A stretch of 64,000 nt of DNA, taken from the NCBI GenBank assembly GCA_036012755.1, contig DASCPX010000059.1, positions 129,870-193,869 of the forward strand, written 5' to 3'. This DNA comes from Myxococcota bacterium. Lineage in GTDB: Bacteria > Myxococcota_A > UBA796 > CAJQPC01. Below the pieces are notes generated by a model. It was not told the origin of the DNA, did no database searches, and worked only from the letters and a program-made list of their open reading frames with translations. Numbering within the stretch: the first letter of the stretch is position 1; every line of letters begins with the position of its first letter. Shown piece after piece: positions 1 to 64,000 of this stretch. The position numbers and the translations under genes were made by a program.

Positions 1-657
1 GGCGACGTGGCTCTTCAGCTCTCCGGTGACGAGGTCGCGGACCACGACGCCGCGAGCCTTGCCGTCGACCACGATGAGATCGAGCATCTCGGTGCGTGGG
101 GAGAGCTTCACCTTGCCCGCGCGCACCTGCCGCGCGAGGGCTTGGTAGGCGCCCAGCAGCAGCTGCTGGCCGGTCTGACCGCGGGCATAGAAGGTGCGCG
201 CGACCTGGGCGCCGCCGAAGGAGCGGTTGTCGAGCAGCCCGCCGTACTCGCGGGCGAAGGGCACGCCCTGGGCCACGGCCTGGTCGATGATGGCCGCCGA
301 GACCTGGGCGAGCCGGTAGACGTTGGGCTCGCGGCTGCGGAAGTCGCCACCCTTGACGGTGTCGTAGAAGAGCCGCCAGACCGAGTCGCCGTCGTTCTGG
401 TAGTTCTTCGCGGCGTTGATGCCCCCCTGTGCGGCGATGCTGTGGGCCCGACGCGAGCTGTCCTGGTAGCAGAAGGCCTGCACGTCGTAGCCGAGCTCGG
501 CCATCGAGGCGGCGGCGCTGGCGCCCCCGAGACCGGTGCCGACGACGATGACCGAGTGCTTGCGCTTGTTGGCCGGGTTCACCAGCTTCATCTGGAAGCG
601 GTGGCGGTCCCAGGCGGTCTCGATGGGGCCGTTGGGGCAGTTTCCGTCGAGGATCAT
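1..657 (-). CDS. sdhA: Succinate dehydrogenase/fumarate reductase flavoprotein subunit, 5' part (runs off window)
   Basis: Manual translation, absent from the ORF track: [50 protein letters not shown]...[26 protein letters not shown]-binding GxGxxG and the covalent-FAD His motif HSIAAQGG are present. ATG at 657 overlaps the sdhC stop (ATGA). Confidence 0.93.
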
Positions 658-1367
658 CGGACCATCTCCGCCACAGAGGACGACTGCGCGGGTACCAGGT
701 CAGCGAGGATGCCGATCGGAACGCTGCTGAAGGCGAGGAAGAGCAACACGGCGAAGGCGCGGGCTGCTTGCCGCCTCAGGCCGTTGTAGTCGGGGTGGTT
801 CGCGCCGAAGGTCTGGAGCATGGACCAGGCGCCATGGTCGACGTGCATGCACAGACAGACCACGGCGATGAGGTAGGTCACGACGACCGCCGGGTCGGAG
901 AACCCGACGAGCACCATCCGGTATGCGTCGTGGGTGCCCTCGGCCGTCGTGTAGGCGGCGAACTCGGGGTTCGTCACGTGCGCTGTGTACTGGAGGACGT
1001 GGTAGACGACGAAGGCCAACAGCAGGATGCCGCCGTAGCGCATCGTCTTGGCGGCGTAGCTGCTGCTGGTGCTCTTCAGCTTCTTGTAGCCCTGGGGTCG
1101 GGCGCTGTTGTTCAGGCGGACCAGCTGGATGGCCGAGGCGATGTGCAGCGGGAAGGCCGCGAGCAGGGTCAGGCGCACTCCCCAGAGCAGGAGTGGGTTC
1201 GACTTGAGGCCCGCGGCGTAGTGGTTGAAGGCGTCTGGCCCCAGCCAGACCAGCATGTTGCCGGAGGCGTGGACGAGGACGAATCCGACGAGGATCAACC
1301 CGGTGACGGCCATGACGATCTTCTTCCCGATAGTCGTAGCCCACAGGTTGGAGAACCAGCTCATCAC
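654..1367 (-). CDS. sdhC: Succinate dehydrogenase cytochrome b558 subunit
   Basis: [11 protein letters not shown] start, five TM helices, heme His residues (VHASGN, LHIASA, VYHVL, MHVDHG); coupled to sdhA. Confidence 0.92.
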
Positions 1368-1406
1368 CGCTCCGAGATGGGAGGGGCCGTTAACCGATGA
1401 CTGGTT

Positions 1407-1874
1407 CTAGGGCCGAATGCGGCCCTCGACGACCTCGCCGGAGAGCCAGCCGTCGCCGACCTGGATCTCGAAGGCGAAGTCGATCAGTCCCTCGTCGAGA
1501 TCGAGCCTGGCGACATGAACGAAGCCGCCAAGGACCTCGTCCGTCTCGCGGAGCACGACCTCGCCCGAGACCGCCGTGAGCTGTGTCGAGGCCATCGCGA
1601 AGCCGCACTCGCCCTCGAAGGTGCACTCGGAGCCCTGGTCGGGTTGGATGAGCTCGATGCCGACGTAGTCTCCGAAGAGCGACTCGCGGAGCTCGACGAT
1701 GCCTCTCTCGAAGTGGCCTTCGTCGTCGAGGCGGATCGGCCCCTCCGCGGCGTCGGGGTCGAGGAGCTCGACCGCGAGGTCAGGGCTCTCGAATGTGGCC
1801 CAGGCGATGGGGCCGCTCTCGATGGGAGCCGCGGAGTCCTCCACGGCGGGGGCACAAGCCAGGAGCAGGAACAT
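1407..1874 (-). CDS. Hypothetical lipoprotein
   Basis: Begins MFLLLAC (lipobox); acidic globular sequence with coding-like codon usage. Confidence 0.7.
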   Translation of the reverse strand: MFLLLACAPAVEDSAAPIESGPIAWATFESPDLAVELLDPDAAEGPIRLDDEGHFERGIVELRESLFGDYVGIELIQPDQGSECTFEGECGFAMASTQLTAVSGEVVLRETDEVLGGFVHVARLDLDEGLIDFAFEIQVGDGWLSGEVVEGRIRP

Positions 1875-1894
1875 ACGTTGTCCGACGGTGCCGA

Positions 1895-1912
1895 TGTAGT
1901 CAGGAGACTACA
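1895..1912. promoter_or_regulatory. Operator-like perfect inverted repeat TGTAGTC-N4-GACTACA
   Basis: 7-bp dyad in an AT-richer divergent intergenic region; the binding regulator is unknown. Confidence 0.35.
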
Positions 1913-1998
1913 CAATTCTCCACATCCGGTTTGCAAAGCTGATGACAACCCGAGCGTCCGACGCGGTACCTTCTGGTAGGCACCGAAGAGATAACCCC

Positions 1999-2556
<558 letters not shown>

Positions 2557-2561
2557 TAGCC

Positions 2562-2885
2562 CTACATCAGGGAGTCGCGGCCGGAGTCCTCGTCGCTCGA
2601 GGAGCAGATGTCGCTGTCAGCGCCGGCGTCCTGGCACTCGTCTGCCTCGGCCAGGGTCGTCCGGCACTGCACCGTGTCCCCACTCAGCGCTCCCTCGAGC
2701 CCCGTGTGGTCGTACTCCGCACAGGTCGCCAGGCAGGTGCACTCGTCGACGTAGAGCTGGCCCTGGCAGACGTGCTCGGCGGCGTTGCAGTAGCGCACGC
2801 ACTCCGAGGAACTCTCAGAAGGGCACTCCAGGGCCTGCTCCTCGGAGCCGAAGCCCCCGGAGCAGGCCACCATGACGAAGATCAC
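2562..2885 (-). CDS. Small Cys-rich lipoprotein
   Basis: GTG at 2885 overlaps the upstream stop (GTGA); MIFVMVAC lipobox; multiple Cys (CVRYC, CTCLATC, C..C..C). Confidence 0.7.
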   Translation of the reverse strand: MIFVMVACSGGFGSEEQALECPSESSSECVRYCNAAEHVCQGQLYVDECTCLATCAEYDHTGLEGALSGDTVQCRTTLAEADECQDAGADSDICSSSDEDSGRDSLM

Positions 2886-3403
2886 TGGGGCGCGCCGAAG
2901 CCGGGCGTCGCCGTGGCGTAGGCAGAGCCGATGGCCCGGGCGGCCAGGCCGCTCGGCAGGACGTGCATGGTCTCCTCGCTTCGCCAGGCCGTCAGACCCA
3001 CGGAGTTCTCTTCGAGCAGGTCGGCCCACGACGAGGAGAGCTCGAAGTTGCCGTCGTCGTCGGTGTGACAGACCACTGCGGCGTTGCCGTCGTCGAAGTG
3101 CAGGAAGACACCCTCACCGTGATCCTCTGAGTCCCAGCTGATCCTGTCGCTGAGCGCGGTCATCGAGAGGCCCTCCATGGGCTCTGGCATCACCATCGCG
3201 TCACTGTCCTGGTAGCCGCTCACGCCGCCGCTGGCGCCGTAGACCTTGATCTTGTACGAGGTGTCGGCCTCGATGGGATCATCACTGTCGCCGTACCCGA
3301 GGTACCAGGTCCCGTCCTCCTCTTCGAGGTCGACCTTGGTGCCGCCTTTCTTGTAGCGCACCGCCCCTGCCTCCAAGACCGTCAGGTCGTCGTGTTCTCT
3401 CAC
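2882..3403 (-). CDS. Hypothetical acidic beta-rich protein, possibly 5'-truncated
   Basis: Coding-like frame, coupled to the downstream gene. Looks like an exported protein but has no signal peptide; start uncertain. Confidence 0.55.
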   Translation of the reverse strand: MREHDDLTVLEAGAVRYKKGGTKVDLEEEDGTWYLGYGDSDDPIEADTSYKIKVYGASGGVSGYQDSDAMVMPEPMEGLSMTALSDRISWDSEDHGEGVFLHFDDGNAAVVCHTDDDGNFELSSSWADLLEENSVGLTAWRSEETMHVLPSGLAARAIGSAYATATPGFGAPQ

Positions 3404-3458
3404 GCGACGCTTACGTGTGACTCACCGTGACTTGTGATGACCGAGATGTGGGCTGCGG

Positions 3459-4052
3459 TCACTCGTCGTCGAGGATCCAGACCTCCAGCCGCTCGCTGGC
3501 GTTGTAGACGGAGCCCTGCAGGTCCTCGAAGACGACCAGGAAGGACTCGTCGCCCTCGATGTCTTCGTCGCCGCGCACGTCGACCTGGAACCGCTTCGAC
3601 TGCACTCCCGGGTCGAGACTCAGGCACCCCTGAGCCGGGACGTAGTCGGTGTCGCCAGAGGCCTGCATGTCCTCTGTGTGGAACTGGAGCGACACCTTCT
3701 CGGGGTGCGGACGGCCCAGGCGGACCTCGATGAGGAGCCCCTTGTGGCCAATGTCCCCCTCGGCCCAGCAGTCGTCGGTTTCGCAGACGACGTGGAAGGA
3801 CACGCCGTCGTCGTCGATGATCTCCACCGCAACGACCGCCTGGAGCACACCGTCTCTGGAGAGGACGACCTGGCCGGTCTCGTCGCCGAGGGTGAGCTCG
3901 TCGGCGTTGGGGCCCGACAGATCCACGCTCATGTCGGGACAGTTCGTGGTGGTCGGCGGGATCCACGCCGTGGAGCCTTCGGCCAGGCCCAGCCGGGTGG
4001 AGCCAAGCGAGATGGAGCAAGGAAACACCTGGCTGATCAGGAGGTAGAACAC
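3459..4052 (-). CDS. Calx-beta domain protein
   Basis: C-terminal VSLQFHTED..ASGDTDYVPAQGCLSLDPGVQSKRFQVDVRGDEDIEGDESFLV matches the Calx-beta pattern. Confidence 0.8.
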   Translation of the reverse strand: MFYLLISQVFPCSISLGSTRLGLAEGSTAWIPPTTTNCPDMSVDLSGPNADELTLGDETGQVVLSRDGVLQAVVAVEIIDDDGVSFHVVCETDDCWAEGDIGHKGLLIEVRLGRPHPEKVSLQFHTEDMQASGDTDYVPAQGCLSLDPGVQSKRFQVDVRGDEDIEGDESFLVVFEDLQGSVYNASERLEVWILDDE

Positions 4053-4074
4053 CGCGCAAGCCTACCGGGGGAGC

Positions 4075-5937
4075 TCAGTCCGTGCAGAAAGGCCCGCTCC
4101 GGACGTAGTCGTTGTTGGACTCCGAGCACTCGGCGATGGCTCCGGTGCCGGTGCCGTCGTCGTCTGCGACGAGCACCAGCCCGTCCATCGAGGTGAGCTG
4201 ATCGCTGTAGAGCTCGATCTCGAAGCCCTCTGTGGACCAGCCACTGGGGATCGCGTCGGTGGTCTCGATCGTCGACAGGGCGTAGCGGTAGGCGCCCGCC
4301 TCGCCGTAGAGCGTCATCTTCACGCCGGCGGCGATCTCCTCCGAGCCCTTGTTGTACAAGCGCACGACGACGTAGACCACGCCGGCGTCGCACTCGTCCT
4401 CGCAGATCTCGACGATCTCCGCTTCGAGGTCGTCGGTCAGCCCGTAGCCCTCTGTCGCGATCGCCGAGTGCCAGGTGTTCGTGTGCTGGAAGTTCGGGGT
4501 CGCGGTCTCGGGCACGGACAGATCGTCGTTGATGTTGCTGATGCTGTAGGCGTGCTGGTTCCAGAGCTGACGCGCGGGTGGCCAGCTCTCGTCCTGGTCG
4601 CCGTAGACCGACATCATCGAGCTGTAGCCGTTGTGGCAGACGACGATCTCGGCCTGGTCGTCGGCGTCGACGTCGGCGATGACCGGGTAGTCGTACATCG
4701 TGCCGGAGGCATGGTCGGAGCTGTAGAACTCCTGAGCCCCGGTGATGCCGTCGTAGGCGGCCATCTCGATCTCGTCGATGTACACGACCTCTGGCTCGCC
4801 GTCGCCGTCGAAGTCGAAGACGCTGGCCCCGGTCGCGCCGCTCTCGTCCTTGACCGTGGCCCTCCACAAGAGCGAGCCATCGGCGTTCACGGCCCGCAGC
4901 TCGTTTCCGCCCGCCACCAGGATCTCCGGCTCGCCGTCGAGGTCGATGTCCGCGATCGCGGGCACGCTGAGGATGTTGCCGCTGGGGATGGTCTCCGGTC
5001 CCCAGATGATGGAGCCGTCTGTGTCGTGGAGCCGGTAGGTGTTGTTGCTGACGGCGACGAACTCGCCCTCTGGGTCGGAGTCGAAGTTCGCGACCGCGAC
5101 CATGCCGTCGGACTGCGAAGCGTCCGACCAGATCGCCTCGCCGTCGATCTCGTAGATCGCGTTGCCGACGATCACCTCCTCCTCGCCGTCGAGGTCGAGG
5201 TCGGAGACCGCGGCCATGGAGCCCTCGGACATGATGTAGTCGCCGAAGCCGATGATGCCGAAGCTGCCGTGGCCGTACTCGCCGACGCCGCGAGTGCCGC
5301 CCGTGAGTCCGTCGAGGATGACGCGACCAGCGACGATCTCGGGGATGCCGTCGTGGTCCATGTCGCTGATGACCGGTGCGCCTGCGTAGTTGAAGTCCAG
5401 ACCGATGAAGTGGTCCGACTCCCACAGCTCGTTGCCCTCGCCCGAGTACAACACCACCGTGTAGTCGCCGTCCGCGAACATGTTGGACTCGTACTCGCGG
5501 ATGATGGCGATCTCGGGGAGCCCGTCGTCGTCGATGTCTCCGAGGGCGGGTGAGGCGCCGTAGCCCGCCTGGGCGTTCACGCTCCACAGGCTGCCCGAGC
5601 CGTCTCCGTGGAGGGCGTGCAGCGTGCCGGTGCCCATCACGAAGGACTCGTTCACGAGGATCTCGGGCATGCCGTCGCCGTCGAGGTCGCCGACCACCGG
5701 GAGTGCTGTGCAGCCGGTGCCGCTCTCTTCCCACTCGACGATGGGGGTGAAGCCACCCTCGTGGGGGACACAGGTGTCGGTCACGCCGACCTCGATCGCC
5801 TCTGCCCCGACGTCGCAGATCTCGCCTTCGGGATCGCTGGTGTCGTCTTCGCTCCAGCCCGAGTCGTCGGTGCCCCCGGGGACGTCGCCCTCTCCGTGTA
5901 GCTTGTAGTCCTGACACGCGAGACAGAGCAGCAGCAT
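4075..5937 (-). CDS. FG-GAP/VCBS-repeat beta-propeller lipoprotein with C-terminal CARDB-like domain
   Basis: MLLLCLAC lipobox with GGAGG RBS; repeated DxDGDGxPEI Ca-binding loops; WNQHAYSISNIN motif; C-terminal IAECSESNN. Confidence 0.88.
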   Translation of the reverse strand: MLLLCLACQDYKLHGEGDVPGGTDDSGWSEDDTSDPEGEICDVGAEAIEVGVTDTCVPHEGGFTPIVEWEESGTGCTALPVVGDLDGDGMPEILVNESFVMGTGTLHALHGDGSGSLWSVNAQAGYGASPALGDIDDDGLPEIAIIREYESNMFADGDYTVVLYSGEGNELWESDHFIGLDFNYAGAPVISDMDHDGIPEIVAGRVILDGLTGGTRGVGEYGHGSFGIIGFGDYIMSEGSMAAVSDLDLDGEEEVIVGNAIYEIDGEAIWSDASQSDGMVAVANFDSDPEGEFVAVSNNTYRLHDTDGSIIWGPETIPSGNILSVPAIADIDLDGEPEILVAGGNELRAVNADGSLLWRATVKDESGATGASVFDFDGDGEPEVVYIDEIEMAAYDGITGAQEFYSSDHASGTMYDYPVIADVDADDQAEIVVCHNGYSSMMSVYGDQDESWPPARQLWNQHAYSISNINDDLSVPETATPNFQHTNTWHSAIATEGYGLTDDLEAEIVEICEDECDAGVVYVVVRLYNKGSEEIAAGVKMTLYGEAGAYRYALSTIETTDAIPSGWSTEGFEIELYSDQLTSMDGLVLVADDDGTGTGAIAECSESNNDYVRSGPFCTD

Positions 5938-6271
5938 GGGGGTCCTCCGGTGCGCGCGGAACGTAGCCGCCCCCCGGAACCTCTGCTACGGACCACGAAT
6001 GGTGATCCAGGAGGTCCAGATAGTCCAAATACCGAGGATACCCGCACTCAAAGACAGGTTGAAAGCCGCATATGGCGTGATAGAAATGGGACATGGACTG
6101 TCGACACGGAATGCCCCTCGAGTCCGCGGGAATGAAGCTCGTGACCTGTCAGCTGAAGCAGCGCGGCGGGATGGCCGAGCGCATCAAGATCAAGCAGATG
6201 GAGCCCAAGCCGGCCCGACGGCCAGTGGAGTGCACCTACGCCCAGATAGACGAGCAGCACTTCTGTCCGTG

Positions 6272-6652
6272 CTACTCGGCGGGCGTTGCCTCGAGGTCGA
6301 GCGGTCCGCGCTCGACGGCGTAGCCGGCGGCCACCCAGGCTGCGGTCCCGCCGGCGACGTTCGTCGCCGTGAACCCCTCCGCGCCGAGGAGCTCCGTCGC
6401 CTTCGCGCTGCGACCGCCCGAGTGGCAGATCACGTGGACGGGCGTCTCCTTGTCGAGCTCGTCGAGTCGCTTGGGGAGCTGATCGAGGGGAATGTGCACG
6501 ATGCCGGGCACGCGAACCTCGATGATCTCCTTTTCGGTCCGGACGTCGAGCAAGACGGCGATCTCTCCAGCCTCTCTCTTCGCCTGGAGGGTGGCGATGT
6601 CGATCTCGGCGATGTCGGCCGCGGCGGCGACGGCGATGAGCCAGCTCAGCAT
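6272..6652 (-). CDS. Rhodanese-like domain protein with signal peptide
   Basis: LLDVRT..E, HIPL, active-site loop ICHSGGRS, NVAGGT..W. Confidence 0.9.
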   Translation of the reverse strand: MLSWLIAVAAAADIAEIDIATLQAKREAGEIAVLLDVRTEKEIIEVRVPGIVHIPLDQLPKRLDELDKETPVHVICHSGGRSAKATELLGAEGFTATNVAGGTAAWVAAGYAVERGPLDLEATPAE

Positions 6653-6714
6653 TGGGGACTCCACGTGGCGATTTCTTCATCGCCCGGCGGCCCCCGACCT
6701 GCCACTCTGGCCCC

Positions 6715-7797
6715 ATGCCGGACTACGCCGAAAGGGAACAGACCCCCGCGCTGAGTTCGACGAAGGTCGTCGCCAGCGATGTCGAGGTCGACGAGTCGAA
6801 CAGCGCGATCGCAGAAGAGGTCCCCGGCGCCTCCGACGGAGGCCTGGCCAACTACCAGTCGGCGCTGGGCAGCTGGCTCGGCGGTGAGCTCTACGACGCC
6901 GTCAGCCCGCACCTCACGATGGACAAGCTCAGCGGCTATGCGACCGATGGGCTGAACTCGGTCCTGAAGCTGCTCGGCGAGCAGCTCAACAACATCGGCG
7001 AGTCCGACGAGGCCGCGGTCGAGGCCTTCGCAGAGGCCCTGGCCAACGTCGAGATCCCGGAGCTGGAGAAGAAGTTCGACCTGGGCAAGGGCTTTTCGGC
7101 CTCTGGCGGCGTGAAGCTCGGACGCATCCGCGACATCGCGCTGGAGCAGATCAAGGCCAAGCTCGAGTACGCCTCTGGCCCGCTGATCACAGCGATGCAG
7201 GTGGAGCACTCCGAAGACGGCGGCACGAAGGGCACCGGCTCCGACTCGCCGGCGGTCAACGCCCAGGTGAAGCGGGTCGACGGAAGCCTGACCACCATCA
7301 ACGGGGTGAAGTACGACGCGGAGACCGGGCGCCTGTCGACCGACATGAGCCTGGTCCACTCCAAGGACGGCCTGACCCTCGGCGGCAGCGGGGAGCTCGA
7401 CCAGAAGGGCATCTCGCAGGCCAGACAACTTGTACGCCCCGGCATAATCAATGGTCCCATACCGGACTTGAGCGGCGGTGATGAAAGGTACACCTTGCTC
7501 TGTGAACTCGGCGACTTTCGGGTGATTAGCCCCGTGGTTTCCGTCCTTCAGGTCATCCAGCAAACCCCAGCGCAGACACTCCGCGACAGCAAAAAAGTTC
7601 CATGTTTGTGGGATACGAAACCGTTCCATATACGCAGGCATTTCCACATGTTCTGGGACGCCTCGACGTGTGGCACAAGGACCTTCTGCCTTGAGCCTCT
7701 CCAGCAGCACACTCGCAGGCTCATCGCTCGCATCCTGCGGCACGAGCCGCCCGCGCACGGCGAGTTGCCACCCGCACGACCGCCCCGTGGGAGCTGA
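6715..7797 (+). pseudogene. Hypothetical protein interrupted near 7420; reading frame continues into foreign sequence
   Basis: Host-like codon usage up to ...GELDQKGISQ, then an abrupt switch to AT-richer DNA that is antisense hsdS. Confidence 0.65.
7421..7770 (-). pseudogene. hsdS: Type I restriction-modification specificity subunit fragment
   Basis: QLAVRGRLVPQDASDEPASVLLERLKAE conserved block, then IPQTW and DGNHG..PK..F...GVPFITA (TRD start). No proper start codon; cut off inside the TRD. Confidence 0.85.
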
Positions 7798-7812
7798 AGA
7801 GGGCTGAGTCCC

Positions 7813-7850
7813 GCTCCTGAATCTTGGACACACCAGGGACACAACAAAGC
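7813..7850 (+). repeat. Direct repeat copy 1 (38-bp core; weaker similarity extends about 7806-7888)
   Basis: GCTCCTGAATCTTGGACACACCAGGGACACAACAAAGC; 37/38 identical to 8766-8803. Confidence 0.92.
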
Positions 7851-7890
7851 AGCCATTCCCCGCAATTAGCAGGCACTGGCCATCATTTCG

Positions 7891-8634
7891 CTACATGGCA
7901 CACGCACTCATATCCGCGGCGACTTCAAATGAGAATCTGGTGCCCCCGGGTGTGTCGCCCATATGATACGACATCAGCTGGTAGGCCTCGACATCCGCTT
8001 TGATGACCCCCCATAGCCAACCGATGAATCCTCCGTACTCATCCTCGTCCTCAATCACGATCGCAATCGCGAATTCCGTGGACTTGATCGCAAGGGCCAT
8101 GGTCTCCAAGACCACGGCCGGAGCATCTTGCTCCACAGCTTTCGAGAAGTAGACCCAACTGAGCTTGTACAAAGCATAGTTGATCACATTGCCGTCCCCA
8201 CCGAGTGTCGACGCCGCCGTTTCGTAATCCGAGACGAGCCGAACCCACTCCTCGTCCCAGCCTATCAACTCCGCACTCCCAGCCAGAGACCCTGTTGACC
8301 TGGCTTGAGCTTCCACCGCCTGCTGCACCGCCTCGTCCTCCGTCATGCCCTCGGGAATACGGAAGTCGCAATGGGCCAGTCCGATCCTGAGCGAGGCTAC
8401 AAAGCAGTCTTCCTCCGCGAGGTCTGGGTCAATCTCGTAGTTCCTGAGACAAGTCAGGGCGGTGTTGTGTCTCTCGGCAGCCTCGAGCAGGGCCGAAGTA
8501 TCCGTTGGCGAGTCGCTTCTGGTCGGCTCGTCGAGCCGCGAGGCGGAATCGCGGACGGCGTCTGTCTTGTCGGTATCGTTGATGGAGGGACAGGCGACAA
8601 GCAGAAGGAAGAAGGGTAGAACTCTCATGGTCAT
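7891..8634 (-). CDS. Hypothetical lipoprotein of foreign composition
   Basis: MRVLPFFLLLVAC lipobox; AT-richer codons; lies between the two direct repeats. Confidence 0.75.
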   Translation of the reverse strand: MTMRVLPFFLLLVACPSINDTDKTDAVRDSASRLDEPTRSDSPTDTSALLEAAERHNTALTCLRNYEIDPDLAEEDCFVASLRIGLAHCDFRIPEGMTEDEAVQQAVEAQARSTGSLAGSAELIGWDEEWVRLVSDYETAASTLGGDGNVINYALYKLSWVYFSKAVEQDAPAVVLETMALAIKSTEFAIAIVIEDEDEYGGFIGWLWGVIKADVEAYQLMSYHMGDTPGGTRFSFEVAADMSACAM

Positions 8635-8765
8635 TCCTGGCGTCAGGTGGGATGGAGTGGTTTTCGTGCGAAATCCGAGCGAGTGTAGGAGTTTCCTATT
8701 TCGGAGTCAAACAAAGGCAAGTTGGATCCTTGGATTCTTCGCGGTGGTCATTGACGCCCGAGTCG

Positions 8766-8803
8766 GCTCCTGAATCTTGGACACACCACGGACACAACAA
8801 AGC
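8766..8803 (+). repeat. Direct repeat copy 2
   Basis: GCTCCTGAATCTTGGACACACCACGGACACAACAAAGC; contains tandem GGACACA, resembling integrase arm-type sites. Confidence 0.92.
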
Positions 8804-8916
8804 CGACATTAGGCGGTATTGGCGAGCATTAGCCACCACTGCCCGAAACTACAAGCCCCGGTGATCACAGGCGAAACACCCTAAATACCTGTAATCACGA
8901 CCCCTGGGTCAGGGTG

Positions 8917-8931
8917 CCGCCGCCTCCACCA
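8917..8931 (+). mobile_element. Putative att site: duplicated 3' end of tmRNA (ssrA)-like RNA
   Basis: CCGCCGCCTCCACCA without the upstream T-arm GGTTCGA. Preceded by the dyad GTGATCACAGG...CCTGTAATCAC (8861-8898) and followed by a hairpin. Confidence 0.6.
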
Positions 8932-8937
8932 TTTTTC

Positions 8938-8970
8938 TGCTAAACCCTCGGATTTCCGGGGGTTTACGCA
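8938..8970. terminator. Stem-loop after the att-like fragment
   Basis: TGCTAAACCCTCGGA-TT-TCCGGGGGTTTACGCA imperfect inverted repeat flanked by T-rich tracts. Confidence 0.6.
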
Positions 8971-9521
8971 TTTGGGGGATGGCTTCTGTCCATCCTGGTG
9001 GTCGAACCACTCCTGCTGGCTCCAGATGGGCTCGTCCATGCCGTCGCCGTCGAGGTCGATGGCCACCACGTCGTCGACGCTGCCCTCCAGCTCCAGGACC
9101 GGCTCGGTCCAGCCCTCCTCCACCGAGGAGCCCGGCGCCTGGAGGAGGTCGTCCCCCAGGTTCCACCCGGTGTCCTCCGGCACGGCCGTGTCGATCGAGG
9201 GGTCGCTGTCGACCGGAGAGTCGCCGGCGACGATGCCCGGGGGCTGGTGCGAGATGCACGCCGCCGAAGGGCAGGTCGCCGAGGTGTAGACCGGCGACAC
9301 GTCCCCCGGAGGCAGCGCGTCGGGCCCGTCGCAGCCGAGCACCAACAGCAGCATCAGCAGGTCATGACGTCGATGTAGCCGCCGGCGGCGCAGCACACGA
9401 GCGTGTTGTCGGTGGTCTCGTTGATGATGCGCCTCATGTGTCGTCCCGTGGCCACTCTGGCCAGCTCGTCGTTGGTGCGCCGAGCCCGACCCCCGCGGTG
9501 GGACACAGCCGCAGGTCGAGT

Positions 9522-9560
9522 ATCGACCATCGACCATCGACCATCGACCATCGACCATCG
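9522..9560. repeat. Heptamer tandem repeat (ATCGACC)x5.5
   Basis: Perfect intergenic repeat read directly from the sequence. Confidence 0.95.
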
Positions 9561-9677
9561 GCGGGTTTTTTGCCAGCAGAATGTCAAGCCCGGGGGTCAG
9601 GCCCCGACATGTGACGCCGGTGTGACATGGAAACGCCGGTGATCACAGCCCCTTGCGCCGGGTCAGACCGTGACTGC

Positions 9678-10652
9678 CTAGTAGACGTTGTACCTCGCCC
9701 GGTTTCGTTCGTGCTCGGCGGCGTTGACCGCCGGGTGGAGGTTCCCCTCGCCGTCGTGGAGGTAGTAGTAGTAGTCGCTCTCCACGGGAGCAGACGCTGC
9801 CTGCAGCGAGGGGAGCGCCGGGTTGCCGATGGGTGTCGGCGGGAGCCCCTTGCGCTCGCGGGTGTTGTAGGCGTCGCCCGGGTCCCTGAGCTGTCGCAGG
9901 AAGGCCTTGCGGTCGTTCCAGTTCTCCAGCGTGTAGCGCGAGGTCGCGTCGATCCCGAGCTGCCAGCCCTCGTCGAGGCGCTTCCAGATGATGCCTGCCA
10001 CCAGCGGGCGGTTCGTGGGCTTCGGCTCCTCGCGCTCGAGCATCGAGGCGACGATGACGACCTCGTAGAGATCCCGGGATCCGAGCTCGGCGTCCTGTCC
10101 CCAGGTCCGCCAGAAGAGATCGAGCTGGCGCTGGATGAGCTCCTCGGCCGTGAAGCCGCTCTCTGGGACGTTGTAGGTCTCCGGCATCAGGAAGCCCTCG
10201 AGCGAGCGGAGCCCGTCGATCTCGAAGGGCAGGTCGAAGCGAGCGGGGTCCTTCGCGGCCGCCGTGTACTCCCCGGCGACGAGCCAGCCGTCCTCTGCCA
10301 GCGCCTCGTCGATGTCGCGGATGCGCCAGCCCTCCACCACGGTGAATGGGACCTCGTCCGCCATCGGCACACCGCAGAGGGTCTCCATGATCTCGGGGTA
10401 GGTCATCGAGCGCGCCAGCTCGAACTTGCCAGCCTTGAGGCAGGAGCCCGCGGAGCGTGACTTCAGGTAGTAGCGCCAGCTCACGTCGTCGTGGATCAGG
10501 CCCTCTTCGAGCAACGCCGGGCCCAGGCCGCGGGCAGAGGAGCCAGACGGCACCTCGACGATCACGGTCTCCGTGTCGCTGGCGTCGACCGGGGTGTCGA
10601 CCTTTGTGTCGAGCACGAAGCAGGAGCAGAGGAGCATCCACATGAGTCGCAC
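9678..10652 (-). CDS. mltG: Endolytic transglycosylase MltG (YceG family)
   Basis: LKAGKF, TVVEGW, LEGFLMPETY, ASMLEREE (catalytic Glu), LGIDAT, YNT..KGLPPTPIGNP, YYYY. Confidence 0.95.
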   Translation of the reverse strand: MRLMWMLLCSCFVLDTKVDTPVDASDTETVIVEVPSGSSARGLGPALLEEGLIHDDVSWRYYLKSRSAGSCLKAGKFELARSMTYPEIMETLCGVPMADEVPFTVVEGWRIRDIDEALAEDGWLVAGEYTAAAKDPARFDLPFEIDGLRSLEGFLMPETYNVPESGFTAEELIQRQLDLFWRTWGQDAELGSRDLYEVVIVASMLEREEPKPTNRPLVAGIIWKRLDEGWQLGIDATSRYTLENWNDRKAFLRQLRDPGDAYNTRERKGLPPTPIGNPALPSLQAASAPVESDYYYYLHDGEGNLHPAVNAAEHERNRARYNVY

Positions 10653-11699
10653 CTATTCCGTCATCAAGAGCTTGCGGTAGCGCTGATCACCTTCGACCGC
10701 GTCGAGGCGGCGGAGGTCCTCGATCCCCGAGAGATCGCGAAGCTCGGGCAGCGCCTCCAGGTGGAGTGTGCTGATCTCGACGAGGTCCTCGAGGCCATCG
10801 AGCGAGGTCAGCTCGGGGATCCCAGCGAGCGAGAGTCGGTTCAGCCGCGCGAGCCGTGGACCCCTCAGGGATCTCAGCGAGGGCATGCCGACGATCTCCA
10901 ACGTGTCACCGACGTGGACGAGCCCGTCCAGGAAGCGGAGGTCGCGATTGGCGAGATCGCGCAGGCTGAGGTCACCGTCGACCCTCGTCAGGCGCCCGAG
11001 ATCGATGGTCCCGGACAGACCGCTCAGCCGCACGTCGCCCTCGACGAGGACGAGCTTGTCGAGCTGGACGTAGGCGGAGCCCAGGTCCTGGAGGGTCACC
11101 TCGGAGGCGGCGTAGAGGTCGACCGACAGCTGTCGGAGGCGGGGGGCCTCCGCGACGACGAGGCCTCCGGAGAGCTCCGGCATCGTGAGCTCGACGTCCT
11201 CCAGGACGGGGTTTCCGACGAGGCTCAGGCGAGAGGTCGAGAAGCCCTCGAGCCGGACCTCCCGCAGCGCCGGCATGCCCTCGATCTCCAAGGCAGCGGC
11301 GGAGCGCAGGCACTCCAGCTCCGAGAGGTCGACGAGCTCCGGGATGCCGACGAGGCGCAGGGTGCCGCTGAGCTCGCCGTAGCGCTCGGCGAACTCGGAC
11401 AGCGCATCGCTCGAAGAGAAGACGAGGTCACCCACGAAGAGCCCGCGCTCGTCGCAGGCCAGCGGGGTCTCCCCGGTGTCTCCGGTGTCGTCGCCGAGGT
11501 GCTCGCTGTCCAGGAAGTAGCCGGAGTCCAGGGGTTCGCTGTCGTGGAGGGGCTCGCCGGTGTCTGCGCTGTCGAGGAAGGCGGTGTCCGCCGTGTCCGC
11601 CGTGTCCGCCGTGTCCGCCGTGTCTGCCGTGTCCGTGGCGGTCTCGGCGAGGGCGGCACCCGCCAGCGCGAGGACGAAGAGAGGAAGGAGGCGCTTCAT
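10653..11699 (-). CDS. Secreted receptor-L-domain/leucine-rich-repeat protein
   Basis: Signal MKRLLPLFVLALAGAALA, DTA-repeat linker, then LxxLxxL..V.G.L.I repeats. ATG at 11699 overlaps the MATE stop. Confidence 0.8.
   Translation of the reverse strand: MKRLLPLFVLALAGAALAETATDTADTADTADTADTADTAFLDSADTGEPLHDSEPLDSGYFLDSEHLGDDTGDTGETPLACDERGLFVGDLVFSSSDALSEFAERYGELSGTLRLVGIPELVDLSELECLRSAAALEIEGMPALREVRLEGFSTSRLSLVGNPVLEDVELTMPELSGGLVVAEAPRLRQLSVDLYAASEVTLQDLGSAYVQLDKLVLVEGDVRLSGLSGTIDLGRLTRVDGDLSLRDLANRDLRFLDGLVHVGDTLEIVGMPSLRSLRGPRLARLNRLSLAGIPELTSLDGLEDLVEISTLHLEALPELRDLSGIEDLRRLDAVEGDQRYRKLLMTE
11584..11635. repeat. Coding 9-bp tandem repeat (GTGTCCGCC)x~5.8
   Basis: Encodes (DTA)n on the minus strand. 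Confidence 0.9.
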
Positions 11700-13045
11700 G
11701 CCTGAGCTCCAGGTCTGGCCCATCGACCCTGGCGGTACGCGATGGTTCCGACCAGTGCCTTGACGACGAAGGAAAGAGGGAAGGCTGCCCAGATGCCGGC
11801 TATGCCCATGTTCAGGGTGAACCCGAGCACGTAGCTGAGCGGAATCTGGACCAGCAGGGTGGCGAAGGCGTTGATCGACAGGGAGATGTCGGTGCGCCCG
11901 GAGCCCGAGAACGCGCTCCCGTAGGCGAGCCAGACGCCCACGGGCGGCATGGACAGGGCCAGCATGAGGATCCATGTGAGCGTCGCTTCGCCCAGCGGGG
12001 TGTCCGCCGAGACGTCGAAGATGGTGAGGATCGGGGTGTCGAGGGCCCAGAGCAGGATGCCGAGGGTGCTCATGACGCCGAAGCAGAGGGTCATGGCGGC
12101 CCGCACGATCCGCCGGGCCTCCGCGACCGAGTCCGCTCCGAGCGCGTTCCCGACCATCGCCGCCGCGGACTGGCTGATCGCGAGACCCGGGACGAAGGCC
12201 AGGGCCTGGACTCGCAGGCCCACCCCGTGGGCGGCCACCGCGACCTGGTCGATGCGCGACAGCATGGCGATGATGCTCAGGAAGCCAGCGTTGAGCACGA
12301 TCATGTCCAGGGCGGCGGGGCTGCCGACCCGGACCAGGTCTCGCGTGAGCCGGCCGTCGATCCGCGCCATGCGCAGCCGGAGCGTGACCCCGGGGACCGC
12401 GCCCTTGCGGATCGCCACCACCATCGCGACCACGGCCAGGGCCTGGGCCAGGAGCGTGCCGTATGCCGCGCCCTGGACTCCCAGGGACGGCAGGCCCCAG
12501 TGTCCGAGGATCAGGCCGTAGTTGAAGACGACGTTGGCGGCGTTCATGCCCAGCGCGATGACGAAGGCCAGGCGCGTGTTGCCCACCCCGCGCAGCACGG
12601 CCCCAAACAGGATGTTGAGGTAGTTGAAGACGACACCCACCAACAACGGCAGGAGGTACGCCAGCGCCAGCTCCTGGTGGCTGCCCCGCGCCCCGAGGAC
12701 GTAGAGCAGGCCAGGCGCGGCGAGGGTTCCGACCACCGCGACGCCCACCCCGAGGAGCACGGTCAGCTGGGTCGACTGGTGGAGGATGTGGATGACCCGC
12801 TCGTGGTCCCTCGCGCCGTGGGCCCTGGAGACGAAGGCGACGCTCCCGACGGTGAGCCCGAGCATCGCCACCATCAGCAGGAAGAGCAGCTGGAAGGCGT
12901 AGGACATGCCCGCGAGCGCGGGCTCCGGATCGGGCAGGCGCCCCACCATCGCCGTGTCGACGAAGAGCGCCAGCACATTGAGCACGTTGAGCCCGATGAC
13001 CGGTAGAGCCAGATCGAGAAGCCTGGCCGGGACGGATGACCGCAC
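11696..13045 (-). CDS. MATE family efflux transporter
   Basis: LALPVI..VDTAMVGRL, LRGVGNTR, NVVFNYGLI..GLPSLGVQGAAYGT; about 12 TM helices; GTG start at 13045. Confidence 0.93.
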   Translation of the reverse strand: MRSSVPARLLDLALPVIGLNVLNVLALFVDTAMVGRLPDPEPALAGMSYAFQLLFLLMVAMLGLTVGSVAFVSRAHGARDHERVIHILHQSTQLTVLLGVGVAVVGTLAAPGLLYVLGARGSHQELALAYLLPLLVGVVFNYLNILFGAVLRGVGNTRLAFVIALGMNAANVVFNYGLILGHWGLPSLGVQGAAYGTLLAQALAVVAMVVAIRKGAVPGVTLRLRMARIDGRLTRDLVRVGSPAALDMIVLNAGFLSIIAMLSRIDQVAVAAHGVGLRVQALAFVPGLAISQSAAAMVGNALGADSVAEARRIVRAAMTLCFGVMSTLGILLWALDTPILTIFDVSADTPLGEATLTWILMLALSMPPVGVWLAYGSAFSGSGRTDISLSINAFATLLVQIPLSYVLGFTLNMGIAGIWAAFPLSFVVKALVGTIAYRQGRWARPGAQA

Positions 13046-13088
13046 GCTGCGCGCATAACGTCGTCCGGTCTGGCGTAGGCTCTGTGTC

Positions 13089-14399
13089 GTGGCCGGGGTT
13101 CCGCTGACACCTGCCGAGCGGGCCGCTGCAAAGCCTGTGCTGCTCGCGCTGCCCCCCGTCGAGGGGCTCCCGCCTGTCCCGCGGCTGCTGGTCGCGGACG
13201 GGCTGGCGCTGGCCGGGCGCAAGTACGCCAGCGGTGACCAGGAGCCCAACGTCGCCGGCGACCTCTGGCTGATGACCGAGGGCTGCGTGGCGCTCCGGAG
13301 CACGGGTCACTTCCACCGCGTTCTCCGCGGGCCCACCGTGCTCTCCCCCAGCGACGTGGGCTTCGGCGGGCCCGACATCCTCGTGCTCCAGGAGGGCACG
13401 GTGCTCTGCCGGATGGCGGTCGCCAACGCCCTCCTGTTCAACGCGATGAGCTCCGGGTGGGCCCACGGCATGCTCGACTCGGCGGTCGCCGATCTCGAGG
13501 CCACGCGCGCGGCGCGAGAGGCGACCTTCGCCGGCATGGCGGACTACTTCGAGGCCTCTGGCGCGCTCATGAAGGGGCCCTACCGGAGCACCACCGTGCG
13601 GCTCGTGTTCGTCGTCGTCGAGGACGATCCGCCCCCGCCGCTTCCGTGGAACGTGTTCCCCGCCCTGCCTGGCAGCAAGCGGTGGATCCGGGCCTTCTCG
13701 CACTACACGAACTTCAAGGCCGCCGATGCACCATCTGACTACGAGTACCAGGAGTTGGCCCAGCTGATCCCCTGCGTCACGACCTCGGGCCTGGGCTTCC
13801 ACAGTGGCCGGATGTTCCCGGACGGGGTGATGCCGACCGCGGTCGGTCGCGAACTCTACGCCTTCCCGAAGCGCTGCGGCGAGGTCTGGATGGACGACCA
13901 TGGGGGTGGGGCGGCGTTCCAGGGCAAGTTCATGTTCCACGCCGAGTGGAGCGGCGGCACGGTCCAGCCGGTCCACGAGTGGATGTCGGACATGACCGAG
14001 GCCTTCCTCCCTGGCTGGGCTGGCCGGGTGCCGTCGGGGTTCATGGGGTTGTTCACCCGCCTGACCGGGCCCGTAATCTCCCGGATCGGGATTCCCCTGC
14101 GCGTCTTCACTGAGCGGAAGAGCATGGACCGCTCGCCGATGACGCCGCTCGGGAACAACGAGATGGTCAGGGCGCCCTTCCGTTTCACCATCAAGGAGGC
14201 CCGCTCGCTGAGTCTCGACTGGCTCTACGACGTGAACCGCTTCTCGCTGAAGGGGATCGCGGCTTTCGAGGTCGAGGTCGACATCAACCTCCACGAGTCC
14301 TACGCGGTCCGAGATCGGACAGGGCTGTTCCGGGCCCTCCGAAACCCCTGGCTCGCGGCCCAGGTCCCCTTTCGGACCTTTCTCGAGCTCCTGCCGTGA
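13089..14399 (+). CDS. cNMP-binding-like + acetoacetate decarboxylase (ADC)-fold protein, paralogue 1
   Basis: N-terminal LWLMTEGCVAL strand; GPY; YQELAQLIPC; MFPD..PTAVGRELYAFPKR, comparable to Adc GRELSAYPKK. Confidence 0.8.
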   Translation: MAGVPLTPAERAAAKPVLLALPPVEGLPPVPRLLVADGLALAGRKYASGDQEPNVAGDLWLMTEGCVALRSTGHFHRVLRGPTVLSPSDVGFGGPDILVLQEGTVLCRMAVANALLFNAMSSGWAHGMLDSAVADLEATRAAREATFAGMADYFEASGALMKGPYRSTTVRLVFVVVEDDPPPPLPWNVFPALPGSKRWIRAFSHYTNFKAADAPSDYEYQELAQLIPCVTTSGLGFHSGRMFPDGVMPTAVGRELYAFPKRCGEVWMDDHGGGAAFQGKFMFHAEWSGGTVQPVHEWMSDMTEAFLPGWAGRVPSGFMGLFTRLTGPVISRIGIPLRVFTERKSMDRSPMTPLGNNEMVRAPFRFTIKEARSLSLDWLYDVNRFSLKGIAAFEVEVDINLHESYAVRDRTGLFRALRNPWLAAQVPFRTFLELLP

Positions 14400-15559
14400 G
14401 CGCGCCGGCCATCCTCTTCACCTTTCCGCCCTTCACGAGCGTGGACGTCTCGCACTGGAGCACCTTTGCGGACCTCTGCATCGAGGTTCCCTTTGGTCCC
14501 GGCGAGGTCCACCAGCTCGAGGAGGACTACGTCTGCGTCCTCGTCTCCGGCAAGGCGGTGCTGCATCGCTTCGCCGACACCGAGCGCCTCGTGGAGGGAC
14601 CCATCGTGCTCGATGTCGTCCATCCAGGGCTCGGGCGCCCGGCGCGCTTTCACACCCTGGAGCCAGGAGGGACGCTGGTCTGGGTGTTGCGCAGCGACCT
14701 GGACGCCTACACCGACGTGAGCGAGCGCCTCGCCGTGACCCTCGAGCAGACTCGGGAGGAGCGGGCCGGCCTCGCAGCGCTGGGGGATCGCCAGACCTGG
14801 GTGGGGCCCTCGACCGGCTCGGTCCTTGCTGACGAACCCTATGTCGGGGAGCTCGACTACATCCTCATCGGCTTGCCCGGTGTGCTCACCGAGCTGGTCC
14901 CCTCGCTGCCCCGGGGGCTGGTGCCGCTCTTCGACGACGAACGGGTCGTGCTGGTCTTCGGCATCCATGGGCCGTCGTCTCTGTTCTCCGGCCACAATCC
15001 TCCGGCGGAGGGTGGCTACGGTGCGGTGCTGGTTCCGGCCTCCTGGTCTGGAGAAAAGGGGCTGTACTGCGCCAGTGTGTGGACCGGGCAGCTGATGTAC
15101 GTCCACGTACTGCGCGAGCTCTATGGGCTCCTCGGCCGGGAGGGAGAGGTCTACGATCCGAAGATCCCCTCTTACCCCCAGCGCCTGATGGCCTGGGGTC
15201 GGCGGCTGCGACTGAAGGCGGAGTGGCTCAAGGAGGTCTCCCCGGATCTGACCCACTGGGAGGACATGGTGGGCATGCCCTGGGACCCCACGCGCCTGCC
15301 GCTCCAGTGGTGCTTCGAGCGCCATGGCTTCGGAGTCGGTCCCGGCTTCTTCCGGGGCTGCAAGGGGGACCAGGAGCTCAGCCTCTTGAGCCTCGAGGAG
15401 CTCGAGATCCCCAGAGTCGAGAGCATGGACGGTGTCACGCTCGTCGATCCGGTGGAGCCGATCTACGGCTTCCGCCTCCAGGCTGACTTCCGCCTCGCCG
15501 ATCCTGTTCCCCTCGACCGTCAGATCCTCGCCATCACCGCGGCCTGGCTGGTCGGATGA
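14396..15559 (+). CDS. cNMP-like + ADC-fold protein, paralogue 2 (catalytic Lys absent)
   Basis: PPF..V, VLVSGKAVL, EPY, GLYCASVW, LRELYGLLGR; GTGA overlap with paralogue 1. Confidence 0.75.
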   Translation: MSAPAILFTFPPFTSVDVSHWSTFADLCIEVPFGPGEVHQLEEDYVCVLVSGKAVLHRFADTERLVEGPIVLDVVHPGLGRPARFHTLEPGGTLVWVLRSDLDAYTDVSERLAVTLEQTREERAGLAALGDRQTWVGPSTGSVLADEPYVGELDYILIGLPGVLTELVPSLPRGLVPLFDDERVVLVFGIHGPSSLFSGHNPPAEGGYGAVLVPASWSGEKGLYCASVWTGQLMYVHVLRELYGLLGREGEVYDPKIPSYPQRLMAWGRRLRLKAEWLKEVSPDLTHWEDMVGMPWDPTRLPLQWCFERHGFGVGPGFFRGCKGDQELSLLSLEELEIPRVESMDGVTLVDPVEPIYGFRLQADFRLADPVPLDRQILAITAAWLVG

Positions 15560-16866
15560 CCTTCCCCACCGTCCCAGCCGACTACCTCGCCCAGCTCGGC
15601 GAGCACCCGCTGTTCCAGGATCTCGATCCCCTCCTGCTCGCCGATCTCTCCCAGGTCGTCCTCTTGGATGCAGGCGCGCCCTACCCGGTCCCCACCGAGC
15701 GCATCGTCCTGGTCATCGCGGGACGCGTCGCCGTGTCGAACGCCGACCGCTTCGAGCGCCTCGCCGGGCCAGAGGACGTCATCGGCCTCATCCGTCCCGG
15801 GCACGACCTCACCCTCGAGGCCCTGGAGGACTCTGCCCTCCTGCTGCTCGGTCCCATCGAGCTCGGCGGAGTGTTGGACCAGCGGAGGCGCACCCTCATC
15901 CACAACGTCACCACCCTCGCCGAGCTGGAGGTCCATCGCATCCAGCTCGAGCGGCGCGAGATCGAGGCCTCCCTGGAGGACTTCTTCGACCCGACCACCG
16001 GCGAGGCCGTGCAGGCGCCCTACGTCGCGCTGGGCGCCAAGCTCCTGATGGTCGTCGCGCGTGACACCCAGTTCAGCAAGCTCCCGCCTGGGCTTCCGGG
16101 GATACCGCTCTCCGACGGCCGCTTCCTCCTGACCTTCTGCAAGTTCCCCCACTTCGGGCCCGAAGGGGGCATCGGAGCTTCCTACGAGGAGTGCATCGTG
16201 CTCGTCCCCTGCTGGGATCTCGGCGGAGGGGGGCCAGGTCTCTACTGTCCGGAGGTCTGGCCGGAGAGCATGATGGCGGTCATCGTCGGGAGCGAGCTCT
16301 TCGGCTTCGCCAAGCGCTACGGGCGCGTCACGCTGAGGGACGACCACGCCCACGTCGACATCGACGGGACCCAGGCCTACGTCCACTGGACCGACGAGAA
16401 GGAGATCCCTGTCCACGAGTACCTCGGCGAGCTCGTCGGGGCGATCCTGGGAGAGGACGACCCGGAGGGCCGGCTCATGGAGCGGCTCACGAAGCTCGGC
16501 GCCCGTCTCACGGCCGGGCCGATGATCCGGAGCGGCACTGCGCTCCCGCTCTACGTTCGTCGGAGCGTCGGTCGACGGGACCTCGGCACGGTGGACTGGG
16601 ACGTCGACGAGCTCGCCTGGGTGCCCTTCGATGTGCTCGGGTACAGCCGGCTCGCGGAGCTCGGCGGCCTCGATCTCAGGGGCTGGGGTCGGTTCACCTT
16701 CGTCAAGCCGGAGCGTGCCTTCCTGGCCGAGGTCGACATGGCGATGTACGCGGCACGGCCGGTCCGGGACCTCGTAGACGGTCCCGTGGCAAAGATGCGC
16801 TCGCAGTGGATGCGGTGGGGTGTCAGAAAGGAGAGGTTGTGGGCGACATTCCGTCGATCCTCCTAG
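15556..16866 (+). CDS. cNMP-like + ADC-fold protein, paralogue 3
   Basis: LGEHPLFQDL, LVIAGRVAV, GPEDVIG, LEALEDSALLLL; APY, YEECIVLVPC, GLYCPEVWPES..AVIVGSELFGFAKR; ATGA overlap. Confidence 0.82.
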   Translation: MTFPTVPADYLAQLGEHPLFQDLDPLLLADLSQVVLLDAGAPYPVPTERIVLVIAGRVAVSNADRFERLAGPEDVIGLIRPGHDLTLEALEDSALLLLGPIELGGVLDQRRRTLIHNVTTLAELEVHRIQLERREIEASLEDFFDPTTGEAVQAPYVALGAKLLMVVARDTQFSKLPPGLPGIPLSDGRFLLTFCKFPHFGPEGGIGASYEECIVLVPCWDLGGGGPGLYCPEVWPESMMAVIVGSELFGFAKRYGRVTLRDDHAHVDIDGTQAYVHWTDEKEIPVHEYLGELVGAILGEDDPEGRLMERLTKLGARLTAGPMIRSGTALPLYVRRSVGRRDLGTVDWDVDELAWVPFDVLGYSRLAELGGLDLRGWGRFTFVKPERAFLAEVDMAMYAARPVRDLVDGPVAKMRSQWMRWGVRKERLWATFRRSS

Positions 16867-17906
16867 GGCTGAGGGGCGCCCTCCCGGCGCTGGTCGCCCT
16901 GCCCGAGGACTCGGTGCTCGATGCCGACGCCAACCTGCTCCTGCACGAACTCGGCGTCGGGGACGAGCTGGACGTGGATCCCGACCGCATCGCCCTGCTC
17001 TCGAGCGGCCAGCTCGCGCTCTACTCGGCGGACCGCTTCGATCGCATCTGCGCGGGGCCCGACGTCTGCACGTGGTGGAGCGACGTCCAGACCCGGCTCG
17101 AGGCCCTGTCCGCCGCCGTCGTGGTGTCTTTCGATCGACAGGCCGTGGACTCCCACCGGAGCACCGTCGATTCAGAGGTCGTCGCTCGCTTCGCCGCCGC
17201 CGCGAACGCCCTCGCCGATCAGCGGCTGCTGCGGGACCGTCTACGCGAGCGCTTTCGCTACGGCGGGGACGACCCCTACCTGCGGGTGCGGGAGCCCTAC
17301 ACGGGTCGCATCGACAGCCGGCAGTTCTTCGTCCGCCCGAAGTCCTGGCCGTGGCGCGGCAAGCACCCGGACCGCGCCCTGTTCACGGTGGCCGAGTACG
17401 AGCAGGTGGGCAGCGCGGGGAGCGACTCAGGCGAAGGCACCGACTACCGCCAGGTGACGCTCTGGGTGCCCATGGACGACGGGCTGCGGCTGGTCATGGC
17501 CTGGGCCGACGACGCTCGCGCCGTGCGGGTCGTGCGCGAGCTCTTCGGTTTCAAGACCCGCTTCGGCCGCATCGAGCCGCTCGACGACTCCAGCCTCATG
17601 GTCGCGGTCGATGGCCAGCCGCGTCTCATCGCGAGGGGGGTCCTCGGCGCGTCCATCCCCGGGCCGGCCTGGCGTAGCGACGTCGGCCTCCCCGAGGGCA
17701 CGCTGCGGCTCTACTCTGGCGAGGCGCGGAGCCGCTGGACGGGCCAGCCGCCGCAGTCGGCCTTCAGGTTGAACGAGGGGCGGGCGTGGCGGCTCCAGGA
17801 CACCTCGATCGAGCTCCTCGAGACGGGCTTCGGGGCGGGCTTCGAGGTCATCAGCGCCACCGCGATCCAGGGCCGGTTCCAGATCGTCCCAGTGCAGAAC
17901 AGCTGA
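16839..17906 (+). CDS. cNMP-like + ADC-fold protein, paralogue 4 (degenerate active site)
   Basis: GTG at 16839 after AAGGAG; LLSSGQLAL, AGPDVC, LEALSAAVVV; EPY, YRQVTLWVP, VRELFGFKTR. Confidence 0.75.
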   Translation: MGDIPSILLGLRGALPALVALPEDSVLDADANLLLHELGVGDELDVDPDRIALLSSGQLALYSADRFDRICAGPDVCTWWSDVQTRLEALSAAVVVSFDRQAVDSHRSTVDSEVVARFAAAANALADQRLLRDRLRERFRYGGDDPYLRVREPYTGRIDSRQFFVRPKSWPWRGKHPDRALFTVAEYEQVGSAGSDSGEGTDYRQVTLWVPMDDGLRLVMAWADDARAVRVVRELFGFKTRFGRIEPLDDSSLMVAVDGQPRLIARGVLGASIPGPAWRSDVGLPEGTLRLYSGEARSRWTGQPPQSAFRLNEGRAWRLQDTSIELLETGFGAGFEVISATAIQGRFQIVPVQNS

Positions 17907-19493
17907 GTGTCCCCGGTCGGTCACAACATCGAGATGAGGCCTGGCGACGCCATCGGCTTCTTCCGTCCGGACCACGGGCCCATCGACCTCGTCGCGATCG
18001 AGCCGAGCCGCGTCTTCGCATTCGACTACGAGGACCTGCTGCGGGAGCAGCCCGAGCAGGCTGCACGGATGCGAGCGCTCTTCTTTGACGAAGCCGTGGA
18101 GCTCCGTCGCCGTCGCCGTCGCCTGGAGCTCGGCCTTGCGAGCTACCTGGTGAGGCCTGGAGCCCGGATCATGCCGGGGCCCTATCACTCCCGCGACGTG
18201 CGCATGGACCTCTTCCTGGTGGACCTCGTGGAGCCCGTCGACTGTCCCGAGTACATGGTCCGGGTCTTCGAGCGCAGGGCGCTCATGGTCGCCGCCAGCT
18301 TCCCCAGCTTCGGCACCTCTGATCTCGTCGTGGATCCCTTCGTCTACGCGGAGATCGCCCTGTTCGTGCCGATGCTGCACCCCGCTCGGGGCCCGGTGTT
18401 GTACTGCCCGGAGCTCCGCCCGGACAACCTGATGGCGCTCGTCACCGGGCGCGAGATGCACGGCTTCCCCAAGCGCTTCGCCCAGGCGGTCCTGGCCGAG
18501 GATGATGGCCTGACCCTCTGCAGCCACCCGCGGCGCGGGCGCGTGCTCGCATGCATCGAGCGCTGGCTGGATGTCCCCGGGCACCTCGTGCTGGCTCGGG
18601 AGCGCCTCTGCCAGCCGGCCCGCTGGGGCCACTTCCGGGACGGGTCGTGGACCCAGAGGCCCCACCCCGAGTTGTTTCCGGATTGCCGCGAGCTCCTGCT
18701 GCTGCTCGATGGTCGGCTGGAGTTGGTGCTCGCCAGCCGAGGAAAGGGCCTCGGTGGATCCATCGATGGTGCCTTCGGCCTTCCGATCCGTGATGGCGCA
18801 GTCACCGTCGCCTCCTGGTGGCAGGTCCACGGCTTCCGCTCGGGTCCGCCCATCCGGCGCGTCGTCTTCAACCGACTGGCTTTCTCCTCCGGCGAGGCCA
18901 CTTGGCTGAGGAACACGAGGCTCGACGCGCTGTCCGGGTACTGGACTGAGCAGAAGGCGCTGGCTGCTGTGCGCATCGAGGGAAGGTGCAAGTGGATCCC
19001 CCAGCAGGATCCAGAACGTCCTCCCGACCGCCACCGCTTGAGGCATCCTTGGCGTCCTTGGAGGCACCGATGTTCCTTCTGCTGGCCTGTACGCAGCCCA
19101 CCGAGCGTGCGCCCTCCGATCCCCCGACGCTCGCGGCCATCGAGGGCGAGGACAACGGGATCACGACCCTGGCGGCGCAGGCGGTGGATCAGAGCCCCGA
19201 CTGGCTCGCCGACGATCTGCAGCTCCAGTTCGAGCAGCTCGACTCGACCGTCCAGGACGACCTCGCCGTGCTGCTCGTCGACCTCGACGATCCCTACCTC
19301 TACGACGAGGTGGCCTTCGCCATCGCGCACTCCTCGCCAGAGGATCTCACCAGCGGCGGCTTCGTCCCGGGTCTGCTCGTCGAGAACGCCCAGTGGATCT
19401 ACGACATCGAGCCGCTGTTGGACTACGTCACCCTCGTCGAGTACGGCGAGCCGGGCGACCCGGACCACTACACGACCACGAGCTACGTCGTGA
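17907..19493 (+). CDS. cNMP-like (partial) + ADC-fold protein, paralogue 5; probably rearranged
   Basis: RPGDAIG..LVAIEPSRVFAFD, GPY, YAEIALFVP, GREMHGFPKR. Protein-like sequence ends near 19070, but the frame runs about 420 bp into the next gene. Confidence 0.7.
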   Translation: MSPVGHNIEMRPGDAIGFFRPDHGPIDLVAIEPSRVFAFDYEDLLREQPEQAARMRALFFDEAVELRRRRRRLELGLASYLVRPGARIMPGPYHSRDVRMDLFLVDLVEPVDCPEYMVRVFERRALMVAASFPSFGTSDLVVDPFVYAEIALFVPMLHPARGPVLYCPELRPDNLMALVTGREMHGFPKRFAQAVLAEDDGLTLCSHPRRGRVLACIERWLDVPGHLVLARERLCQPARWGHFRDGSWTQRPHPELFPDCRELLLLLDGRLELVLASRGKGLGGSIDGAFGLPIRDGAVTVASWWQVHGFRSGPPIRRVVFNRLAFSSGEATWLRNTRLDALSGYWTEQKALAAVRIEGRCKWIPQQDPERPPDRHRLRHPWRPWRHRCSFCWPVRSPPSVRPPIPRRSRPSRARTTGSRPWRRRRWIRAPTGSPTICSSSSSSSTRPSRTTSPCCSSTSTIPTSTTRWPSPSRTPRQRISPAAASSRVCSSRTPSGSTTSSRCWTTSPSSSTASRATRTTTRPRATS

Positions 19494-20887
19494 GCGACGC
19501 CGACGGGGAGCTCTTCGAGGTCGAGATCGATCCGGAGGTCTACTACTGGTTCGTCGTCCACCCCAGCATCGAGGACGAGAGCCCCTGGTACGTCGAGGCC
19601 TGGGACGAGTGCAAGCGCAGCTCCCTGGAGTGTCCCTCGAGCCCCGAGGAGGGCGGCACCTTCTGGCGTCACTTCCTCTGGGAGGGGGCCCGGGACACCT
19701 GTCCCGAGGACGACCAGTGCCCGGTGCTCGATGAGATCCTGCCTGGTCTGGAGGTGGCTTGGACCAGCGGCTCCTACGCAGACGAGGCCGGCGCCATCAG
19801 CCAGATCGCCCGCTTCATGCTCTACAACGACGAGGACTTCGGTCGCTGGTTGACCTTCGGCGCATACGACGAGCGCAGCATCCAGCCCAACCGGATCTAC
19901 GGCCTGGGTCGCGGGAACTGCGGCGAGTGGGCCGACATGACGACCGCGCTCACGCGCACTGCGCTCATTCCCAACTACAACGTCGCCCCCGCGTCCTGGG
20001 ACCACACCTGGAACGAGTTCTACGACGCCTACGAGGACCGCTGGGTCGCATGGGAGCCCGTCAACTTCTGGCTCGACCACGCCTACGGGGCTCCCTACAG
20101 CAACTACGCCACCCGCGGTGACTCACAGGTCTTCAACGTCACGACCCAGTACATCGAGGACACCTTCACGATGCAGTACGTCGTGACCGACGCCGACGGG
20201 CTGCCTGTCGACGGGGCCTCTGTGGCGCTCATCACCCCCTGGGACGATGGCTGGGGCTACGCCGGCGAGACCTCCACCGACATCCACGGTGTCGCGACCT
20301 TCGAGGTTCGAGCCGAGTCCGACTACGCCTTCCGTGTCGATCACCCGACCCTGGGTGGCTACCCCGACGAGAGCTTCACCTACGGCTCCCAGGGCATCGC
20401 GATCGGCGAGACGGACATCACCGAGGTGAGCCTGCCCGGCTCCCGCGAGCCCTTGCCGGTGCGCACCCTGGAGCCCCTGGACGTCGCCGCCCCGAGCGCC
20501 GCGTTGTCCATCTCGGGCACGGTCGACTCCTCCCGGGTGTACACCACCTCCTGGCGCTTCGGGGAGCAGTTCTCCGTCGAGGACGAGCCCATCGAGGTGA
20601 GCTGGTTCCTGACCGACGACCTCGGCTACGAGGCCTTCCGGGCCGGCGCGGACCACGTCGTCTTCGCCGAGGGCAGCCTGGGCGAGGAGGCGAGCCTGGA
20701 GCTGGCCTTCGCCAAGAGCTGGAGGCTGGTCTTCGTGAACGAGTCGGTCGTCTCCACCGCAGCGGTGGGTGAGATCGAGCTCGGGGTCTCGCCGACGGAG
20801 GATGCCCGCTGGGAGGGCTCGCTCGAGCACGGTGAGCTCCTGCGGTTGTTGCCTGGCGAGCACGTCGCCGTGGCGCTGGACAAGTGA
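19070..20887 (+). CDS. Transglutaminase-like domain lipoprotein
   Basis: GGAGG RBS, MFLLLAC; GRGNCGEWAD (Cys), DHTWNEFY (His), WVAWEP; followed by a carboxypeptidase-regulatory-like Ig domain (DADGLPVDGASV..TDIHG). Confidence 0.85.
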   Translation: MFLLLACTQPTERAPSDPPTLAAIEGEDNGITTLAAQAVDQSPDWLADDLQLQFEQLDSTVQDDLAVLLVDLDDPYLYDEVAFAIAHSSPEDLTSGGFVPGLLVENAQWIYDIEPLLDYVTLVEYGEPGDPDHYTTTSYVVSDADGELFEVEIDPEVYYWFVVHPSIEDESPWYVEAWDECKRSSLECPSSPEEGGTFWRHFLWEGARDTCPEDDQCPVLDEILPGLEVAWTSGSYADEAGAISQIARFMLYNDEDFGRWLTFGAYDERSIQPNRIYGLGRGNCGEWADMTTALTRTALIPNYNVAPASWDHTWNEFYDAYEDRWVAWEPVNFWLDHAYGAPYSNYATRGDSQVFNVTTQYIEDTFTMQYVVTDADGLPVDGASVALITPWDDGWGYAGETSTDIHGVATFEVRAESDYAFRVDHPTLGGYPDESFTYGSQGIAIGETDITEVSLPGSREPLPVRTLEPLDVAAPSAALSISGTVDSSRVYTTSWRFGEQFSVEDEPIEVSWFLTDDLGYEAFRAGADHVVFAEGSLGEEASLELAFAKSWRLVFVNESVVSTAAVGEIELGVSPTEDARWEGSLEHGELLRLLPGEHVAVALDK

Positions 20888-21495
20888 TCCTGGTCCTGGT
20901 CGCTTGTGTCGAGACCGTCGAGGACCTCGACAGCGCGGTCACCGACAGCGAGCCCGACAGCGACACGGACGCCGATGCCGACGCCGATGCCGACGCGGAT
21001 GGCGACAGCGACAGCGACACGGACTCGCCCTATGCCGGAGTGCTCCTGGAGCCGCCCCTGGCGCCCCCGGAGTTCTCTGTGGAGAACCAGGACCGGGAGT
21101 CGCGAGATGCCGACTGGCTCGCTGGCCACGGCACGGTCCTGTGGTTCTTCCGGAACGCTGGCTCCTCGTGAACGAACGACGGTTGCGGGTACCGCGACCT
21201 CCAGAGTGACTTCGACGCCCTGGGCGTGAGCATCGTCGCGGTCGGCTTCGCGGAGCCCGACGCCACCCGGGCCTGGGCGGACCAGCTCGGCTACGACTAC
21301 GAGATCTGGACCGACGCCGACCACGTCATCGCGGAGCACTACGACGTGCTCGTCGACTGGGAGGAGGTCCCGATGCGTCACGCCTTCATCCTGGGCGAGG
21401 ACGCTCATGCGGTGATCTGGCACGAGGGCGCGGTGTCCACTGGCGCCGATCCCGAGGCCGTGCTCTCCGACTGCGAGCAGCTCTTCGGCCAGTGA
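20884..21495 (+). CDS. Selenocysteine-containing peroxiredoxin (BCP/AhpC-TSA family) lipoprotein
   Basis: ORFs 20884-21171 and 21226-21495 share one frame. Reading through TGA 21169-21171 gives VLWFFRNAGSS-U-TNDGCGYRDLQSDFDALGVSIVAVG, matching BCP FYP..TPGCT.EAC.FRD. Confidence 0.87.
21181..21199 (+). promoter_or_regulatory. Bacterial SECIS element
   Basis: GGTTGCGG-GTA-CCGCGACC hairpin starting 9 nt after the UGA, with a G-led loop; resembles the E. coli fdhF SECIS GGUUGCAGGUCUGCACC. Confidence 0.78.
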
Positions 21496-21545
21496 GCCGC
21501 GGCCCTGGGCCGCCCCCTGACTCGCTGGAGGCTATAGATGAGGTC

Positions 21546-23495
21546 GTGCTCCTCGCCCTCCTCGCCTGTCGTCCGGCCTCGCAGGCCGAGCGCAGCGTCA
21601 TCGTCATCGTCGTCGACGGTGTGCGCGTCGAGGAGTCGCTCTCCGAAGAGGTGAGCGAGCTCTCGGGGTTGGCCGGCCGGGACCACTGGCCGGGCATCTG
21701 GAGCGAGCTCGCGCCGCATGGGACCGTGCTCACGAACGTGCGAAACCAGGGCACGACGATCACCGCGCCCGCTCACGCGACCATGTTCACCGGAGCCAGG
21801 ATCCCCCTCGGGAACATGGCCGTCGACGAGGGGGTCGGGCTCTATCGCCCTGAGAGGCCGACCATCGTCGAGGAGGCGCGCCGACAGCTGGACCTCGACG
21901 CGGACGAGGTGATGGTGATGGCGAACCAGTCACTGATCTCGCCGATGACGTGGTCGATGATGCCCGGCTACGGCGAGGAGCTCGGCGCTACCTGGTTCCA
22001 CGTCGTGTCCTCGCCTGGCAGCGAGCGTCCGGCGCCAGAGGACAGCCAGGTCTTCAGCACCCTCGAGCGGCAGCTGGAGGCGGGCGAGCCTCGGTTGGTG
22101 GTGGCGAACCTCAAGGCGGTCGACCGAGTCGGACACTACGGCGATGGGGTCGAGGACTACCTCGAGGCGGTCGAGAAGGTCGACGGACCGCTCGTGTCCC
22201 TCTGGGCGCACATCCAGGACGACCCCTCCTACGCAGGCAACACCGTGCTGATCGTGACCTCTGATCACGGCCGGCATCGCCTCGGCGATCCCGGCGGAGA
22301 CGACTACTGGCGCAACCACGGGACCGCGGTCGAGGGGGACCGGCAGATCCCGGTGATCCTGCTGGGAGCTGGCGTCGAAGCCGGCATCGAGGACGACACG
22401 CCCTACGCGCTGTCGGACCTCGCCCCCACCGTCGCCGCGTTGTTGGAGATCGATCTGCCCTGGGCGGAGGGCCTGCCGATGAACGTCGCGCTGGTCGAGG
22501 ATGTCGAGGGGCGCAGCGGCGTGGCCCAGGTCGCGGCGGCTGGCGACGAGCTCGTGCTGGTGGAGTACGCCTCTGACCCCGGCGCTCGCAGCGCCGTGAC
22601 CTGGAACGGAGAGCTGGTGTCCTCTGACGAGGCATGGGCCGCAGAGGCCCCAGCCGTCGTCGCGGACGAGGAGGTCGCGTACGCCTGCTGGCGGGAGCTG
22701 ATCCAGGACGAGGAGGCCTCGCCCTGGGTGCCGCGCTGCGCCATGCGCGGGCCGAGCGGTCTCACGGACCTGGAGCCCCCCGTCGACGAGGTCAACGCCC
22801 ACTGGCGACCTGACATGCGGCTCTCCGACGGCGGCCTGGCGCTGAGCTTCGTCGACAACCCGGACGACATCGCCCAGCCTGGCATCGACGGCGAGGTCGG
22901 CCCGGTCTGGTTCAGGCTGGTCGCCGGCGCTTGGGAGTCTGGCCGGGATCCTGACCCCGCGCTGCGCTACCCCACCGACGCGGTCACTGTCGAGGTGTCG
23001 GAGGGGCAGCTCACCGCGTTTATCGCCAGCACCTACAGCAATGACTCCCGGGGGGACCGTCGCGTCTACGTGCAGCGGTCGAGCTGGGCGGAGGAGGGCT
23101 TCGCCGTCGAGGCGCCCGAGGCTGTGGATCTGTCCGCTGTCGCGCCGACGGAGGGCGACTGGCGGGTCGAGCGCCCCGCGCTCCGCGTCGATGGGGAAAC
23201 GGTCGAGCTGCTCGTCGTCGGGGTCACGGGCGACGACCGCGTCGTCCTCCGGGTCCAGAGTCCGGACGGGGGCGTCAGCTGGAACGCCGCCAACATCGTG
23301 GTGAGCGACGCCTCGCTGCCACTCCACCTCGGCCCGCTCTGGGCTGGGGTGGAGCCCGCCTGGGTGAGCGCCGCGGGGCTCTGCACTCGCCTCGGCTGCG
23401 AGGACCCCGGGGGACCGGTGAAGGACTGGGCCTGGGATGGCTCGGAGCTGGTCGCGGTCGTCGGGGATGACGAGGGCGGCTGGGCCCTTCGATAG
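21546..23495 (+). CDS. Alkaline phosphatase/sulfatase-superfamily lipoprotein
   Basis: MLLALLAC; VIVIVVDGVR, TITAPAHATMFTG, DRVGH, LIVTSDHGR metal-binding motifs. Confidence 0.85.
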   Translation: MLLALLACRPASQAERSVIVIVVDGVRVEESLSEEVSELSGLAGRDHWPGIWSELAPHGTVLTNVRNQGTTITAPAHATMFTGARIPLGNMAVDEGVGLYRPERPTIVEEARRQLDLDADEVMVMANQSLISPMTWSMMPGYGEELGATWFHVVSSPGSERPAPEDSQVFSTLERQLEAGEPRLVVANLKAVDRVGHYGDGVEDYLEAVEKVDGPLVSLWAHIQDDPSYAGNTVLIVTSDHGRHRLGDPGGDDYWRNHGTAVEGDRQIPVILLGAGVEAGIEDDTPYALSDLAPTVAALLEIDLPWAEGLPMNVALVEDVEGRSGVAQVAAAGDELVLVEYASDPGARSAVTWNGELVSSDEAWAAEAPAVVADEEVAYACWRELIQDEEASPWVPRCAMRGPSGLTDLEPPVDEVNAHWRPDMRLSDGGLALSFVDNPDDIAQPGIDGEVGPVWFRLVAGAWESGRDPDPALRYPTDAVTVEVSEGQLTAFIASTYSNDSRGDRRVYVQRSSWAEEGFAVEAPEAVDLSAVAPTEGDWRVERPALRVDGETVELLVVGVTGDDRVVLRVQSPDGGVSWNAANIVVSDASLPLHLGPLWAGVEPAWVSAAGLCTRLGCEDPGGPVKDWAWDGSELVAVVGDDEGGWALR

Positions 23496-23527
23496 GCCTG
23501 CTTCAGGGCGGTCTCCAGCACGGGGCC

Positions 23528-23592
23528 GCGCCCGTGAGGTTCGTCCCAGTCCAGCTCCGGTCGTGCCAGGTGCCGTCGATGAGGAGTCCCAT
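23528..23592 (-). pseudogene. yqjG: Collapsed remnant of glutathionyl-hydroquinone reductase (YqjG/ECM4 family)
   Basis: ATG at 23592 gives MGLLIDGTWHD, joined out of frame directly to PELDWDEPHGR; these match the family's N- and C-terminal signatures. Confidence 0.7.
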
Positions 23593-23662
23593 GTCTCCCA
23601 GCAGCCGGAGACCGGTGGTGGCGTTCCGGAACGTTGCGTCCTATCAGGCATCCTCTTGCCCT

Positions 23663-24763
23663 ATGCGTACTCTCGGCCAGCGCCTTGCAGTGTGGGGAGC
23701 CCGGCTTGTGGCCTGGTTGCTCGGAGTAGTGCTCTTCCGCTGGCGGGCGAAGGGCGCCGAGCACGTCGAGCGCGAGGGCCCGCTGCTCTTGCTGTGCAAC
23801 CACACGAGCTTCTTCGACCCCGTGTGGGCGGGCTACTTCGTAGGCGGGGACGTAGCCTTCATGGCCTCGACAAACCTCTTCCGGAACAGGTTCGTCGGCG
23901 CCTTCGTCTCGGCGCTCGGTGCCTTCCCGAAGGTCCGCTACATGAAGGACCGGGACTCGATGGCCGAGCTGGCTCGACGCTACGAAGCTGGCGAGGTCAT
24001 CTGCATCTTCCCAGAGGGCAAGCGGACCTGGGACGGGCGCAACGAGCCGGTCCTGCCAGGGATCGGGCGACTCGTGAAGCGCCTGGGTGCCGAGGTGGTG
24101 TTCTGCCGGTTGACCACCGCCCATCTCTTCCATCCGCGCTGGGCCCGCTTCCCGCGCTGGGTGCCGGTCGAGATCGAGTACTCGCCGCTGCGGGCCTTCC
24201 AGGACCGGACGCCGGAAGAGATCACCGCAGCCGTCGACGAGGGCATCCGCATCGACGTGCGAGCTCGGCCAGCGGGCTTCGCCTGGGGCTTCCGCATGGC
24301 CGAGGGGCTGCCGACGTGGCTCTGGGCCTGCCCCTCCTGCTTCACCCTGGAGTCCCTCCTGCCTCGGGGCAACCGCGTCTGTTGCGGGAGCTGCTCGGCG
24401 TCCTGGCGGCTGACGGTCTACGGCGAGCTGCTGCCGGGCCTCGACGTGCCCCTGGCGCACCAGGCCATCGCCGATCACTTCGGAGCCCTCCCGGACCCCT
24501 CCCTGCTCTCAGGCGAGGGACGCCTCGTGGACCTTGCCGATGACAGCGTGGTGGCCGAGGGAGTCGTGGGCTTCGACGAGGCGGGGTTGGACGTCGGAGA
24601 GGACCGCTTTTTGTGGTCCGATGTGCTCGTGCTGGTCGTCGAGGTCGCCGATCAGCTCCACGTGCGCACCGACGGGCGACTCATGCGGCTGGAGATCCCA
24701 GGGCAGTCGCCCATGAAGTGGATCCACTTCATGCGCCCCCACTGGCAGGCGGCGCGGAGTTAG
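23663..24763 (+). CDS. Lysophospholipid acyltransferase (PlsC-like) with C-terminal Zn-ribbon extension
   Basis: CNHTSFFD (HxxxxD), IFPEGKRTWDG; CPSC...CGSC. Confidence 0.88.
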   Translation: MRTLGQRLAVWGARLVAWLLGVVLFRWRAKGAEHVEREGPLLLLCNHTSFFDPVWAGYFVGGDVAFMASTNLFRNRFVGAFVSALGAFPKVRYMKDRDSMAELARRYEAGEVICIFPEGKRTWDGRNEPVLPGIGRLVKRLGAEVVFCRLTTAHLFHPRWARFPRWVPVEIEYSPLRAFQDRTPEEITAAVDEGIRIDVRARPAGFAWGFRMAEGLPTWLWACPSCFTLESLLPRGNRVCCGSCSASWRLTVYGELLPGLDVPLAHQAIADHFGALPDPSLLSGEGRLVDLADDSVVAEGVVGFDEAGLDVGEDRFLWSDVLVLVVEVADQLHVRTDGRLMRLEIPGQSPMKWIHFMRPHWQAARS

Positions 24764-24772
24764 ACACCCCTG

Positions 24773-26557
24773 ATGGCCTCCTACGCGCTGCCGATGACGC
24801 TCCGAGAGGCCGGCGGGCCCCTCGACGTCGTGCTCGTCACCGGTGACGCCTACGTCGACCACCCCTCTTGGGGTGTCGGAGCGGTCGGTCGGTGGCTGCA
24901 GGCCCACGGCTTCTCCGTCGGAGTCATCGCCCAGCCGGACTGGAGCAGCCCGGAGGCCTTTCGCGTCCTGGGCCGACCGCGCCTCTTCTTCGGCGTGACC
25001 GCCGGGAACATGGACTCGATGGTCAACCGCTACACGGCCTCGCGGAGGCTGCGCAGCTCGGACGCCTACGCTCCTGGTGGAGCTGTCGACGGCCGCCCGG
25101 ACCGGGCGACCATCGCCTTCACCGGTCGCTGCCGTCAGGCCTTCCCTGGAGTGCCGGTCGTCGTCGGCGGTGTCGAGGCCTCGCTGCGACGGCTGGTCCA
25201 CTACGACTTCTGGCAGGACAAGATCCGGGGGTCCATCCTCCTGGATGCCAAGGCCGACCTCCTCGTCTATGGCATGGGCGAGCGTCAAGTCATCGAGATC
25301 GCACGACGTTTGAGAGACGGCAGGGAGATTCGCGACTGCAGGGACATTCCGGGAACTGCCTACGCTCTGGGTGCGAAGGAGCCCCCGCCCGACGGCGGTA
25401 TCGAGCTGCCTTCGCTCTCGGACTGTCGAAAGAACATGAGCGATTTCAATAGGGTGACGCTCTTGATGCATCGAGAGAGCAACCCGCACTGCGGCAAGGT
25501 GCTGCTCCAGCGCCACGGCTCGCGGGTGGTCGTCCAGAACCCAGCGGCGGAGCCCATCACCACCGAGATGATGGACCGTCTCCACGAGCTGCCCTACACC
25601 TACCGGGCGCACCCCTCCTACCGGGAGCCCATCCCGGCGTTGGCGAGCATCTGCGGCAGCGTCACCGTGAACCGGGGCTGCTCGGGAGGCTGCAGCTTCT
25701 GCGCCCTGACCATCCACCAGGGCAAGGACGTCACCTCCCGCAGCTCCGAGTCCGTGCTGCGTGAGCTCCGGAGCAGGGCCAGGGGCTTCAAGGGGATCGT
25801 GTCGGATCTCGGTGGGCCGACCGCGAACATGTTCCACATGAGGTGCACCAGCGAGGCAGCCAACGCCCTCTGTCGCCGTGTCAGTTGCCTCCACCCGGTG
25901 CGCTGCAAGCACTACGGCACCGACCACGGCCCCTACCTGGATCTGCTGCGTCGCGCTCGAGCCTTGCCCGGTGTGCGCCGGGTCTTCATCAACTCTGGAA
26001 TACGCTACGATCTGGCGGACTTGGATGGTGATTTCGTCGAAGAGCTCGCCGAGCATCACGTCCAGGGGCAGCTCAGCGTGGCGCCAGAGCACGCGGCCGC
26101 TGCGGCTCTGGGCTACATGAAGAAGCCAGAGATCCGGTACTTCACGAAGTTCATGGAGCGCTTCCGGGCTGCCAACGAGCGCCTCGGCATCAAGCAGTAC
26201 CTCGTGCCCTACTTCCAGTGTGCCCATCCTGGTGTCGGCCCGGAGGAGACCATCGAACTCGCGCTGTACATGAAGAAGCACGGACTGCGCCCCAGGCAGG
26301 TCCAGATGTTCATGCCGACCCCGGCGACGCTGGCCACGGCGATGTACGTGACGGGGGTCGACCCTTTCACGAAGAAGCCCGTCGTCGTGGCCAGGGGCGG
26401 CAAGGAGCGCAGCCGGCAGCGGGCGCTGTTGCTCTATTGGAAGAAGGAGGAGTGGCCGCACGTGCGCGAGGCGCTGATCGCCTGGGGTCGCCGGGACCTG
26501 ATCTCACGGGGGCCCAGCGGTCTCGTGCCTCCGGGGCCAGCCTCTTGCGACGACTGA
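24773..26557 (+). CDS. ygiQ: YgiQ/UPF0313 radical SAM protein
   Basis: [58 protein letters not shown]. Confidence 0.95.
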
Positions 26558-26603
26558 CACCCAGCCGACTGCTGGTGTCCTCGGATCATGAGACCATCCC
26601 GCC

Positions 26604-27152
<549 letters not shown>

Positions 27153-27153
27153 G

Positions 27154-27645
27154 CTACCCGGTGATCTTCGAATAGGGCCGGTGCGTGTAGTACTTGGGGC
27201 GGTCGTCCAGGCGCACGTGCAGCCAGCTCACACCGAGGCCAGAGGTGCTCACCCAGGTCCTGCGCCCCATCCGGGCCGAGGCCTCGACCCCGACGCGCTG
27301 CCAGAAGGCGTCGATGTCCGGGTCCGACCCCTCCCGGAGGAAGGCGGCGAGGTGGGCGTGGGGAGCGGTCGGCGCCACCAGGCGCGCGTCGCCGCCCAGG
27401 TTGTCGAAGGCCGCGACCGGTCCGACCGCTCCCCGCAGCTCCGCGGCGAATGGTCGCGGATCCACCCGGAGTCGCGCCACCGCCCGGCTCTCGAGCACGA
27501 CGTACTCGAAGGGCTCCTCCCCGGTCGTGAAGGGGCGGCACTCCCAGAACAAGCCCGCGTACCCGAAGCCGCGAATCGCCTCGCTGAGCTCGCCGCGAAA
27601 GGCCGCCTCGCCCGCCAGCCGGGTTGCTGCAGTCCGCCAGTCCAC
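27154..27645 (-). CDS. Conserved hypothetical protein (DUF6940-like)
   Basis: FWECRP, FDNLGGDARLVAP, WVSTSGLGVSWLHVRLD..PKYY. Confidence 0.75.
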   Translation of the reverse strand: MDWRTAATRLAGEAAFRGELSEAIRGFGYAGLFWECRPFTTGEEPFEYVVLESRAVARLRVDPRPFAAELRGAVGPVAAFDNLGGDARLVAPTAPHAHLAAFLREGSDPDIDAFWQRVGVEASARMGRRTWVSTSGLGVSWLHVRLDDRPKYYTHRPYSKITG

Positions 27646-27648
27646 GGC

Positions 27649-28023
27649 TCAGGCGACGCCGAGCAGGGTTCCGAAGCGTCTCGAGTGGATGCCGCGCTCC
27701 GGGGCTGGCTCGACCATTCGCCGGAGCTTGCGCTGCGAGGCCTCACGGACGGAGAGCACCTCCCAGCCGTGAGCCATGCCGGAGGGGGTCTCACGGGCCC
27801 AGCGCCGCTGGACCTGGGCGATGAAGGCCGTGCGGCCGACCTGGACGCGGACCTCGACAGCCGTTGCAGTGTCGAGGTTCTTCAGGGACCCCCTGGCACA
27901 CAGGCCGCGCTCCGAGAGGTCTACGACCGTCCACGAGCCGGACGTCTCGCCCTGGCGGAACACGGCCTTTCCCTCAACGCGAACGCGGTCCGCATTCCTT
28001 GCGATCCAGCTGGCGACGTCCAT
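27649..28023 (-). CDS. PilZ domain protein
   Basis: RNADRV (RxxxR) and DLSERG (DxSxxG); ATG at 28023 after GGAAGGAAG. Confidence 0.8.
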   Translation of the reverse strand: MDVASWIARNADRVRVEGKAVFRQGETSGSWTVVDLSERGLCARGSLKNLDTATAVEVRVQVGRTAFIAQVQRRWARETPSGMAHGWEVLSVREASQRKLRRMVEPAPERGIHSRRFGTLLGVA

Positions 28024-28086
28024 TCGGTGCTCTTCCTTCCCACGACGGTACCGGGCGCGGGCCCGCCGGCGCATCACAAGATTCTC

Positions 28087-28944
28087 TCAGTCCAGGGTCG
28101 CCACGACCGGGAGGTGGTCCGAGACCCACAGGACCCCTTCCGAGGTCTCCATCGGGGAGGTGAAGAGGACCTCTGCCTCGACGACCTCCAGCCCGCGCAC
28201 CCAGAGGTAGTCGATGCGCTGGTCCGAGCGGTTGCCCTCTTCGCCGAGGGGGATCGTGCTGTTGGTGCAGGTAGGACCGCCCTCGACGAGGCATGGTTCG
28301 CCGATGACGTCGGTGAAACCTGCGTCCTCGAGCACCTCCATGCCCTCTTCGTCGTCCGCGATGTTGAAGTCGCCGCCGAGCACGATGCGATCCCCGCCGA
28401 GCTCCTCCACGAAGCCGAGCACGTCCTCGACCTCTATGGCTCCGTTCCCCGAGGTGTGAGCGTCGAAGAGGTCCACCTCGTCCCCCTCCACCGAGACCCG
28501 GGTGTGGAGCACGCTGCGTGGGGTGCCAGAGGTCGTCGTCAGCACGTGGTTGTTGGCCTCGAGCACCTCGTAGCAGGTGAGGATTGCTTGCCCCCAGCCG
28601 TTGCCGGAGGAGGCTGGCTCGGTGCCGAAGAGGTCGCCGAAGGTGAGCGACCAGGCTTCGCCCTGCGCCACGCGGAGGATCTCCGCCGTGTCGGGGTAGC
28701 CGTCCGTCGCCCCCATCACGACCTCCTGCAGCATGAGCGCCGCGAGCCCATCCTCGGCCAGGGCCGGGCCGGCGAGGGCGAGGCGCTCCTCGACCCGGTC
28801 GAAGGGCTGGGCGTCGGGATCCTCGTCGAGGTAGCCGTGCAGCAGGTTCCACGAGGCCACCCGCAGGGGGCCGCAGGCTGGAGTGGAGTCGGCGGTCCCG
28901 CCAGGGGTGCAGCCCGAGAGCGACAGCAACAAGAGCGCTTTCAC
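28087..28944 (-). CDS. Endonuclease/exonuclease/phosphatase family lipoprotein
   Basis: LRVASWNL, LQEV, GGDFN, RIDYLW, SDHLPV; LSGC lipobox. Confidence 0.9.
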   Translation of the reverse strand: MKALLLLSLSGCTPGGTADSTPACGPLRVASWNLLHGYLDEDPDAQPFDRVEERLALAGPALAEDGLAALMLQEVVMGATDGYPDTAEILRVAQGEAWSLTFGDLFGTEPASSGNGWGQAILTCYEVLEANNHVLTTTSGTPRSVLHTRVSVEGDEVDLFDAHTSGNGAIEVEDVLGFVEELGGDRIVLGGDFNIADDEEGMEVLEDAGFTDVIGEPCLVEGGPTCTNSTIPLGEEGNRSDQRIDYLWVRGLEVVEAEVLFTSPMETSEGVLWVSDHLPVVATLD

Positions 28945-28981
28945 CACTGCGAGGTAGCACGCGATACCCTCCGTGGCGGCA

Positions 28982-31177
28982 ATGAACCAGTCCCAACCCA
29001 AGGGCCTCCGCCTCGGGACATTCCTCGGCGTCTACACGCCGACCGTCCTCACGATCCTCGGCGTCATCCTGTATCTGCGGATGGGCTGGGTCGTGGGCAA
29101 CGCCGGCATCTGGGGTGCCGTCGCGATCGTGCTCATCGCCAACGGCATCACGGCCATCACCGCCCTGTCGATGTCGGCCCTGTCCACGAACATGCGGGTC
29201 GGGGTAGGCGGCGCCTACTACATCATCAGCCGCTCGATGGGCCTGGAGCTCGGTGGCGCCCTGGGCATCCCGCTCTACCTCTCGCAGGTCCTGTCGGTGA
29301 CGCTGTATGCCTTCGGACTGGCGGAGAGCACCGTCTTCGTCGCCTCGGAGCTGGGTGGGATCGAGAACACCGAGGGCTTCGTCCAGCCCCTGGCCGCGCT
29401 CATCGTGATCGCCGTCACGGCGCTGGCTGCCCGCAGCACCGAGCTCGCCCTCAAGGCCCAGCTGCCGATCCTGGGCTTCATCGTGATCTCGCTGGTGGCC
29501 CTCTGGGTCGGCGTCGACTTCGACGTCCAGCACGCCCGGAGCACCGGGCCCTTCGAGGAGGTGGGCTTCTGGGGCGTCTTCGCCGTCTTCTTCCCTGCGG
29601 TGACCGGCGTGCTCGCTGGCGTCGGGCTCTCCGGCGACCTCCGCGATCCCGGGAAGTCCATCCCCCGCGGGGTCGGCCTGGCTGTCGTGACCGGCTTCGT
29701 CGTCTACATCTCCGCACCCTTCGTGCTGGGCTACGCCGCCCCCATCGACGAGCTGCTCACGAACAAGCTCATCTGGACGGAGGTCGCGGTCTTCGGCGCC
29801 TTCGCGGTCCTCCCCGGGCTCTTCGGCGCCGTGCTGTCCTCGGCCATCGGCAGCATCCTCGGAGCCCCCCGGACGATGCAGGCCCTGGCTCAGGATGGGC
29901 TCGTCGATCGTCGCCTCGGGCGGGTCGACGAAAAGACGGGCGAGCCGATGGTCGCCCTTTACATCAGCGGTGCCGTCGCGTTGGCCGCCGTCGCCCTCGG
30001 TGACCTCAACGCAGTCGCCGCGGTCGTCTCGATGTTCTTCCTGACGACCTACGGGATGCTGAACCTGGCATCAGCGCTAGAGGCCTGGATTCGCGATCCC
30101 AGCTACCGCCCGCGCATCCGCGTGCCCTTCTGGATCAGCCTGGTGGGTGCGCTCGGTTGCGCCCTGGCCATGGCCCTGATCAGCCCCTTGGCCTTCGTCG
30201 CGGCGGTGCTCATCGAGACCGGGATCTGGTGGTGGCTCAGCCGCCGTCGGCTCCAGGCCACCTGGGGCGATCTGCGGAGCGGCTTCTGGTTCGCGACGGC
30301 CCGGCTCGCGATGGTCCAGCTGCGCACCGCACGCATCGAGCCCCGCAACTGGCGCCCCCACATCCTCGTCTTCACGCCGAACCTGGAGCGCGACGTCGGC
30401 GTCGTGTCCATGGCCGCCCACTTCGGTCAGGACCAGGGCATCGTCTCGGTGTTGACCTTGCACAAGGGCCACCTGGACGACCGGGATGTGCCCAAGCGCA
30501 CCCTCGCTCGGAACCGCGAGCTCCTGGTGGCGGCTGGCGTGATGGCCTTTCCAGAGGTCGTCACCTGCGAGAACAAGGAGCTCGGCCTGCTCTCGGCCTG
30601 CCAGGCCAACGGCTTCGCTGGCATCGAGTCCAACATGGTGTGCTTCCGCTGGCCGTCGAAGCGCGAGCGCCTCGAGCGCATGATCCGCTGGGTCCGCCAC
30701 TTCGACGACCTCGAGAAGAGCACGATGATCATGCGACCGGTGAAGGGGAGCCGGACCAAGGAGGGAGGGGGCGAGGTCCTGGTCTGGTGGAAGGGCAAGG
30801 AGGCCAACGGCGACCTCATGTTGTTGCTGGCCCACCTGCTCGTGATGAGCAAGGCCTGGCGCGGTGCGCGCATCACGCTCGCGAGCGTCGTCGAGTCCGT
30901 CGAGGAGGGAGAGGCGCTCAGCAAGCGCGTGGCCGGGGGTCTGGCAGGGACCAACATCCAGGCCGAGATCGAGGTCGTCGTGCGGCCCGACGACCACTCC
31001 CCCCTGGACTGCATCAGTGAGCGTTCCAGGCAGGCGGACCTCGTCTTCCTGGGTCTCGCGCGCGCCGAGCCAGGGACCGAAGAAGACATCGCCGCTCGGC
31101 TGATCACCCTGGTCGAGGGCATGCCGAGCGTGATCCTGGTCCGCAACTCGGGGCCCTTCCGCGGACGGCTCGTCTAG
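28982..31177 (+). CDS. Cation-chloride cotransporter (SLC12-like amino acid permease)
   Basis: LGTFLGVYTP..LTILGVILYLRMGWVVG, GGAYYIISRSMGLELGG, FAVFFPAVTG..G..LSGDL, NWRPHILV cytoplasmic domain. Confidence 0.92.
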   Translation: MNQSQPKGLRLGTFLGVYTPTVLTILGVILYLRMGWVVGNAGIWGAVAIVLIANGITAITALSMSALSTNMRVGVGGAYYIISRSMGLELGGALGIPLYLSQVLSVTLYAFGLAESTVFVASELGGIENTEGFVQPLAALIVIAVTALAARSTELALKAQLPILGFIVISLVALWVGVDFDVQHARSTGPFEEVGFWGVFAVFFPAVTGVLAGVGLSGDLRDPGKSIPRGVGLAVVTGFVVYISAPFVLGYAAPIDELLTNKLIWTEVAVFGAFAVLPGLFGAVLSSAIGSILGAPRTMQALAQDGLVDRRLGRVDEKTGEPMVALYISGAVALAAVALGDLNAVAAVVSMFFLTTYGMLNLASALEAWIRDPSYRPRIRVPFWISLVGALGCALAMALISPLAFVAAVLIETGIWWWLSRRRLQATWGDLRSGFWFATARLAMVQLRTARIEPRNWRPHILVFTPNLERDVGVVSMAAHFGQDQGIVSVLTLHKGHLDDRDVPKRTLARNRELLVAAGVMAFPEVVTCENKELGLLSACQANGFAGIESNMVCFRWPSKRERLERMIRWVRHFDDLEKSTMIMRPVKGSRTKEGGGEVLVWWKGKEANGDLMLLLAHLLVMSKAWRGARITLASVVESVEEGEALSKRVAGGLAGTNIQAEIEVVVRPDDHSPLDCISERSRQADLVFLGLARAEPGTEEDIAARLITLVEGMPSVILVRNSGPFRGRLV

Positions 31178-31809
31178 GCGCAGGGCTTGCCGACATCCAG
31201 CCGAGCGAAGTCCTTGTGGAAACGACGCCACTGGGTCGGGACGAGGTGACGGCCGTCGCTCAGGAGGTGCCAGGGCTCCATCGCCGTGAGGTCCTTTCGC
31301 AGCTCGAGCTTGTCCACCGAGGCGTTCGTGAAGTCCCAGATCGCCGTCGCGAGGCGGTCGAAGCCGTCCGGGCCCTCGCGCAGGCGGCGTGCCTCAGAGG
31401 CCGACAGGGGGTGGGCCTCGAGAGAGGGCCACTCGACCATCGGGCGGATCAGCGCCGGCAAGGCGTGACCCTCGACGGAGAGCTCCAGCGTGCGGACACG
31501 CTCGTCGATGCGGCCCACCAGGGGTGCGATGGACAGGACACCGGTCGGCTCGGGCTCCAGGTGGGCGACCACGTGCCACCAGGCCCGCCAGGCCTCGCGC
31601 TCGAAGGCCAGCATGGCCTCCACCCGTCGCTTCCAGGCGCCGTCGACGAAGGGGAGGACGAACACCAGCGCGTCGCGTCGAGGCGAGCTCGCCGGAGTCC
31701 GGAAGGTGTCCAACAGGCCGCGGGTGCCCGGGGGTGGCAGGAGGTCGACGGCCGGGCGTCCGAGCGCCTCGGTCACGCTCTCGGGAGTCAGGATCATGCG
31801 AGGCAGCAT
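31174..31809 (-). CDS. Hypothetical protein, last gene of the SEDS-PBP-Hsp70 operon
   Basis: TGATG coupling with the upstream gene; no recognised motif. Confidence 0.7.
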   Translation of the reverse strand: MLPRMILTPESVTEALGRPAVDLLPPPGTRGLLDTFRTPASSPRRDALVFVLPFVDGAWKRRVEAMLAFEREAWRAWWHVVAHLEPEPTGVLSIAPLVGRIDERVRTLELSVEGHALPALIRPMVEWPSLEAHPLSASEARRLREGPDGFDRLATAIWDFTNASVDKLELRKDLTAMEPWHLLSDGRHLVPTQWRRFHKDFARLDVGKPCA

Positions 31810-33569
31810 CAGGCCTCCAGGTAGACGAGCACGGCGCGCACGGTGTGGCCGCGAGGCGCGCGCGGGACGAGGGGGACCTGCACCCGCACGATGAGTCCGG
31901 GGGCTGCGGTGGCCGGTGGCGCCCGATCGCCGAGGATGTCCTCGAGGCGCACCGGCGTCGTGAGCACCTTGCGGTTCAGGAACTCCCGCTCGCGCACCCG
32001 GTACAGCGGCACGTGCTCGTAGCCGTAGCCCAGGCGGGACAGGGCGGCGGCGGTCGCCTCTTCGACGGGGACGTCCACCCGCGAGGACTCCGGGACCTCG
32101 TGCGGGAGGGCCTCTACCAGGAACTGGGCGAGTCGGAGCCAGGGCACCACGAAGCGGTTGAAGACCTCGCGGCGCAGGCCGTTGGCCAAGGCCAGGCCGT
32201 CGTCCTGCTGCTTACGCTCGACCGTTGGGGCGAGGCTGGCCCAGGCCCGGTAGCCTCGCGCCGGACGGGCCGAGCGTCGGGAGTAGGCCTTCTCGGCCAG
32301 CACCGCCTGGCACACGTCGTCCAGGGAGCCGGCTCCGAGGTGTCGGGCGCCGATGGCGAAGGCGCTGAGCTCCCGGTAGCCCTCGCGGAAGCCCTCTTCG
32401 AGCTCCTCCCAGCGCTGGTGGTAGTCCCCCTCCGTGAGGGCGCGAAGCCGCTGGGAGGCCTCCAACAGATCGCGCCCTCGACGGAAGAGATCGCCGTGCT
32501 CGGCCATGCCGAGGTCACAGACGGCCCCGCAAGCGCTGCGCAGCTCCGGGTACTCCAGCGCCTGGCCCAGCGCTCCACGCAGGCCGTCGTGCTCCGGGGC
32601 GGTCGGCTTCTCCACCGCGAGCTCCTCGACGCGCTCTGCCTCGGCGGCCTTCTCTGTCTCCAGGGAGGCGACGCGGCCCCCCAGCGCCCGCATCCCTGCG
32701 CGCGCCTGGTCCAGCTCTGCCTGGAGGTCCGAGATCCTGCGCTCCTTCAGCTGCAGGCGACTGCGCAGGGGGCCGGCTTCGTCGACGGTCGGCCTCGCCC
32801 GCTCCCGAATCCGGGCGGCGATGAGCCCGAGCACGATGCCGCCAGCGCCAGCCAGGACGATGAGCAGCCACGACTTCGGAGCTCCCTGTTCGGCCGGCTC
32901 CTCCAGGGGGGCCTCCTCGACGAGGACCTCGAGCTCGGGGGTGGTCACGCTCAGGACCACGGCGGGGAGGCTCGGAGAGTCGCAGGAGGGTGTGCGCGCG
33001 AAGTCGAACAAGAGCAGCTCTCCCCTGGCTCCGGGGGGCAGCGTGCAGTCCTCGAAGGCGAAGCCCTGGGGCCCGACCGTGACGGCGCAGGTCTGCTCGC
33101 CCAGCCTCAGCACGCCGGCGTGGACACGGGCGTCCCGGGACAGTCCATGCAGCACGCCGCCGGCGTTGTCCGCCCAGGTCTGCTCGCCGCAGGGTCGGCG
33201 GTTGCTCTGCTCGGAGCTCCAGAAGGTGTGGCTCCAGACGGTGCGGATCGGCTCCAGCGGCTCGAGGTCGTTCGGGGACTCGAGCACGAGCTCTCCCCGC
33301 AGCGGGATCAGGGCGGGATCCCCGTCCTCTTCGCCGCCAGAGGGACACCAGCGCGGCGGGGCGGTGGTGCCGGAGGGGTCGCCGAAGCCCCACTCGTCAC
33401 CGTCGCACTTGCGGCCGGTGCGCTCGTGGACCAACGGTGAAGCGAGCAGCATGTCGCCGGCATCGCTCGGGATCACCAGGCCGTACCGAGACCGGTCCGC
33501 GTCGTGGAAGCCCGGCTCGCCGAGCTCTACCCCCAGGGGCGCCGCCAGCGCTGGGAGCACCCAGATCAC
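31809..33569 (-). CDS. Single-pass membrane protein with cytoplasmic coiled coil (C-terminus weakly GrpE-like)
   Basis: GTG at 33569 overlaps the upstream stop; short signal MIWVLPALA; Cys-rich ectodomain; TM WLLIVLAGAGGIVLGLIA; heptads LRSRLQLKERRISDLQAELDQ. Confidence 0.72.
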   Translation of the reverse strand: MIWVLPALAAPLGVELGEPGFHDADRSRYGLVIPSDAGDMLLASPLVHERTGRKCDGDEWGFGDPSGTTAPPRWCPSGGEEDGDPALIPLRGELVLESPNDLEPLEPIRTVWSHTFWSSEQSNRRPCGEQTWADNAGGVLHGLSRDARVHAGVLRLGEQTCAVTVGPQGFAFEDCTLPPGARGELLLFDFARTPSCDSPSLPAVVLSVTTPELEVLVEEAPLEEPAEQGAPKSWLLIVLAGAGGIVLGLIAARIRERARPTVDEAGPLRSRLQLKERRISDLQAELDQARAGMRALGGRVASLETEKAAEAERVEELAVEKPTAPEHDGLRGALGQALEYPELRSACGAVCDLGMAEHGDLFRRGRDLLEASQRLRALTEGDYHQRWEELEEGFREGYRELSAFAIGARHLGAGSLDDVCQAVLAEKAYSRRSARPARGYRAWASLAPTVERKQQDDGLALANGLRREVFNRFVVPWLRLAQFLVEALPHEVPESSRVDVPVEEATAAALSRLGYGYEHVPLYRVREREFLNRKVLTTPVRLEDILGDRAPPATAAPGLIVRVQVPLVPRAPRGHTVRAVLVYLEA

Positions 33570-35653
33570 AACAGGTCTCCCCAGCCGAAGGGCAGGCCGG
33601 TGATGGGGCTCCTCGGGGCGGGACCCTCGTCGTCCGGGGCCTCCGGGAGCGGGATGGGTTCTCCGCCCTCGACGAGCTGCCAGAGACCCAGGCGCCAGCG
33701 GGCCGCGTCGAAGCGCGCCAGGAGCGAGCACTCGCTGGCCAGCGGCACGTCGAGGGTCGCGATGGTGCGGCTCGTCCAGCTGTCCGAGTCCCCGAACCAG
33801 GCGTCGACAGAGGTCGGGAAGCGGCGCTGGGCGAACTGGACCCGCGCGTCTCGACCGACCCGCGGCAGTCGCACGACGGCCCGTGCCTGTCCTCCGGGGA
33901 TCAGGCGCGTCCCAGCACGCCAGACACGCGTCTCCGGGCGCATCTCCAGGCGGTAGGTGATCTCCTGACCCACGAAGTGGCCGACGGCGGTCCCAGCGCT
34001 GGTGGTCGAGGCACAGGCCCCGCGCACGCAGGCGAGCTTCATGTGGTCGACGTCGTCCTCGTTGGCCGCGGTCGTGAAGTCCACGGCGTCGCTGGTGCGC
34101 ACCAGCCCCCGCTCGACGAGGTAGACAGCGAGGGCCTCGCGGAGGCCGGGCAGCAAGGCTCCACGGCCGCTGACGACCACGCGGTCGATGGTCCCGTGGT
34201 CCTCGCCCGGCGGGAAGAGGTCATCCACCACGGTGCAGATCGTGGCTCGGAGGAACTTCGTCAGCCGAGGTCCCCAGGCGCTGTGCGGGACCGGCGGCAG
34301 GGCCTTCAGCCCGTAGGCCTGGAAGTCGAGCTCGCCAGCGGAGATGGACTCCGGGCTTCCCGGTAGCAAGGCCTGGGCGAGCCAGATCGCCCAGCTCTCG
34401 GCGAGCACGTCCCCCTGGTTCCGAGCCTCTGACAGGACCCGCGAGAGCTCGGTCGACCAGTCGATCTTGGCTGGTGAGACCTGCCCGAGCGCGCCGCGAC
34501 GGTTCTCTCGACCGGTCCCGGCGATGTCCGAGACCACCTCCGCGATGCGCTCGTCGAGGCGGCCCTCCCGGAGGTCGGCCAGGCAGCGCACGAGCAGCTC
34601 GTCGACGTCGTTTCCACCGACCGTGACCCCCGAGTGGCGCTCGATGGCGACGCGAGGGAGGCCCTCGTCGATCTCGGCGGACACCAGCGCCGCGTCCGTG
34701 CTGCCTCCGCCGACATCGAAGACCAGCAGCCGGCTGGGGGGCAGGGTGCTCGCCCGGGGGTTGCTGCCGCGCCAGCGGGCCAGCTCCCACCACACGACCG
34801 CGTCGGCTTCGCGGACCAGCGAAGGCACAGGCACTGCCTGGTCGAAGTGCCCCCAGCCGCGGGCGGCGAAGAGGCTCTCGAGGAAGCGACGGAGCCCCGC
34901 GTGAGAGGCGTGCTGGAGCAGCTCACACTCGTAGGCGCCGAAGGCGTTCGGCACGGTCAGGCGGAGCTCCAGACCCTGGGTCCGGATGGCGTCGACCGGG
35001 AAGCCCTCGATGCCGAGCCCCTCGCAGTAGTCGTCGTCCTCGAGCTCGAAGATCGCGAGCTCCTCGCGGATGGTGCCGGAGCCCTTCGGTGTCAGCGCGA
35101 GGGTGACGAGCTCCTCGACGACCTTCTCCAGCGGATGGGCGAGCTGACCGGCGCCCTTGCCCTGCCGTCGTCCGTCCGCGAGCAGGCGCTTGAGCGAGCG
35201 GTAGTAGCGAAAGCGCGGATCCGGTGCCGCTTGGTCGCGCAGTCGCCTGGCGGGCGCCCCGAGCACGGCTGGCTCGTCCGGATCCCGGTGGACCGCGAGG
35301 ACCGAGTCGATGGTGTGGCGAAAGGTCCGCGGCTCGCGGCTGGCGACCACGAGGCGGGCCAGCTGCCCGTCGAGGCCCCGCGGCCACGCGACGGCGCAGG
35401 CGGAGGTGCCGAAGTCCAGGCAGAGCCGCAGCGGCCGGACGGCTGTGACCTGACGGCCACCGTCGGGCTCGAGCATGGGCAGGCTCGCCGAGGCCTCTTC
35501 GACGACCTCGACCTCTGTGGCTTCGGTCTCGGCGGATCCGTCGGTCAGGAGGTTCTGGTCCTCGCCGGGGATCTCTGCGTAGAAGTCGTCCCCGTCCACC
35601 GGGGCCGTGAAGAAGTCCAGGACCGTCTGCACGAAGCGCTGCCACCAGGTCAT
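33566..35653 (-). CDS. Divergent Hsp70/actin-fold ATPase
   Basis: LCLDFGTS (phosphate-1), SLKRLL, LTVPNAF, VREADA, VFDVGGGSTD (phosphate-2), VGGNDVD, VVSGRGALLP; no DnaK substrate-binding domain. Confidence 0.87.
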   Translation of the reverse strand: MTWWQRFVQTVLDFFTAPVDGDDFYAEIPGEDQNLLTDGSAETEATEVEVVEEASASLPMLEPDGGRQVTAVRPLRLCLDFGTSACAVAWPRGLDGQLARLVVASREPRTFRHTIDSVLAVHRDPDEPAVLGAPARRLRDQAAPDPRFRYYRSLKRLLADGRRQGKGAGQLAHPLEKVVEELVTLALTPKGSGTIREELAIFELEDDDYCEGLGIEGFPVDAIRTQGLELRLTVPNAFGAYECELLQHASHAGLRRFLESLFAARGWGHFDQAVPVPSLVREADAVVWWELARWRGSNPRASTLPPSRLLVFDVGGGSTDAALVSAEIDEGLPRVAIERHSGVTVGGNDVDELLVRCLADLREGRLDERIAEVVSDIAGTGRENRRGALGQVSPAKIDWSTELSRVLSEARNQGDVLAESWAIWLAQALLPGSPESISAGELDFQAYGLKALPPVPHSAWGPRLTKFLRATICTVVDDLFPPGEDHGTIDRVVVSGRGALLPGLREALAVYLVERGLVRTSDAVDFTTAANEDDVDHMKLACVRGACASTTSAGTAVGHFVGQEITYRLEMRPETRVWRAGTRLIPGGQARAVVRLPRVGRDARVQFAQRRFPTSVDAWFGDSDSWTSRTIATLDVPLASECSLLARFDAARWRLGLWQLVEGGEPIPLPEAPDDEGPAPRSPITGLPFGWGDLL

Positions 35654-37653
35654 GCTTCCACCCACACGCGCACGGTCGGCTCGTGTTCGTCCATGGGCCC
35701 CCCGGGGGCGTCGACGTCGACCCGGACAGGCGGCTTCCGGGGGTGGACGTAGCGGGGGCGAAGACACCAGGCTCCGTCGGCGGTCTCCACGATCACCTCG
35801 GCTGCGATGCGCGTGCCGGCCATGAGCGCAGCGACGGCCTCGCGGACCTCTTGGGGGCGGCCGTCGTCAGGGACGCCGGTCGCGCCACGGCGGCTGAGGG
35901 CCCAGCCCGGAAAGGGCCCCTCTGTGGGGAAGACGAGCTCCTCGTCCAGCAACCAGCCGGCGAACTCCAGGCCCCGCAACAGGCAGCCCCGCCAGGCGGT
36001 GCGCTCGACACGCTCGGCGGGCAGGAGGCTGTCGTAGCCGAAGCCCTCGAAGTGGTACTGCAGGCCGTCTCCGGTGAGCTCGCCGCCGACACGCAGGTGC
36101 GCGCTCCGACCGCGTCCCTCCAGGCGAAGGCCGCCGCCGGTGTTCCAGGCGCGGAGTGGCCAGAAGGGGCCGAGCTCGTTGAGGTCGAGGATCGCCAGGG
36201 GGCTGTCCAGCTCGAAGGCCCACTGGCCGGACTCGCCGAGGGAGCGCACGACACCATCCAGCAACAGGCCGCGGTGGAAGATCCTCGCTCGCCCCTCTCC
36301 GACGAGGTGGAAGCGGCCCCCCACGGGCTCGAGCTCGACCAGTTCACAGGCGGAAAAGACCTTCGGGTCCAAGATGCCGCGGGCGTCTCCGCGTCCGATC
36401 CGCACGGTCTCGCCTGTCCGAAACAGGAGCCGCAGGGCGTCGAGGTCGTCGACCTCGTTGAGCACGATGTGGTGGCGCCCTGGCAGCCAGGCTTCGACAG
36501 GGCCGGCGCGGACGAGCTCCTCCAGGTCCTCGGCACTGGCCGCTGCCAGCGGCTCGAAGGCGAGGTCGTCGACCGGGCCCTCTTGACCGGTCTCGGGGTA
36601 GCGGACGCGGCCGTCCGTGCCGAGGCTCCAGCGGGCCGCGGTGGTCTCGACGGGCTTCAGGGCCACCCGCGCCGGTGCCGGTGCTGCCCCGACCGCCGCC
36701 GGGTGGCTCCAGCGCGCGCGGAGCGGGGGCGGCTCGAGGACGACGCGGCCCAGGACGCCCTGGCCTGCGACCTCGACCGAGAGGTGGCCGATGGGAGCCA
36801 GGCGCGGACTCCAGGCGGGGCTGAGCACATAGGCGTCGCCGGCGCGCTGGCCTTCGATCTCCACGCGGTCCACGCGCTCGCCGATGTGGTGGTGGAGCAC
36901 GAGCCCGAGGCGCTCGGGGCGCAGGGAGACGCCCTGCAGCACCAGCTTGGACAGGGGCAGCTCGACAGGGCCCAGCCCGGTGAAGGAAGTCTCTACGGAC
37001 AGCGGGACCGTCGGGCTCGAGAGCGGGCCGTCCTCTCCGACGAGGTTCGTCCAGATCCGGACGTGGGGGTCCTCGAGCGTCTCCAGGGTCGACAGCTCGA
37101 CCACTCGGCCGCCGTCGAGGACCTCTGCCCCCTGCACCGCGCCAGCGGGCAAGGGCGCACCTCCCACGAAGTGCAGGGTCGGCAGCACCAGCTCCAGCTC
37201 GTCCTCGTCGCCGACGATGCGCGCGCCGGTCGGGGCCTCGAGCGCGACCGGGCCGCCGGGGCCCACCTCGATGGAGGGATCGGGGAGCTCGATGCGCTCC
37301 TCGCCGCGGACCACCGTGAACCTCCAGCGGTCCCTGGTCCGCTCCTTCTCGAGCACGCAGTGGAGCTCGCAGCCCTCCATGGGCAGGACGAAGCGCTCGA
37401 CCCCTTCCGAGAGCTCGGTCCACACCCAGGCGTGGCCCTGGACACGGAGCGGAAGGGCGCGACGGTGGAGCTTGCCGTCCTTGGGGACCCAGTCGCAGAG
37501 GAAGGGCCTGCGCTCCTCGCCGCCGAGCACCCCGAGCAGCTTGCGGAGGTCGCGCAGGACGCGCTCCTCGACGTTCTCGTACCAGAGGCCGCAGGGCTCG
37601 AAGTGATCGCCCCGGTCGACGATGCGCAGGACCTCGTCGCGCTGCACCTTCAT
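35650..37653 (-). CDS. Hypothetical beta-rich protein (667 aa)
   Basis: ATG at 37653 overlaps the PBP stop, and its own stop overlaps the ATPase start; coding-like frame. Confidence 0.75.
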   Translation of the reverse strand: MKVQRDEVLRIVDRGDHFEPCGLWYENVEERVLRDLRKLLGVLGGEERRPFLCDWVPKDGKLHRRALPLRVQGHAWVWTELSEGVERFVLPMEGCELHCVLEKERTRDRWRFTVVRGEERIELPDPSIEVGPGGPVALEAPTGARIVGDEDELELVLPTLHFVGGAPLPAGAVQGAEVLDGGRVVELSTLETLEDPHVRIWTNLVGEDGPLSSPTVPLSVETSFTGLGPVELPLSKLVLQGVSLRPERLGLVLHHHIGERVDRVEIEGQRAGDAYVLSPAWSPRLAPIGHLSVEVAGQGVLGRVVLEPPPLRARWSHPAAVGAAPAPARVALKPVETTAARWSLGTDGRVRYPETGQEGPVDDLAFEPLAAASAEDLEELVRAGPVEAWLPGRHHIVLNEVDDLDALRLLFRTGETVRIGRGDARGILDPKVFSACELVELEPVGGRFHLVGEGRARIFHRGLLLDGVVRSLGESGQWAFELDSPLAILDLNELGPFWPLRAWNTGGGLRLEGRGRSAHLRVGGELTGDGLQYHFEGFGYDSLLPAERVERTAWRGCLLRGLEFAGWLLDEELVFPTEGPFPGWALSRRGATGVPDDGRPQEVREAVAALMAGTRIAAEVIVETADGAWCLRPRYVHPRKPPVRVDVDAPGGPMDEHEPTVRVWVEA

Positions 37654-40600
37654 GGGCTCGTCACCTCCAGGTATTGAGCGATGCGCTCCAGGATCCGGCG
37701 CGCGGCGGTCTTGGCGACGGTGTCGTGACCGTCGACGACCACTGCGAGCACGTAGCCCTCTCCGAGCGGGTTGCCCTCCGAGTCTTCGGCGAGCCCGTCG
37801 AAGGCCACGGCCACGAAGCTCGTGCCCGGCACCAGCACGACCTCCGGCGCGGGCGTAGCGAACAGGCCCAGGACCTCGTCGAGCCAGACACCGCCGTCGA
37901 CCGGGAGGTCCTCTGTCCCGAGGTTCGCCGAGACCCCGGCTCGGTTGGGGCTGACCGCCTCGCAGGCCTGGGCCCCCGCGCCGAAGCCGTGGGGGGGTGT
38001 CTCGCCAGCGAGCACGTCGGCGACGACCGCCTCGAGGTAGGGGCGCTCCCGCATCGTGCGGCCCGCTCGCCGCCAGCCAGAGGCCGTGCTCAGCGACAGC
38101 GCCAGGGTCTCCCAGTCGGATCGCTCGTAGGTCGCCCCGACCTGGCCACAGGCCCATGCCTCGATGCCGGCGCGGGCCAGCCCGCCCTGGGTGACCGGCG
38201 CGGGGTTGGAGGCCGCCTGGGTCGCGAAGGTGCCGGTCTTTCCGCCGATGCGGTCCTGGAGCGGGCTGCCCTGGAAGTAGCGGACCGCGGTCGAGCCGCT
38301 CACGCCTACGACGGCTCGCATCGCCGCCTCGACACGGTCCGCCTGCTCGTCGGTCATGAGCGCCTCTGTGGACAACCGCAGCTCCTCCTCGCCCTCCATC
38401 CGGACGAGGTCCGGGCTGACGACGCCGTGGTCGTCGCGAGCCATCGGAGAGGCCATCACCGCCAGCCCCAGCGCAGAGGTCTGCACACCTCCGAGGCCGT
38501 AGCCGAGCCGGGCGTAGTTCGCGAGATGGGTCACGCCGAGGTGTCGCTGGAGCTCGCTCGCCTGGCCGGCGCGGCTGTAGCGGAAGTCGATCTTGCGCTT
38601 CTGGCCGTCGTCGAGGCCATAGATCTCGGGCCCCTCGAAAGAGGGGTAGACGAAGCCGCCGAGGCGCACTCCGGGCAGCCAGCGGGCGGCGCCGACGGTC
38701 GGGAAGGAGATCCCGTTGACGGCGTCCTTGTCCTGGCTCGAGAAGGCCATGCGGTAGTGCGTGCGGTGTCCGAGCTGCACGAGGGTGTCGACGAAGAGGT
38801 TGTCCCGGCCGAGGTCGTCCTCGATGGAGAAGCCGGGGTCGAGGACCACGACGAGGTCGCCGCCGGTCTTCCAGAGTCCGCCGGAGACCTCTGGCTGGAT
38901 CGCGGAGCTTTCGCCGAAGCCGACCTTGGCGCTCGGGACCAGGTCGATCGTCGCCAGGGCGAAGTAGGGGTTCTTGGACTTGCGGAAGGCGTCGAAGAAG
39001 CCAGCGGAGGCCGAGGCCGCGTGGAAGGTCTGGCGGCGACCCTCGTCGTCGCTGCAGCGCACGGTCTTGCTGGTCCGCACCGCACCCGGGTCCTCTGGGA
39101 AGAGGGTGGCCTCCTCACTGGGATCATCCGGCAGATGAAGGGAGGAGAACACCATGCGAACGCAGCTGATGTCGTCCAGGGCAGGCCTGGCGGGCTGGTC
39201 GAGGAGGCCCCCGCGGGCCATGGCGTAGGAGGTCGCGAGCTTGTAGACGGATCCAGCGCCCTTGTTCCGGCGGAAGGCGAGGTTCTCGAGCTCTGCCGGG
39301 GCACGCCAGTTCCCGTCCCGCTGGCGAAGTCGGGCCTGGAGCTCCTCCAGCGCCACCTTGTCGTTCGGGTCGAAGCTCGGGTGGTTGACGACTGCGTGGA
39401 GGTCGCCCGTGGGCGCGTGGAGGAGCACTGCCTGGCCAGTGACGGTCTCTGCCCTGCCGGCGGGTTCGGTGTCGGAGAGCACCGCGCTCAGCTCCGCGGC
39501 GATGATGCGCTGGAGGTCTCCCGAGAGCATGAGCTCGACGCCTTCCTGCTCGGCGGGGAGCTCGTCGCAGGTGTCCTCCCAGGCCTCTGAGGCCTCGCGC
39601 CAGACCCCCGGCTCCAGCCAGCTCTCGAGTCCGCCGTAGACCACACCCCGAACCCCGACGACAGCGGCGAGGTCCTCGCCGAAGGGGTAGCGACGCACGA
39701 CGCGCTCGTCTCGCACCACGCTCTCGGCCGCCCGGTCCGGGTTGTCCGGGTCGCTGAGCAGCAGCACCAGCTCGTAGGAGCCGCTCTCGAGCCTCAGCCG
39801 CGCCCCGTCCTCCAGTGGGTTCGGCGTGTCCTCGGCGAGGTCCTCCAGGCGGGTCGTCTCAGAGCCCGGGGGCTCCAGCAGGAGCTCGCCCGGTCCGGTC
39901 CTCGTCACCTGCAGGACGCCGTCCTGGCGCCAGAAGGTCGCGCAGGTGGCGGACTCGGAGCCCAGCTTCTCCGCCGGATCCCAGGTCGCGCTCGCTCCGC
40001 GCACGCCGAGGTGACCCAGCGGTACGACCGCGGCCGAGGAGAGCTCGACACCGGCGCGGGCCCGGTCGCCCAGGCAGATCGTGGACTCGTCCGAGCTCAA
40101 CAGCAGCCGACTGCCGGCGAGGGTGCCCTCTTCGACCTCGAGGAAGGCCGAGGTGGAGCCCTGGGCGAGGTCGATCGGAGGGCGTGCGTAGCCGGAGCGG
40201 GCCAGGCGGCAGCTCGTGTCCCCGTCTGGGACCGCCGGGCTCGCGCTGGGCCCGCTGCGGGTCGAGAACGGACGCACCCCCAGCACCCGGGTGGGGACGA
40301 GCACCATGTCGTCCTCGCCAGCGACACGTGCCCAGTCGAAGACGAAGCCGAGCTCGCTGGGATCCGGGACGGCCTCTGGGAGATCGCGCAGGGACGCCGC
40401 CGCTCGGCGCAGCTTGTCGGTGGTCTCGCGATCGTGGGCCTGCTCCTCTGCAGCACGGAACAGCTCCGGCTCGGGCGGCGGGATCGGCGAGCCGTCGCAG
40501 GCGACGCCGGTCTCCAGGTTCCAGCGGAAGCGAGCGGGGAAGGGCTCGTGGGGGCCGGGGGGATCGGCGGGGTCGTAGTCGGAGTCGAAGCAGAGCAGCT

Positions 40601-41624
40601 CGTTGTCGATGAAGGCCTGCAGTCGCTCCTCGAGCTCGTACTCGACCCGGTGGTCGGCGAGGTGTGTGCGCCACATCCAGGGCCAGGGCGAGGAGCTGAA
40701 GAGCTCCTCCCGCGAGAAGGCCACGAAGCGCTTCTGGCCGTCCGCCTCCCAACCCAGCGGTGTGTCGGCGGCCTTGAGCGTCGCCAGCGGCCAGCTGGGC
40801 AGCTCCAGGGACATCCAGCGGCGGTCTCCGGCGAGGCGGCGCCAGGTCGGATCGTCCCGCTCGGTGTCCGGGATGCGCATGCGGACCTGCGTGGCGCCGT
40901 CGAGGTCGACCCGGACACGCTCGACGACCATCGGGACCTGGCCGGCCCAGATGTGATCCCCGTCATGGACCGGCACCGCTTCGCCGTGGCCGGGTGCGCG
41001 GCGGAGCAGGGGGGCGCTCTCTCCGGCGGCGACGCGAGTGCCCCCTTCCTCCGTGCGCAGTCGGGCGCTGGAGTCGATGACGAGGCTTCCGCGGAGACCT
41101 CCGTTCTCGACGCAGAGCAGCCCCCCACCACAATCGGCGGGTGCGCGCAGCAGGAGGTGCTCGACGCCCATGCCGGCCACGGGCAGCACGATGTCGGCGT
41201 CGCGCCCCAGCCCCACGGTCGCGAGGACCCCCTCGCCGCCCTTCGGCACGTCGACCTCGAGGCCGTCGAGGACCAGGCGGTGGCTGTTCCCATCGACGTC
41301 CAGGCGGAAGCGGGTCCTGCCCCGCTGTCCGGTCTCACACGCGATGGCGCTCTCCGGGGCGAGCTCGGTGGCCTCTCGGCCGTCCTCGCCGATGCACTCG
41401 ATGCGCGAGGACAGGGCGTAGCGGTCCGCCGTGCCTCGCACGAGCTTCAGGGTGAAGAGGCGCTCACCCCGCAGGGGGAGGTAGATGAGCTTCTCGCTCT
41501 CGTCGGAACTCGGCCGCTCGGGGCTGCGTGCGCGCAGGGTCCAGGCGGCCAGCACCGCCGTGCCGAGGAGCAGCAGGCCCAGGGACAACAGGCGCCGCCA
41601 ACGGGGGGTCTTGCGGCCGGTCAT
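37650..41624 (-). CDS. Giant class B penicillin-binding transpeptidase with FHA-like inserts (1324 aa)
   Basis: N-terminal TM; RRYPFG..AAVVG..GGLE pedestal motif; GSVYK (SxxK), SKN (SxN), GKTGT (KTG). ATG at 41624 overlaps the SEDS stop. Confidence 0.88.
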   Translation of the reverse strand: MTGRKTPRWRRLLSLGLLLLGTAVLAAWTLRARSPERPSSDESEKLIYLPLRGERLFTLKLVRGTADRYALSSRIECIGEDGREATELAPESAIACETGQRGRTRFRLDVDGNSHRLVLDGLEVDVPKGGEGVLATVGLGRDADIVLPVAGMGVEHLLLRAPADCGGGLLCVENGGLRGSLVIDSSARLRTEEGGTRVAAGESAPLLRRAPGHGEAVPVHDGDHIWAGQVPMVVERVRVDLDGATQVRMRIPDTERDDPTWRRLAGDRRWMSLELPSWPLATLKAADTPLGWEADGQKRFVAFSREELFSSSPWPWMWRTHLADHRVEYELEERLQAFIDNELLCFDSDYDPADPPGPHEPFPARFRWNLETGVACDGSPIPPPEPELFRAAEEQAHDRETTDKLRRAAASLRDLPEAVPDPSELGFVFDWARVAGEDDMVLVPTRVLGVRPFSTRSGPSASPAVPDGDTSCRLARSGYARPPIDLAQGSTSAFLEVEEGTLAGSRLLLSSDESTICLGDRARAGVELSSAAVVPLGHLGVRGASATWDPAEKLGSESATCATFWRQDGVLQVTRTGPGELLLEPPGSETTRLEDLAEDTPNPLEDGARLRLESGSYELVLLLSDPDNPDRAAESVVRDERVVRRYPFGEDLAAVVGVRGVVYGGLESWLEPGVWREASEAWEDTCDELPAEQEGVELMLSGDLQRIIAAELSAVLSDTEPAGRAETVTGQAVLLHAPTGDLHAVVNHPSFDPNDKVALEELQARLRQRDGNWRAPAELENLAFRRNKGAGSVYKLATSYAMARGGLLDQPARPALDDISCVRMVFSSLHLPDDPSEEATLFPEDPGAVRTSKTVRCSDDEGRRQTFHAASASAGFFDAFRKSKNPYFALATIDLVPSAKVGFGESSAIQPEVSGGLWKTGGDLVVVLDPGFSIEDDLGRDNLFVDTLVQLGHRTHYRMAFSSQDKDAVNGISFPTVGAARWLPGVRLGGFVYPSFEGPEIYGLDDGQKRKIDFRYSRAGQASELQRHLGVTHLANYARLGYGLGGVQTSALGLAVMASPMARDDHGVVSPDLVRMEGEEELRLSTEALMTDEQADRVEAAMRAVVGVSGSTAVRYFQGSPLQDRIGGKTGTFATQAASNPAPVTQGGLARAGIEAWACGQVGATYERSDWETLALSLSTASGWRRAGRTMRERPYLEAVVADVLAGETPPHGFGAGAQACEAVSPNRAGVSANLGTEDLPVDGGVWLDEVLGLFATPAPEVVLVPGTSFVAVAFDGLAEDSEGNPLGEGYVLAVVVDGHDTVAKTAARRILERIAQYLEVTSP

Positions 41625-44600
41625 GAGCGCTCCTCGAGCATGGCCTCGGCGGCCTCGCGACGGGCGGTCATACGGAGCCCCTGGTGGTGCTCGGACATCG
41701 AGCGGGCGTAGAGACCCGTCGCGACCCCCACCAGGAGCGCGAAGCCCATCGCCGCCGAGCCGCCGCTGGAGACCCAGGGGAGCGTGATGCCCGTCTGGGG
41801 GACCGTGTTGAAGCAGGTGCCGATGTGCACGACGACCTCGCTGGCGACGTAGAGCGCACCGAAGAAGCAGAAGTAGCCAGCGGCCGCCCAGCGGCGGGCC
41901 TGGATCTCGGCCCGGTCGCTCATCGCGTCGGCGATCGCGCCGGGCAGGGCCTGGTCCTCTGCGTGCTGTCCGACTGCCCGCAGCAGCCCACCGGCCCGCT
42001 CCAGGAGCTGGTCTCCAGCTCCGATCAGGCCGCCGACGAGCACGGCGAAGGCCAACAGCACCAGGAGCGCTCGGCGCAGACCCCAGCTCTGGAGCAAGGC
42101 GATGAAAGCCAGGTCGTTGTGCAGGTTGGACAGGTAGACCTCGTTGCCTTCGCCGTAGAAGCCCGCGGCGATCCAGTGGGCCTTCGTGCTCCACCAGCCC
42201 GGGGCCGTGTACCAGGTGTGCTGCCAGGTCTCGCCACGGTCGATCGCTCGCTCGATGCTGCGGCCGACCCTCGGGATCTCGGTGACCTGGTCCTGGAAGG
42301 CGGCGGTGAGGAAGACGAAGAGCTCGACGAAGCCGACCAGCGCCACGACCACGACCGCGAAGACCGCCAGCCGCGAGAGGACACGCCGGGGACGAAGGCG
42401 GGTGCTCGCCCAGGGGAAGGCCCACAGCGCCAGCATGCCGACGACCGAGGGCACGATGACCATCAGGGGGCCGAGGTCCGCTCGGGCGCCGTAGCAGATG
42501 AGCAACAGGCCGCCGATGAGCACGGTGTAGCCGAGCGCTCGGGCCGGGACGCGCCACCACTCGGAGCTGTGCTCCCTGGAGAAGCCGGCGAGCAGCCCGG
42601 CGATGCCCATGCCGATGAGTGTGGGCGTGAACTCGGCGGGCTTGAGATCGAAGCCGGCGAGCCAGCGACTGCCAACGGCGACGTCGAGGAGGGCCCCGAG
42701 CACGAGCACCACGAGGCCCACGCAGAGGGCCAGCAGGCCGAAGGTCGAGGCCCCGTCTTCTCCGGCGGGCTTGTCCAGCATGAGGTGCATGGCCCGCGAG
42801 ACGGGTCCGCGGCGCTCGCGGTACCAGCTCATCCAGGGCTTCTCGGAGAGGCGCTCGGCGAGGACCTCTGGGTGGACTGCGCGCAGCCAGGCGGGATCGG
42901 GCCGATCGTGGGTGAAGCGGGCCAGGAGCAGTGAGCCGCCCAGCAGCGCAGCGCCGATGACCCAGACACTCACGACCCCCCTGGCGAGGGCGGCCCGGAC
43001 CAGATCGCTGGTGGGCAGCTGCTGGACCGGCGGGCCCACCAGCGCCCAGAGGCCGAGGTCGATGCTCACCCACACGGCGAGGCCGAGCACACCGACACCG
43101 AGGGTGCGCCCGGTCAGCGCGAGGAGCTGCCAGGCGCTGCTGGCGCGCCAGCGGTGGCCGAGGCGCACACCCAACAGCAGCAGCACCGCGGCGCCGTAGC
43201 CCGTGATGAGGTGGCGCTGCACGTAGTCCGGGGAGCCCAGCAGCGCGTCGCTCGCGGCCATGCGCATCTGGAGGGCACCCCCGGCGGACAGGAGGATCGC
43301 AACAGAGCCCAGGACCAGCAGGATGGGGAGGGAGATCGGAGCGCGACCGCCGCGGGTGGCGACGCCCGTTGCCTCCCGCAGCGCGGCGACCACGAGGCCG
43401 CAGACCAGCACGAGGAAGCCACCGAGGGGGATGCGCTGGTCCCGGAGCGGCTGGTGATCCCAGTAGCGGAGGGTGTGTCCGGCGAGGGGGAAGCTGTCCC
43501 CGGGGGTGAAGCGTCCCTCCGCGCCCGGGAGGTCCGGGGGCAGCAGCGAGCGCACCACGAGGTCGTCCTCGCTCGTGCACAGCGCCGCGAGATCGACGGT
43601 CGTTCGTCCCTCCTCCTGGACATCGTCGTGCCGCAAGGCGAGCCAACGAGGCAGCGGCAGGTCGTGGAGGCTGTCCCCGGCCTGTCGCACCGTGTGCGCT
43701 GAGCTGCGCTCGACTCCGTCGGGGAGGAGGACCTCGCTGGTCGCACCGCGCAGGACCAGGCGGCCCTCGTTGCAGCTCGGCACGTCGACGCGTGCCCCCC
43801 AGGCCTGGAGTCGCCCGGCGCTCAGCGAGGACAGCAAGCGGACCCGCCCGCTCGGCGGGAGCTCCAGGTCGAAGTCGACGCTGTCCTCGTCGACGGACAC
43901 GGCGTAGTGGACCCCAGCGCCCGCGACGAACCAGTCGCCTCCCGCCAGATCGGTCTCGCCGACCTCGCTGGGGCACTCCTCGCCATCGGAGAGGCAGTCC
44001 TCGAGCAGCTCGCAGTCGAAGACGTGGACGGAGCCCTCGTGGTTCGGTGTGCGCGCGACCTGGAGCGCAGGCGGGGCGTCGACGAGGGACAGGGCCCAGT
44101 CGACCGGGCGGAACCAGGGGCTGATCGACTCGCCGCCGGGACCCTTGCGGAAGAGGAAGACCTCTGGGCCGTCCGGTCCCAGCGTGAAGGTGGACGCCCC
44201 CAGTCCGGCAGGTTGGACCGGCGCAGCCGCGGCCCCGCCGACCACGAGGTAGGCGGCGTGCTTCAGGACGCGGTCGGCGCTGACGTCCTCGCCGATGGTC
44301 GGGTCCGCGGACAGGGCGACCACGAGCGGCTCGGGCAAGCCGCCTGGTAGGGGGACGAGCTCCCAGGTCGAGTCCGCCACCCGAAGGCGGGCCAGGAGGC
44401 TGCCCTCCTCTTCGACGACCTCGAGCACGGCCTCGCCGATCTCCCGCGAGGCGCCCTGCTGCAGGGGGACGAGCACCGTGCGGACCTCGTCGCCGGTCTC
44501 GAGCCAGACCCCGACCGCGTCGATCAGCTCGACTCGGGCCCAGGAGACACCTTGGTGAACGCCGTGATCGGCGCTCGAGTCACAGGCCTGCTCCATGGCG

Positions 44601-45013
44601 GCGCCGCCGGTGGCCTCGTCCAGATCGTCGAGCCCAGAGAGCACCAGGACGCGCTCCCCGGCTGGCACGGCGCGGTTGCTGAAGGTGTCGTCGCGGGTCC
44701 CGAGACCCTCTGGCCTGGTGACCAGCGCCGAGCGATGGGCGGCCTCGTGCTGGTAGTGGACCACGCCGCCCTCGACCGTGAGCAGGCCCAGCCGGGGGGC
44801 CACGAGGGCTTCGTCGAGGCGCAGGTCCGACTCGGCGCTCCGGCCGACGGTGAAGCTGTCCCCCACGCGGTCCAGGGGGAGGGTGTGGCCGATGACCTGG
44901 ACGGTCGGCCCGTCGCGCACAGCGGTCCCCCAGGGCAGGATTCCCAGGCTCACCACCAGCGCTCCGAGGAAGAGCGCCAGCCACCACGCGTCGGTCCGCT
45001 GCAAACGGCGCAA
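41621..45013 (-). CDS. Giant FtsW/RodA/SpoVE (SEDS) protein with large N-terminal FHA-like region (~1130 aa)
   Basis: TTG at 45013 after GGAGG; FTVGRSAESDLRL; SEDS motifs KPAEF, DLG, LHNDLAF, PQTGITLPWVSSGGS. Confidence 0.88.
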   Translation of the reverse strand: MRRLQRTDAWWLALFLGALVVSLGILPWGTAVRDGPTVQVIGHTLPLDRVGDSFTVGRSAESDLRLDEALVAPRLGLLTVEGGVVHYQHEAAHRSALVTRPEGLGTRDDTFSNRAVPAGERVLVLSGLDDLDEATGGAAMEQACDSSADHGVHQGVSWARVELIDAVGVWLETGDEVRTVLVPLQQGASREIGEAVLEVVEEEGSLLARLRVADSTWELVPLPGGLPEPLVVALSADPTIGEDVSADRVLKHAAYLVVGGAAAAPVQPAGLGASTFTLGPDGPEVFLFRKGPGGESISPWFRPVDWALSLVDAPPALQVARTPNHEGSVHVFDCELLEDCLSDGEECPSEVGETDLAGGDWFVAGAGVHYAVSVDEDSVDFDLELPPSGRVRLLSSLSAGRLQAWGARVDVPSCNEGRLVLRGATSEVLLPDGVERSSAHTVRQAGDSLHDLPLPRWLALRHDDVQEEGRTTVDLAALCTSEDDLVVRSLLPPDLPGAEGRFTPGDSFPLAGHTLRYWDHQPLRDQRIPLGGFLVLVCGLVVAALREATGVATRGGRAPISLPILLVLGSVAILLSAGGALQMRMAASDALLGSPDYVQRHLITGYGAAVLLLLGVRLGHRWRASSAWQLLALTGRTLGVGVLGLAVWVSIDLGLWALVGPPVQQLPTSDLVRAALARGVVSVWVIGAALLGGSLLLARFTHDRPDPAWLRAVHPEVLAERLSEKPWMSWYRERRGPVSRAMHLMLDKPAGEDGASTFGLLALCVGLVVLVLGALLDVAVGSRWLAGFDLKPAEFTPTLIGMGIAGLLAGFSREHSSEWWRVPARALGYTVLIGGLLLICYGARADLGPLMVIVPSVVGMLALWAFPWASTRLRPRRVLSRLAVFAVVVVALVGFVELFVFLTAAFQDQVTEIPRVGRSIERAIDRGETWQHTWYTAPGWWSTKAHWIAAGFYGEGNEVYLSNLHNDLAFIALLQSWGLRRALLVLLAFAVLVGGLIGAGDQLLERAGGLLRAVGQHAEDQALPGAIADAMSDRAEIQARRWAAAGYFCFFGALYVASEVVVHIGTCFNTVPQTGITLPWVSSGGSAAMGFALLVGVATGLYARSMSEHHQGLRMTARREAAEAMLEERS

Positions 45014-45109
45014 AGTAGCAGCCTCCGTTACGGTGCTTGTACGGAGCAGCGCTTCAGTCTCATCGGATCCAGTGACGGATCCACCGCCGCAGCCGATTCG
45101 GGAGGGTAC

Positions 45110-45349
45110 ATGGCCACACTTCTGATCATCGCCCAGAAACTCGTAGCGATGTTCGAGGACGCGAAGAGCCTCAAGGAGCTCAGTGAGCGAGAGCGCGAGG
45201 TCTGCGACCTGCTGCTCAAGGGCCTCTCCGCGGTGCAGGTCGGCGAGAGCCTCCACATCAGCCCTCACACGGCGCGCAACCACATGAAGGCCATCTTCCG
45301 GAAGCTGGACGTGGGCACCCAGCTGGAGCTGATCAACCGCTACGCCTGA
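45110..45349 (+). CDS. Stand-alone LuxR-type HTH regulator
   Basis: LSEREREVCDLLLKGLS..VGESLHISPHTARNHMKAIFRKLDV; GGAGG before ATG 45110 (alternative start 45149). Confidence 0.9.
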   Translation: MATLLIIAQKLVAMFEDAKSLKELSEREREVCDLLLKGLSAVQVGESLHISPHTARNHMKAIFRKLDVGTQLELINRYA

Positions 45350-45494
45350 GCGCTTCGGACTCTGGAGTGTGCCGGCGTCCGGTGGAACTCAGGCGGAAGG
45401 GAAGGGCAGGTCTTAGCTGAGTGCGCCCCCACCGGACGTCGGCGGTACCTGGATCATCGGTGCCGCCGGGTCTGATCTCCATGGCCACATCCAG

Positions 45495-46298
45495 TCAATC
45501 CGACAGCTGCCTGCGGACGGCGTCGCGGAGCTCTCGCAGTCGGATGGGCTTGGTCGGGTACTCCCGCATGCCCGCCCGCAGCGCGTCCCGCCGGAAGTCG
45601 TCCGTGGCATGGCCCGACAGGTCGAGGATGGCCATCTCCGGGTTCTTGCCGAGGGCTCCAACCTGGAGTCCCGCCAGGATCCGGACGTGCCCCTCTTCGG
45701 TGAACTTGATCGCGTTGGAGATGAGGTTCAGGAGCACCTGGCGCATGCGGGAGCGGTCCCCGCGCAGCAGGGACGGCAGACCGACCTCCGCGAACACGCT
45801 CAGCTCCAGCCCTTTCGCCTCGGCTCGGCTCGCGAAGAGCAACACAGCGCTGTCGAGCAGCTCCTCGACGTCGAAGTCCTCGTTCCTGAGCTCCAGGCGT
45901 CCGGCCTCGATGCGGCTCATGTCGAGCACGTCGGAGAGCAGGAGCTCGGTGCGAGCCTCCGTGCGGAGTGTCGGGTCCTCCTCCGGGATCGCGGCGCGTA
46001 GAGCCTCTACATGGATGGCGACCAGCCCCCCTCCCGTAGTCAGGGACGGCGACATCGCCTCGACCTTCTTCTCGACGGAGAGCAGGTCATCGAGGGCCCT
46101 GTCCACGGCTGGCTCGAAGGGCGCGGTCGTCTGGAGCACGCGCTGGGCGTGCTGGAGCTGTCGGATCAGCTGGATCCGCCGCTCGCGGTCTGCCTGGAGC
46201 TCCCTCGACTCCTGGGCGACCCCGAGGGACCAGAACGCAAAGAGGCAGAGGGCAATGAGCCCACTCGCCCAGCGAAGCCAGAAGCGCATCCGGTCCAT
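45495..46298 (-). pseudogene. Internally deleted hybrid histidine kinase
   Basis: Keeps DVLDMSRIEAG, GD..RMRQVLLNLISNAIKFT (N-box) and the receiver tail AGM..Y.TKP; lacks the H-box, G boxes and receiver Asp. Confidence 0.8.
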
Positions 46299-46330
46299 GC
46301 GCCCGGAGCATCGCAGGGGTACAGGGGAGC

Positions 46331-46744
46331 ATGATCATCGGACTCGACCACGTCGCCATCTCCACCGACGATCTGGAGGCGGCGCTGCGGCGTCTGCTCG
46401 ACGACTTCGGCCTGGAGCTGGCTGGGCGGGAGGCAGTCCCCAGCGCCGAGACCGAGACGGCCTTCTTTCCCATCTCGGGCACCCGGATCGAGCTGGTCGC
46501 GCCGCTCGAGGCGGCCGGGCCCATAAGGGCTGCCCTCGACAAGCGCGGCCCCGGGCTCCACCACATCTGCTTCGCCACGGACGACCTCGACGCAGACGTC
46601 AAGCGACTCAGGGACAGGGGCTACCGCTTCACCTCGGAGGAGCCGATGCCCGGCGCCCACGGCACGCGGGTCATCTTCGTGCATCCCAGGTCCACCGGCG
46701 GTGTCCTGATCGAGCTGGCCGAGCATCCAACGGAGCGGCGATGA
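46331..46744 (+). CDS. mce: Methylmalonyl-CoA epimerase (VOC family)
   Basis: LDHVAI, RIELVAP, RGPGLHHICF, GAHG..VIFVHP.STGGVLIEL. Confidence 0.9.
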   Translation: MIIGLDHVAISTDDLEAALRRLLDDFGLELAGREAVPSAETETAFFPISGTRIELVAPLEAAGPIRAALDKRGPGLHHICFATDDLDADVKRLRDRGYRFTSEEPMPGAHGTRVIFVHPRSTGGVLIELAEHPTERR

Positions 46745-47856
46745 GCCGAGTCCCGGTCGAGGCCCGCGGCGAGACGACCTCGCTGCACGCGCGCAAGGTC
46801 CGCGCCGGCCAGCGCATGCTGATCGGCATCCCGGGGTGTGGTGTCGACGGGGAGACCCGAGCCCTCATCCGACAGCTCCAGCCTGCCGGCTTCATCCTCT
46901 TCTCTCGGAACGTCGAGGAGCCCGCGCAGGTCCGCGAGCTGAACCGCGAGCTGGCGTCGCTCGTCGCCGACGAGTACCCGGCGATCCTCTCCGTCGACCA
47001 GGAGGGCGGTCGGGTCCAGCGGGTGAAGGAGGGCGCCACGCGCTTCCCGCCGCTCCGCCACCTCGGCAACTGCCGGGACCTGGCGCTCACCCGGCGCTAC
47101 GCCGAGGCCCTCGCCGACGAGGTCGCCGCGATGGGCTTCAACCTCAACTGGGCTCCGGTCGCCGACATCGACAGCAACCCCGACAACCCGATCATCGGGG
47201 ATCGCAGCTTCGGGCGCCGTCCCGACGAGGTCGCCCAGCACGTGGCGGCCTACGTGCGTGCGACCCAGGCTCGTGGGGTGCTCGCCTGCGCAAAGCACTT
47301 TCCGGGTCACGGCGACACGGCGACCGACTCCCACCTGACGCTGCCGACCGTCGAGAAGGAGCCACCGGATCTGCGCCACTGCGAGCTCCAGCCCTTCATC
47401 GCTGCGGCGCGGGCCGAGGTCGCCACCATGATGACCGCGCACGTGCTGTTTCCCGGCTTCGACGAGGACAACCCGGCCACGATGAGTCGCCGGATCCTGC
47501 ACGGCGTCCTGCGCGAGGAGCTCGGCTATGGGGGCCTCATCGTCAGCGACGACCTGGAGATGAAGGCCGTGCGTGGGCGCTACGCTCTCGAGGTGCAGCT
47601 GGAGCGGGCCTGCACGGCCACGGTGGACCTCTTCCTCGTCTGCTCCGATCCCCGGCTCCAGGCAGAGGTCTTCGAGGACCTCGTTCGCTTGCAGGAGGAC
47701 GACCCGGCCCAGGACCGCCTGGCGACCGACAGCATGGAGCGCCTGGTGGCGACTCGGAGGCGCTACTTCCTGCGGCGCGCCGAGGCGCCACCGCTGTCGG
47801 TGCTGGACGGCTTCCGCGACCTCATCGGGACCGTCGCTCGGCGAGGTGGCGAGTGA
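46741..47856 (+). CDS. nagZ: Beta-N-acetylhexosaminidase (GH3)
   Basis: GFILFSRN, VDQEGGRVQR, KHFPGHGDTATDSH, SDDLEMKA. Confidence 0.93.
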   Translation: MSRVPVEARGETTSLHARKVRAGQRMLIGIPGCGVDGETRALIRQLQPAGFILFSRNVEEPAQVRELNRELASLVADEYPAILSVDQEGGRVQRVKEGATRFPPLRHLGNCRDLALTRRYAEALADEVAAMGFNLNWAPVADIDSNPDNPIIGDRSFGRRPDEVAQHVAAYVRATQARGVLACAKHFPGHGDTATDSHLTLPTVEKEPPDLRHCELQPFIAAARAEVATMMTAHVLFPGFDEDNPATMSRRILHGVLREELGYGGLIVSDDLEMKAVRGRYALEVQLERACTATVDLFLVCSDPRLQAEVFEDLVRLQEDDPAQDRLATDSMERLVATRRRYFLRRAEAPPLSVLDGFRDLIGTVARRGGE

Positions 47857-48350
47857 TGTGGCTGGTCGGGGCCGCGCTGGCCGCCTCTGATGGTCCGTCC
47901 TGCTCGGTGGAGGGGCTCGTCACGCCTCCAGCGGACGTGCAGGTCGCGTGGGTCTCGCCGGTGCGCAAGCGAGTCGGCGCCAACCGTGACGTGACCGTCG
48001 TCCGCGTCGAGCACCTCCGGGACTTCGTCCGGGCCGAGAAGGCGGACCAGACTCGGGTGCTCCAGGGTCTCGGCATGGTGGGCAAGCGCGCGGGCTGGCG
48101 CTCCCGCCGGCTCTACAAGGTGGTGATCTTCGAGGTCAGGGCAGAGGAGCTCTGCCGGCCGATCGATGGCATCGAGCCGGGCGCCGTGATCGGTGGAGCC
48201 AGGGTCTGCGACCGCTCGAAGGGCTGCGGTCGGAGCGAGGACAAGCTCGTGGGGGAGGAGGGGCTGGAGGTCTACGAGATCCCCTGGCGCGACGCGGCTC
48301 GTAGCGGGTTCTGCGTGGTGCCGATGGAGGTCTACGTCCAGGAGCTCTGA
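47856..48350 (+). CDS. Hypothetical secreted Cys-containing protein
   Basis: TGATG coupling to nagZ; short signal MWLVGAALA. Confidence 0.7.
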   Translation: MWLVGAALAASDGPSCSVEGLVTPPADVQVAWVSPVRKRVGANRDVTVVRVEHLRDFVRAEKADQTRVLQGLGMVGKRAGWRSRRLYKVVIFEVRAEELCRPIDGIEPGAVIGGARVCDRSKGCGRSEDKLVGEEGLEVYEIPWRDAARSGFCVVPMEVYVQEL

Positions 48351-48375
48351 GGGACCAGCGACAGGATCGCGGACC

Positions 48376-49211
48376 ATGGACCGTCCGCGCCTCACGGCCC
48401 TGGCCATTCCCGGCGCCATTCACCTCGTCCGCGGTGGCCTGGTGTGCCAGGACGCCATTCGCACCTGGCAGGGCATGGAGGGCCAGGTCATCGCCATCGC
48501 CGATGGCCACGGGCACCAGCGCTACACCCACAGCGACGTGGGCGCCAGGCTCGCCTGCGAGGTGGGGATCGACGCGGGCCGCATGGCCCTGGCCCGCCTC
48601 CGGGGGGTGAAGGGACCGAGCGAAACCGTGCTCGCGATGCTGGAGCCGGAGTACTGCCGCTTCGTGGCCTACGAGTGGAACCGCAGGGTGAAGCACCACA
48701 TTGCCATGCGGCATCGCCTGGAGCAGGGCAGCCCCTGGCCCGGCGCCATGGACGGAGACCGGGAGATCGGGGTGCGGGCCGATGGCTCTACGCTCTTGTC
48801 CCTGGTCCTCTCGGAGCACTGGGCCCTGTGGTTCCAGCTCGGGACGGCGCTTGCATCCACGTCGAGGACGCCCGCACGCGCTGGGTCTTCCCGGTCCCGG
48901 CGAAGAGGGACCGCCAGGCCACCTACAGCCTGGCGATGAGGGGCTGTCTCGAGCACATGCAGATGGACCTCACGAGCCTCGCCGAGCGCCCTCTGCAGCT
49001 GGGGCTGTTGACCACCGACGGCCTCGTCGACCAGTACCGTGATCCCATTCGCTTCGAAGAGGACTGGGGCAGCGGGCTGCTGCACCACATCACGCGCCGC
49101 GGCTGGGTCCCCGTGATCCGCGACCTGCCTCGTCGCTTGGGCTTGATGGCACGGACCGGCGACGACTGCAGCCTGGCGCTCGCCTGGATCCCCGACTTCG
49201 CTGAGGAGTAG
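48376..49211 (+). pseudogene. PP2C-like protein phosphatase with single-base frameshift
   Basis: G..H....CQDA, IADGHG, SDVGAR, STLL, QLG|DG split at 48841-48843; TTDGL and GDDCS continue in the second frame. Confidence 0.85.
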
Positions 49212-49214
49212 GCG

Positions 49215-50822
49215 CTACAGCGTCAGCTCGGCTGCGACCTTCACCGCGCGGTCGGTGCTGCGCTCGAAGTGCTCCCCGAGCAGCTCTCTCCGGGCGCAGT
49301 GGGCGAGCTCGGTGTCGCTCGCTTCGAGCTTGCCGATCTCGGCGACGTGGCCGTCCGGGCCGATGGTGACGTGGAAGCGCACGATGCCCTCGCCGCAGGC
49401 GGACAGCGCCTCGCGCTTGCCGGCGATCTGTTCGATGAGCGCTGCGTGTTCGGGGTCGTCGGCGCCCAGGACGACAGGGGCCGTCTCTCCGGGCATGGGC
49501 ACGTAGCCGAGGTGGACGGCCGCGCCGACGGCCAGCACGACCATCGAACAGAGGAGCAGCAGGCCCATGGCCGCGCGGAGCAGTCCGCCCCTCTTCGGGG
49601 GAGGGTCCGCCTCGTCTACGCCATCGAGGGCATCGAGGGTGCCGCCCACGTCCGTCGGCGTGGAGTCCTCGGTGGGTGTGGGCAGTGGCCTGTTCTTCAG
49701 CTCCTTGCTGGCCTCGTCCGTGGACAACAGCCCCTCGAAGGTGTCGCTGGTCTTCACCCCGTCCGCGACCGCGTGCGGACCGGTGAAGCTCTCGGGGAGG
49801 ACCGTGGACCTCGAGGGGAGGGGGATCCCGCGGCCCTCGGCGACGCAGTCGAGCATGCGACGAGCCTCTCCGATGGAGACGCGGTTTCCGGACTCGTAGC
49901 CCATCGTCGCCCTGAGGAAGTGGTTGAAGCCCTCGAGCACGAGGGGGTCTTCGCCCTCCAGCTCGCAGTTGGGGGGCAGGAGCTCCTTCAGCTCTTCGAG
50001 CACCGCGGCCGGGTCGCCGAGATCGATGTCCTTGAGGATCGCGCGGAAGGTGACGCAGAACAGCAGGACCGCCGCCAGGGAGTAGACGTCCGCGGCGGGG
50101 GTGGGTGAGATGCCCTCGAACTGCTCCGGGGCGGCGTACTGCGGAGTGCCCACGAAGGCGCCGACCCGCGTGAGGCGGGAGCCGACCCCGCCGTAGACCT
50201 TGGCTATGCCGAAGTCCGTCAGTCGGGTCTGGGGAATCTCGCCCGCCCCGACCTCCGCCGCGAGCAGGATGTTCTCTGGCTTCAGGTCGCGGTGGATCAC
50301 GCCGCGCTGGTGCGCCATCTCCAGCGCCGAGCAGAGCTGGACCCCCATCGCCGCGACCTCGCGGGGCTTCATCCGGCCCACGCGGCGGAGGTGGTCCAGC
50401 AGGCTTCCGCCGTCTTCGAAGCGCGTCACGAGGTAGGGCGAGTGCCCGGCCCGCTGTACGAAGCCCGCGATGTGGACGATGTTCGGGTGCGACAGATCCA
50501 GCAGGATGTTGGCCTCTGTCGCGAGCCGCCTCAGGTAGGAGCCCTGGTCGCGCTGGGCGTAGAGCACCTTGATGGCGAGCGCTGGCCCCTCCGGCTCGTC
50601 GTTCTCTCCGAGCTCCCTCGCGAGGTAGGTGACGCCGGCGCCTCCGATGGCGAGGAGCTTGTCGATCCGGTAGTGCCGATCCAACACGTCGCCGGTGTCG
50701 AGCAGGAGTCCCCACCCTGCCTCTGGCTCATGGCAGCGGCAGCCAAGGTTCGGGCAGCGGTCGAAGGACTCCGTGAACGTTGTCAGACAGCGGCTGCAGT
50801 ATCGGGTGCGTGGCCCATCCAT
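49215..50822 (-). CDS. Membrane Ser/Thr protein kinase with N-terminal Zn ribbon
   Basis: CSRC..CPNLGC; GGAGVTY, AIK, HRDLKPEN, DFG, GTPQYAAPE; TM helix then a small TonB-C-like domain. Start 50822 (alternative 50831). Confidence 0.93.
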   Translation of the reverse strand: MDGPRTRYCSRCLTTFTESFDRCPNLGCRCHEPEAGWGLLLDTGDVLDRHYRIDKLLAIGGAGVTYLARELGENDEPEGPALAIKVLYAQRDQGSYLRRLATEANILLDLSHPNIVHIAGFVQRAGHSPYLVTRFEDGGSLLDHLRRVGRMKPREVAAMGVQLCSALEMAHQRGVIHRDLKPENILLAAEVGAGEIPQTRLTDFGIAKVYGGVGSRLTRVGAFVGTPQYAAPEQFEGISPTPAADVYSLAAVLLFCVTFRAILKDIDLGDPAAVLEELKELLPPNCELEGEDPLVLEGFNHFLRATMGYESGNRVSIGEARRMLDCVAEGRGIPLPSRSTVLPESFTGPHAVADGVKTSDTFEGLLSTDEASKELKNRPLPTPTEDSTPTDVGGTLDALDGVDEADPPPKRGGLLRAAMGLLLLCSMVVLAVGAAVHLGYVPMPGETAPVVLGADDPEHAALIEQIAGKREALSACGEGIVRFHVTIGPDGHVAEIGKLEASDTELAHCARRELLGEHFERSTDRAVKVAAELTL

Positions 50823-51005
50823 TTGCTGCATCTTATGGCGTTGTGCGCGAGAGGGCTTGGCATGGACTTCGGCGTGCTTCGCGAGACCTCCCGGCCGCCG
50901 ACGCTGGAGACTCCCATCTACGTCGGGCGCGGCTCCCTCCGACAGAGGACAACTGGTTCTCCGCGCAACGGTGGCGAATCGCTGGCGAAGGGCTCGCGCC
51001 GTGCC

Positions 51006-51578
51006 CTACTCCTTGGGGCCGTTGAGCTCGATCTCGATCTCGATCGCCACCTCGTCGCCGACCGCGAGCCCGCCGGCGTCGAGGGTCTTGTTCCACGACA
51101 TGCCGAAGTCCTGGCGGTCGATCGTCGCGGCCGCAGACCCGCCTCGCTTGTGGTTGCCCCAGGGATCGATGATCTCGTCGGAGATGGGCGAGAAGTGGAA
51201 GGTGGTCTCCTTCGTCACTCCGTGGAGGGTGAGATCGCCGACGACGTCGAAGCTCCCGTCCTTTCCGATGCCGTCGACCCTCGTCGAGGTGAAGGTGGCC
51301 TCGGGGAACTGCACGACGTCGAAGAAGTCATCGCCGCGGAGGTGGTCGTCGCGCTTGGCATCACGCGTGTCCAGAGAGCCCACCCCGACAGTGGCGGTGA
51401 CGGTCGTGGCCGAGAGGTCGTCCGGGTCGTAGACGACGGTCCCGCTGACCTCGCCGAACTCCCCTCGGACCGAGCTGACGGTCATGTGGGTGACCTTGAA
51501 GCCCACGTAGGTGTGGGAGGAGTCGATGGTGTAGGTCTCGGCGGCGGCGAGGTGGGACAGCAGAATCAGCGACATCAC
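51006..51578 (-). CDS. yceI: YceI family polyisoprenoid-binding protein
   Basis: YTIDSSHT.VGF.V.H, RDDHLR..DFF, GDLTLHGVTK, DPWGN, IDRQDFG. Confidence 0.92.
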   Translation of the reverse strand: MMSLILLSHLAAAETYTIDSSHTYVGFKVTHMTVSSVRGEFGEVSGTVVYDPDDLSATTVTATVGVGSLDTRDAKRDDHLRGDDFFDVVQFPEATFTSTRVDGIGKDGSFDVVGDLTLHGVTKETTFHFSPISDEIIDPWGNHKRGGSAAATIDRQDFGMSWNKTLDAGGLAVGDEVAIEIEIELNGPKE

Positions 51579-52486
51579 TCGAAGTCCTCTGGAACAAGTG
51601 TGTCGTCGTAGCTATCCGGATCTCCGAGCACTTCGTACTCCGCGACTTCCGGGTCACTGTGTGTCACGGCTGGCTCGTCGACGCGGACGACCACCACCGT
51701 CACGTTGTCGTCCGAGCCGCTGGCCAGGGCTCGCTCCATCAGGGCGGTCGCGCTCGCCTGGGGCTCTGGGGTCTCGCGGAGTGCGTCGCCGATGCGGTGG
51801 TTCTCCACGGCTCCGGAGAGCCCATCGCTGCACAACAACAGGCGGTCGCCGGAGCGCAGGTTGAGGGTCCCAGTGTCCGTGCCGGCGTCGATGCGGATGC
51901 CCTGGTCGTCCCCGAATCCGCGGCTGCCGTAGACGAAGTTCTGGGCCAGGAAGGGGCCGTCGGAGTCCACCGCGCGACCGTCGCGGCGTGCGAACTCGGC
52001 GCGGGTGTGATCCGTCGTCACCTGGACCAGCGTGCCGTCTCGGAACAGGTAGAGCCGGGAGTCGCCCACGTGGCACCAGGCTGCCTTGCCGTCGAGGATC
52101 CAGATCACCGTCAGCGTGGTGCCCATCTTCACGGGCCCCAGCTCCGCCACCTTGGCGTGCAGGCGGCGGTGGGCGTCCAGCACGAAGCGATGCAGGTGGA
52201 GCTCGGGCTCGGCGGTCGGGCCGCGCTTGAAGAGCCTGGCCATCGCCCGGACCGCGGCGCTGGAGGCGAGGTCGCCGTCCTCGTGCCCGCCCATGCCGTC
52301 GGCCACGGCGATCAGGATCCCGAAGGAGTCGACCCCTTCGACAGCCTCGTCGTCGCCGCTGCGGTAGCGCGCCTCGGCCCCCTGGCAGACGAGGTAGTTG
52401 TCCTCGTTGCGGGCCCGTCCGCCACGCTTCGGACCGATGCCTCGCGTGCAAACGACTCCGACGGTGACGCGGTCCTCAGTCGGCAC
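51575..52486 (-). CDS. PP2C family Ser/Thr phosphatase (PstP/Stp1-like)
   Basis: RARNEDN, VADGMGGH, MGTT, HVGDSRLY, LCSDGL, DNVTVVV. Confidence 0.93.
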   Translation of the reverse strand: MPTEDRVTVGVVCTRGIGPKRGGRARNEDNYLVCQGAEARYRSGDDEAVEGVDSFGILIAVADGMGGHEDGDLASSAAVRAMARLFKRGPTAEPELHLHRFVLDAHRRLHAKVAELGPVKMGTTLTVIWILDGKAAWCHVGDSRLYLFRDGTLVQVTTDHTRAEFARRDGRAVDSDGPFLAQNFVYGSRGFGDDQGIRIDAGTDTGTLNLRSGDRLLLCSDGLSGAVENHRIGDALRETPEPQASATALMERALASGSDDNVTVVVVRVDEPAVTHSDPEVAEYEVLGDPDSYDDTLVPEDFE

Positions 52487-53489
52487 TCGCGCTGGGCCTC
52501 CGCTCCGTCTCCAACAGGCCCCCATCGTAGACGATCGCCCGTCTCAGGTCCGCGCCCGCGGGAACGCTGCAGCCGTCCCAGACAACCGATTCGCGTACCC
52601 GTGCCCCTGGGCCGATGTGCGCGCCAGGGCCGATGATGGCGCCGGGCCCGAGCTGACAACCGGGCTCCAGCACGGCTCCCGGGCCGATCCAGACGCTGCC
52701 TGCGATCTGGACTCCGGAGGGGATCGTTCCCTTCTGGGCTCCCGGGCGTCTGGCGATCGATGCCCGTGACATGGGATCGAGCGGGAGCCTCAGGGTGCCC
52801 TCGCAGGCGAGCAGGTTTGCGCGCAGGTAGGCCTCTGGCGTGCCGACGTCGAACCACGCGCCCCGGTGGAGTCTCGCCGCGACCCGTCGCTCTGGCACCG
52901 CCGAGACATAGGCCTGCCGCACGATGCAGCTCTCTCCGGTGGCCGGGAGGCGCTCGACGAGCTCGTGGGTCAGGGCGTGGACTCCGGTGAAGTGGGTCCC
53001 CGAGACCGGCTCTCCGTCTGCGTGGGCGAGCCCGACGAGGTCGACGACAGTGCCGGTGGCATCTGCGCGCACCTCGCCGTAGCGGTCCGTTGGCCCCTTC
53101 TCTCGGAGCGCCATGCAGGCAAGGTCCTGGTCTCCGAGGTCCAGCAGACCGGTGAGGTCCACGTCGGAGAGGATGTCTCCATTGACCACGACGAATGGAT
53201 CGGCGAGCTGGGGCAGCGCCAGCCTCAGCCCTCCGCCGGTGCCGAGGATCTCCGGGACCTCGACCGAGACGTGCAGATCGAGGTGGTGGTCCTCGGCCCA
53301 GCTCTCGATCTGCTCGGGGAGGTGATGCGCGTTGACGACCGCGGCCTCGATCCCGTGCGTCACCAGGAGCGCCGCGGCGTGGTCGAGCATCGGGACGCCG
53401 CAGACCGGGGTCAGGGGCTTCGGGCGGTGGTTGGTGAGGGGTCGCAGGCGGGTCCCGAAACCCGCCGCGAGGAGGAATCCGCGCCGCAC
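52476..53489 (-). CDS. NDP-sugar pyrophosphorylase family nucleotidyltransferase with left-handed beta-helix tail
   Basis: LAAGFGTRLRPLT..PKPL, LGTGGG, NGDILSD, WFDVGTP, IGPGA hexapeptides. Confidence 0.9.
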   Translation of the reverse strand: MRRGFLLAAGFGTRLRPLTNHRPKPLTPVCGVPMLDHAAALLVTHGIEAAVVNAHHLPEQIESWAEDHHLDLHVSVEVPEILGTGGGLRLALPQLADPFVVVNGDILSDVDLTGLLDLGDQDLACMALREKGPTDRYGEVRADATGTVVDLVGLAHADGEPVSGTHFTGVHALTHELVERLPATGESCIVRQAYVSAVPERRVAARLHRGAWFDVGTPEAYLRANLLACEGTLRLPLDPMSRASIARRPGAQKGTIPSGVQIAGSVWIGPGAVLEPGCQLGPGAIIGPGAHIGPGARVRESVVWDGCSVPAGADLRRAIVYDGGLLETERRPSASAD

Positions 53490-53498
53490 CAGCGGACC

Positions 53499-54218
53499 CT
53501 ACCAGAAGGGTCCCGTGCCTGTTCCGTGGTCCACGATCCCGAGCCTCTCTGCCAGGCGGCGCCTGCCTGATCTGCGGTGGTAGTGGTAGTGGATGGCCTC
53601 CTCCGGGTACCTCTGTGCGGAGCCCTCGGGGCAGGCCTCTCTGGAGTGGCAGGTGGCGCGACACTGCTCGCTCTCGTGGTGGAAGCGGCCGCACGCACGG
53701 ATGTCGAAGGGGATGCCCACGGCGTCGACCGGACAGGCGACCCGGCAGGGCTCGGGGCAGGCTCCACAGGGGCCCTCTCCGGCCAGCGCTCCGCTGGGCT
53801 CCAGCGCCTCTGTCGTGAGGATCGCGACCCGAAGACCCAGCCACACCCCGAAGCGTGGGTGCATCAGCAGGCCGAGCTTCGAGTGCCAGCCGAGGCCAGC
53901 CTCCAGCGCCACCAGCCGGAAGTCGAGGAAGGTCGTCTCGTCCCCCGCCGCTCGCACGACGCGGCAGCCGGGCAGCTCGAGCGCCTCGACCCGTCGGCGC
54001 ACGAAGGCATCCAGCGGGTGGGCCTCGTCCGCGAGGTGCTGGGGGTGCTCGGCCAGCTCGACGACGAAGGCCCTCCAGAGATCCGGCCCTCCGCTCCCGA
54101 AGACCACGACGCTCCGGCAGCCCGGCAGCAGCGCCTGGTGCTCACGTCCCGGGGCGACCCCCCAGGCGTTCAGGCCGATCGCGCCGAGCTCCTCGATCGC
54201 CCGAGAGAGCCAGCTCAC
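53499..54218 (-). CDS. Fe-S protein of the QueG/CblC-like cobalamin-binding superfamily
   Basis: HPLD, AGLG..S.LGLLMHPRFG.W..LR, PCGAC..PC..ACPVDA, C..R.ACP.G. Confidence 0.65.
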   Translation of the reverse strand: MSWLSRAIEELGAIGLNAWGVAPGREHQALLPGCRSVVVFGSGGPDLWRAFVVELAEHPQHLADEAHPLDAFVRRRVEALELPGCRVVRAAGDETTFLDFRLVALEAGLGWHSKLGLLMHPRFGVWLGLRVAILTTEALEPSGALAGEGPCGACPEPCRVACPVDAVGIPFDIRACGRFHHESEQCRATCHSREACPEGSAQRYPEEAIHYHYHRRSGRRRLAERLGIVDHGTGTGPFW

Positions 54219-54244
54219 GACGACGGGACCAGGTTCATGGGGCC

Positions 54245-56623
54245 TCAGAGGAGATGGAGGGGGTCGACATCGACATGTACCCGGACACCTCGCGCCTTGC
54301 GCGCCCCGAAGTCGGCTGCCTTCAGCCAGCTTCGCCAGGCGGTGTCCTCCTGGCCCTTGAGGAGGATCTGGAAGCGCCAGCGCCCGACCAGTCGGGGGAG
54401 CGCCGCGATCGCCGGCCCCAGGACCCGGATGAGCTCGCCGTCGGCGGTCGCGCGGAGGCGCCGCTGCAGGTCCCAGGCCACGTCCAGGGCTGCCTGGCGG
54501 TTCGGGCTCTCGATGCGCAGCAGCGCTAGGCGAGAGCAGGGCGGGTAGCGCAGCAGCTGTCGCGTTCGCAGGGTCTCTGTGGCGAAGCGTTCGTAGTCGC
54601 CCAGCTGTTGGAAGACGGGGTGCTTGGGCTGGCGGGTCTGGACCAGCACCCGACCGGGGACGTCGCCTCTACCGGCGCGCCCCGCGAGCTGGGTGATCAG
54701 CGCGAAGCAGCGCTCGCCGCTGCGGAAGTCGGGCATGGCGAGCACGTGATCTGCGCCTAGGACCGCGGCCACGTGCACGTCCGGGAAGTCATGGCCCTTC
54801 GCCACGATCTGGGTGCCGACGAGCAGGCGCGCCCGACCCTCGCGGAAGTCCTCGAGGATGCGGTGGTGGCTGCCTCGGACAGAGGTCGTGTCGGCGTCCA
54901 TCCGCGCCACCGGGATGTCGGGGAAGAGCTCTGCGAGGACCTCTTCGACGCGCTCGGTGCCCTTTCCGAGGACATCCAGGGTGCCGCTGCAAGCCGGACA
55001 GCTGCGCGGCATGTTCCGGTGGAAGCCGCAGTAGTGGCAGATCAGGGTCCGGTGGCGCTGGTGCAGGACGAGGGAGACCCCGCAGGAGGGACAGCTGAAG
55101 CTCGCGCCGCAGTCCACGCACTCGACCAGCGTCGCGTAGCCCCGGCGGTTGTAGAGCACGATGGCCTTGCCGCCGTTGGCGAAGGCCGTCTGCAGCGCGT
55201 CCTTGGTGACCTCTGCCACCAGCGGGACCCGCCCGTCGGTGTCTCGGGGTTCGTCGTTGAGATTGACGAGCTCGATGTCGGGGACTGGCCTGGGCGTTGG
55301 CCGCTCCAAGAGCTGGATGTGGCCGTAGCGGCCAGTCTGCGCGTTGTGCCAGGTCTCGAGACAGGGGGTCGCCGAGCCCAGCACCACCGGGCAGCCGGCG
55401 AGGTGGCCCCTGACCACGGCCATGTCCCTCGCGGAGTAGCGCACGCCGTCGTCCTGCTTGTAGGAGCCGTCGTGCTCCTCGTCGACGACGATGAGACCAA
55501 GGTCTCGGAAGGGGGCGAACAGCGCGCTGCGTGCACCGACGGCGACCATGGCCTCTCCGGCCCGGATGCGCCTCCACTCTCGCAGGCGCTGGGCGCCGGT
55601 CAGGCCGGAGTGCAGCACCGCGATGGCATCCCCGAAGCGCGCCCGGAAGCGCCCGGTCAACAGCGGCGTCAGGCCGATCTCCGGGACCAGCACGAGGACC
55701 TGCCGTCCCCCGTCGAGGACCTCTGCCGCCGCCCGCAGGTAGACCTCTGTCTTGCCCGAGCCGGTGACGCCGTGGAGCAGGTGCGTCCTCGCTTCTCGCA
55801 GCGCCTCGACGGCGCTCTGTTGAGCGGGGGTGAGGACCGGCGGCTCCCTGGTCTCGGGGAGCTCGCCGATGACCACCGGGTCCCGGCGCTCCCGCAGCTC
55901 CAGGGCCACGTACCCGCTCTCCACGAGCTTCTTGATCGCGGTCCGAGCGTAGGGCCCCTGCTCCGCGGCGATCCGAGCCACCGGGAGCTCGCCTTCGGCC
56001 AGGGCGTCGACCACGGCCCCCTGGCGAGCCCCCAGCCGACCCTCTGGCCTGGCCAGCAGGACCGCGACCTTGATCTCTCCGCCGGGGCCTCCCACCTCTT
56101 CCTGCTCGACGTCGACGAAGCCCTTGCGCTTGAGCCGCTCGAGGGCTCGGAGGGTGGCGGCGGGCTCGAGCAGCTCGCGCAGGCGCCGCTGGAGACCGCG
56201 CCTGGTCAGGCCTGGCCGGTCGATCACCTCTCGCATCAGCTCCGCGTCGTCGCCGTCGAGCTCGCCGACGGCAAGGGCCTCGACCCCCTCGTTGGAGGGG
56301 CGGTGGACCGAGCGCGTGTGCGCCTCCATGGCCGTGGGGAGAGCGGTTTGGATGACCTCGCCCAGGCCCGAGCGGTAGTACTCGGCGATCCACCGGTACA
56401 GGCGCAGCTGGTCCGCGTTGAAGGCGGGCTCGGGGTCCAACAGGCGGTCGATTGGCTTCAGTTTCTGGCCGGGGCTCGCCTGGGCGGGGCCGAGCACGTA
56501 GCCAGTGATCCTGCGGCTCCCGAAGGGCACCAGGACCGCGTGGCCGAGGCGCAGGTCGAGGTCGCTGCGGTATGTGAAGGTGCCAGGCACCGGGACGGCC
56601 ACCGCGCAGTCGTAGTGCCGCAT
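54245..56623 (-). CDS. priA: Primosomal protein N' helicase
   Basis: GVTGSGKTEVY, LVPEIGLT, DEEHD.SYKQ, NRRGY, four CxxC, AKGHDFP, QLAGRAGR. Confidence 0.97.
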   Translation of the reverse strand: MRHYDCAVAVPVPGTFTYRSDLDLRLGHAVLVPFGSRRITGYVLGPAQASPGQKLKPIDRLLDPEPAFNADQLRLYRWIAEYYRSGLGEVIQTALPTAMEAHTRSVHRPSNEGVEALAVGELDGDDAELMREVIDRPGLTRRGLQRRLRELLEPAATLRALERLKRKGFVDVEQEEVGGPGGEIKVAVLLARPEGRLGARQGAVVDALAEGELPVARIAAEQGPYARTAIKKLVESGYVALELRERRDPVVIGELPETREPPVLTPAQQSAVEALREARTHLLHGVTGSGKTEVYLRAAAEVLDGGRQVLVLVPEIGLTPLLTGRFRARFGDAIAVLHSGLTGAQRLREWRRIRAGEAMVAVGARSALFAPFRDLGLIVVDEEHDGSYKQDDGVRYSARDMAVVRGHLAGCPVVLGSATPCLETWHNAQTGRYGHIQLLERPTPRPVPDIELVNLNDEPRDTDGRVPLVAEVTKDALQTAFANGGKAIVLYNRRGYATLVECVDCGASFSCPSCGVSLVLHQRHRTLICHYCGFHRNMPRSCPACSGTLDVLGKGTERVEEVLAELFPDIPVARMDADTTSVRGSHHRILEDFREGRARLLVGTQIVAKGHDFPDVHVAAVLGADHVLAMPDFRSGERCFALITQLAGRAGRGDVPGRVLVQTRQPKHPVFQQLGDYERFATETLRTRQLLRYPPCSRLALLRIESPNRQAALDVAWDLQRRLRATADGELIRVLGPAIAALPRLVGRWRFQILLKGQEDTAWRSWLKAADFGARKARGVRVHVDVDPLHLL

Positions 56624-56631
56624 CGAGGGGC

Positions 56632-56673
56632 TCAGTCGTCCCCAGCAAACGCAGTGCCGACCAGCGGGATCAC
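56632..56673 (-). other. 13-codon mini-ORF MIPLVGTAFAGDD, resembling a bare signal peptide
   Basis: GTG overlaps the galU stop (GTGA) and the ORF fills most of the galU-priA gap. Confidence 0.4.
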
Positions 56674-57533
56674 GAGCTGAACTCCCGCAGCACGGCGCGC
56701 ATGGCCGGGGCGAGGTCAGGGCGCGCGAGCGTGAAGTGGATGCTGGCGCGCAGTAGGCCCACGACGTTGCCGGTGTCGAAGCGCTGACCTTCGAACTCCA
56801 GGCCGTGGACCTCGCCGCGCTCGGCGAGCACCGCGATCGCGTCGGTCAGCTGGAACTCCCCGCCAGCCCCCCGGGGGGTCGTCTCCAGGATCGACATGAT
56901 CTCCCCCGCCAGCACGTAGCGGCCGACGATGCTGTAGGTGCTGGGCGCGTCCGCGGGGTCGGGCTTCTCGACCATGCCCGTGACGTGCATGAGACCCGGG
57001 CGCACCATGGGGCCCGCGCAGATGCCGTAGCGATTGGTCTCTTCGCGCGGGACGTCCATCAGGGCGACGACGGAGCCGCCCTTTTCGTCGTGCACGTCGA
57101 GGAGTTGCTGGATGGCGGGCACTTCGCTGTCGATGATGTCGTCTCCGAGGAAGACCGCGAAGTCCTCTCCGTTGGTGGCCGGGGCCGCCATCAGCACCGC
57201 GTGGCCGAGGCCCAGGGCCCGCTCCTGTCGCACGGTGATCACGGTGCCGAGCTCGCCGACCCTGCGGACCTCTCGGGCGAGATCGAGCTTGCCGGCGGCC
57301 TCGAGGTGCTCCTCCAGCGCGAGGCTGCGGTGGAAGTAGTCGACCATCGCGCCCTTGCCGGCTGCCGTCACGAAGATGAGCTCGGTCAGGCCTGCCTCGA
57401 CAGCCTCGGCGACGATGTACTCGAGGCATGGCCGATCGGCGAGGGGCAGCATCTCCTTGGGCACCGCTTTGGTGACCGGAAGGAAGCGCGTGCCGAGGCC
57501 GGCGACGGGGAGGACGGCCTTCGTGACCTTCAT
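56670..57533 (-). CDS. galU: UTP-glucose-1-phosphate uridylyltransferase
   Basis: KAVLPVAGLGTRFLPVTKAVPKEMLP, Q..ALGLGHAV, VEKP, GEFQLTDA, RFDTG. Confidence 0.96.
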   Translation of the reverse strand: MKVTKAVLPVAGLGTRFLPVTKAVPKEMLPLADRPCLEYIVAEAVEAGLTELIFVTAAGKGAMVDYFHRSLALEEHLEAAGKLDLAREVRRVGELGTVITVRQERALGLGHAVLMAAPATNGEDFAVFLGDDIIDSEVPAIQQLLDVHDEKGGSVVALMDVPREETNRYGICAGPMVRPGLMHVTGMVEKPDPADAPSTYSIVGRYVLAGEIMSILETTPRGAGGEFQLTDAIAVLAERGEVHGLEFEGQRFDTGNVVGLLRASIHFTLARPDLAPAMRAVLREFSS

Positions 57534-57565
57534 GGAGACTCCTGGTCGATTACTCTGCGCCGGCG

Positions 57566-58453
57566 ATGGGCCTGGAACTGACCGCGTTGCTGGTAATGGG
57601 AGCCGCCTGGGCGGTCGAGGGGGACACGACGCCCACCTTCGGCACCGCCGCTGGCAGCGCGAACCCCGGCGATGTCGGGGCGATCCGTCGCAATCCGGCC
57701 GCGATGCTCCTGGAGGTCGCCTATACCTCCCAGGTCGACCTCGCGCTCGGGCAGGGACCGCGGCTCACGGTGGCGGTGAGGGACACGCGCACCTCGGCCT
57801 TCGGGGCCGGCGTCATGGTCACGCACCAGTGGACCAACCAGGCGGCCTCGGACGAGGACATGCCGGGCTGGAAGGAGCCGGGGGTCGAGGTCCTCGACAA
57901 GAACAGAGAGGGCTCCTACCGGATCAGCGCGGGCTACGGCTTCCTGCCGCAGGCTGTGGTCAGTCCCAGCGGGAACCAGGAGATCCGTCGCGTCGCGATC
58001 GGCGCCTCGGTTGCCTACGACCGCTGGACGGAGACCCTCACCGGGATGCGCACTGGCTGGGCGCTGGATCTCTCCGTGGCGGGTCGCCCCGTCCCGAGCC
58101 TCGTGGTGGCCGGCACCGCCAGGGATCTCATGACCCCCCTGGGACTTCGAGAGCCCAGCTACGATCTCGGGGTCTGGTGGGAGCCCTGGCCCTGGATCGG
58201 GTTCGGAGCCGACGGAGGCTACGACCCCAACATCGGTCCGCTGGTCACCCACGGGGGCGCAGAGGTGCTCATCTCCAATGTCTTCGTGCTCCGCGGCGGC
58301 TACGGGCTGGAGGGCTCGCGGCAGTTCGTCGCCGGCGGCGCGGGCCTCGTCGCAGAGGATCGTGTTCGCGTGGACTACGGCATCCGCTACGACCTCTTCG
58401 GCGAGGACGTCGGCCGCATCGAGCACTCGGTCGGGATCTACGCGAGCTTCTAG
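57566..58453 (+). CDS. Outer-membrane beta-barrel protein (PorV/FadL-like)
   Basis: Signal peptide, AIRRNPAAM plug-like motif, amphipathic strands, terminal VGIYASF. Confidence 0.75.
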   Translation: MGLELTALLVMGAAWAVEGDTTPTFGTAAGSANPGDVGAIRRNPAAMLLEVAYTSQVDLALGQGPRLTVAVRDTRTSAFGAGVMVTHQWTNQAASDEDMPGWKEPGVEVLDKNREGSYRISAGYGFLPQAVVSPSGNQEIRRVAIGASVAYDRWTETLTGMRTGWALDLSVAGRPVPSLVVAGTARDLMTPLGLREPSYDLGVWWEPWPWIGFGADGGYDPNIGPLVTHGGAEVLISNVFVLRGGYGLEGSRQFVAGGAGLVAEDRVRVDYGIRYDLFGEDVGRIEHSVGIYASF

Positions 58454-59010
58454 ATCCAGTCGACTGCGACGCTCGCGGTGGTCTCTTCGCCAGGGTCGTC
58501 CCCGTCGCTGGGGACCACGTGGATGGTCCAGGTCTGCCCCGAGTCCGTCGCAGAGGCCGACACCGTCGTGTCCGTGATGTCGCTGTCCTCGCCGTCGACG
58601 GTCCACCACACCTCGAAGGTGAGCTCGTCCCCCTCGTCGGGGTCGTCCTCGTAGAGGTAGGCCACGAGGTCCTCGTCGGTCGCGGCGCTCTCTGGCAGGT
58701 AGATGCTGACCTCGGGCAGCGCGTTTGCGATCTTCAGGGCATCAGAGGCGGAGCGCCTTCCTCCCACCGCGGTCACGACGACCTCCCACCGCTGGCCCTT
58801 CTCCGTGTAGCCGACGGCCACGCTGTCACCGAGGTGGTCCTCGAAGGGCGCGCCGTCGAGGAACCACTCGAAATCGTGCTCGACCGGGTCGCCGAACTCG
58901 TCGTTCTCGATGTTCGTGAGGTGGGCCGAGATGGCGTTGTCGGTCGTCGCGCCCTCTGGCCCCAGGGTGACCGTGGGCGGATTCGGGCCGCATGCGATGA
59001 GCCAGATCAC
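58450..59010 (-). CDS. Lipoprotein with two Ig-like repeats
   Basis: MIWLIAC; repeated P.V...P..ATTD..D..GD....F.W..DG....T..GQ.W...V units. Confidence 0.8.
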   Translation of the reverse strand: MIWLIACGPNPPTVTLGPEGATTDNAISAHLTNIENDEFGDPVEHDFEWFLDGAPFEDHLGDSVAVGYTEKGQRWEVVVTAVGGRRSASDALKIANALPEVSIYLPESAATDEDLVAYLYEDDPDEGDELTFEVWWTVDGEDSDITDTTVSASATDSGQTWTIHVVPSDGDDPGEETTASVAVDWI

Positions 59011-59034
59011 CCCTGAAGCCTATCCTCTGCCGCC
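59011..59034. promoter_or_regulatory. Overlapping divergent -10 hexamers in a 24-bp gap
   Basis: TAGGCT (minus, 59022-59017) 6 nt before GTG 59010; TATCCT (plus, 59021-59026) 8 nt before ATG 59035. Confidence 0.55.
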
Positions 59035-59739
59035 ATGGGCGCTCTCCGAGCAGTTCTCCACGCCTCGCTGTTCCCGGGCTTTGTCCTCTGCGCGCTCGCC
59101 GTCTCGCGCTTCGTGGAGATCCCCGGAGTCGCCCGCTACGACATGCTCCTGCTGGCGATGTTGGGGATGCAGGTCCTGCTCGTGGCGACCCGGGTCGAGA
59201 CCCTCGCAGAGGCCGGCTGGATCGCCATCTTCCACCTCATGGGCGTGGCGCTGGAGATCTGGAAGGTCAGCCACGGCGGCTGGGCCTACCCCGAGCCCGG
59301 CCTGGCGAAGGTCCTCGGAGTCCCGCTCTTCGCGGGCTTCATGTACGCCTCCATCGGGAGCTTCGTGCTCTCGCTGAGCCGACACGTCCGCGTCGATCTG
59401 CCCCGTGGGTCCTTGCTGTTTGCGGGGCTCTGCTACCTGAACTTCTGGACGAACGTCTGGATCTGGGATCTCAAGCCGGTCCTGGCGCTCGCGGGTCTCG
59501 CGCTGTTCTGGCGCACACGCGTCGGTCGGGTCCCGATCCTCCTCGCCTTCCCCGCCCTGGGCGTCGCGATCTGGATGGCGGAGAACTGGGGCACGCTGTT
59601 CGGCTCCTGGGAGTACCCGCGCCAGGCCCACGGCTGGACTCCGGTGCCGCCGGACAAGCTCCTGTCCTGGACCGTGCTCGGTGCCGTCGCGGTCATCCTC
59701 GTGCTGTCCCGGCAGGCGCAGGCTGATGAAACGCCGTAG
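59035..59739 (+). CDS. DUF817 (YoaT-like) membrane protein
   Basis: RYD, ET..E...I.IFH..G..LE..K, W.YPE, GVPLF.GFMYASIGS, IWMAEN.GT..W.YP.Q. Confidence 0.85.
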   Translation: MGALRAVLHASLFPGFVLCALAVSRFVEIPGVARYDMLLLAMLGMQVLLVATRVETLAEAGWIAIFHLMGVALEIWKVSHGGWAYPEPGLAKVLGVPLFAGFMYASIGSFVLSLSRHVRVDLPRGSLLFAGLCYLNFWTNVWIWDLKPVLALAGLALFWRTRVGRVPILLAFPALGVAIWMAENWGTLFGSWEYPRQAHGWTPVPPDKLLSWTVLGAVAVILVLSRQAQADETP

Positions 59740-59760
59740 GCTTCGCCCAGGTAGAGGAGG

Positions 59761-60297
59761 ATGCCCGGAGTGAGCGATGAGCTCGACCGTCTTGCCATGG
59801 AACGAGTCGTCAGCGGCGACCGATCCGCCTGGCGTGAGCTCTGGGATCGCTGGCACCGGCCGGTCTTCGCCTTTCTCCTCAAGCGCACTGGCTCGCGGCA
59901 GGCAGCCGAGGAAGCCCACTCCGAGATGTGGCTCAAGGTCTGGCGCTACCGCAAGAGCTACGACGGGCAGCGCCCCTTCCGAAGCTGGCTCTTCCGGATC
60001 GCGGTCAACGCCGGCCACGATGCCTCACGCGCCGAGGCGAGCATGTGGAGCATGGACCCGGATGACCTGGCGGCGATCCCAGCGGCGAGCGGGAAGAATC
60101 CGGTCGTCCTGCGAGATCTGCTCAGCAGGGCGCTGCACGAGCTGGCTCCCATCGACCGTCGCATCCTGCTGCTCACCCTCGAGGGCTTCGACAGCGCGGA
60201 GATCGGCGGACTCCTCGAGATGAACTCCACCACCGTCCGCGTTCGCCTCCACCGTGCTCGCGAGCAGCTGCGCGGTTCGCTCCAGGAGGCGCGATGA
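59761..60297 (+). CDS. ECF RNA polymerase sigma-70 factor
   Basis: GDRSAW.EL, FRSWLFRIAVN, EG...AEIG..L.M...TVRVRLHRAR; GGAGG RBS. Confidence 0.93.
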   Translation: MPGVSDELDRLAMERVVSGDRSAWRELWDRWHRPVFAFLLKRTGSRQAAEEAHSEMWLKVWRYRKSYDGQRPFRSWLFRIAVNAGHDASRAEASMWSMDPDDLAAIPAASGKNPVVLRDLLSRALHELAPIDRRILLLTLEGFDSAEIGGLLEMNSTTVRVRLHRAREQLRGSLQEAR

Positions 60298-60860
60298 GCG
60301 ACATCGACCGCCTGATGGCCGCGATGCGCGGACCGGAGCCCCCGAGCGAGCCCCCCGAGCTGCCCGCCGAGGAAGAGGAGGAGTCCGAAGCGACCGGGCC
60401 TGGCTACGTGCCGATGCTGCTGGCGGCCATGGTGCTGCTCGGCATCGGCGTCGTGACGCTCTCTCCGGACAGGGATGAGCCCACGTCCTCGAGCGAGCCA
60501 GCGGAGATCAGGGCCGATCCCGAACCCTCCACCTTCGACGATCTCCCGCCCCCGCCCGTGGACGGAGGGGGCCCCGACTCGGTCGAGCCGGAGGAGCCGG
60601 AGCGCAAGACCGCTGGCAGCGAGCGCTTGGACGCAGGAAGTGGAACCGGGGCGCCGCCGGCTGCCCGGGATCCCGAGCGCTGCCTCGCCCAGTACTCCGT
60701 CGAGGACGCGCGCTACGAGCTCGAGGTGGCGGAGGGAGGCATGGTCATCGGTCTCGACCTCATCGACCCTGTGAACCCCGACCTGGAGGGCTGCCTCCGG
60801 CGAGCGCTCCTCGGCACGATGAAGGAGGGAGAGGTCGGGACGGTGAACCAAGCGCTCTAA
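60294..60860 (+). CDS. Putative single-pass anti-sigma factor
   Basis: ATGA-coupled to the ECF sigma gene; short cytoplasmic N-terminus, one TM helix, Pro-rich linker, small two-Cys domain. Confidence 0.65.
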   Translation: MSDIDRLMAAMRGPEPPSEPPELPAEEEEESEATGPGYVPMLLAAMVLLGIGVVTLSPDRDEPTSSSEPAEIRADPEPSTFDDLPPPPVDGGGPDSVEPEEPERKTAGSERLDAGSGTGAPPAARDPERCLAQYSVEDARYELEVAEGGMVIGLDLIDPVNPDLEGCLRRALLGTMKEGEVGTVNQAL

Positions 60861-60876
60861 GCGCTAAGGTGGCGCC

Positions 60877-62886
60877 ATGTGGTTGCTCCTGGCCTGCCAG
60901 TCGCCCCCCTCGACGCCAGAGGTCGTCATCGACCCCGCGGAGCCGACGGGCGCCGACACACTCACGGCGCTGCTCGTCGAGGAGTCCGTCGATCCGCAGG
61001 GCGACTACCTCTCCTATCGCTACGTCTGGTACCGCGACGAGACCCTGATGGGTGGCCTGTCCGGCCCAGAGGTCATCCCCGATCACACCGGCAAAGGCGA
61101 GCACTGGGAGGTCCGGGTCATCGCCAGCGACGGCTTCAGCGACGCCACGCCAGCGACGGACGAGGTCGTCATCGGCAACCAGCCTCCCGAGCTGAGCCTG
61201 ACCCTGCCAGAGGTCCAGGGCTCCGGCTTCGCCCTCGTCGTGGTCGCGGACGCCAGCGACGCGGACGGGGACGACGTGCTCGTCGAAGCCAGCTGGACTG
61301 TCGACGGCGTCGACGCCGGCGTGAGCGCGCTCGAGGTGCCTGCCCTGCTCCTGGAGGTCGGCCAGGAGTGGACCGTGGTGGCCCGGGCCAGTGACGGTGA
61401 GAGCTGGACCGAGGAGACCGGGACCGTCACGGTCGACGACGCCCAGCCGGTCGTCGACAGCGTCCTGCTGAGCCCCGAGAATGCCACCGTCGAGGACACC
61501 TTCACGGTGGTCGCAGAGGTCGTGGACGAGGACGACACCACCCTGGTCATCGACTGGTACGCAAACGGCGCGCTCCACCTCTCCGACGGCGGCGACACCC
61601 TCTCCGCCGAGGACTTCGCCAAGTACGACCAGGTCAGCGTCTCGGTCACCGCGAGCGACGCGCTCCAGGCCTCTGAGGCGAGGAGCTCGAACGTCGTGAC
61701 CATCGAGAACAGCCCGCCGGTGGCGCCGGGTATCGCCTTCTCCCCGCCGGAACCCCACGCTGCCCACGACGACCTCGTCTGTGTCGTCGATGTCGACGCG
61801 ACCGACTCGGACGACGACGAGCTGAGCCTGGAGTTCCACTGGGAGGTCGAGGGCGTCGAGGTCTCCGGTGACACCACCTACCAAAGCGGCGACACAGTCG
61901 ACGGCGACAGCCTGTTCGAGGACGCGGTCTGGACCTGCTTCGTCGAGGTCAGCGACGGCCAGGCGACCGCCGGGGCGGAGGCGGTGGTCGAGGTCAGCTG
62001 GGCTTGCGACGCCAGCCGCGGGTGGTCCGGCGGTGAGCTCACTGGCGAGACCGGGCTCGGTGGGCTCGCAGAGGACATCGACGGTGACGGCTACGTGGAC
62101 CTCGTCGTCTGCGATGCAGCGGACGACCTCGTCGTCTACTGGGGGGACGGAAGCGGGGGCTACGGCGCGGACTTCAGCTCCACCCACCTCGGCGACGGGA
62201 GCGCCTGCGTAGGCATCGGCGACCTCTCCGGCGATGGCAACGACGACCTCGTCACCATCGACGACGAGGCTGGGTTGATGGTGACCCTCGTCCACAACGG
62301 CTCGCGCACCTGGAACCGTGTCCACGCCGAGTTCGACGACGACGCCACGGACGTCGAGCTGGCGGACGTGGACCTCGACGGCCGGGACGACCTCGTCTAC
62401 ACGAGCGAGGAGCTCGGATGCATGGCGGTTCGGCTCGGACTGGGGGGCACCTCGGTCGGGGACGCCAGCTGCTTGATCAGCCAGACCGGCCCCTTCGAGC
62501 TCGGAGACCTCGACGGCGACGGGCTCGTCGAGGTCGTGCAGGTCGCCGAGGGGGACCTGAAGGTCTACGAGTTCGATGGGAGCTCGGCGGAGCTCGGGAT
62601 CTACACGGTGCTCCCTTCCCCCGAGCTGGACCCGGAGGGCGTCGACCTCGCCGACGGGGACGGGGACGGGGACCTCGACATCCTCGCCTGGGGCACGTGG
62701 GACGGCGACGTGGTCCTCGCCGTCTACCTCAACGATGGCGACGGCGACCCCTCGACCAGCTTCTCCGAGTGCGGTGTCGGCTTCCTCGACTCGAGCCCGG
62801 TCGCGGCTGCGGATCTCGACGGCGACGGTGTTCCGGACGCCTTCCGGATCGACGGCAGCAGCTACCAGTACGAGCTCAGCCGTTGA
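60877..62886 (+). CDS. Lipoprotein with Ig-like repeats and FG-GAP/VCBS propeller
   Basis: MWLLLAC; four Ig-like units similar to those in 58450-59010, then DxDGDG..D repeats. Confidence 0.85.
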   Translation: MWLLLACQSPPSTPEVVIDPAEPTGADTLTALLVEESVDPQGDYLSYRYVWYRDETLMGGLSGPEVIPDHTGKGEHWEVRVIASDGFSDATPATDEVVIGNQPPELSLTLPEVQGSGFALVVVADASDADGDDVLVEASWTVDGVDAGVSALEVPALLLEVGQEWTVVARASDGESWTEETGTVTVDDAQPVVDSVLLSPENATVEDTFTVVAEVVDEDDTTLVIDWYANGALHLSDGGDTLSAEDFAKYDQVSVSVTASDALQASEARSSNVVTIENSPPVAPGIAFSPPEPHAAHDDLVCVVDVDATDSDDDELSLEFHWEVEGVEVSGDTTYQSGDTVDGDSLFEDAVWTCFVEVSDGQATAGAEAVVEVSWACDASRGWSGGELTGETGLGGLAEDIDGDGYVDLVVCDAADDLVVYWGDGSGGYGADFSSTHLGDGSACVGIGDLSGDGNDDLVTIDDEAGLMVTLVHNGSRTWNRVHAEFDDDATDVELADVDLDGRDDLVYTSEELGCMAVRLGLGGTSVGDASCLISQTGPFELGDLDGDGLVEVVQVAEGDLKVYEFDGSSAELGIYTVLPSPELDPEGVDLADGDGDGDLDILAWGTWDGDVVLAVYLNDGDGDPSTSFSECGVGFLDSSPVAAADLDGDGVPDAFRIDGSSYQYELSR

Positions 62887-64000
62887 ACCTGATCTGGCTT
62901 GGAGCGGCGCTCGCGGCCTTTCCCTGCGCGGAGCCCGTCTCTTCGGCGCGGAGGTCGGCAGAGCCGCTCACGGCCTTGCTCGCCATCGAGGGTTGCCGCA
63001 CCTCGGCCTGGCACGACGGCGTCGGCGTGGAGCTGGAGACCGAGGGTTTCCCCAGCGCGGCGGCCTGGCACTTCAGTCGGTGCATCGCCGAGCGCGACCA
63101 CCTCAAGCCCTTCTGTCTCGCGAAGCTGGCGCGGGTGTCCCGCTCAACGGGAGATCTCACCGATCTGTGGGTCGCCCTCGCCGGCGCCGAGCCAGGGGAC
63201 TTCCGGCCAGAGGAGAGGGACTACCTGCTGTTGCAGCTGGGTCGAGCCCGAGCGGACGCTGGCGAGCTCGTAGGGGCCAGGCGCGCTCTCGAGATGGTCG
63301 GTCCCCGCTCGCACTGGAGCCAACCCGCGCGCCTGTTGGATGCTCGGCTGCAGGCGGCTCTGGGGGACCCCTGGGGGGCGGCGAGGGCATACGCCGGCCT
63401 CGCCACGGGGTCTCGTCCATGGGAGCCTCACTACGAGCTGGCGCGCCTCTATGCCCTGGGCGGTCGCCACGAGGAGGCGGTCGCGATGTTCTCTCGCCAC
63501 CCCAGGGACCACGCCCTCTGGGAGGCGGCGCAGCTGGGCGCTGCCGAGAGCTGGCTGGCTCTCGGTGAGCCCCGACGAGCGAGGAAGATCCTGCGTTCTC
63601 GAGGGCGCTGGCAGCGTCGCTACCCGGAGGCGGACGTGGTCTTCGCGGAGGCTGCTTGTCGCAGTCGGAGACGCAGCCGCGGGCGACGTGCGCTCGCCTC
63701 GGACCTGAGCCTCCCGGCCTCCAGCGGGCCAGAGGCGACCTTCGCAGGGTGGCGCGAGGACCGCCTCGGTCTGGAGGATGCCCTCGCCCGGCGGCTCGTG
63801 GACGAGACCCGAGAGGCGCTCGGCGCTGTCGTCGAGCTGGAGGACGAGCTGGCGCGGGCTTCGAGCAGTCCGGCCCGACATCACCTCGAAACCGTCCTGA
63901 CGAGCGAGTTGAGGCACCGTGAGGCCCGTGCTGGGGAGCGTCTTCTTGCAGCGCTCGCTGGGCTGGCTGCGGAACTGGAGCGAGCTCATCGGGGTGTGCG
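62883..64000 (+). CDS. Secreted TPR-repeat protein, weakly GltC-like (runs off window)
   Basis: Manual translation from TTG 62883 (overlaps the upstream stop): MNLIWLGAALA..., YELARLYALGGRHEEAVAMF, YPEADVVFAEAAC; open to the window end. Confidence 0.7.
   Translation, partial: MNLIWLGAALAAFPCAEPVSSARRSAEPLTALLAIEGCRTSAWHDGVGVELETEGFPSAAAWHFSRCIAERDHLKPFCLAKLARVSRSTGDLTDLWVALAGAEPGDFRPEERDYLLLQLGRARADAGELVGARRALEMVGPRSHWSQPARLLDARLQAALGDPWGAARAYAGLATGSRPWEPHYELARLYALGGRHEEAVAMFSRHPRDHALWEAAQLGAAESWLALGEPRRARKILRSRGRWQRRYPEADVVFAEAACRSRRRSRGRRALASDLSLPASSGPEATFAGWREDRLGLEDALARRLVDETREALGAVVELEDELARASSSPARHHLETVLTSELRHREARAGERLLAALAGLAAELERAHRGV

What the first reader, a model, noticed from the sequence alone, without database searches (positions are those of the whole stretch)
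13089..19070. Array of five diverged cNMP-like + acetoacetate-decarboxylase-fold paralogues
Seen: five consecutive overlapping or abutting genes share one architecture. Each has a Crp-like N-domain (e.g. HPLFQDL, LVIAGRVAV, GPEDVIG), a helical linker, an xPY motif, a Y..(V/I)P strand and a (G)RE(L/M)(Y/F/H)(G/A)xxxR motif. They are strongly diverged from each other. Known: GRExxxxPK is the Schiff-base Lys signature of the ADC superfamily. The canonical cNMP phosphate-binding GE...R appears to be missing. Inference: a ligand-regulated, possibly hetero-oligomeric Schiff-base enzyme or sensor assembly of unknown substrate. It is transcribed divergently from a MATE exporter 43 bp away, which might export its product.
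Basis: partly seen in the sequence, partly recalled or inferred. Interest (0 to 1): 0.82.

Follow-up and report, generated by a model that had tools for sequence, protein, structure and literature searches.

The report
Paired enzyme–pseudoenzyme cNMP-ADC fusion array
A marine bacterium carries an operon of related two-domain proteins (a cyclic-nucleotide-sensor-like fold joined to a Schiff-base-enzyme fold) in which copies that keep the catalytic residues alternate with copies that have lost them; they likely work as enzyme/pseudoenzyme pairs on an unknown, probably lipid-like, carbonyl compound, and the fifth gene is a broken remnant.

Summary
The array is real, but it is not five equal enzymes. 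All five genes belong to one family: cNMP-binding fold, helix, acetoacetate-decarboxylase (ADC) fold. g1, g3 and g5 keep the Schiff-base Lys, the YxE Glu and (g1, g3) a ~45-residue helical insert; g2 and g4 lack all three. Lys and Glu go together in 88 of 89 units. g5 is a deleted remnant of a ~790-aa Lys+/Lys- tandem protein, so the ancestral array was three Lys+/Lys- pairs; such pairs are also fused elsewhere. The Lys- copies are conserved like the Lys+ ones (dN/dS 0.38-0.50). The phosphate-binding cassette is degenerate, so cAMP/cGMP binding is unlikely here. Single-copy relatives lie beside desaturase-like FAD enzymes in 36 of 67 loci, once fused to one, often with STAND kinases/cyclases. 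The family is expanded in this genus (9-13 matches per genome) and is decaying in two of three genomes. Eight literature searches found no description. Best reading: heterodimeric Schiff-base enzymes acting on an isoprenoid/carotenoid-type carbonyl (inferred; binding and substrate untested).

The parts
11696..13045 (-). MATE family transporter, divergent from g1 (43 bp gap if start 13045)
   Evidence: Pfam MatE E 7.5e-48; TIGR00797 over cut-off; same position in L106 (82%) and L021 (67%), and beside a different Lys+/Lys- pair in L033 (66%)
13089..14399 (+). g1: degenerate cNMP-fold + C-helix + ADC domain, catalytic type (YxE Glu; Lys261 at 13869-13871; helical insert; basic amphipathic C-tail)
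   Evidence: orthologues L106 62%, P0108 68%, P0068
14396..15559 (+). g2: same architecture, pseudoenzyme type (no Lys, no YxE Glu, short insert)
   Evidence: hhalign to family profile 97.3%, E 1.9e-11; 60% to L106 orthologue, dN/dS 0.44
15556..16866 (+). g3: catalytic type (Glu212, Glu247, Lys253 at 16312-16314; insert 284-328)
   Evidence: Pfam ADC 4.7e-9; AF2 model pLDDT 92.5; Foldseek 3c8w 2.6e-13; VIA Z 21.7 to 3bh2 and 12.5 to 3mdp
16839..17906 (+). g4: pseudoenzyme type (Thr in the Lys column, Gln for the YxE Glu, short insert)
   Evidence: hhalign 97.9%, E 3.7e-13; L106 orthologue 55% over 209 codons, dN/dS 0.50
17907..19070 (+). g5: remnant of a ~790-aa tandem (Lys+ unit then Lys- unit); N-terminal part deleted, ~360-aa internal deletion at about 18515/18516, Lys189 kept
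   Evidence: orthologues P0131/P0132/P0042, 779-793 aa, 67-76%; missing middle not found elsewhere in G000; same sequence in a second assembly L105; same N-terminus in P0140
19071..19493 (+). Stop-loss read-through tail of g5 over the next gene, in another frame
   Evidence: orthologues end at HPW..HR; the window has TGT at 19071-19073; relative P0141 shows a similar read-through
19070..20887 (+). Downstream co-oriented transglutaminase-like protein, probably not part of the system
   Evidence: Pfam Transglut_core E 2.3e-4, under the cut-off; absent at this position in L021

Best explanation
The locus is an operon-like array of paralogous cNMP-fold/C-helix/ADC-fold proteins in which catalytic-type copies (g1, g3, first half of g5) alternate with copies lacking the catalytic residues (g2, g4, second half of g5); these likely assemble as enzyme/pseudoenzyme heterodimers and would carry out Lys Schiff-base aldol, retro-aldol or hydration chemistry on a hydrophobic, probably isoprenoid/carotenoid-derived, carbonyl that is likely made or used by a desaturase-like FAD enzyme encoded elsewhere. 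Shown: the architecture, the Lys/Glu/insert pattern, conservation of the Lys- copies, the breakage of g5 and the family's neighbourhood with FAD enzymes. Inferred: pairing through the C-helix and ADC dimer surface, membrane association through the amphipathic insert and tail, the substrate class, and the partnership in trans. In these copies the N-domain probably acts as a dimerisation or allosteric module rather than a cAMP/cGMP sensor.
For: Folds: (the ADC-part profile aligns YxE and GRExxGFPK with 3c8w and 3bgt). Lys and Glu: 72 units have both, 16 neither, 1 Glu only, of 89 with the column filled (a hand-picked set of 90 units, many related). Insert median 45 aa in 72 Lys+ units vs 20 in 18 units labelled Lys-. 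Lys+/Lys- units are fused in P0131/P0132/P0042, P0145/P0090, G000 C43, L031, L032, and in reverse order in L035 and L036; they are adjacent genes in L033. In trees no Lys- copy of the array is sister to its Lys+ neighbour: the Lys- units group together (SH-aLRT 97; 99 with the mixture model), and g2, g4, g5b and P0101 still group (86) with the motif columns removed. This fits duplication of a pre-existing pair. dN/dS vs L106: g1 0.38, g2 0.44, g3 0.45, g4 0.50. FAD partner in 36 of 67 loci, with record titles from Myxococcota, Chloroflexota and others; nearest relatives are HpnE (below cut-off), phytoene desaturase 5mog and phi-carotenoid-synthase-type clusters. P0080 fuses FAD enzyme, cNMP fold and ADC. 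In Azospirillum the FAD+ADC module flanks an outer-membrane transport protein, and in Mycobacterium JS623 the FAD gene lies near a polyprenyl synthetase. G000 has an intact 515-aa homologue of the FAD partner (38%).
Against: No FAD gene is adjacent to the array or to any intact family copy in G000. The other FAD partner type survives in G000 only as pieces. The FAD enzyme's own reaction is unknown; all its matches are below curated cut-offs. With the motif columns removed the Lys- units split into two groups on an unresolved backbone, and the trees warn of long branches. The 67 loci include close kin and were selected by a Lys-containing pattern. The family is decaying in G000 and G002, so present function is not assured.
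Confidence: 0.45

Rival explanations
1. The proteins are sensors rather than catalysts. The ADC barrel traps a carbonyl signal as a Schiff base and passes the change through the C-helix and cNMP-like domain to partner signalling proteins (STAND kinases/cyclases); the many paralogues read different ligands.
For: Genus-wide expansion to 9-13 matches per genome against mostly 0-2 in the order resembles receptor families. All 11 loci with an AAA_16 STAND protein also hold the FAD gene, and 7 of 67 hold a class III cyclase. Cyclase or STAND neighbours recur in Mycobacterium, Rufibacter and Azospirillum FAD loci.
Against: The domain order (cNMP fold, helix, then output domain) is that of CRP and PycTIR, where the C-terminal domain is the effector (established knowledge). 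The second catalytic-type residue (YxE Glu) is kept strictly with the Lys. No STAND or cyclase gene is beside the array.
Confidence: 0.2
2. The array proteins are still switched by a cyclic nucleotide (possibly a non-canonical one) that binds the N-domain.
For: The family profile matches PKG/PKA/CRP/PycTIR cNMP domains strongly; 35 of 98 family rows keep an R[S/T]A-type cassette end; G000 has 4 class III cyclase matches, one with a stop, and 38 cNMP-domain matches.
Against: None of the five window proteins scores with PF00027. Their cassette is shortened and lacks both Glu and Arg, and it varies freely between orthologues.
Confidence: 0.12
3. The system has recently become dispensable in this lineage; g1-g4 are simply not yet hit by mutation and do nothing now.
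For: In G000, g5, C147, C70, C47 and the half-gene at C59:80879 are broken, and one FAD type is in pieces, while none of 77 control loci had a frame change. In G002, 5 of 8 family loci examined are split or deleted, including the orthologous array, against 2 of 42 flanking-gene rows.
Against: g1-g4 are full-length with intact overlaps and are recorded identically on 10-14 contigs. dN/dS is below 0.5, but this reflects the long path to L106 and not the last stretch.
Confidence: 0.15
4. Each paralogue works alone as a homo-oligomer, and the Lys- copies have a separate non-Schiff-base role (binding protein or scaffold).
For: ADC-family enzymes are homo-oligomers (the MppR-type homotetramer is mentioned in PMC7820114, passages read). 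Single-copy family members lack a Lys- partner gene.
Against: The repeated adjacency and in-frame fusion of Lys+ with Lys- units, in both orders, is hard to explain without pairing.
Confidence: 0.08

Closest known systems
ADC superfamily: acetoacetate decarboxylase (3bh2, 3bgt, 3c8w), Sbi00515 aldolase-dehydratase (4zbo/4zbt/6eej), MppR (4jm3), Swit_4259 (5upb)
   Same: Same fold over ~217 residues (Z 18-21.7); YxE and GRExxGxPK motifs align, with Lys in register
   Different: N-terminal cNMP-fold plus C-helix fusion; ~45-aa amphipathic insert and basic C-tail; Arg instead of the second Lys; dedicated Lys-/Glu- partner copies; far below the NCBIfam ADC cut-off (25.9 vs 150)
CRP/FNR-type and PKA/PKG cyclic-nucleotide-binding domains; PycTIR
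   Same: Jelly-roll domain plus long C-helix placed before an output domain
   Different: No HTH or TIR domain; output is an ADC domain; cassette Glu and Arg absent in the array; no adjacent cyclase
Unstudied FAD-oxidoreductase + ADC-family gene pair (Catenovulum, Azospirillum plasmid records; ESM Atlas clusters 'ADC/cNMP-binding', 80 members, and 'NAD(P)-binding protein' with ADC in 36%)
   Same: Same partner families; the cNMP-ADC architecture is already auto-named in the Atlas
   Different: Only automatic annotation; here the FAD gene is unlinked and the ADC gene is multiplied into Lys+/Lys- pairs

Membership tests
ADC superfamily | ADC beta-barrel/cone fold | tested here: met
   g3 model: Foldseek E 2.6e-13, VIA Z 21.7, rmsd 2.7 over 217 residues. 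g1 and g5 by Pfam, g2 and g4 by profile
ADC superfamily | Schiff-base Lys in GxPK motif and YxE Glu (g1, g3, g5) | tested here: met
   the catalytic role of these residues is recalled from established knowledge and from PDB titles (4zbt)
ADC superfamily | Schiff-base Lys and YxE Glu (g2, g4, second unit of g5) | tested here: not met
   Gly, Thr and Ala in the Lys column; Tyr, Gln and Ala/Gly in the Glu column
ADC superfamily | Schiff-base catalysis on a carbonyl substrate | not testable with these tools
   needs an assay
Acetoacetate decarboxylase proper (NF002614) | Score over the curated cut-off; Lys-Lys motif | tested here: not met
   g1 scores 25.9 vs 150, the others give no hit; the motif is K-R, where 3c8w and 3bgt have K-K
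cNMP-binding domain (PF00027) | Jelly-roll fold with C-helix | tested here: met
   model residues ~6-140, Z 9-12.5 to many cNMP domains; family profile E down to 1e-29 on PKG
cNMP-binding domain (PF00027) | Phosphate-binding cassette G-E...R-[S/T]-A | tested here: not met
   absent in all five; no PF00027 hit on them
cNMP-binding domain (PF00027) | Binds a cyclic nucleotide | not testable with these tools
   needs a binding assay
CRP/FNR transcription factors | C-terminal winged HTH | tested here: not met
   the C-terminal domain is ADC
Pycsar-type cyclase/effector system | Adjacent nucleotide cyclase gene | tested here: not met
   neighbours are MATE and a transglutaminase-like gene; the four cyclase matches of G000 are on other contigs. 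PADLOC was not searched

The most novel reading that the evidence does not exclude
The cNMP-ADC family is the switchable step of an undescribed pathway (STAND kinase/cyclase, cyclic-nucleotide-gated Schiff-base enzyme, desaturase-like flavoenzyme) that remodels carotenoid or other isoprenoid chains into a signal or membrane compound. In this genus it radiated into a dozen enzyme/pseudoenzyme heterodimers that traded nucleotide control for partner control, making the first ADC-fold pseudoenzymes, with a MATE exporting the product.
Probability: 0.22. Interest if true: 0.85.

Novelty: new variant of a known kind. Interest (0 to 1): 0.62.

Why it matters
Both folds are known, but I found no paper on their fusion, on ADC-fold pseudoenzymes, or on the ADC + desaturase-like flavoenzyme pair (open-access library only). 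The family (123 clusters at 50% identity) gives a testable handle on what the many unassigned 'acetoacetate decarboxylase family' proteins do. It is a candidate for cyclic-nucleotide control of small-molecule C-C chemistry in its single-copy members. It also offers a clean natural series of enzyme, pseudoenzyme, fused pair and decay within one genus.

Tried and rejected
Complex prediction g3+g4 gave no verdict (scores 0.19, 0.53, 0.06; partner folded without an alignment); it is not used either way. The single-sequence model of g4 was unusable (pLDDT 32). The AU tests of clades were not obtained (one search returned nothing; one search built the tree only), and the careful tree did not finish (one search gave the quick mixture tree). 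No RNA holder was listed. Contigs of four other runs laid on the region were short and, among the pieces shown, none bridged the g5 junction at about 18515; no joint was listed there, so read-level proof of the g5 deletions is missing. Assembly error as the cause of g5's state is judged unlikely, because L105 differs from the window at two other sites yet has the same g5 and P0140 has the same N-terminus. Against this, the 528-aa product is on record from 1 contig while g1-g4 are on 10-14, five alternative starts were not in the collection, and L105 may derive from the same sample. Read-through of the g4 TGA into g5 (same frame) was considered and set aside: g4 ends in a normal ADC C-terminal strand and g5's orthologues have their own N-terminus. 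No sigma-70 promoter or terminator was found at 12700-13400. phmmer of g3's ADC part alone found no PDB match; the profile did. No cNMP-ADC match in plasmids. Two primary ADC-family papers were not held, so residue roles are recalled. Earlier-findings searches by sequence and place were empty.
Full report
Observation. The window holds five co-oriented ORFs: g1 13089-14399, g2 14396-15559, g3 15556-16866, g4 16839-17906 and g5 17907-19493, divergent from a MATE gene. They are mutual paralogues at 22-36% identity in local alignments. Pfam ADC matches g1 (E 1.7e-6, just under cut-off), g3 and g5. g2 and g4 match a 92-sequence family profile across both domains (97.3% and 97.9%). An AF2 model of g3 built on that alignment has pLDDT 92.5 and pTM 0.91. 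Its residues ~143-408 match ADC-family structures (Foldseek best E 2.6e-13; VIA Z 21.7-18.0) and residues ~6-140 match cNMP-binding domains (Z up to 12.5). The architecture is therefore real.

Not five equal enzymes. A profile of the ADC part aligns the family's YxE and GRExxGFPK motifs with those of 3c8w and 3bgt; that this Lys forms the Schiff base is established knowledge, echoed by the title of 4zbt. g1, g3 and g5 keep Lys and Glu; g2 and g4 have neither. In a hand-assembled set of 90 units (tandem proteins cut in two; many units related), 89 had the Lys column filled: 72 carry both residues, 16 neither and 1 Glu only. Lys+ units also carry a helical insert (median 45 aa, n=72), amphipathic in g1 and g3, that units labelled Lys- largely lack (median 20, n=18). 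g1 and g3 end in basic amphipathic tails. The cNMP cassette is shortened and lacks Glu and Arg in all five; in the wider family 35 of 98 rows keep an R[S/T]A-type end and none met my strict pattern for both Glu and Arg.

g5 is a remnant. Its closest relatives are 779-793 aa (67-76% identity) and consist of a Lys+ unit followed by a Lys- unit. The window's g5 lacks most of the first ~57 residues and residues ~253-610 of P0131, and it has lost the stop after HPWRPWRHR, so it reads on over the next gene. The missing middle is not elsewhere in G000. A second assembly (L105) differs from the window at two other sites but has the same g5, and a short ENA product has the same N-terminus. Against this, the 528-aa product is recorded from 1 contig versus 10-14 for g1-g4, and read-level bridging was not obtained. 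The ancestral array thus reads Lys+, Lys-, Lys+, Lys-, (Lys+ Lys-): three pairs.

Conservation. L106 preserves LRR gene, MATE, g1, g2, g3 and the start of g4 intact at 54-61% for the array genes. Its g3 is P0008, which shares a longest-contig length with the full-length g5 P0042; likewise P0108, P0006 and P0131, so whole arrays in other species are inferred but were not seen as DNA. Simple NG86 dN/dS against L106 is 0.38 (g1), 0.44 (g2), 0.45 (g3), 0.50 (g4 part), 0.20 (MATE) and 0.47 (LRR gene); high GC3 probably inflates all of these. Lys+/Lys- fusion recurs in G000 C43, L031, L032, P0145 and P0090, in reverse order in L035 and L036, and as adjacent genes in L033; Lys+/Lys+ tandems also exist (P0013, L037). 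In trees 15 of the 18 Lys- units form one group (SH-aLRT 97, 90 rows; all 12 included, 99, 37 rows, mixture model, quick search), with long-branch warnings. With the motif columns dropped (24 rows) g2, g4, g5b and P0101 still group (86) apart from their Lys+ neighbours, but the Lys- set as a whole is unresolved. Duplication of an existing pair is the simplest reading (inference).

The wider family. phmmer found 123 representatives at 50% clustering; of 101 aligned rows 89 keep the Lys and all keep the GRE Glu. Many single-copy members score with both PF00027 and ADC, and the ESM Atlas has an automatically named ADC/cNMP cluster of 80 members, commonest Myxococcota. A pattern scan of genome contigs gave 67 loci, titled mostly Myxococcota, Deltaproteobacteria/Bradymonadia and Anaerolineae; the pattern demanded the Lys, and several loci are close kin. 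With profiles built from these same loci, 26 hold a ~520-aa FAD enzyme, 12 a ~690-aa one, and 36 either. Eleven hold an AAA_16 STAND protein (all 11 with a FAD gene) and 7 a class III cyclase (domains). The FAD genes are mostly directly adjacent. They are nearest to HpnE and phytoene/zeta-carotene desaturases, all below cut-off, to the 5mog structure, and to phi-carotenoid-synthase-type clusters by predicted structure. P0080 joins FAD enzyme, cNMP fold and ADC in one chain. In annotated plasmids the ~690-aa enzyme lies beside a stand-alone ADC protein (Catenovulum; Azospirillum, with an outer-membrane transport protein and a kinase-AAA_16 gene) or beside an adenylate/guanylate cyclase (Mycobacterium JS623, near a polyprenyl synthetase; Rufibacter).

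Expansion and decay. In the order, 29 of 154 genomes match the ADC-part profile; this genus has 9, 12 and 13 matches per genome, and the others have at most 5 and mostly 1. In G000, C43 (tandem) and C112 are intact, while C147 (stops, deletion), C70 and C47 (frame changes) are broken. C59:80879 is the Lys- half of the tandem that G001 has at the syntenic place. The ~690-aa FAD type survives in G000 only as pieces; the ~520-aa type is intact at C70. Of 77 control loci in G000 none showed a frame change and 5 had one stop in the alignment, which I did not inspect (one is the window's intact mltG ORF). In G002, 5 of 8 family loci examined are split or deleted, including the orthologous array (frameshifts in g1 and g2, a deletion joining g3 to g5, no g4), and a sixth gave only a partial match; 2 of 42 flanking-gene rows were broken. 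In G001 (73% complete) most copies are whole; L034 is frameshifted.

MATE. It is divergent from the array in the window, L106 and L021, and from a different Lys+/Lys- pair in G001 (L033 = L081). It was not seen in the other wider loci. A functional link is possible, but it is limited to close relatives.

Mechanism. Shown: architecture, residue pattern, conservation, fusion and neighbourhood. Inferred: the C-helix and ADC surfaces pair a catalytic subunit with a stripped partner; the insert and tail bring the enzyme to the membrane; the Lys forms a Schiff base with a hydrophobic unsaturated carbonyl for aldol, retro-aldol or hydration chemistry, as MppR does with pyruvate and imidazole-carboxaldehyde (PMC7820114, passages read); and a desaturase-like flavoenzyme acts before or after it. 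I give this 0.45. The rivals are a Schiff-base sensor (0.2), a recently dispensable relic (0.15), retained nucleotide gating (0.12) and independent homo-oligomers (0.08).

Novelty. Eight searches of the open library (listings only) found no paper on the fusion, on ADC pseudoenzymes or on the FAD+ADC pair. Subscription papers and supplements were not seen, and the two primary ADC-family papers were not held. The parts are known folds and the architecture is auto-named in a database, so I class it as a new variant of a known kind, interest 0.62.

Noticed in passing
window 20884-21495 (+): AhpC/TSA-family redoxin with an in-frame TGA at 21169-21171 (..NAGSS*TNDGC..), just before the Pfam-matched part; a likely selenocysteine codon. 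G002 has a ~199-aa ORF at the matching place after the sulfatase-like gene.
   Followed up: partly
G000:C147:43941-44930, C70:266918-268312, C47:41002-41874, C59:80879-82237: Further broken family copies in the same genome; several show deletions that join a Lys+ start to a Lys- end, as in g5.
   Followed up: partly
L101-L103 (about 4500-11100), L066, L071, L134, L135: Large STAND-type adenylate/guanylate cyclases or kinase-AAA-GAF-cyclase genes next to FAD + ADC modules across several phyla; may define a wider signalling-linked pathway.
   Followed up: partly
L052, L054, L056, L057, L064, L065, L070: A geranylgeranyl-reductase-superfamily flavoprotein (~400 aa) lies next to or near the cNMP-ADC gene, with the ~520-aa FAD gene in six of the seven loci.
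   Followed up: no
window 10653-11699 (-): Secreted-looking LRR protein with a low-complexity (ADT)n linker between MATE and mltG; syntenic in L106 and L021.
   Followed up: no
window about 6650-8900: Lower-GC stretch (0.57-0.62) with ORFs lacking Pfam hits and a 7-bp indel relative to L105; possibly an inserted segment.
   Followed up: no
L022/L039, L023/L051, L044, L046, L060, L061: In a related family of the same order the single cNMP-ADC gene sits convergent to a ~710-aa spermidine-synthase-domain gene, with no FAD gene in the fetched stretch.
   Followed up: no

Follow-up and report, generated by a model that had tools for sequence, protein, structure and literature searches.

The window, by which we mean the whole 64,000-nucleotide stretch of DNA analysed from an uncultured bacterium, contains on its minus strand six overlapping genes in which a SEDS protein and a class B penicillin-binding protein (bPBP), both of giant size, are accompanied by an ATPase of Hsp70 type, and the locus raises the question of what such a set may do. 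SEDS-bPBP pairs stand at the centre of wall synthesis and are important targets of antibiotics, and the activators known to us are either linked to the cytoskeleton (MreB/MreCD/RodZ, FtsA/FtsQLB/FtsN) or spore-specific. With a probability of roughly 0.55, we read the operon from its sequence as encoding an accessory inner-membrane peptidoglycan synthase with a cytoplasmic switch of its own, in which Hsp70, pseudokinase and bitopic adaptor would form a gating module.

Gene organisation and the two synthases

The six ORFs (31174..45013) are all open, with coding-frame GC3 values of 0.90-0.91, and encode the following proteins.

41621..45013, minus strand: giant SEDS glycosyltransferase, 1130 aa (Pfam, alignment, hydropathy, profile comparison)
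37650..41624, minus strand: giant class B PBP, 1324 aa (Pfam, alignment, PDB sequence search, hydropathy)
35650..37653, minus strand: protein U667, 667 aa (hydropathy, Atlas, profile search)
33566..35653, minus strand: Hsp70-type ATPase, 695 aa (motifs, profile alignment, PDB search, Atlas models)
31809..33569, minus strand: bitopic adaptor, 586 aa (model with pLDDT 86 and pTM 0.85, hydropathy, profile tests)
31174..31809, minus strand: U211, a minimal protein-kinase-like fold, 211 aa (model with pLDDT 83 and pTM 0.84, fold searches)

The preliminary description of this DNA had reported six stop/start-coupled genes of these lengths, and both the open frames and the five overlaps held on re-reading: ATGA at 41621-24, 37650-53 and 35650-53, GTGA at 33566-69 and TGATG at 31809. 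The SEDS gene starts with TTG at 45013, GGAGG lying 8 nt upstream, and a search of the operon for promoter and terminator consensus sequences found none. Two Pfam families passed the curated cut-off, FTSW_RODA_SPOVE (36.2 bits) and Transpeptidase (35.7 bits); the HSP70 match to the ATPase fell below it (E 0.052) and the 667, 586 and 211 aa proteins matched no family, leaving four of the six proteins without a Pfam family above cut-off. The same comparison recognised no nuclease, pore or toxin domain and no DnaJ or GTPase domain in the six proteins; a GTPase family was likewise absent from 18 proteins of the relatives scanned. None of the six matched MreC/D, MreB, RodZ or FtsQLB/N.

The SEDS protein consists of an N-terminal transmembrane (TM) helix (residues 9-27), a β region of about 500 residues whose predicted periplasmic location derives from hydropathy, extra TM helices and the SEDS core. 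The features of the family are all present, namely a multi-pass core, a catalytic Asp in ECL4 and the C-terminal G-x-x-L-P-x-x-S-x-G-G-S motif, and the core motifs read K791-P-A-E794, D846LG, NLHND965 and TGITLPWVSSGGS. NLHxD965 is found in 8/8 aligned homologues (the G051 sequence is cut by a contig end), and an hhalign comparison over 251 columns (probability 95.9) places D965 opposite the conserved Asp of canonical FtsW. According to an excerpt of PMC8765783, D297 is the catalytic residue of FtsW.

In the PBP, a basic N-terminus, a TM helix (residues 12-30) and an arm of some 600 residues precede the transpeptidase domain. The motifs S792xxK795, S883xN885 and K1129TG are invariant in 8/8 aligned homologues, so that the earlier statement that the SEDS Asp and all three transpeptidase motifs are intact stands. 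The best PDB sequence match is a T. thermophilus-type PBP2 chain (6pl5_B, E 1.6e-12). A single TM helix, an N-terminal module other than GT51 and an SxxK/SxN/KTG transpeptidase together mark the protein as a class B enzyme; Pfam gave no match to a transglycosylase domain. Both active sites are intact, and the SEDS-PBP pair is predicted to be catalytically active.

In both synthases the non-catalytic arm makes up over half of the protein. The β region of the SEDS protein contains degenerate FHA-like domains, the clearest of them being segment 30-130 (probability 82, score 32.8 vs a shuffled maximum of 19.8), and the PBP arm combines a conserved Cys with two FHA-like segments (probabilities 56 and 48). 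The resemblance of these domains, which follow the N-terminal TM helix, to FHA is confined to the fold (probabilities 31-82). SxxH has lost its conserved Ser, Pfam finds no FHA match in either arm, and they are not canonical pThr-binding domains, which are cytoplasmic and have G-R, S-x-x-H and N-G as binding residues.

The ATPase, the adaptor and the two smaller proteins

A Trp/Phe-rich amphipathic N-terminus, an acidic linker, the nucleotide-binding domain (NBD), a second linker and a domain resembling the β part of the substrate-binding domain (SBD) follow one another in the ATPase. The NBD motifs are D80FGTS, R281E282, D313VGGGSTD320 and S495GRG, and D80, G82, T83, R281, E282, D313, G315, G317 and D320 are invariant in 26/26 sequences; phosphate-1, phosphate-2 and adenosine motifs and the catalytic Glu of an actin-fold NBD are thereby all represented. 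The preliminary description had placed an Hsp70/actin-fold ATPase here in place of MreB/FtsA. The Hsp70 assignment was confirmed: alignment with DnaK (hhalign probability 99.4) extended over 408 columns, past the linker and as far as DnaK residue 436 at the start of the SBD, the top PDB sequence matches were all Hsp70/DnaK, and residues ~65-695 of Atlas models aligned with Hsp70 proteins at TM scores of 0.52-0.59. Alignment with MreB, in contrast, was far poorer and covered only 97 columns; the protein is therefore DnaK-like, not MreB-like, and the second half of the claim survives as an analogy at most. With 85 residues beyond the aligned end, it appears too short to carry a DnaK lid. As regards membrane association, the best of 30 windows for an amphipathic N-terminal helix reached the 90th percentile or more in 22/26 proteins, a statistic that lacks a proper control and can do no more than suggest such a helix. 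Several relatives possess a second, membrane-tethered Hsp70-fold protein, the gene for which was not found in G000, and proteins of ~1600 aa with a C-terminal Hsp70 fold share with the operon profiles the ATPase motifs alone.

The adaptor has a short signal-like N-terminus, a Cys-containing exported domain, a TM helix (residues 234-252), a coiled coil and a conserved cytoplasmic part (cytoplasmic domain 327-586), modelled as a helical bundle plus a small β domain. The order of these elements is GrpE-like by eye alone; hhalign against GrpE gave probabilities of 0.2-0.3, at the level of shuffled sequences, and the VIA-align matches listed (best Z 6.8) were generic helical bundles, GrpE not among them. 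Foldseek yielded no match at E <= 0.001, nor did PDB and Pfam sequence searches yield any. Prediction of a complex between this cytoplasmic domain and ATPase residues 66-695 scored 0.00, which is not evidence either way.

U211 belongs by its model to the protein kinase-like superfamily, with an N-lobe sheet, αC helix, hinge and partial C-lobe. This placement comes from fold searches alone, a PDB sequence search having given no match: the top Foldseek match was PknB (probability 1.00, E 1.4e-3), the best structure comparison had Z 9.2 and rmsd 3.0 for 129 aligned residues, and 48 of the 50 structure matches listed bear kinase/phosphotransferase titles or known kinase names. Among 8 sequences, with motif positions mapped by eye, no Lys and no Asp is invariant, so that the β3 Lys, catalytic-loop Asp and DFG Asp of an active kinase are all lacking, and the αC-like E70 alone is invariant. 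U211 thus looks catalytically dead and is predicted to be a pseudokinase. U667 is rich in Trp, Pro and Gly and has no TM helix by hydropathy; Atlas gave no usable match for it (Atlas model pTM 0.21), it shows no FHA similarity, and it is probably a cytoplasmic scaffold.

Wall-synthesis genes elsewhere and the distribution of the operon

The absence of a dcw or mre cluster at this locus, noted earlier, was borne out, the canonical dcw cluster of this genome lying on contig C211. Of the separate canonical pairs expected elsewhere, ftsW/ftsI is present, and the operon is accordingly not the sole SEDS-bPBP pair in the genome, but rodA-mrdA and mreC were not found in an assembly that is 96% complete. 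A separate locus encoding PP2C and a RodA::PBP fusion lies on contig C16. MreC was found in 7/154 genomes of the order, and taken with the genes above this makes the operon an addition to the divisome in a lineage mostly without a Rod system.

Such a background invites the proposal that the ATPase polymerises like MreB and that its filaments guide the synthase, restoring rod growth after loss of mreCD-rodA-mrdA. MreC occurs in none of the order's carriers of the operon, the operon SEDS is the sole one besides FtsW in 6/7 other carriers checked, and G194, with mreC and a second full-length SEDS gene beside it, has a catalytically dead version. MreB, too, has an amphipathic N-terminus. Yet exclusion of MreC and operon is expected by chance (~0.4 overlaps expected) and most genomes have neither system; the DnaK-like rather than MreB-like ATPase and a divergence much faster than that of FtsW also speak against such a substitute elongasome, which we consider very unlikely.

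Whether the genes travel together had been proposed as a check, and they do: five components, searched separately, match the same 8/154 genomes of the order, the SEDS and PBP as single-sequence queries and the ATPase, U211 and U667 as profiles, the agreement for the last two being partly circular because their profiles were built from these genomes. A ninth genome in the order, G059, has a diverged copy with its catalytic motifs retained, and carriers in the class amount to 11/182 genomes. Gene order is kept in G002, G051, G071, G014 and G018, G018 and G071 encode adaptor and pseudokinase domains as a fusion, and in G045 the components lie at four separate loci, all retained. Judged by sequence, the SEDS, class B PBP, Hsp70-type ATPase, pseudokinase-like, bitopic and soluble proteins are demonstrably inherited as a set.

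Divergence is rapid. Overall identity among homologues with conserved catalytic motifs is 27-45%, and within the genus the PBP is 43% identical vs 75% for FtsW. Both carrier genomes of the genus have the locus at the same chromosomal site. Trees of operon proteins differ from that of FtsW, and PBP and ATPase share well-supported clades (unrooted FastTree, 8-11 taxa, without a topology test). No relative was found in a scan of viral contigs, and a plasmid collection contained no match to the PBP domain or to a 1652-aa distant ATPase fusion. Eleven weak matches from a metagenome scan were dropped: by eye, 10 looked like MreB/Mbl genes and the remaining one like a generic Hsp70.

A patchy, fast-evolving locus, incongruent with FtsW and variable in component number and fusions, might suit a system of biological conflict (anti-phage, anti-predator or predatory contact), with Hsp70 as an NTP-dependent threshold switch, the arms as sensors of foreign contact or of a breach, and the local building of wall as effector. 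Hsp70 and GrpE are core parts of predicted conflict systems (PMC7159879), and PADLOC matched the phosphate-2 region of the ATPase (51 residues) weakly to PDC-M61B (E 2e-4). That short match concerns one protein of the six, the other five having none in PADLOC, and no domain of a nuclease, pore or toxin was recognised in these. The chromosomal site is constant in the genus, the retention of genes after scattering in G045 is unlike a mobile cassette, and we regard a conflict role as unlikely.

Two carriers from another order of the class, G194 and G495, encode a fused, catalytically dead synthase: in G194 the SEDS core is lost and SxxH, ACN and SRTG replace the three PBP motifs, while G495 is without the nucleophile Ser. 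Both retain ATPase, adaptor, U667-like and U211-like genes together with the FHA-like arms, showing that the module can persist without catalysis. A scaffold or sensor spanning the envelope, with SEDS and PBP tethering the complex to the wall or opening it locally and with catalysis secondary, would account for this and for the size of the arms; FHA-like domains that lack the phosphopeptide residues are known from secretion and from sensors (10.64898/2026.10.19.760177). However, the PBP motifs are retained in 9/11 carriers, as is the SEDS Asp, and none of the loci read contains a secretin, channel or pilin gene, which makes this explanation distinctly unlikely.

A proposed accessory synthase compared with known systems

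In favour of an accessory synthase we count the preservation of motifs at such low identity, even in distant G059; the components kept at four G045 loci; the conserved gene order and the adaptor/pseudokinase fusions; and the shared PBP/ATPase clades, the DnaK alignment and canonical FtsW in every carrier checked. Against it we count the dead synthases of G194 and G495 and the non-carriers, such as G004 and G007, which manage with FtsW alone and so imply no essential role; fast divergence and trees unlike that of FtsW, which also fit a conflict system, weigh on the same side. The idea of an accessory peptidoglycan-synthesising machine, put forward from the window alone, is thus supported by conserved catalytic residues, canonical ftsW/ftsI elsewhere and gene co-occurrence.

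In such a machine the SEDS-bPBP pair would polymerise and cross-link lipid II at non-septal sites, and its long periplasmic arms, devoid of the pThr-binding motif, would be there to sense, to support or to bridge a distance. The ATPase may sit on the inner membrane face through its amphipathic N-terminus, where an Hsp70-like ATP/peptide clamp cycle acting on the adaptor cytoplasmic domain and the pseudokinase would assemble the synthase or switch it on; the adaptor would be the transmembrane relay of the signal, a part played in known machines by MreC/RodZ or FtsN. Every regulatory step of this switch we infer. The outcome, in a lineage mostly without Rod, would be conditional, local wall building (repair, reinforcement or a surface structure).

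Like the elongasome (MreB-MreCD-RodZ-RodA-PBP2) and divisome (FtsA-FtsQLB/FtsN-FtsW-FtsI), the operon has a SEDS protein and class B PBP with canonical catalytic residues, to which an ATPase of actin/Hsp70 fold and a bitopic membrane protein are added. Unlike them, it has synthases two to three times longer with periplasmic FHA-like arms, a DnaK-like ATPase with a peptide-binding domain and a pseudokinase, and it is dispensable, patchy and fast-evolving. The MreB, MreC and MreD that accompany RodA-PBP2 in the Rod complex are missing from the operon, and MreC was not found in the genome; nor does the operon contain FtsQ, FtsA, FtsZ or FtsL of a divisome dcw cluster.

In the MviN pseudokinase-FhaA complex, a pseudokinase fold and FHA are reportedly linked to wall synthesis. 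The actinobacterial locus fhaA/fhaB-pstP-rodA-pbpA-pknA-pknB ties a SEDS-bPBP pair to FHA and kinase (PMC6554272 and 10.1101/2024.08.13.607006), and shares with ours an extra pair with FHA domains and kinase folds, PknB being the top U211 match. The operon differs in its FHA-like domains, predicted to be periplasmic and without pThr-binding residues, in a kinase fold without catalytic residues and in the presence of an Hsp70 ATPase; the C16 locus is closer to the actinobacterial type. GAP1-N2 GTPase conflict systems (Kaur et al. 2020; main text of PMC7159879, in which 'FtsW' occurs 0 times) have a dedicated Hsp70, sometimes a second Hsp70 gene, and membrane-linked components. A dedicated Hsp70, and in several relatives the second membrane-tethered one, recall them, but the operon has neither GTPase nor DnaJ, and thus not the TRAFAC GTPase that, with GAP1/FNIII components, defines those systems. 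Likeness to SrfB (PF07520, srfABC operon) is weak: SrfB is an Atlas feature neighbour of the ATPase at rank 13 (0.94) and 3/34 scanned distant ATPase relatives match PF07520 below cut-off, while Pfam does not match the window ATPase to SrfB and neither SrfA nor SrfC was seen in the operon.

Full-text literature searches, covering mostly non-subscription papers, found no description of an Hsp70 ATPase combined with a SEDS-bPBP operon, in agreement with the preliminary view that this is not a characterised system. The operon points to an undescribed control of wall synthesis. More tentatively, it might represent a third SEDS-bPBP architecture beside divisome and elongasome, in which a membrane-bound Hsp70 ATPase, a membrane-anchored, exchange-factor-like adaptor and a pseudokinase gate synthesis with no actin- or tubulin-like filament, mobile across phyla and serving non-septal growth where Rod was lost.

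The lack of an MreC match in 147/154 genomes raises the question of how cells of this order grow their wall. Given the strong divergence, and most of the proteins being missed by standard annotation, such machines are probably undercounted. If the accessory synthase reading is true, chaperone-type ATP switching would be tied directly to wall synthesis through an Hsp70 clamp and a pseudokinase, in a compact six-gene set open to reconstitution.

Operon structure and protein anatomy

All six ORFs of the minus-strand operon recognised in the preliminary description are open at the lengths claimed there, with a GC3 of 0.90-0.91 in frame. Successive genes are joined by overlaps (ATGA three times, GTGA and TGATG), a GGAGG is located 8 nt upstream of the TTG start of the SEDS gene, and a convergent amino-acid permease gene abuts the last stop of the operon. 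Among the six proteins only SEDS and transpeptidase domains score above the Pfam cut-off, the HSP70 score of the ATPase (E 0.052) falling below it, and NCBIfam matches are sub-threshold only. The surroundings of the operon in the window include:

45110-45349, plus strand: LuxR-type gene of which a 79-aa HTH stub is left, lying 96 bp from the SEDS start in divergent orientation
45495-46298, minus strand: histidine-kinase gene in fragments (HATPase and receiver pieces)
45421-52525: flank encoding a NagZ-like GH3 glycosidase, a pair of PP2C-family phosphatases and a Ser/Thr kinase whose tail is TonB_C-like

The matching site in the same-genus genome G002 carries a response regulator (220 aa) and a kinase-like gene (615 aa), but at the opposite end of the operon. 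Synteny of the flank with G002 is at least partial; next to the operon of other carriers, these GH3, PP2C and kinase genes were not observed.

The active sites attributed earlier to the synthase pair are borne out. The SEDS residue D965 matches the conserved Asp of canonical FtsW, with the membrane core aligned over 251 columns (probability 95.9), and the Asp motif is found in all eight homologues; in PMC8765783, D297 of E. coli FtsW is named as the putative catalytic residue. All three transpeptidase motifs are invariant in 8/8 PBP homologues, and the closest PDB sequence relatives of the operon PBP are class B PBPs. At the level of sequence comparison, enzyme identity and active-site conservation are thereby established. 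In both proteins 500-600 residues follow the N-terminal TM helix. Four of 13 segments tested, all four scoring above 15 column shuffles, resemble the FHA domains of the source genome G000: SEDS 30-130 (probability 82), PBP 105-245 (56), PBP 450-640 (48) and SEDS 390-525 (31). The phosphothreonine-binding Ser is not conserved in these segments.

The ATPase had been described as an Hsp70/actin-fold protein standing in place of MreB/FtsA. The Hsp70 assignment stands, the alignment with DnaK (set from G000) spanning 408 columns with probability 99.4 and extending beyond the linker into the substrate-binding sandwich, whereas likeness to MreB is confined to 97 columns, measured against a set of two sequences only. 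The nucleotide motifs are invariant in 26/26 sequences, and the N-terminus is Trp/Phe-rich and, by an uncontrolled computation, amphipathic in most members.

The model of the 211-residue protein U211 (pLDDT 83) matched kinases in both fold searches, namely PknB (probability 1.00, E 1.4e-3) and minimal effector-type kinase folds (Z 9.2 and 8.7); since neither an invariant Lys nor an invariant Asp was found in aligned homologues, U211 is predicted to be a pseudokinase. The adaptor comprises an exported domain, TM helix, coiled coil and conserved cytoplasmic domain of confident fold (pLDDT 86). The order of elements in this last domain is GrpE-like by eye, a relationship not confirmed in profile tests.

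Distribution and inheritance

Co-occurrence, proposed earlier as a check, was confirmed: the PBP transpeptidase half and SEDS membrane half (single sequences) and an ATPase profile each match one common set of 8 genomes, G000 among them, out of 154 in the order. Profiles of U211 and the unknown protein U667 return these 8/154 again, a result that is partly circular because they were made from those genomes. Across the class, a PBP profile matches 11/182 genomes, adding G059, G194 and G495. In a sample of 401 genomes from the phylum, an ATPase profile run under a stricter filter finds at least 5 matches. Distant ATPase relatives at E <= 1e-30 number 26 among 50%-identity representatives, two of them from Thermoanaerobaculia records. 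Proteins such as P0042, P0043, P0047 and P0053 represent a large, almost unannotated family of ~1600-1700 aa with a C-terminal Hsp70-like fold; one of them comes from a Thiotrichaceae record, and one relative has an N-terminal AAA_35/STAND domain.

The order SEDS, PBP, U667, ATPase, adaptor, U211 is conserved in G002, G051, G071, G014 and G018. In several relatives the ATPase is preceded by a ~1290-aa gene, not found in G000, whose product combines an exported domain with a TM helix and a further Hsp70 fold. The genes are scattered over four loci in G045 and three contigs in G101, all being present with the SEDS motif intact. In G018, G071 and G051 the adaptor and U211 domains are fused or duplicated. 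Adaptors in the relatives were located beside the ATPase via tblastn or alignment.

The operon occupies the same chromosomal site in G000 and G002, inverted with respect to flanking genes. Identity between these genomes is 75% for FtsW, as against 43% for PBP, 40% for ATPase and 37% for SEDS. The PBP and ATPase trees have the clades (G051,(G045,G101)) and (G194,(G014,G018)) in common; G071 stands apart from G045/G101 in all three operon trees, whereas the FtsW tree groups them (support 0.98). Joint inheritance is established at the level of sequence comparison, and the tree comparison suggests that the operon was transferred as a unit or lost differentially.

G194 possesses mreC together with two canonical SEDS genes of full length. 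Its operon synthase is a 2519-aa fusion in which the periplasmic arms survive, but the SEDS core is gone and the transpeptidase motifs have degenerated. The G495 synthase is similar, with the nucleophile Ser missing and the C-terminus split; ATPase, adaptor and U667-like genes are retained in both. Thus 2/11 carriers, of one genus, would keep the module without catalysis, which counts against a synthase and favours a scaffold in which catalysis is secondary. In G059, by contrast, the SxxK, SxN and K(S)G motifs have persisted along with the SEDS Asp in spite of strong divergence. We consider a scaffold improbable. FtsW is the only SEDS protein found in the non-carriers G004 and G007, and the system is therefore dispensable.

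Other wall-synthesis genes of the host

In G000 (6.7 Mb, 96% complete), separate canonical ftsW and ftsI, whose presence remained to be checked, both lie in a dcw cluster on contig C211. Some genomes of the order show FtsW as their sole SEDS protein. In G000 the two MreB genes have no mre genes as neighbours, and a match to MreC was not found. MreC matches occur in 7/154 genomes of the order (147/154 without), none of them carriers. This would accord with a substitute elongasome, but the mutual exclusion is expected by chance, and such a role seems very unlikely.

Contig C16 of G000 holds a PP2C and RodA::PBP fusion locus (G000:C16:25893-31196). The fusion is a single chain with intact motifs, and upstream lie the PP2C gene and a gene FHA-like by eye; the locus resembles an actinobacterial one, and a SEDS frame of similar size is present in G071. 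Contig C196 carries another large multi-TM transpeptidase as part of a second unusual cluster (G000:C196:925-9747). Its 1503-aa frame contains numerous hydrophobic segments and ends in a transpeptidase domain (STVK, KTG; Pfam E 3e-13), and there is no SEDS match. Its neighbours, without Pfam match, are vWA-like and tubulin-like by eye. Contigs C27, C47, C127 and C160 of this one genome together contain nine or more DnaK-like genes, alongside four matches to GrpE.

Known systems and proposed function

In its mode of action the operon system would resemble the cores of divisome and elongasome, but membership tests place it in neither. The actinobacterial locus combines FHA, PP2C, RodA, PbpA and kinase components; the operon has this parts list in common but not the architecture. 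The same is true of the Hsp70/GrpE conflict systems, as described in PMC7159879. That likeness would fit a conflict system whose output is wall synthesis, a reading that we consider unlikely; FtsW is unmentioned in the available portions of that paper and likewise of 10.64898/2026.10.19.760177. No description of the operon's protein combination was found in the literature searched, which covered the main texts of largely open-access papers.

The likeliest reading, at a probability of roughly 55%, is a conditional, non-septal peptidoglycan synthase gated from the cytoplasm. The SEDS-PBP pair would synthesise peptidoglycan conditionally and outside the septum, the membrane-associated Hsp70-type ATPase would gate it from the cytoplasmic side, with its action relayed by the bitopic adaptor and pseudokinase, and the periplasmic arms of the synthases may serve as scaffold or sensor. 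Complex formation, the direction of control and the biological trigger are points that we infer. The operon might, tentatively, represent a third architecture of wall-synthesis machine.
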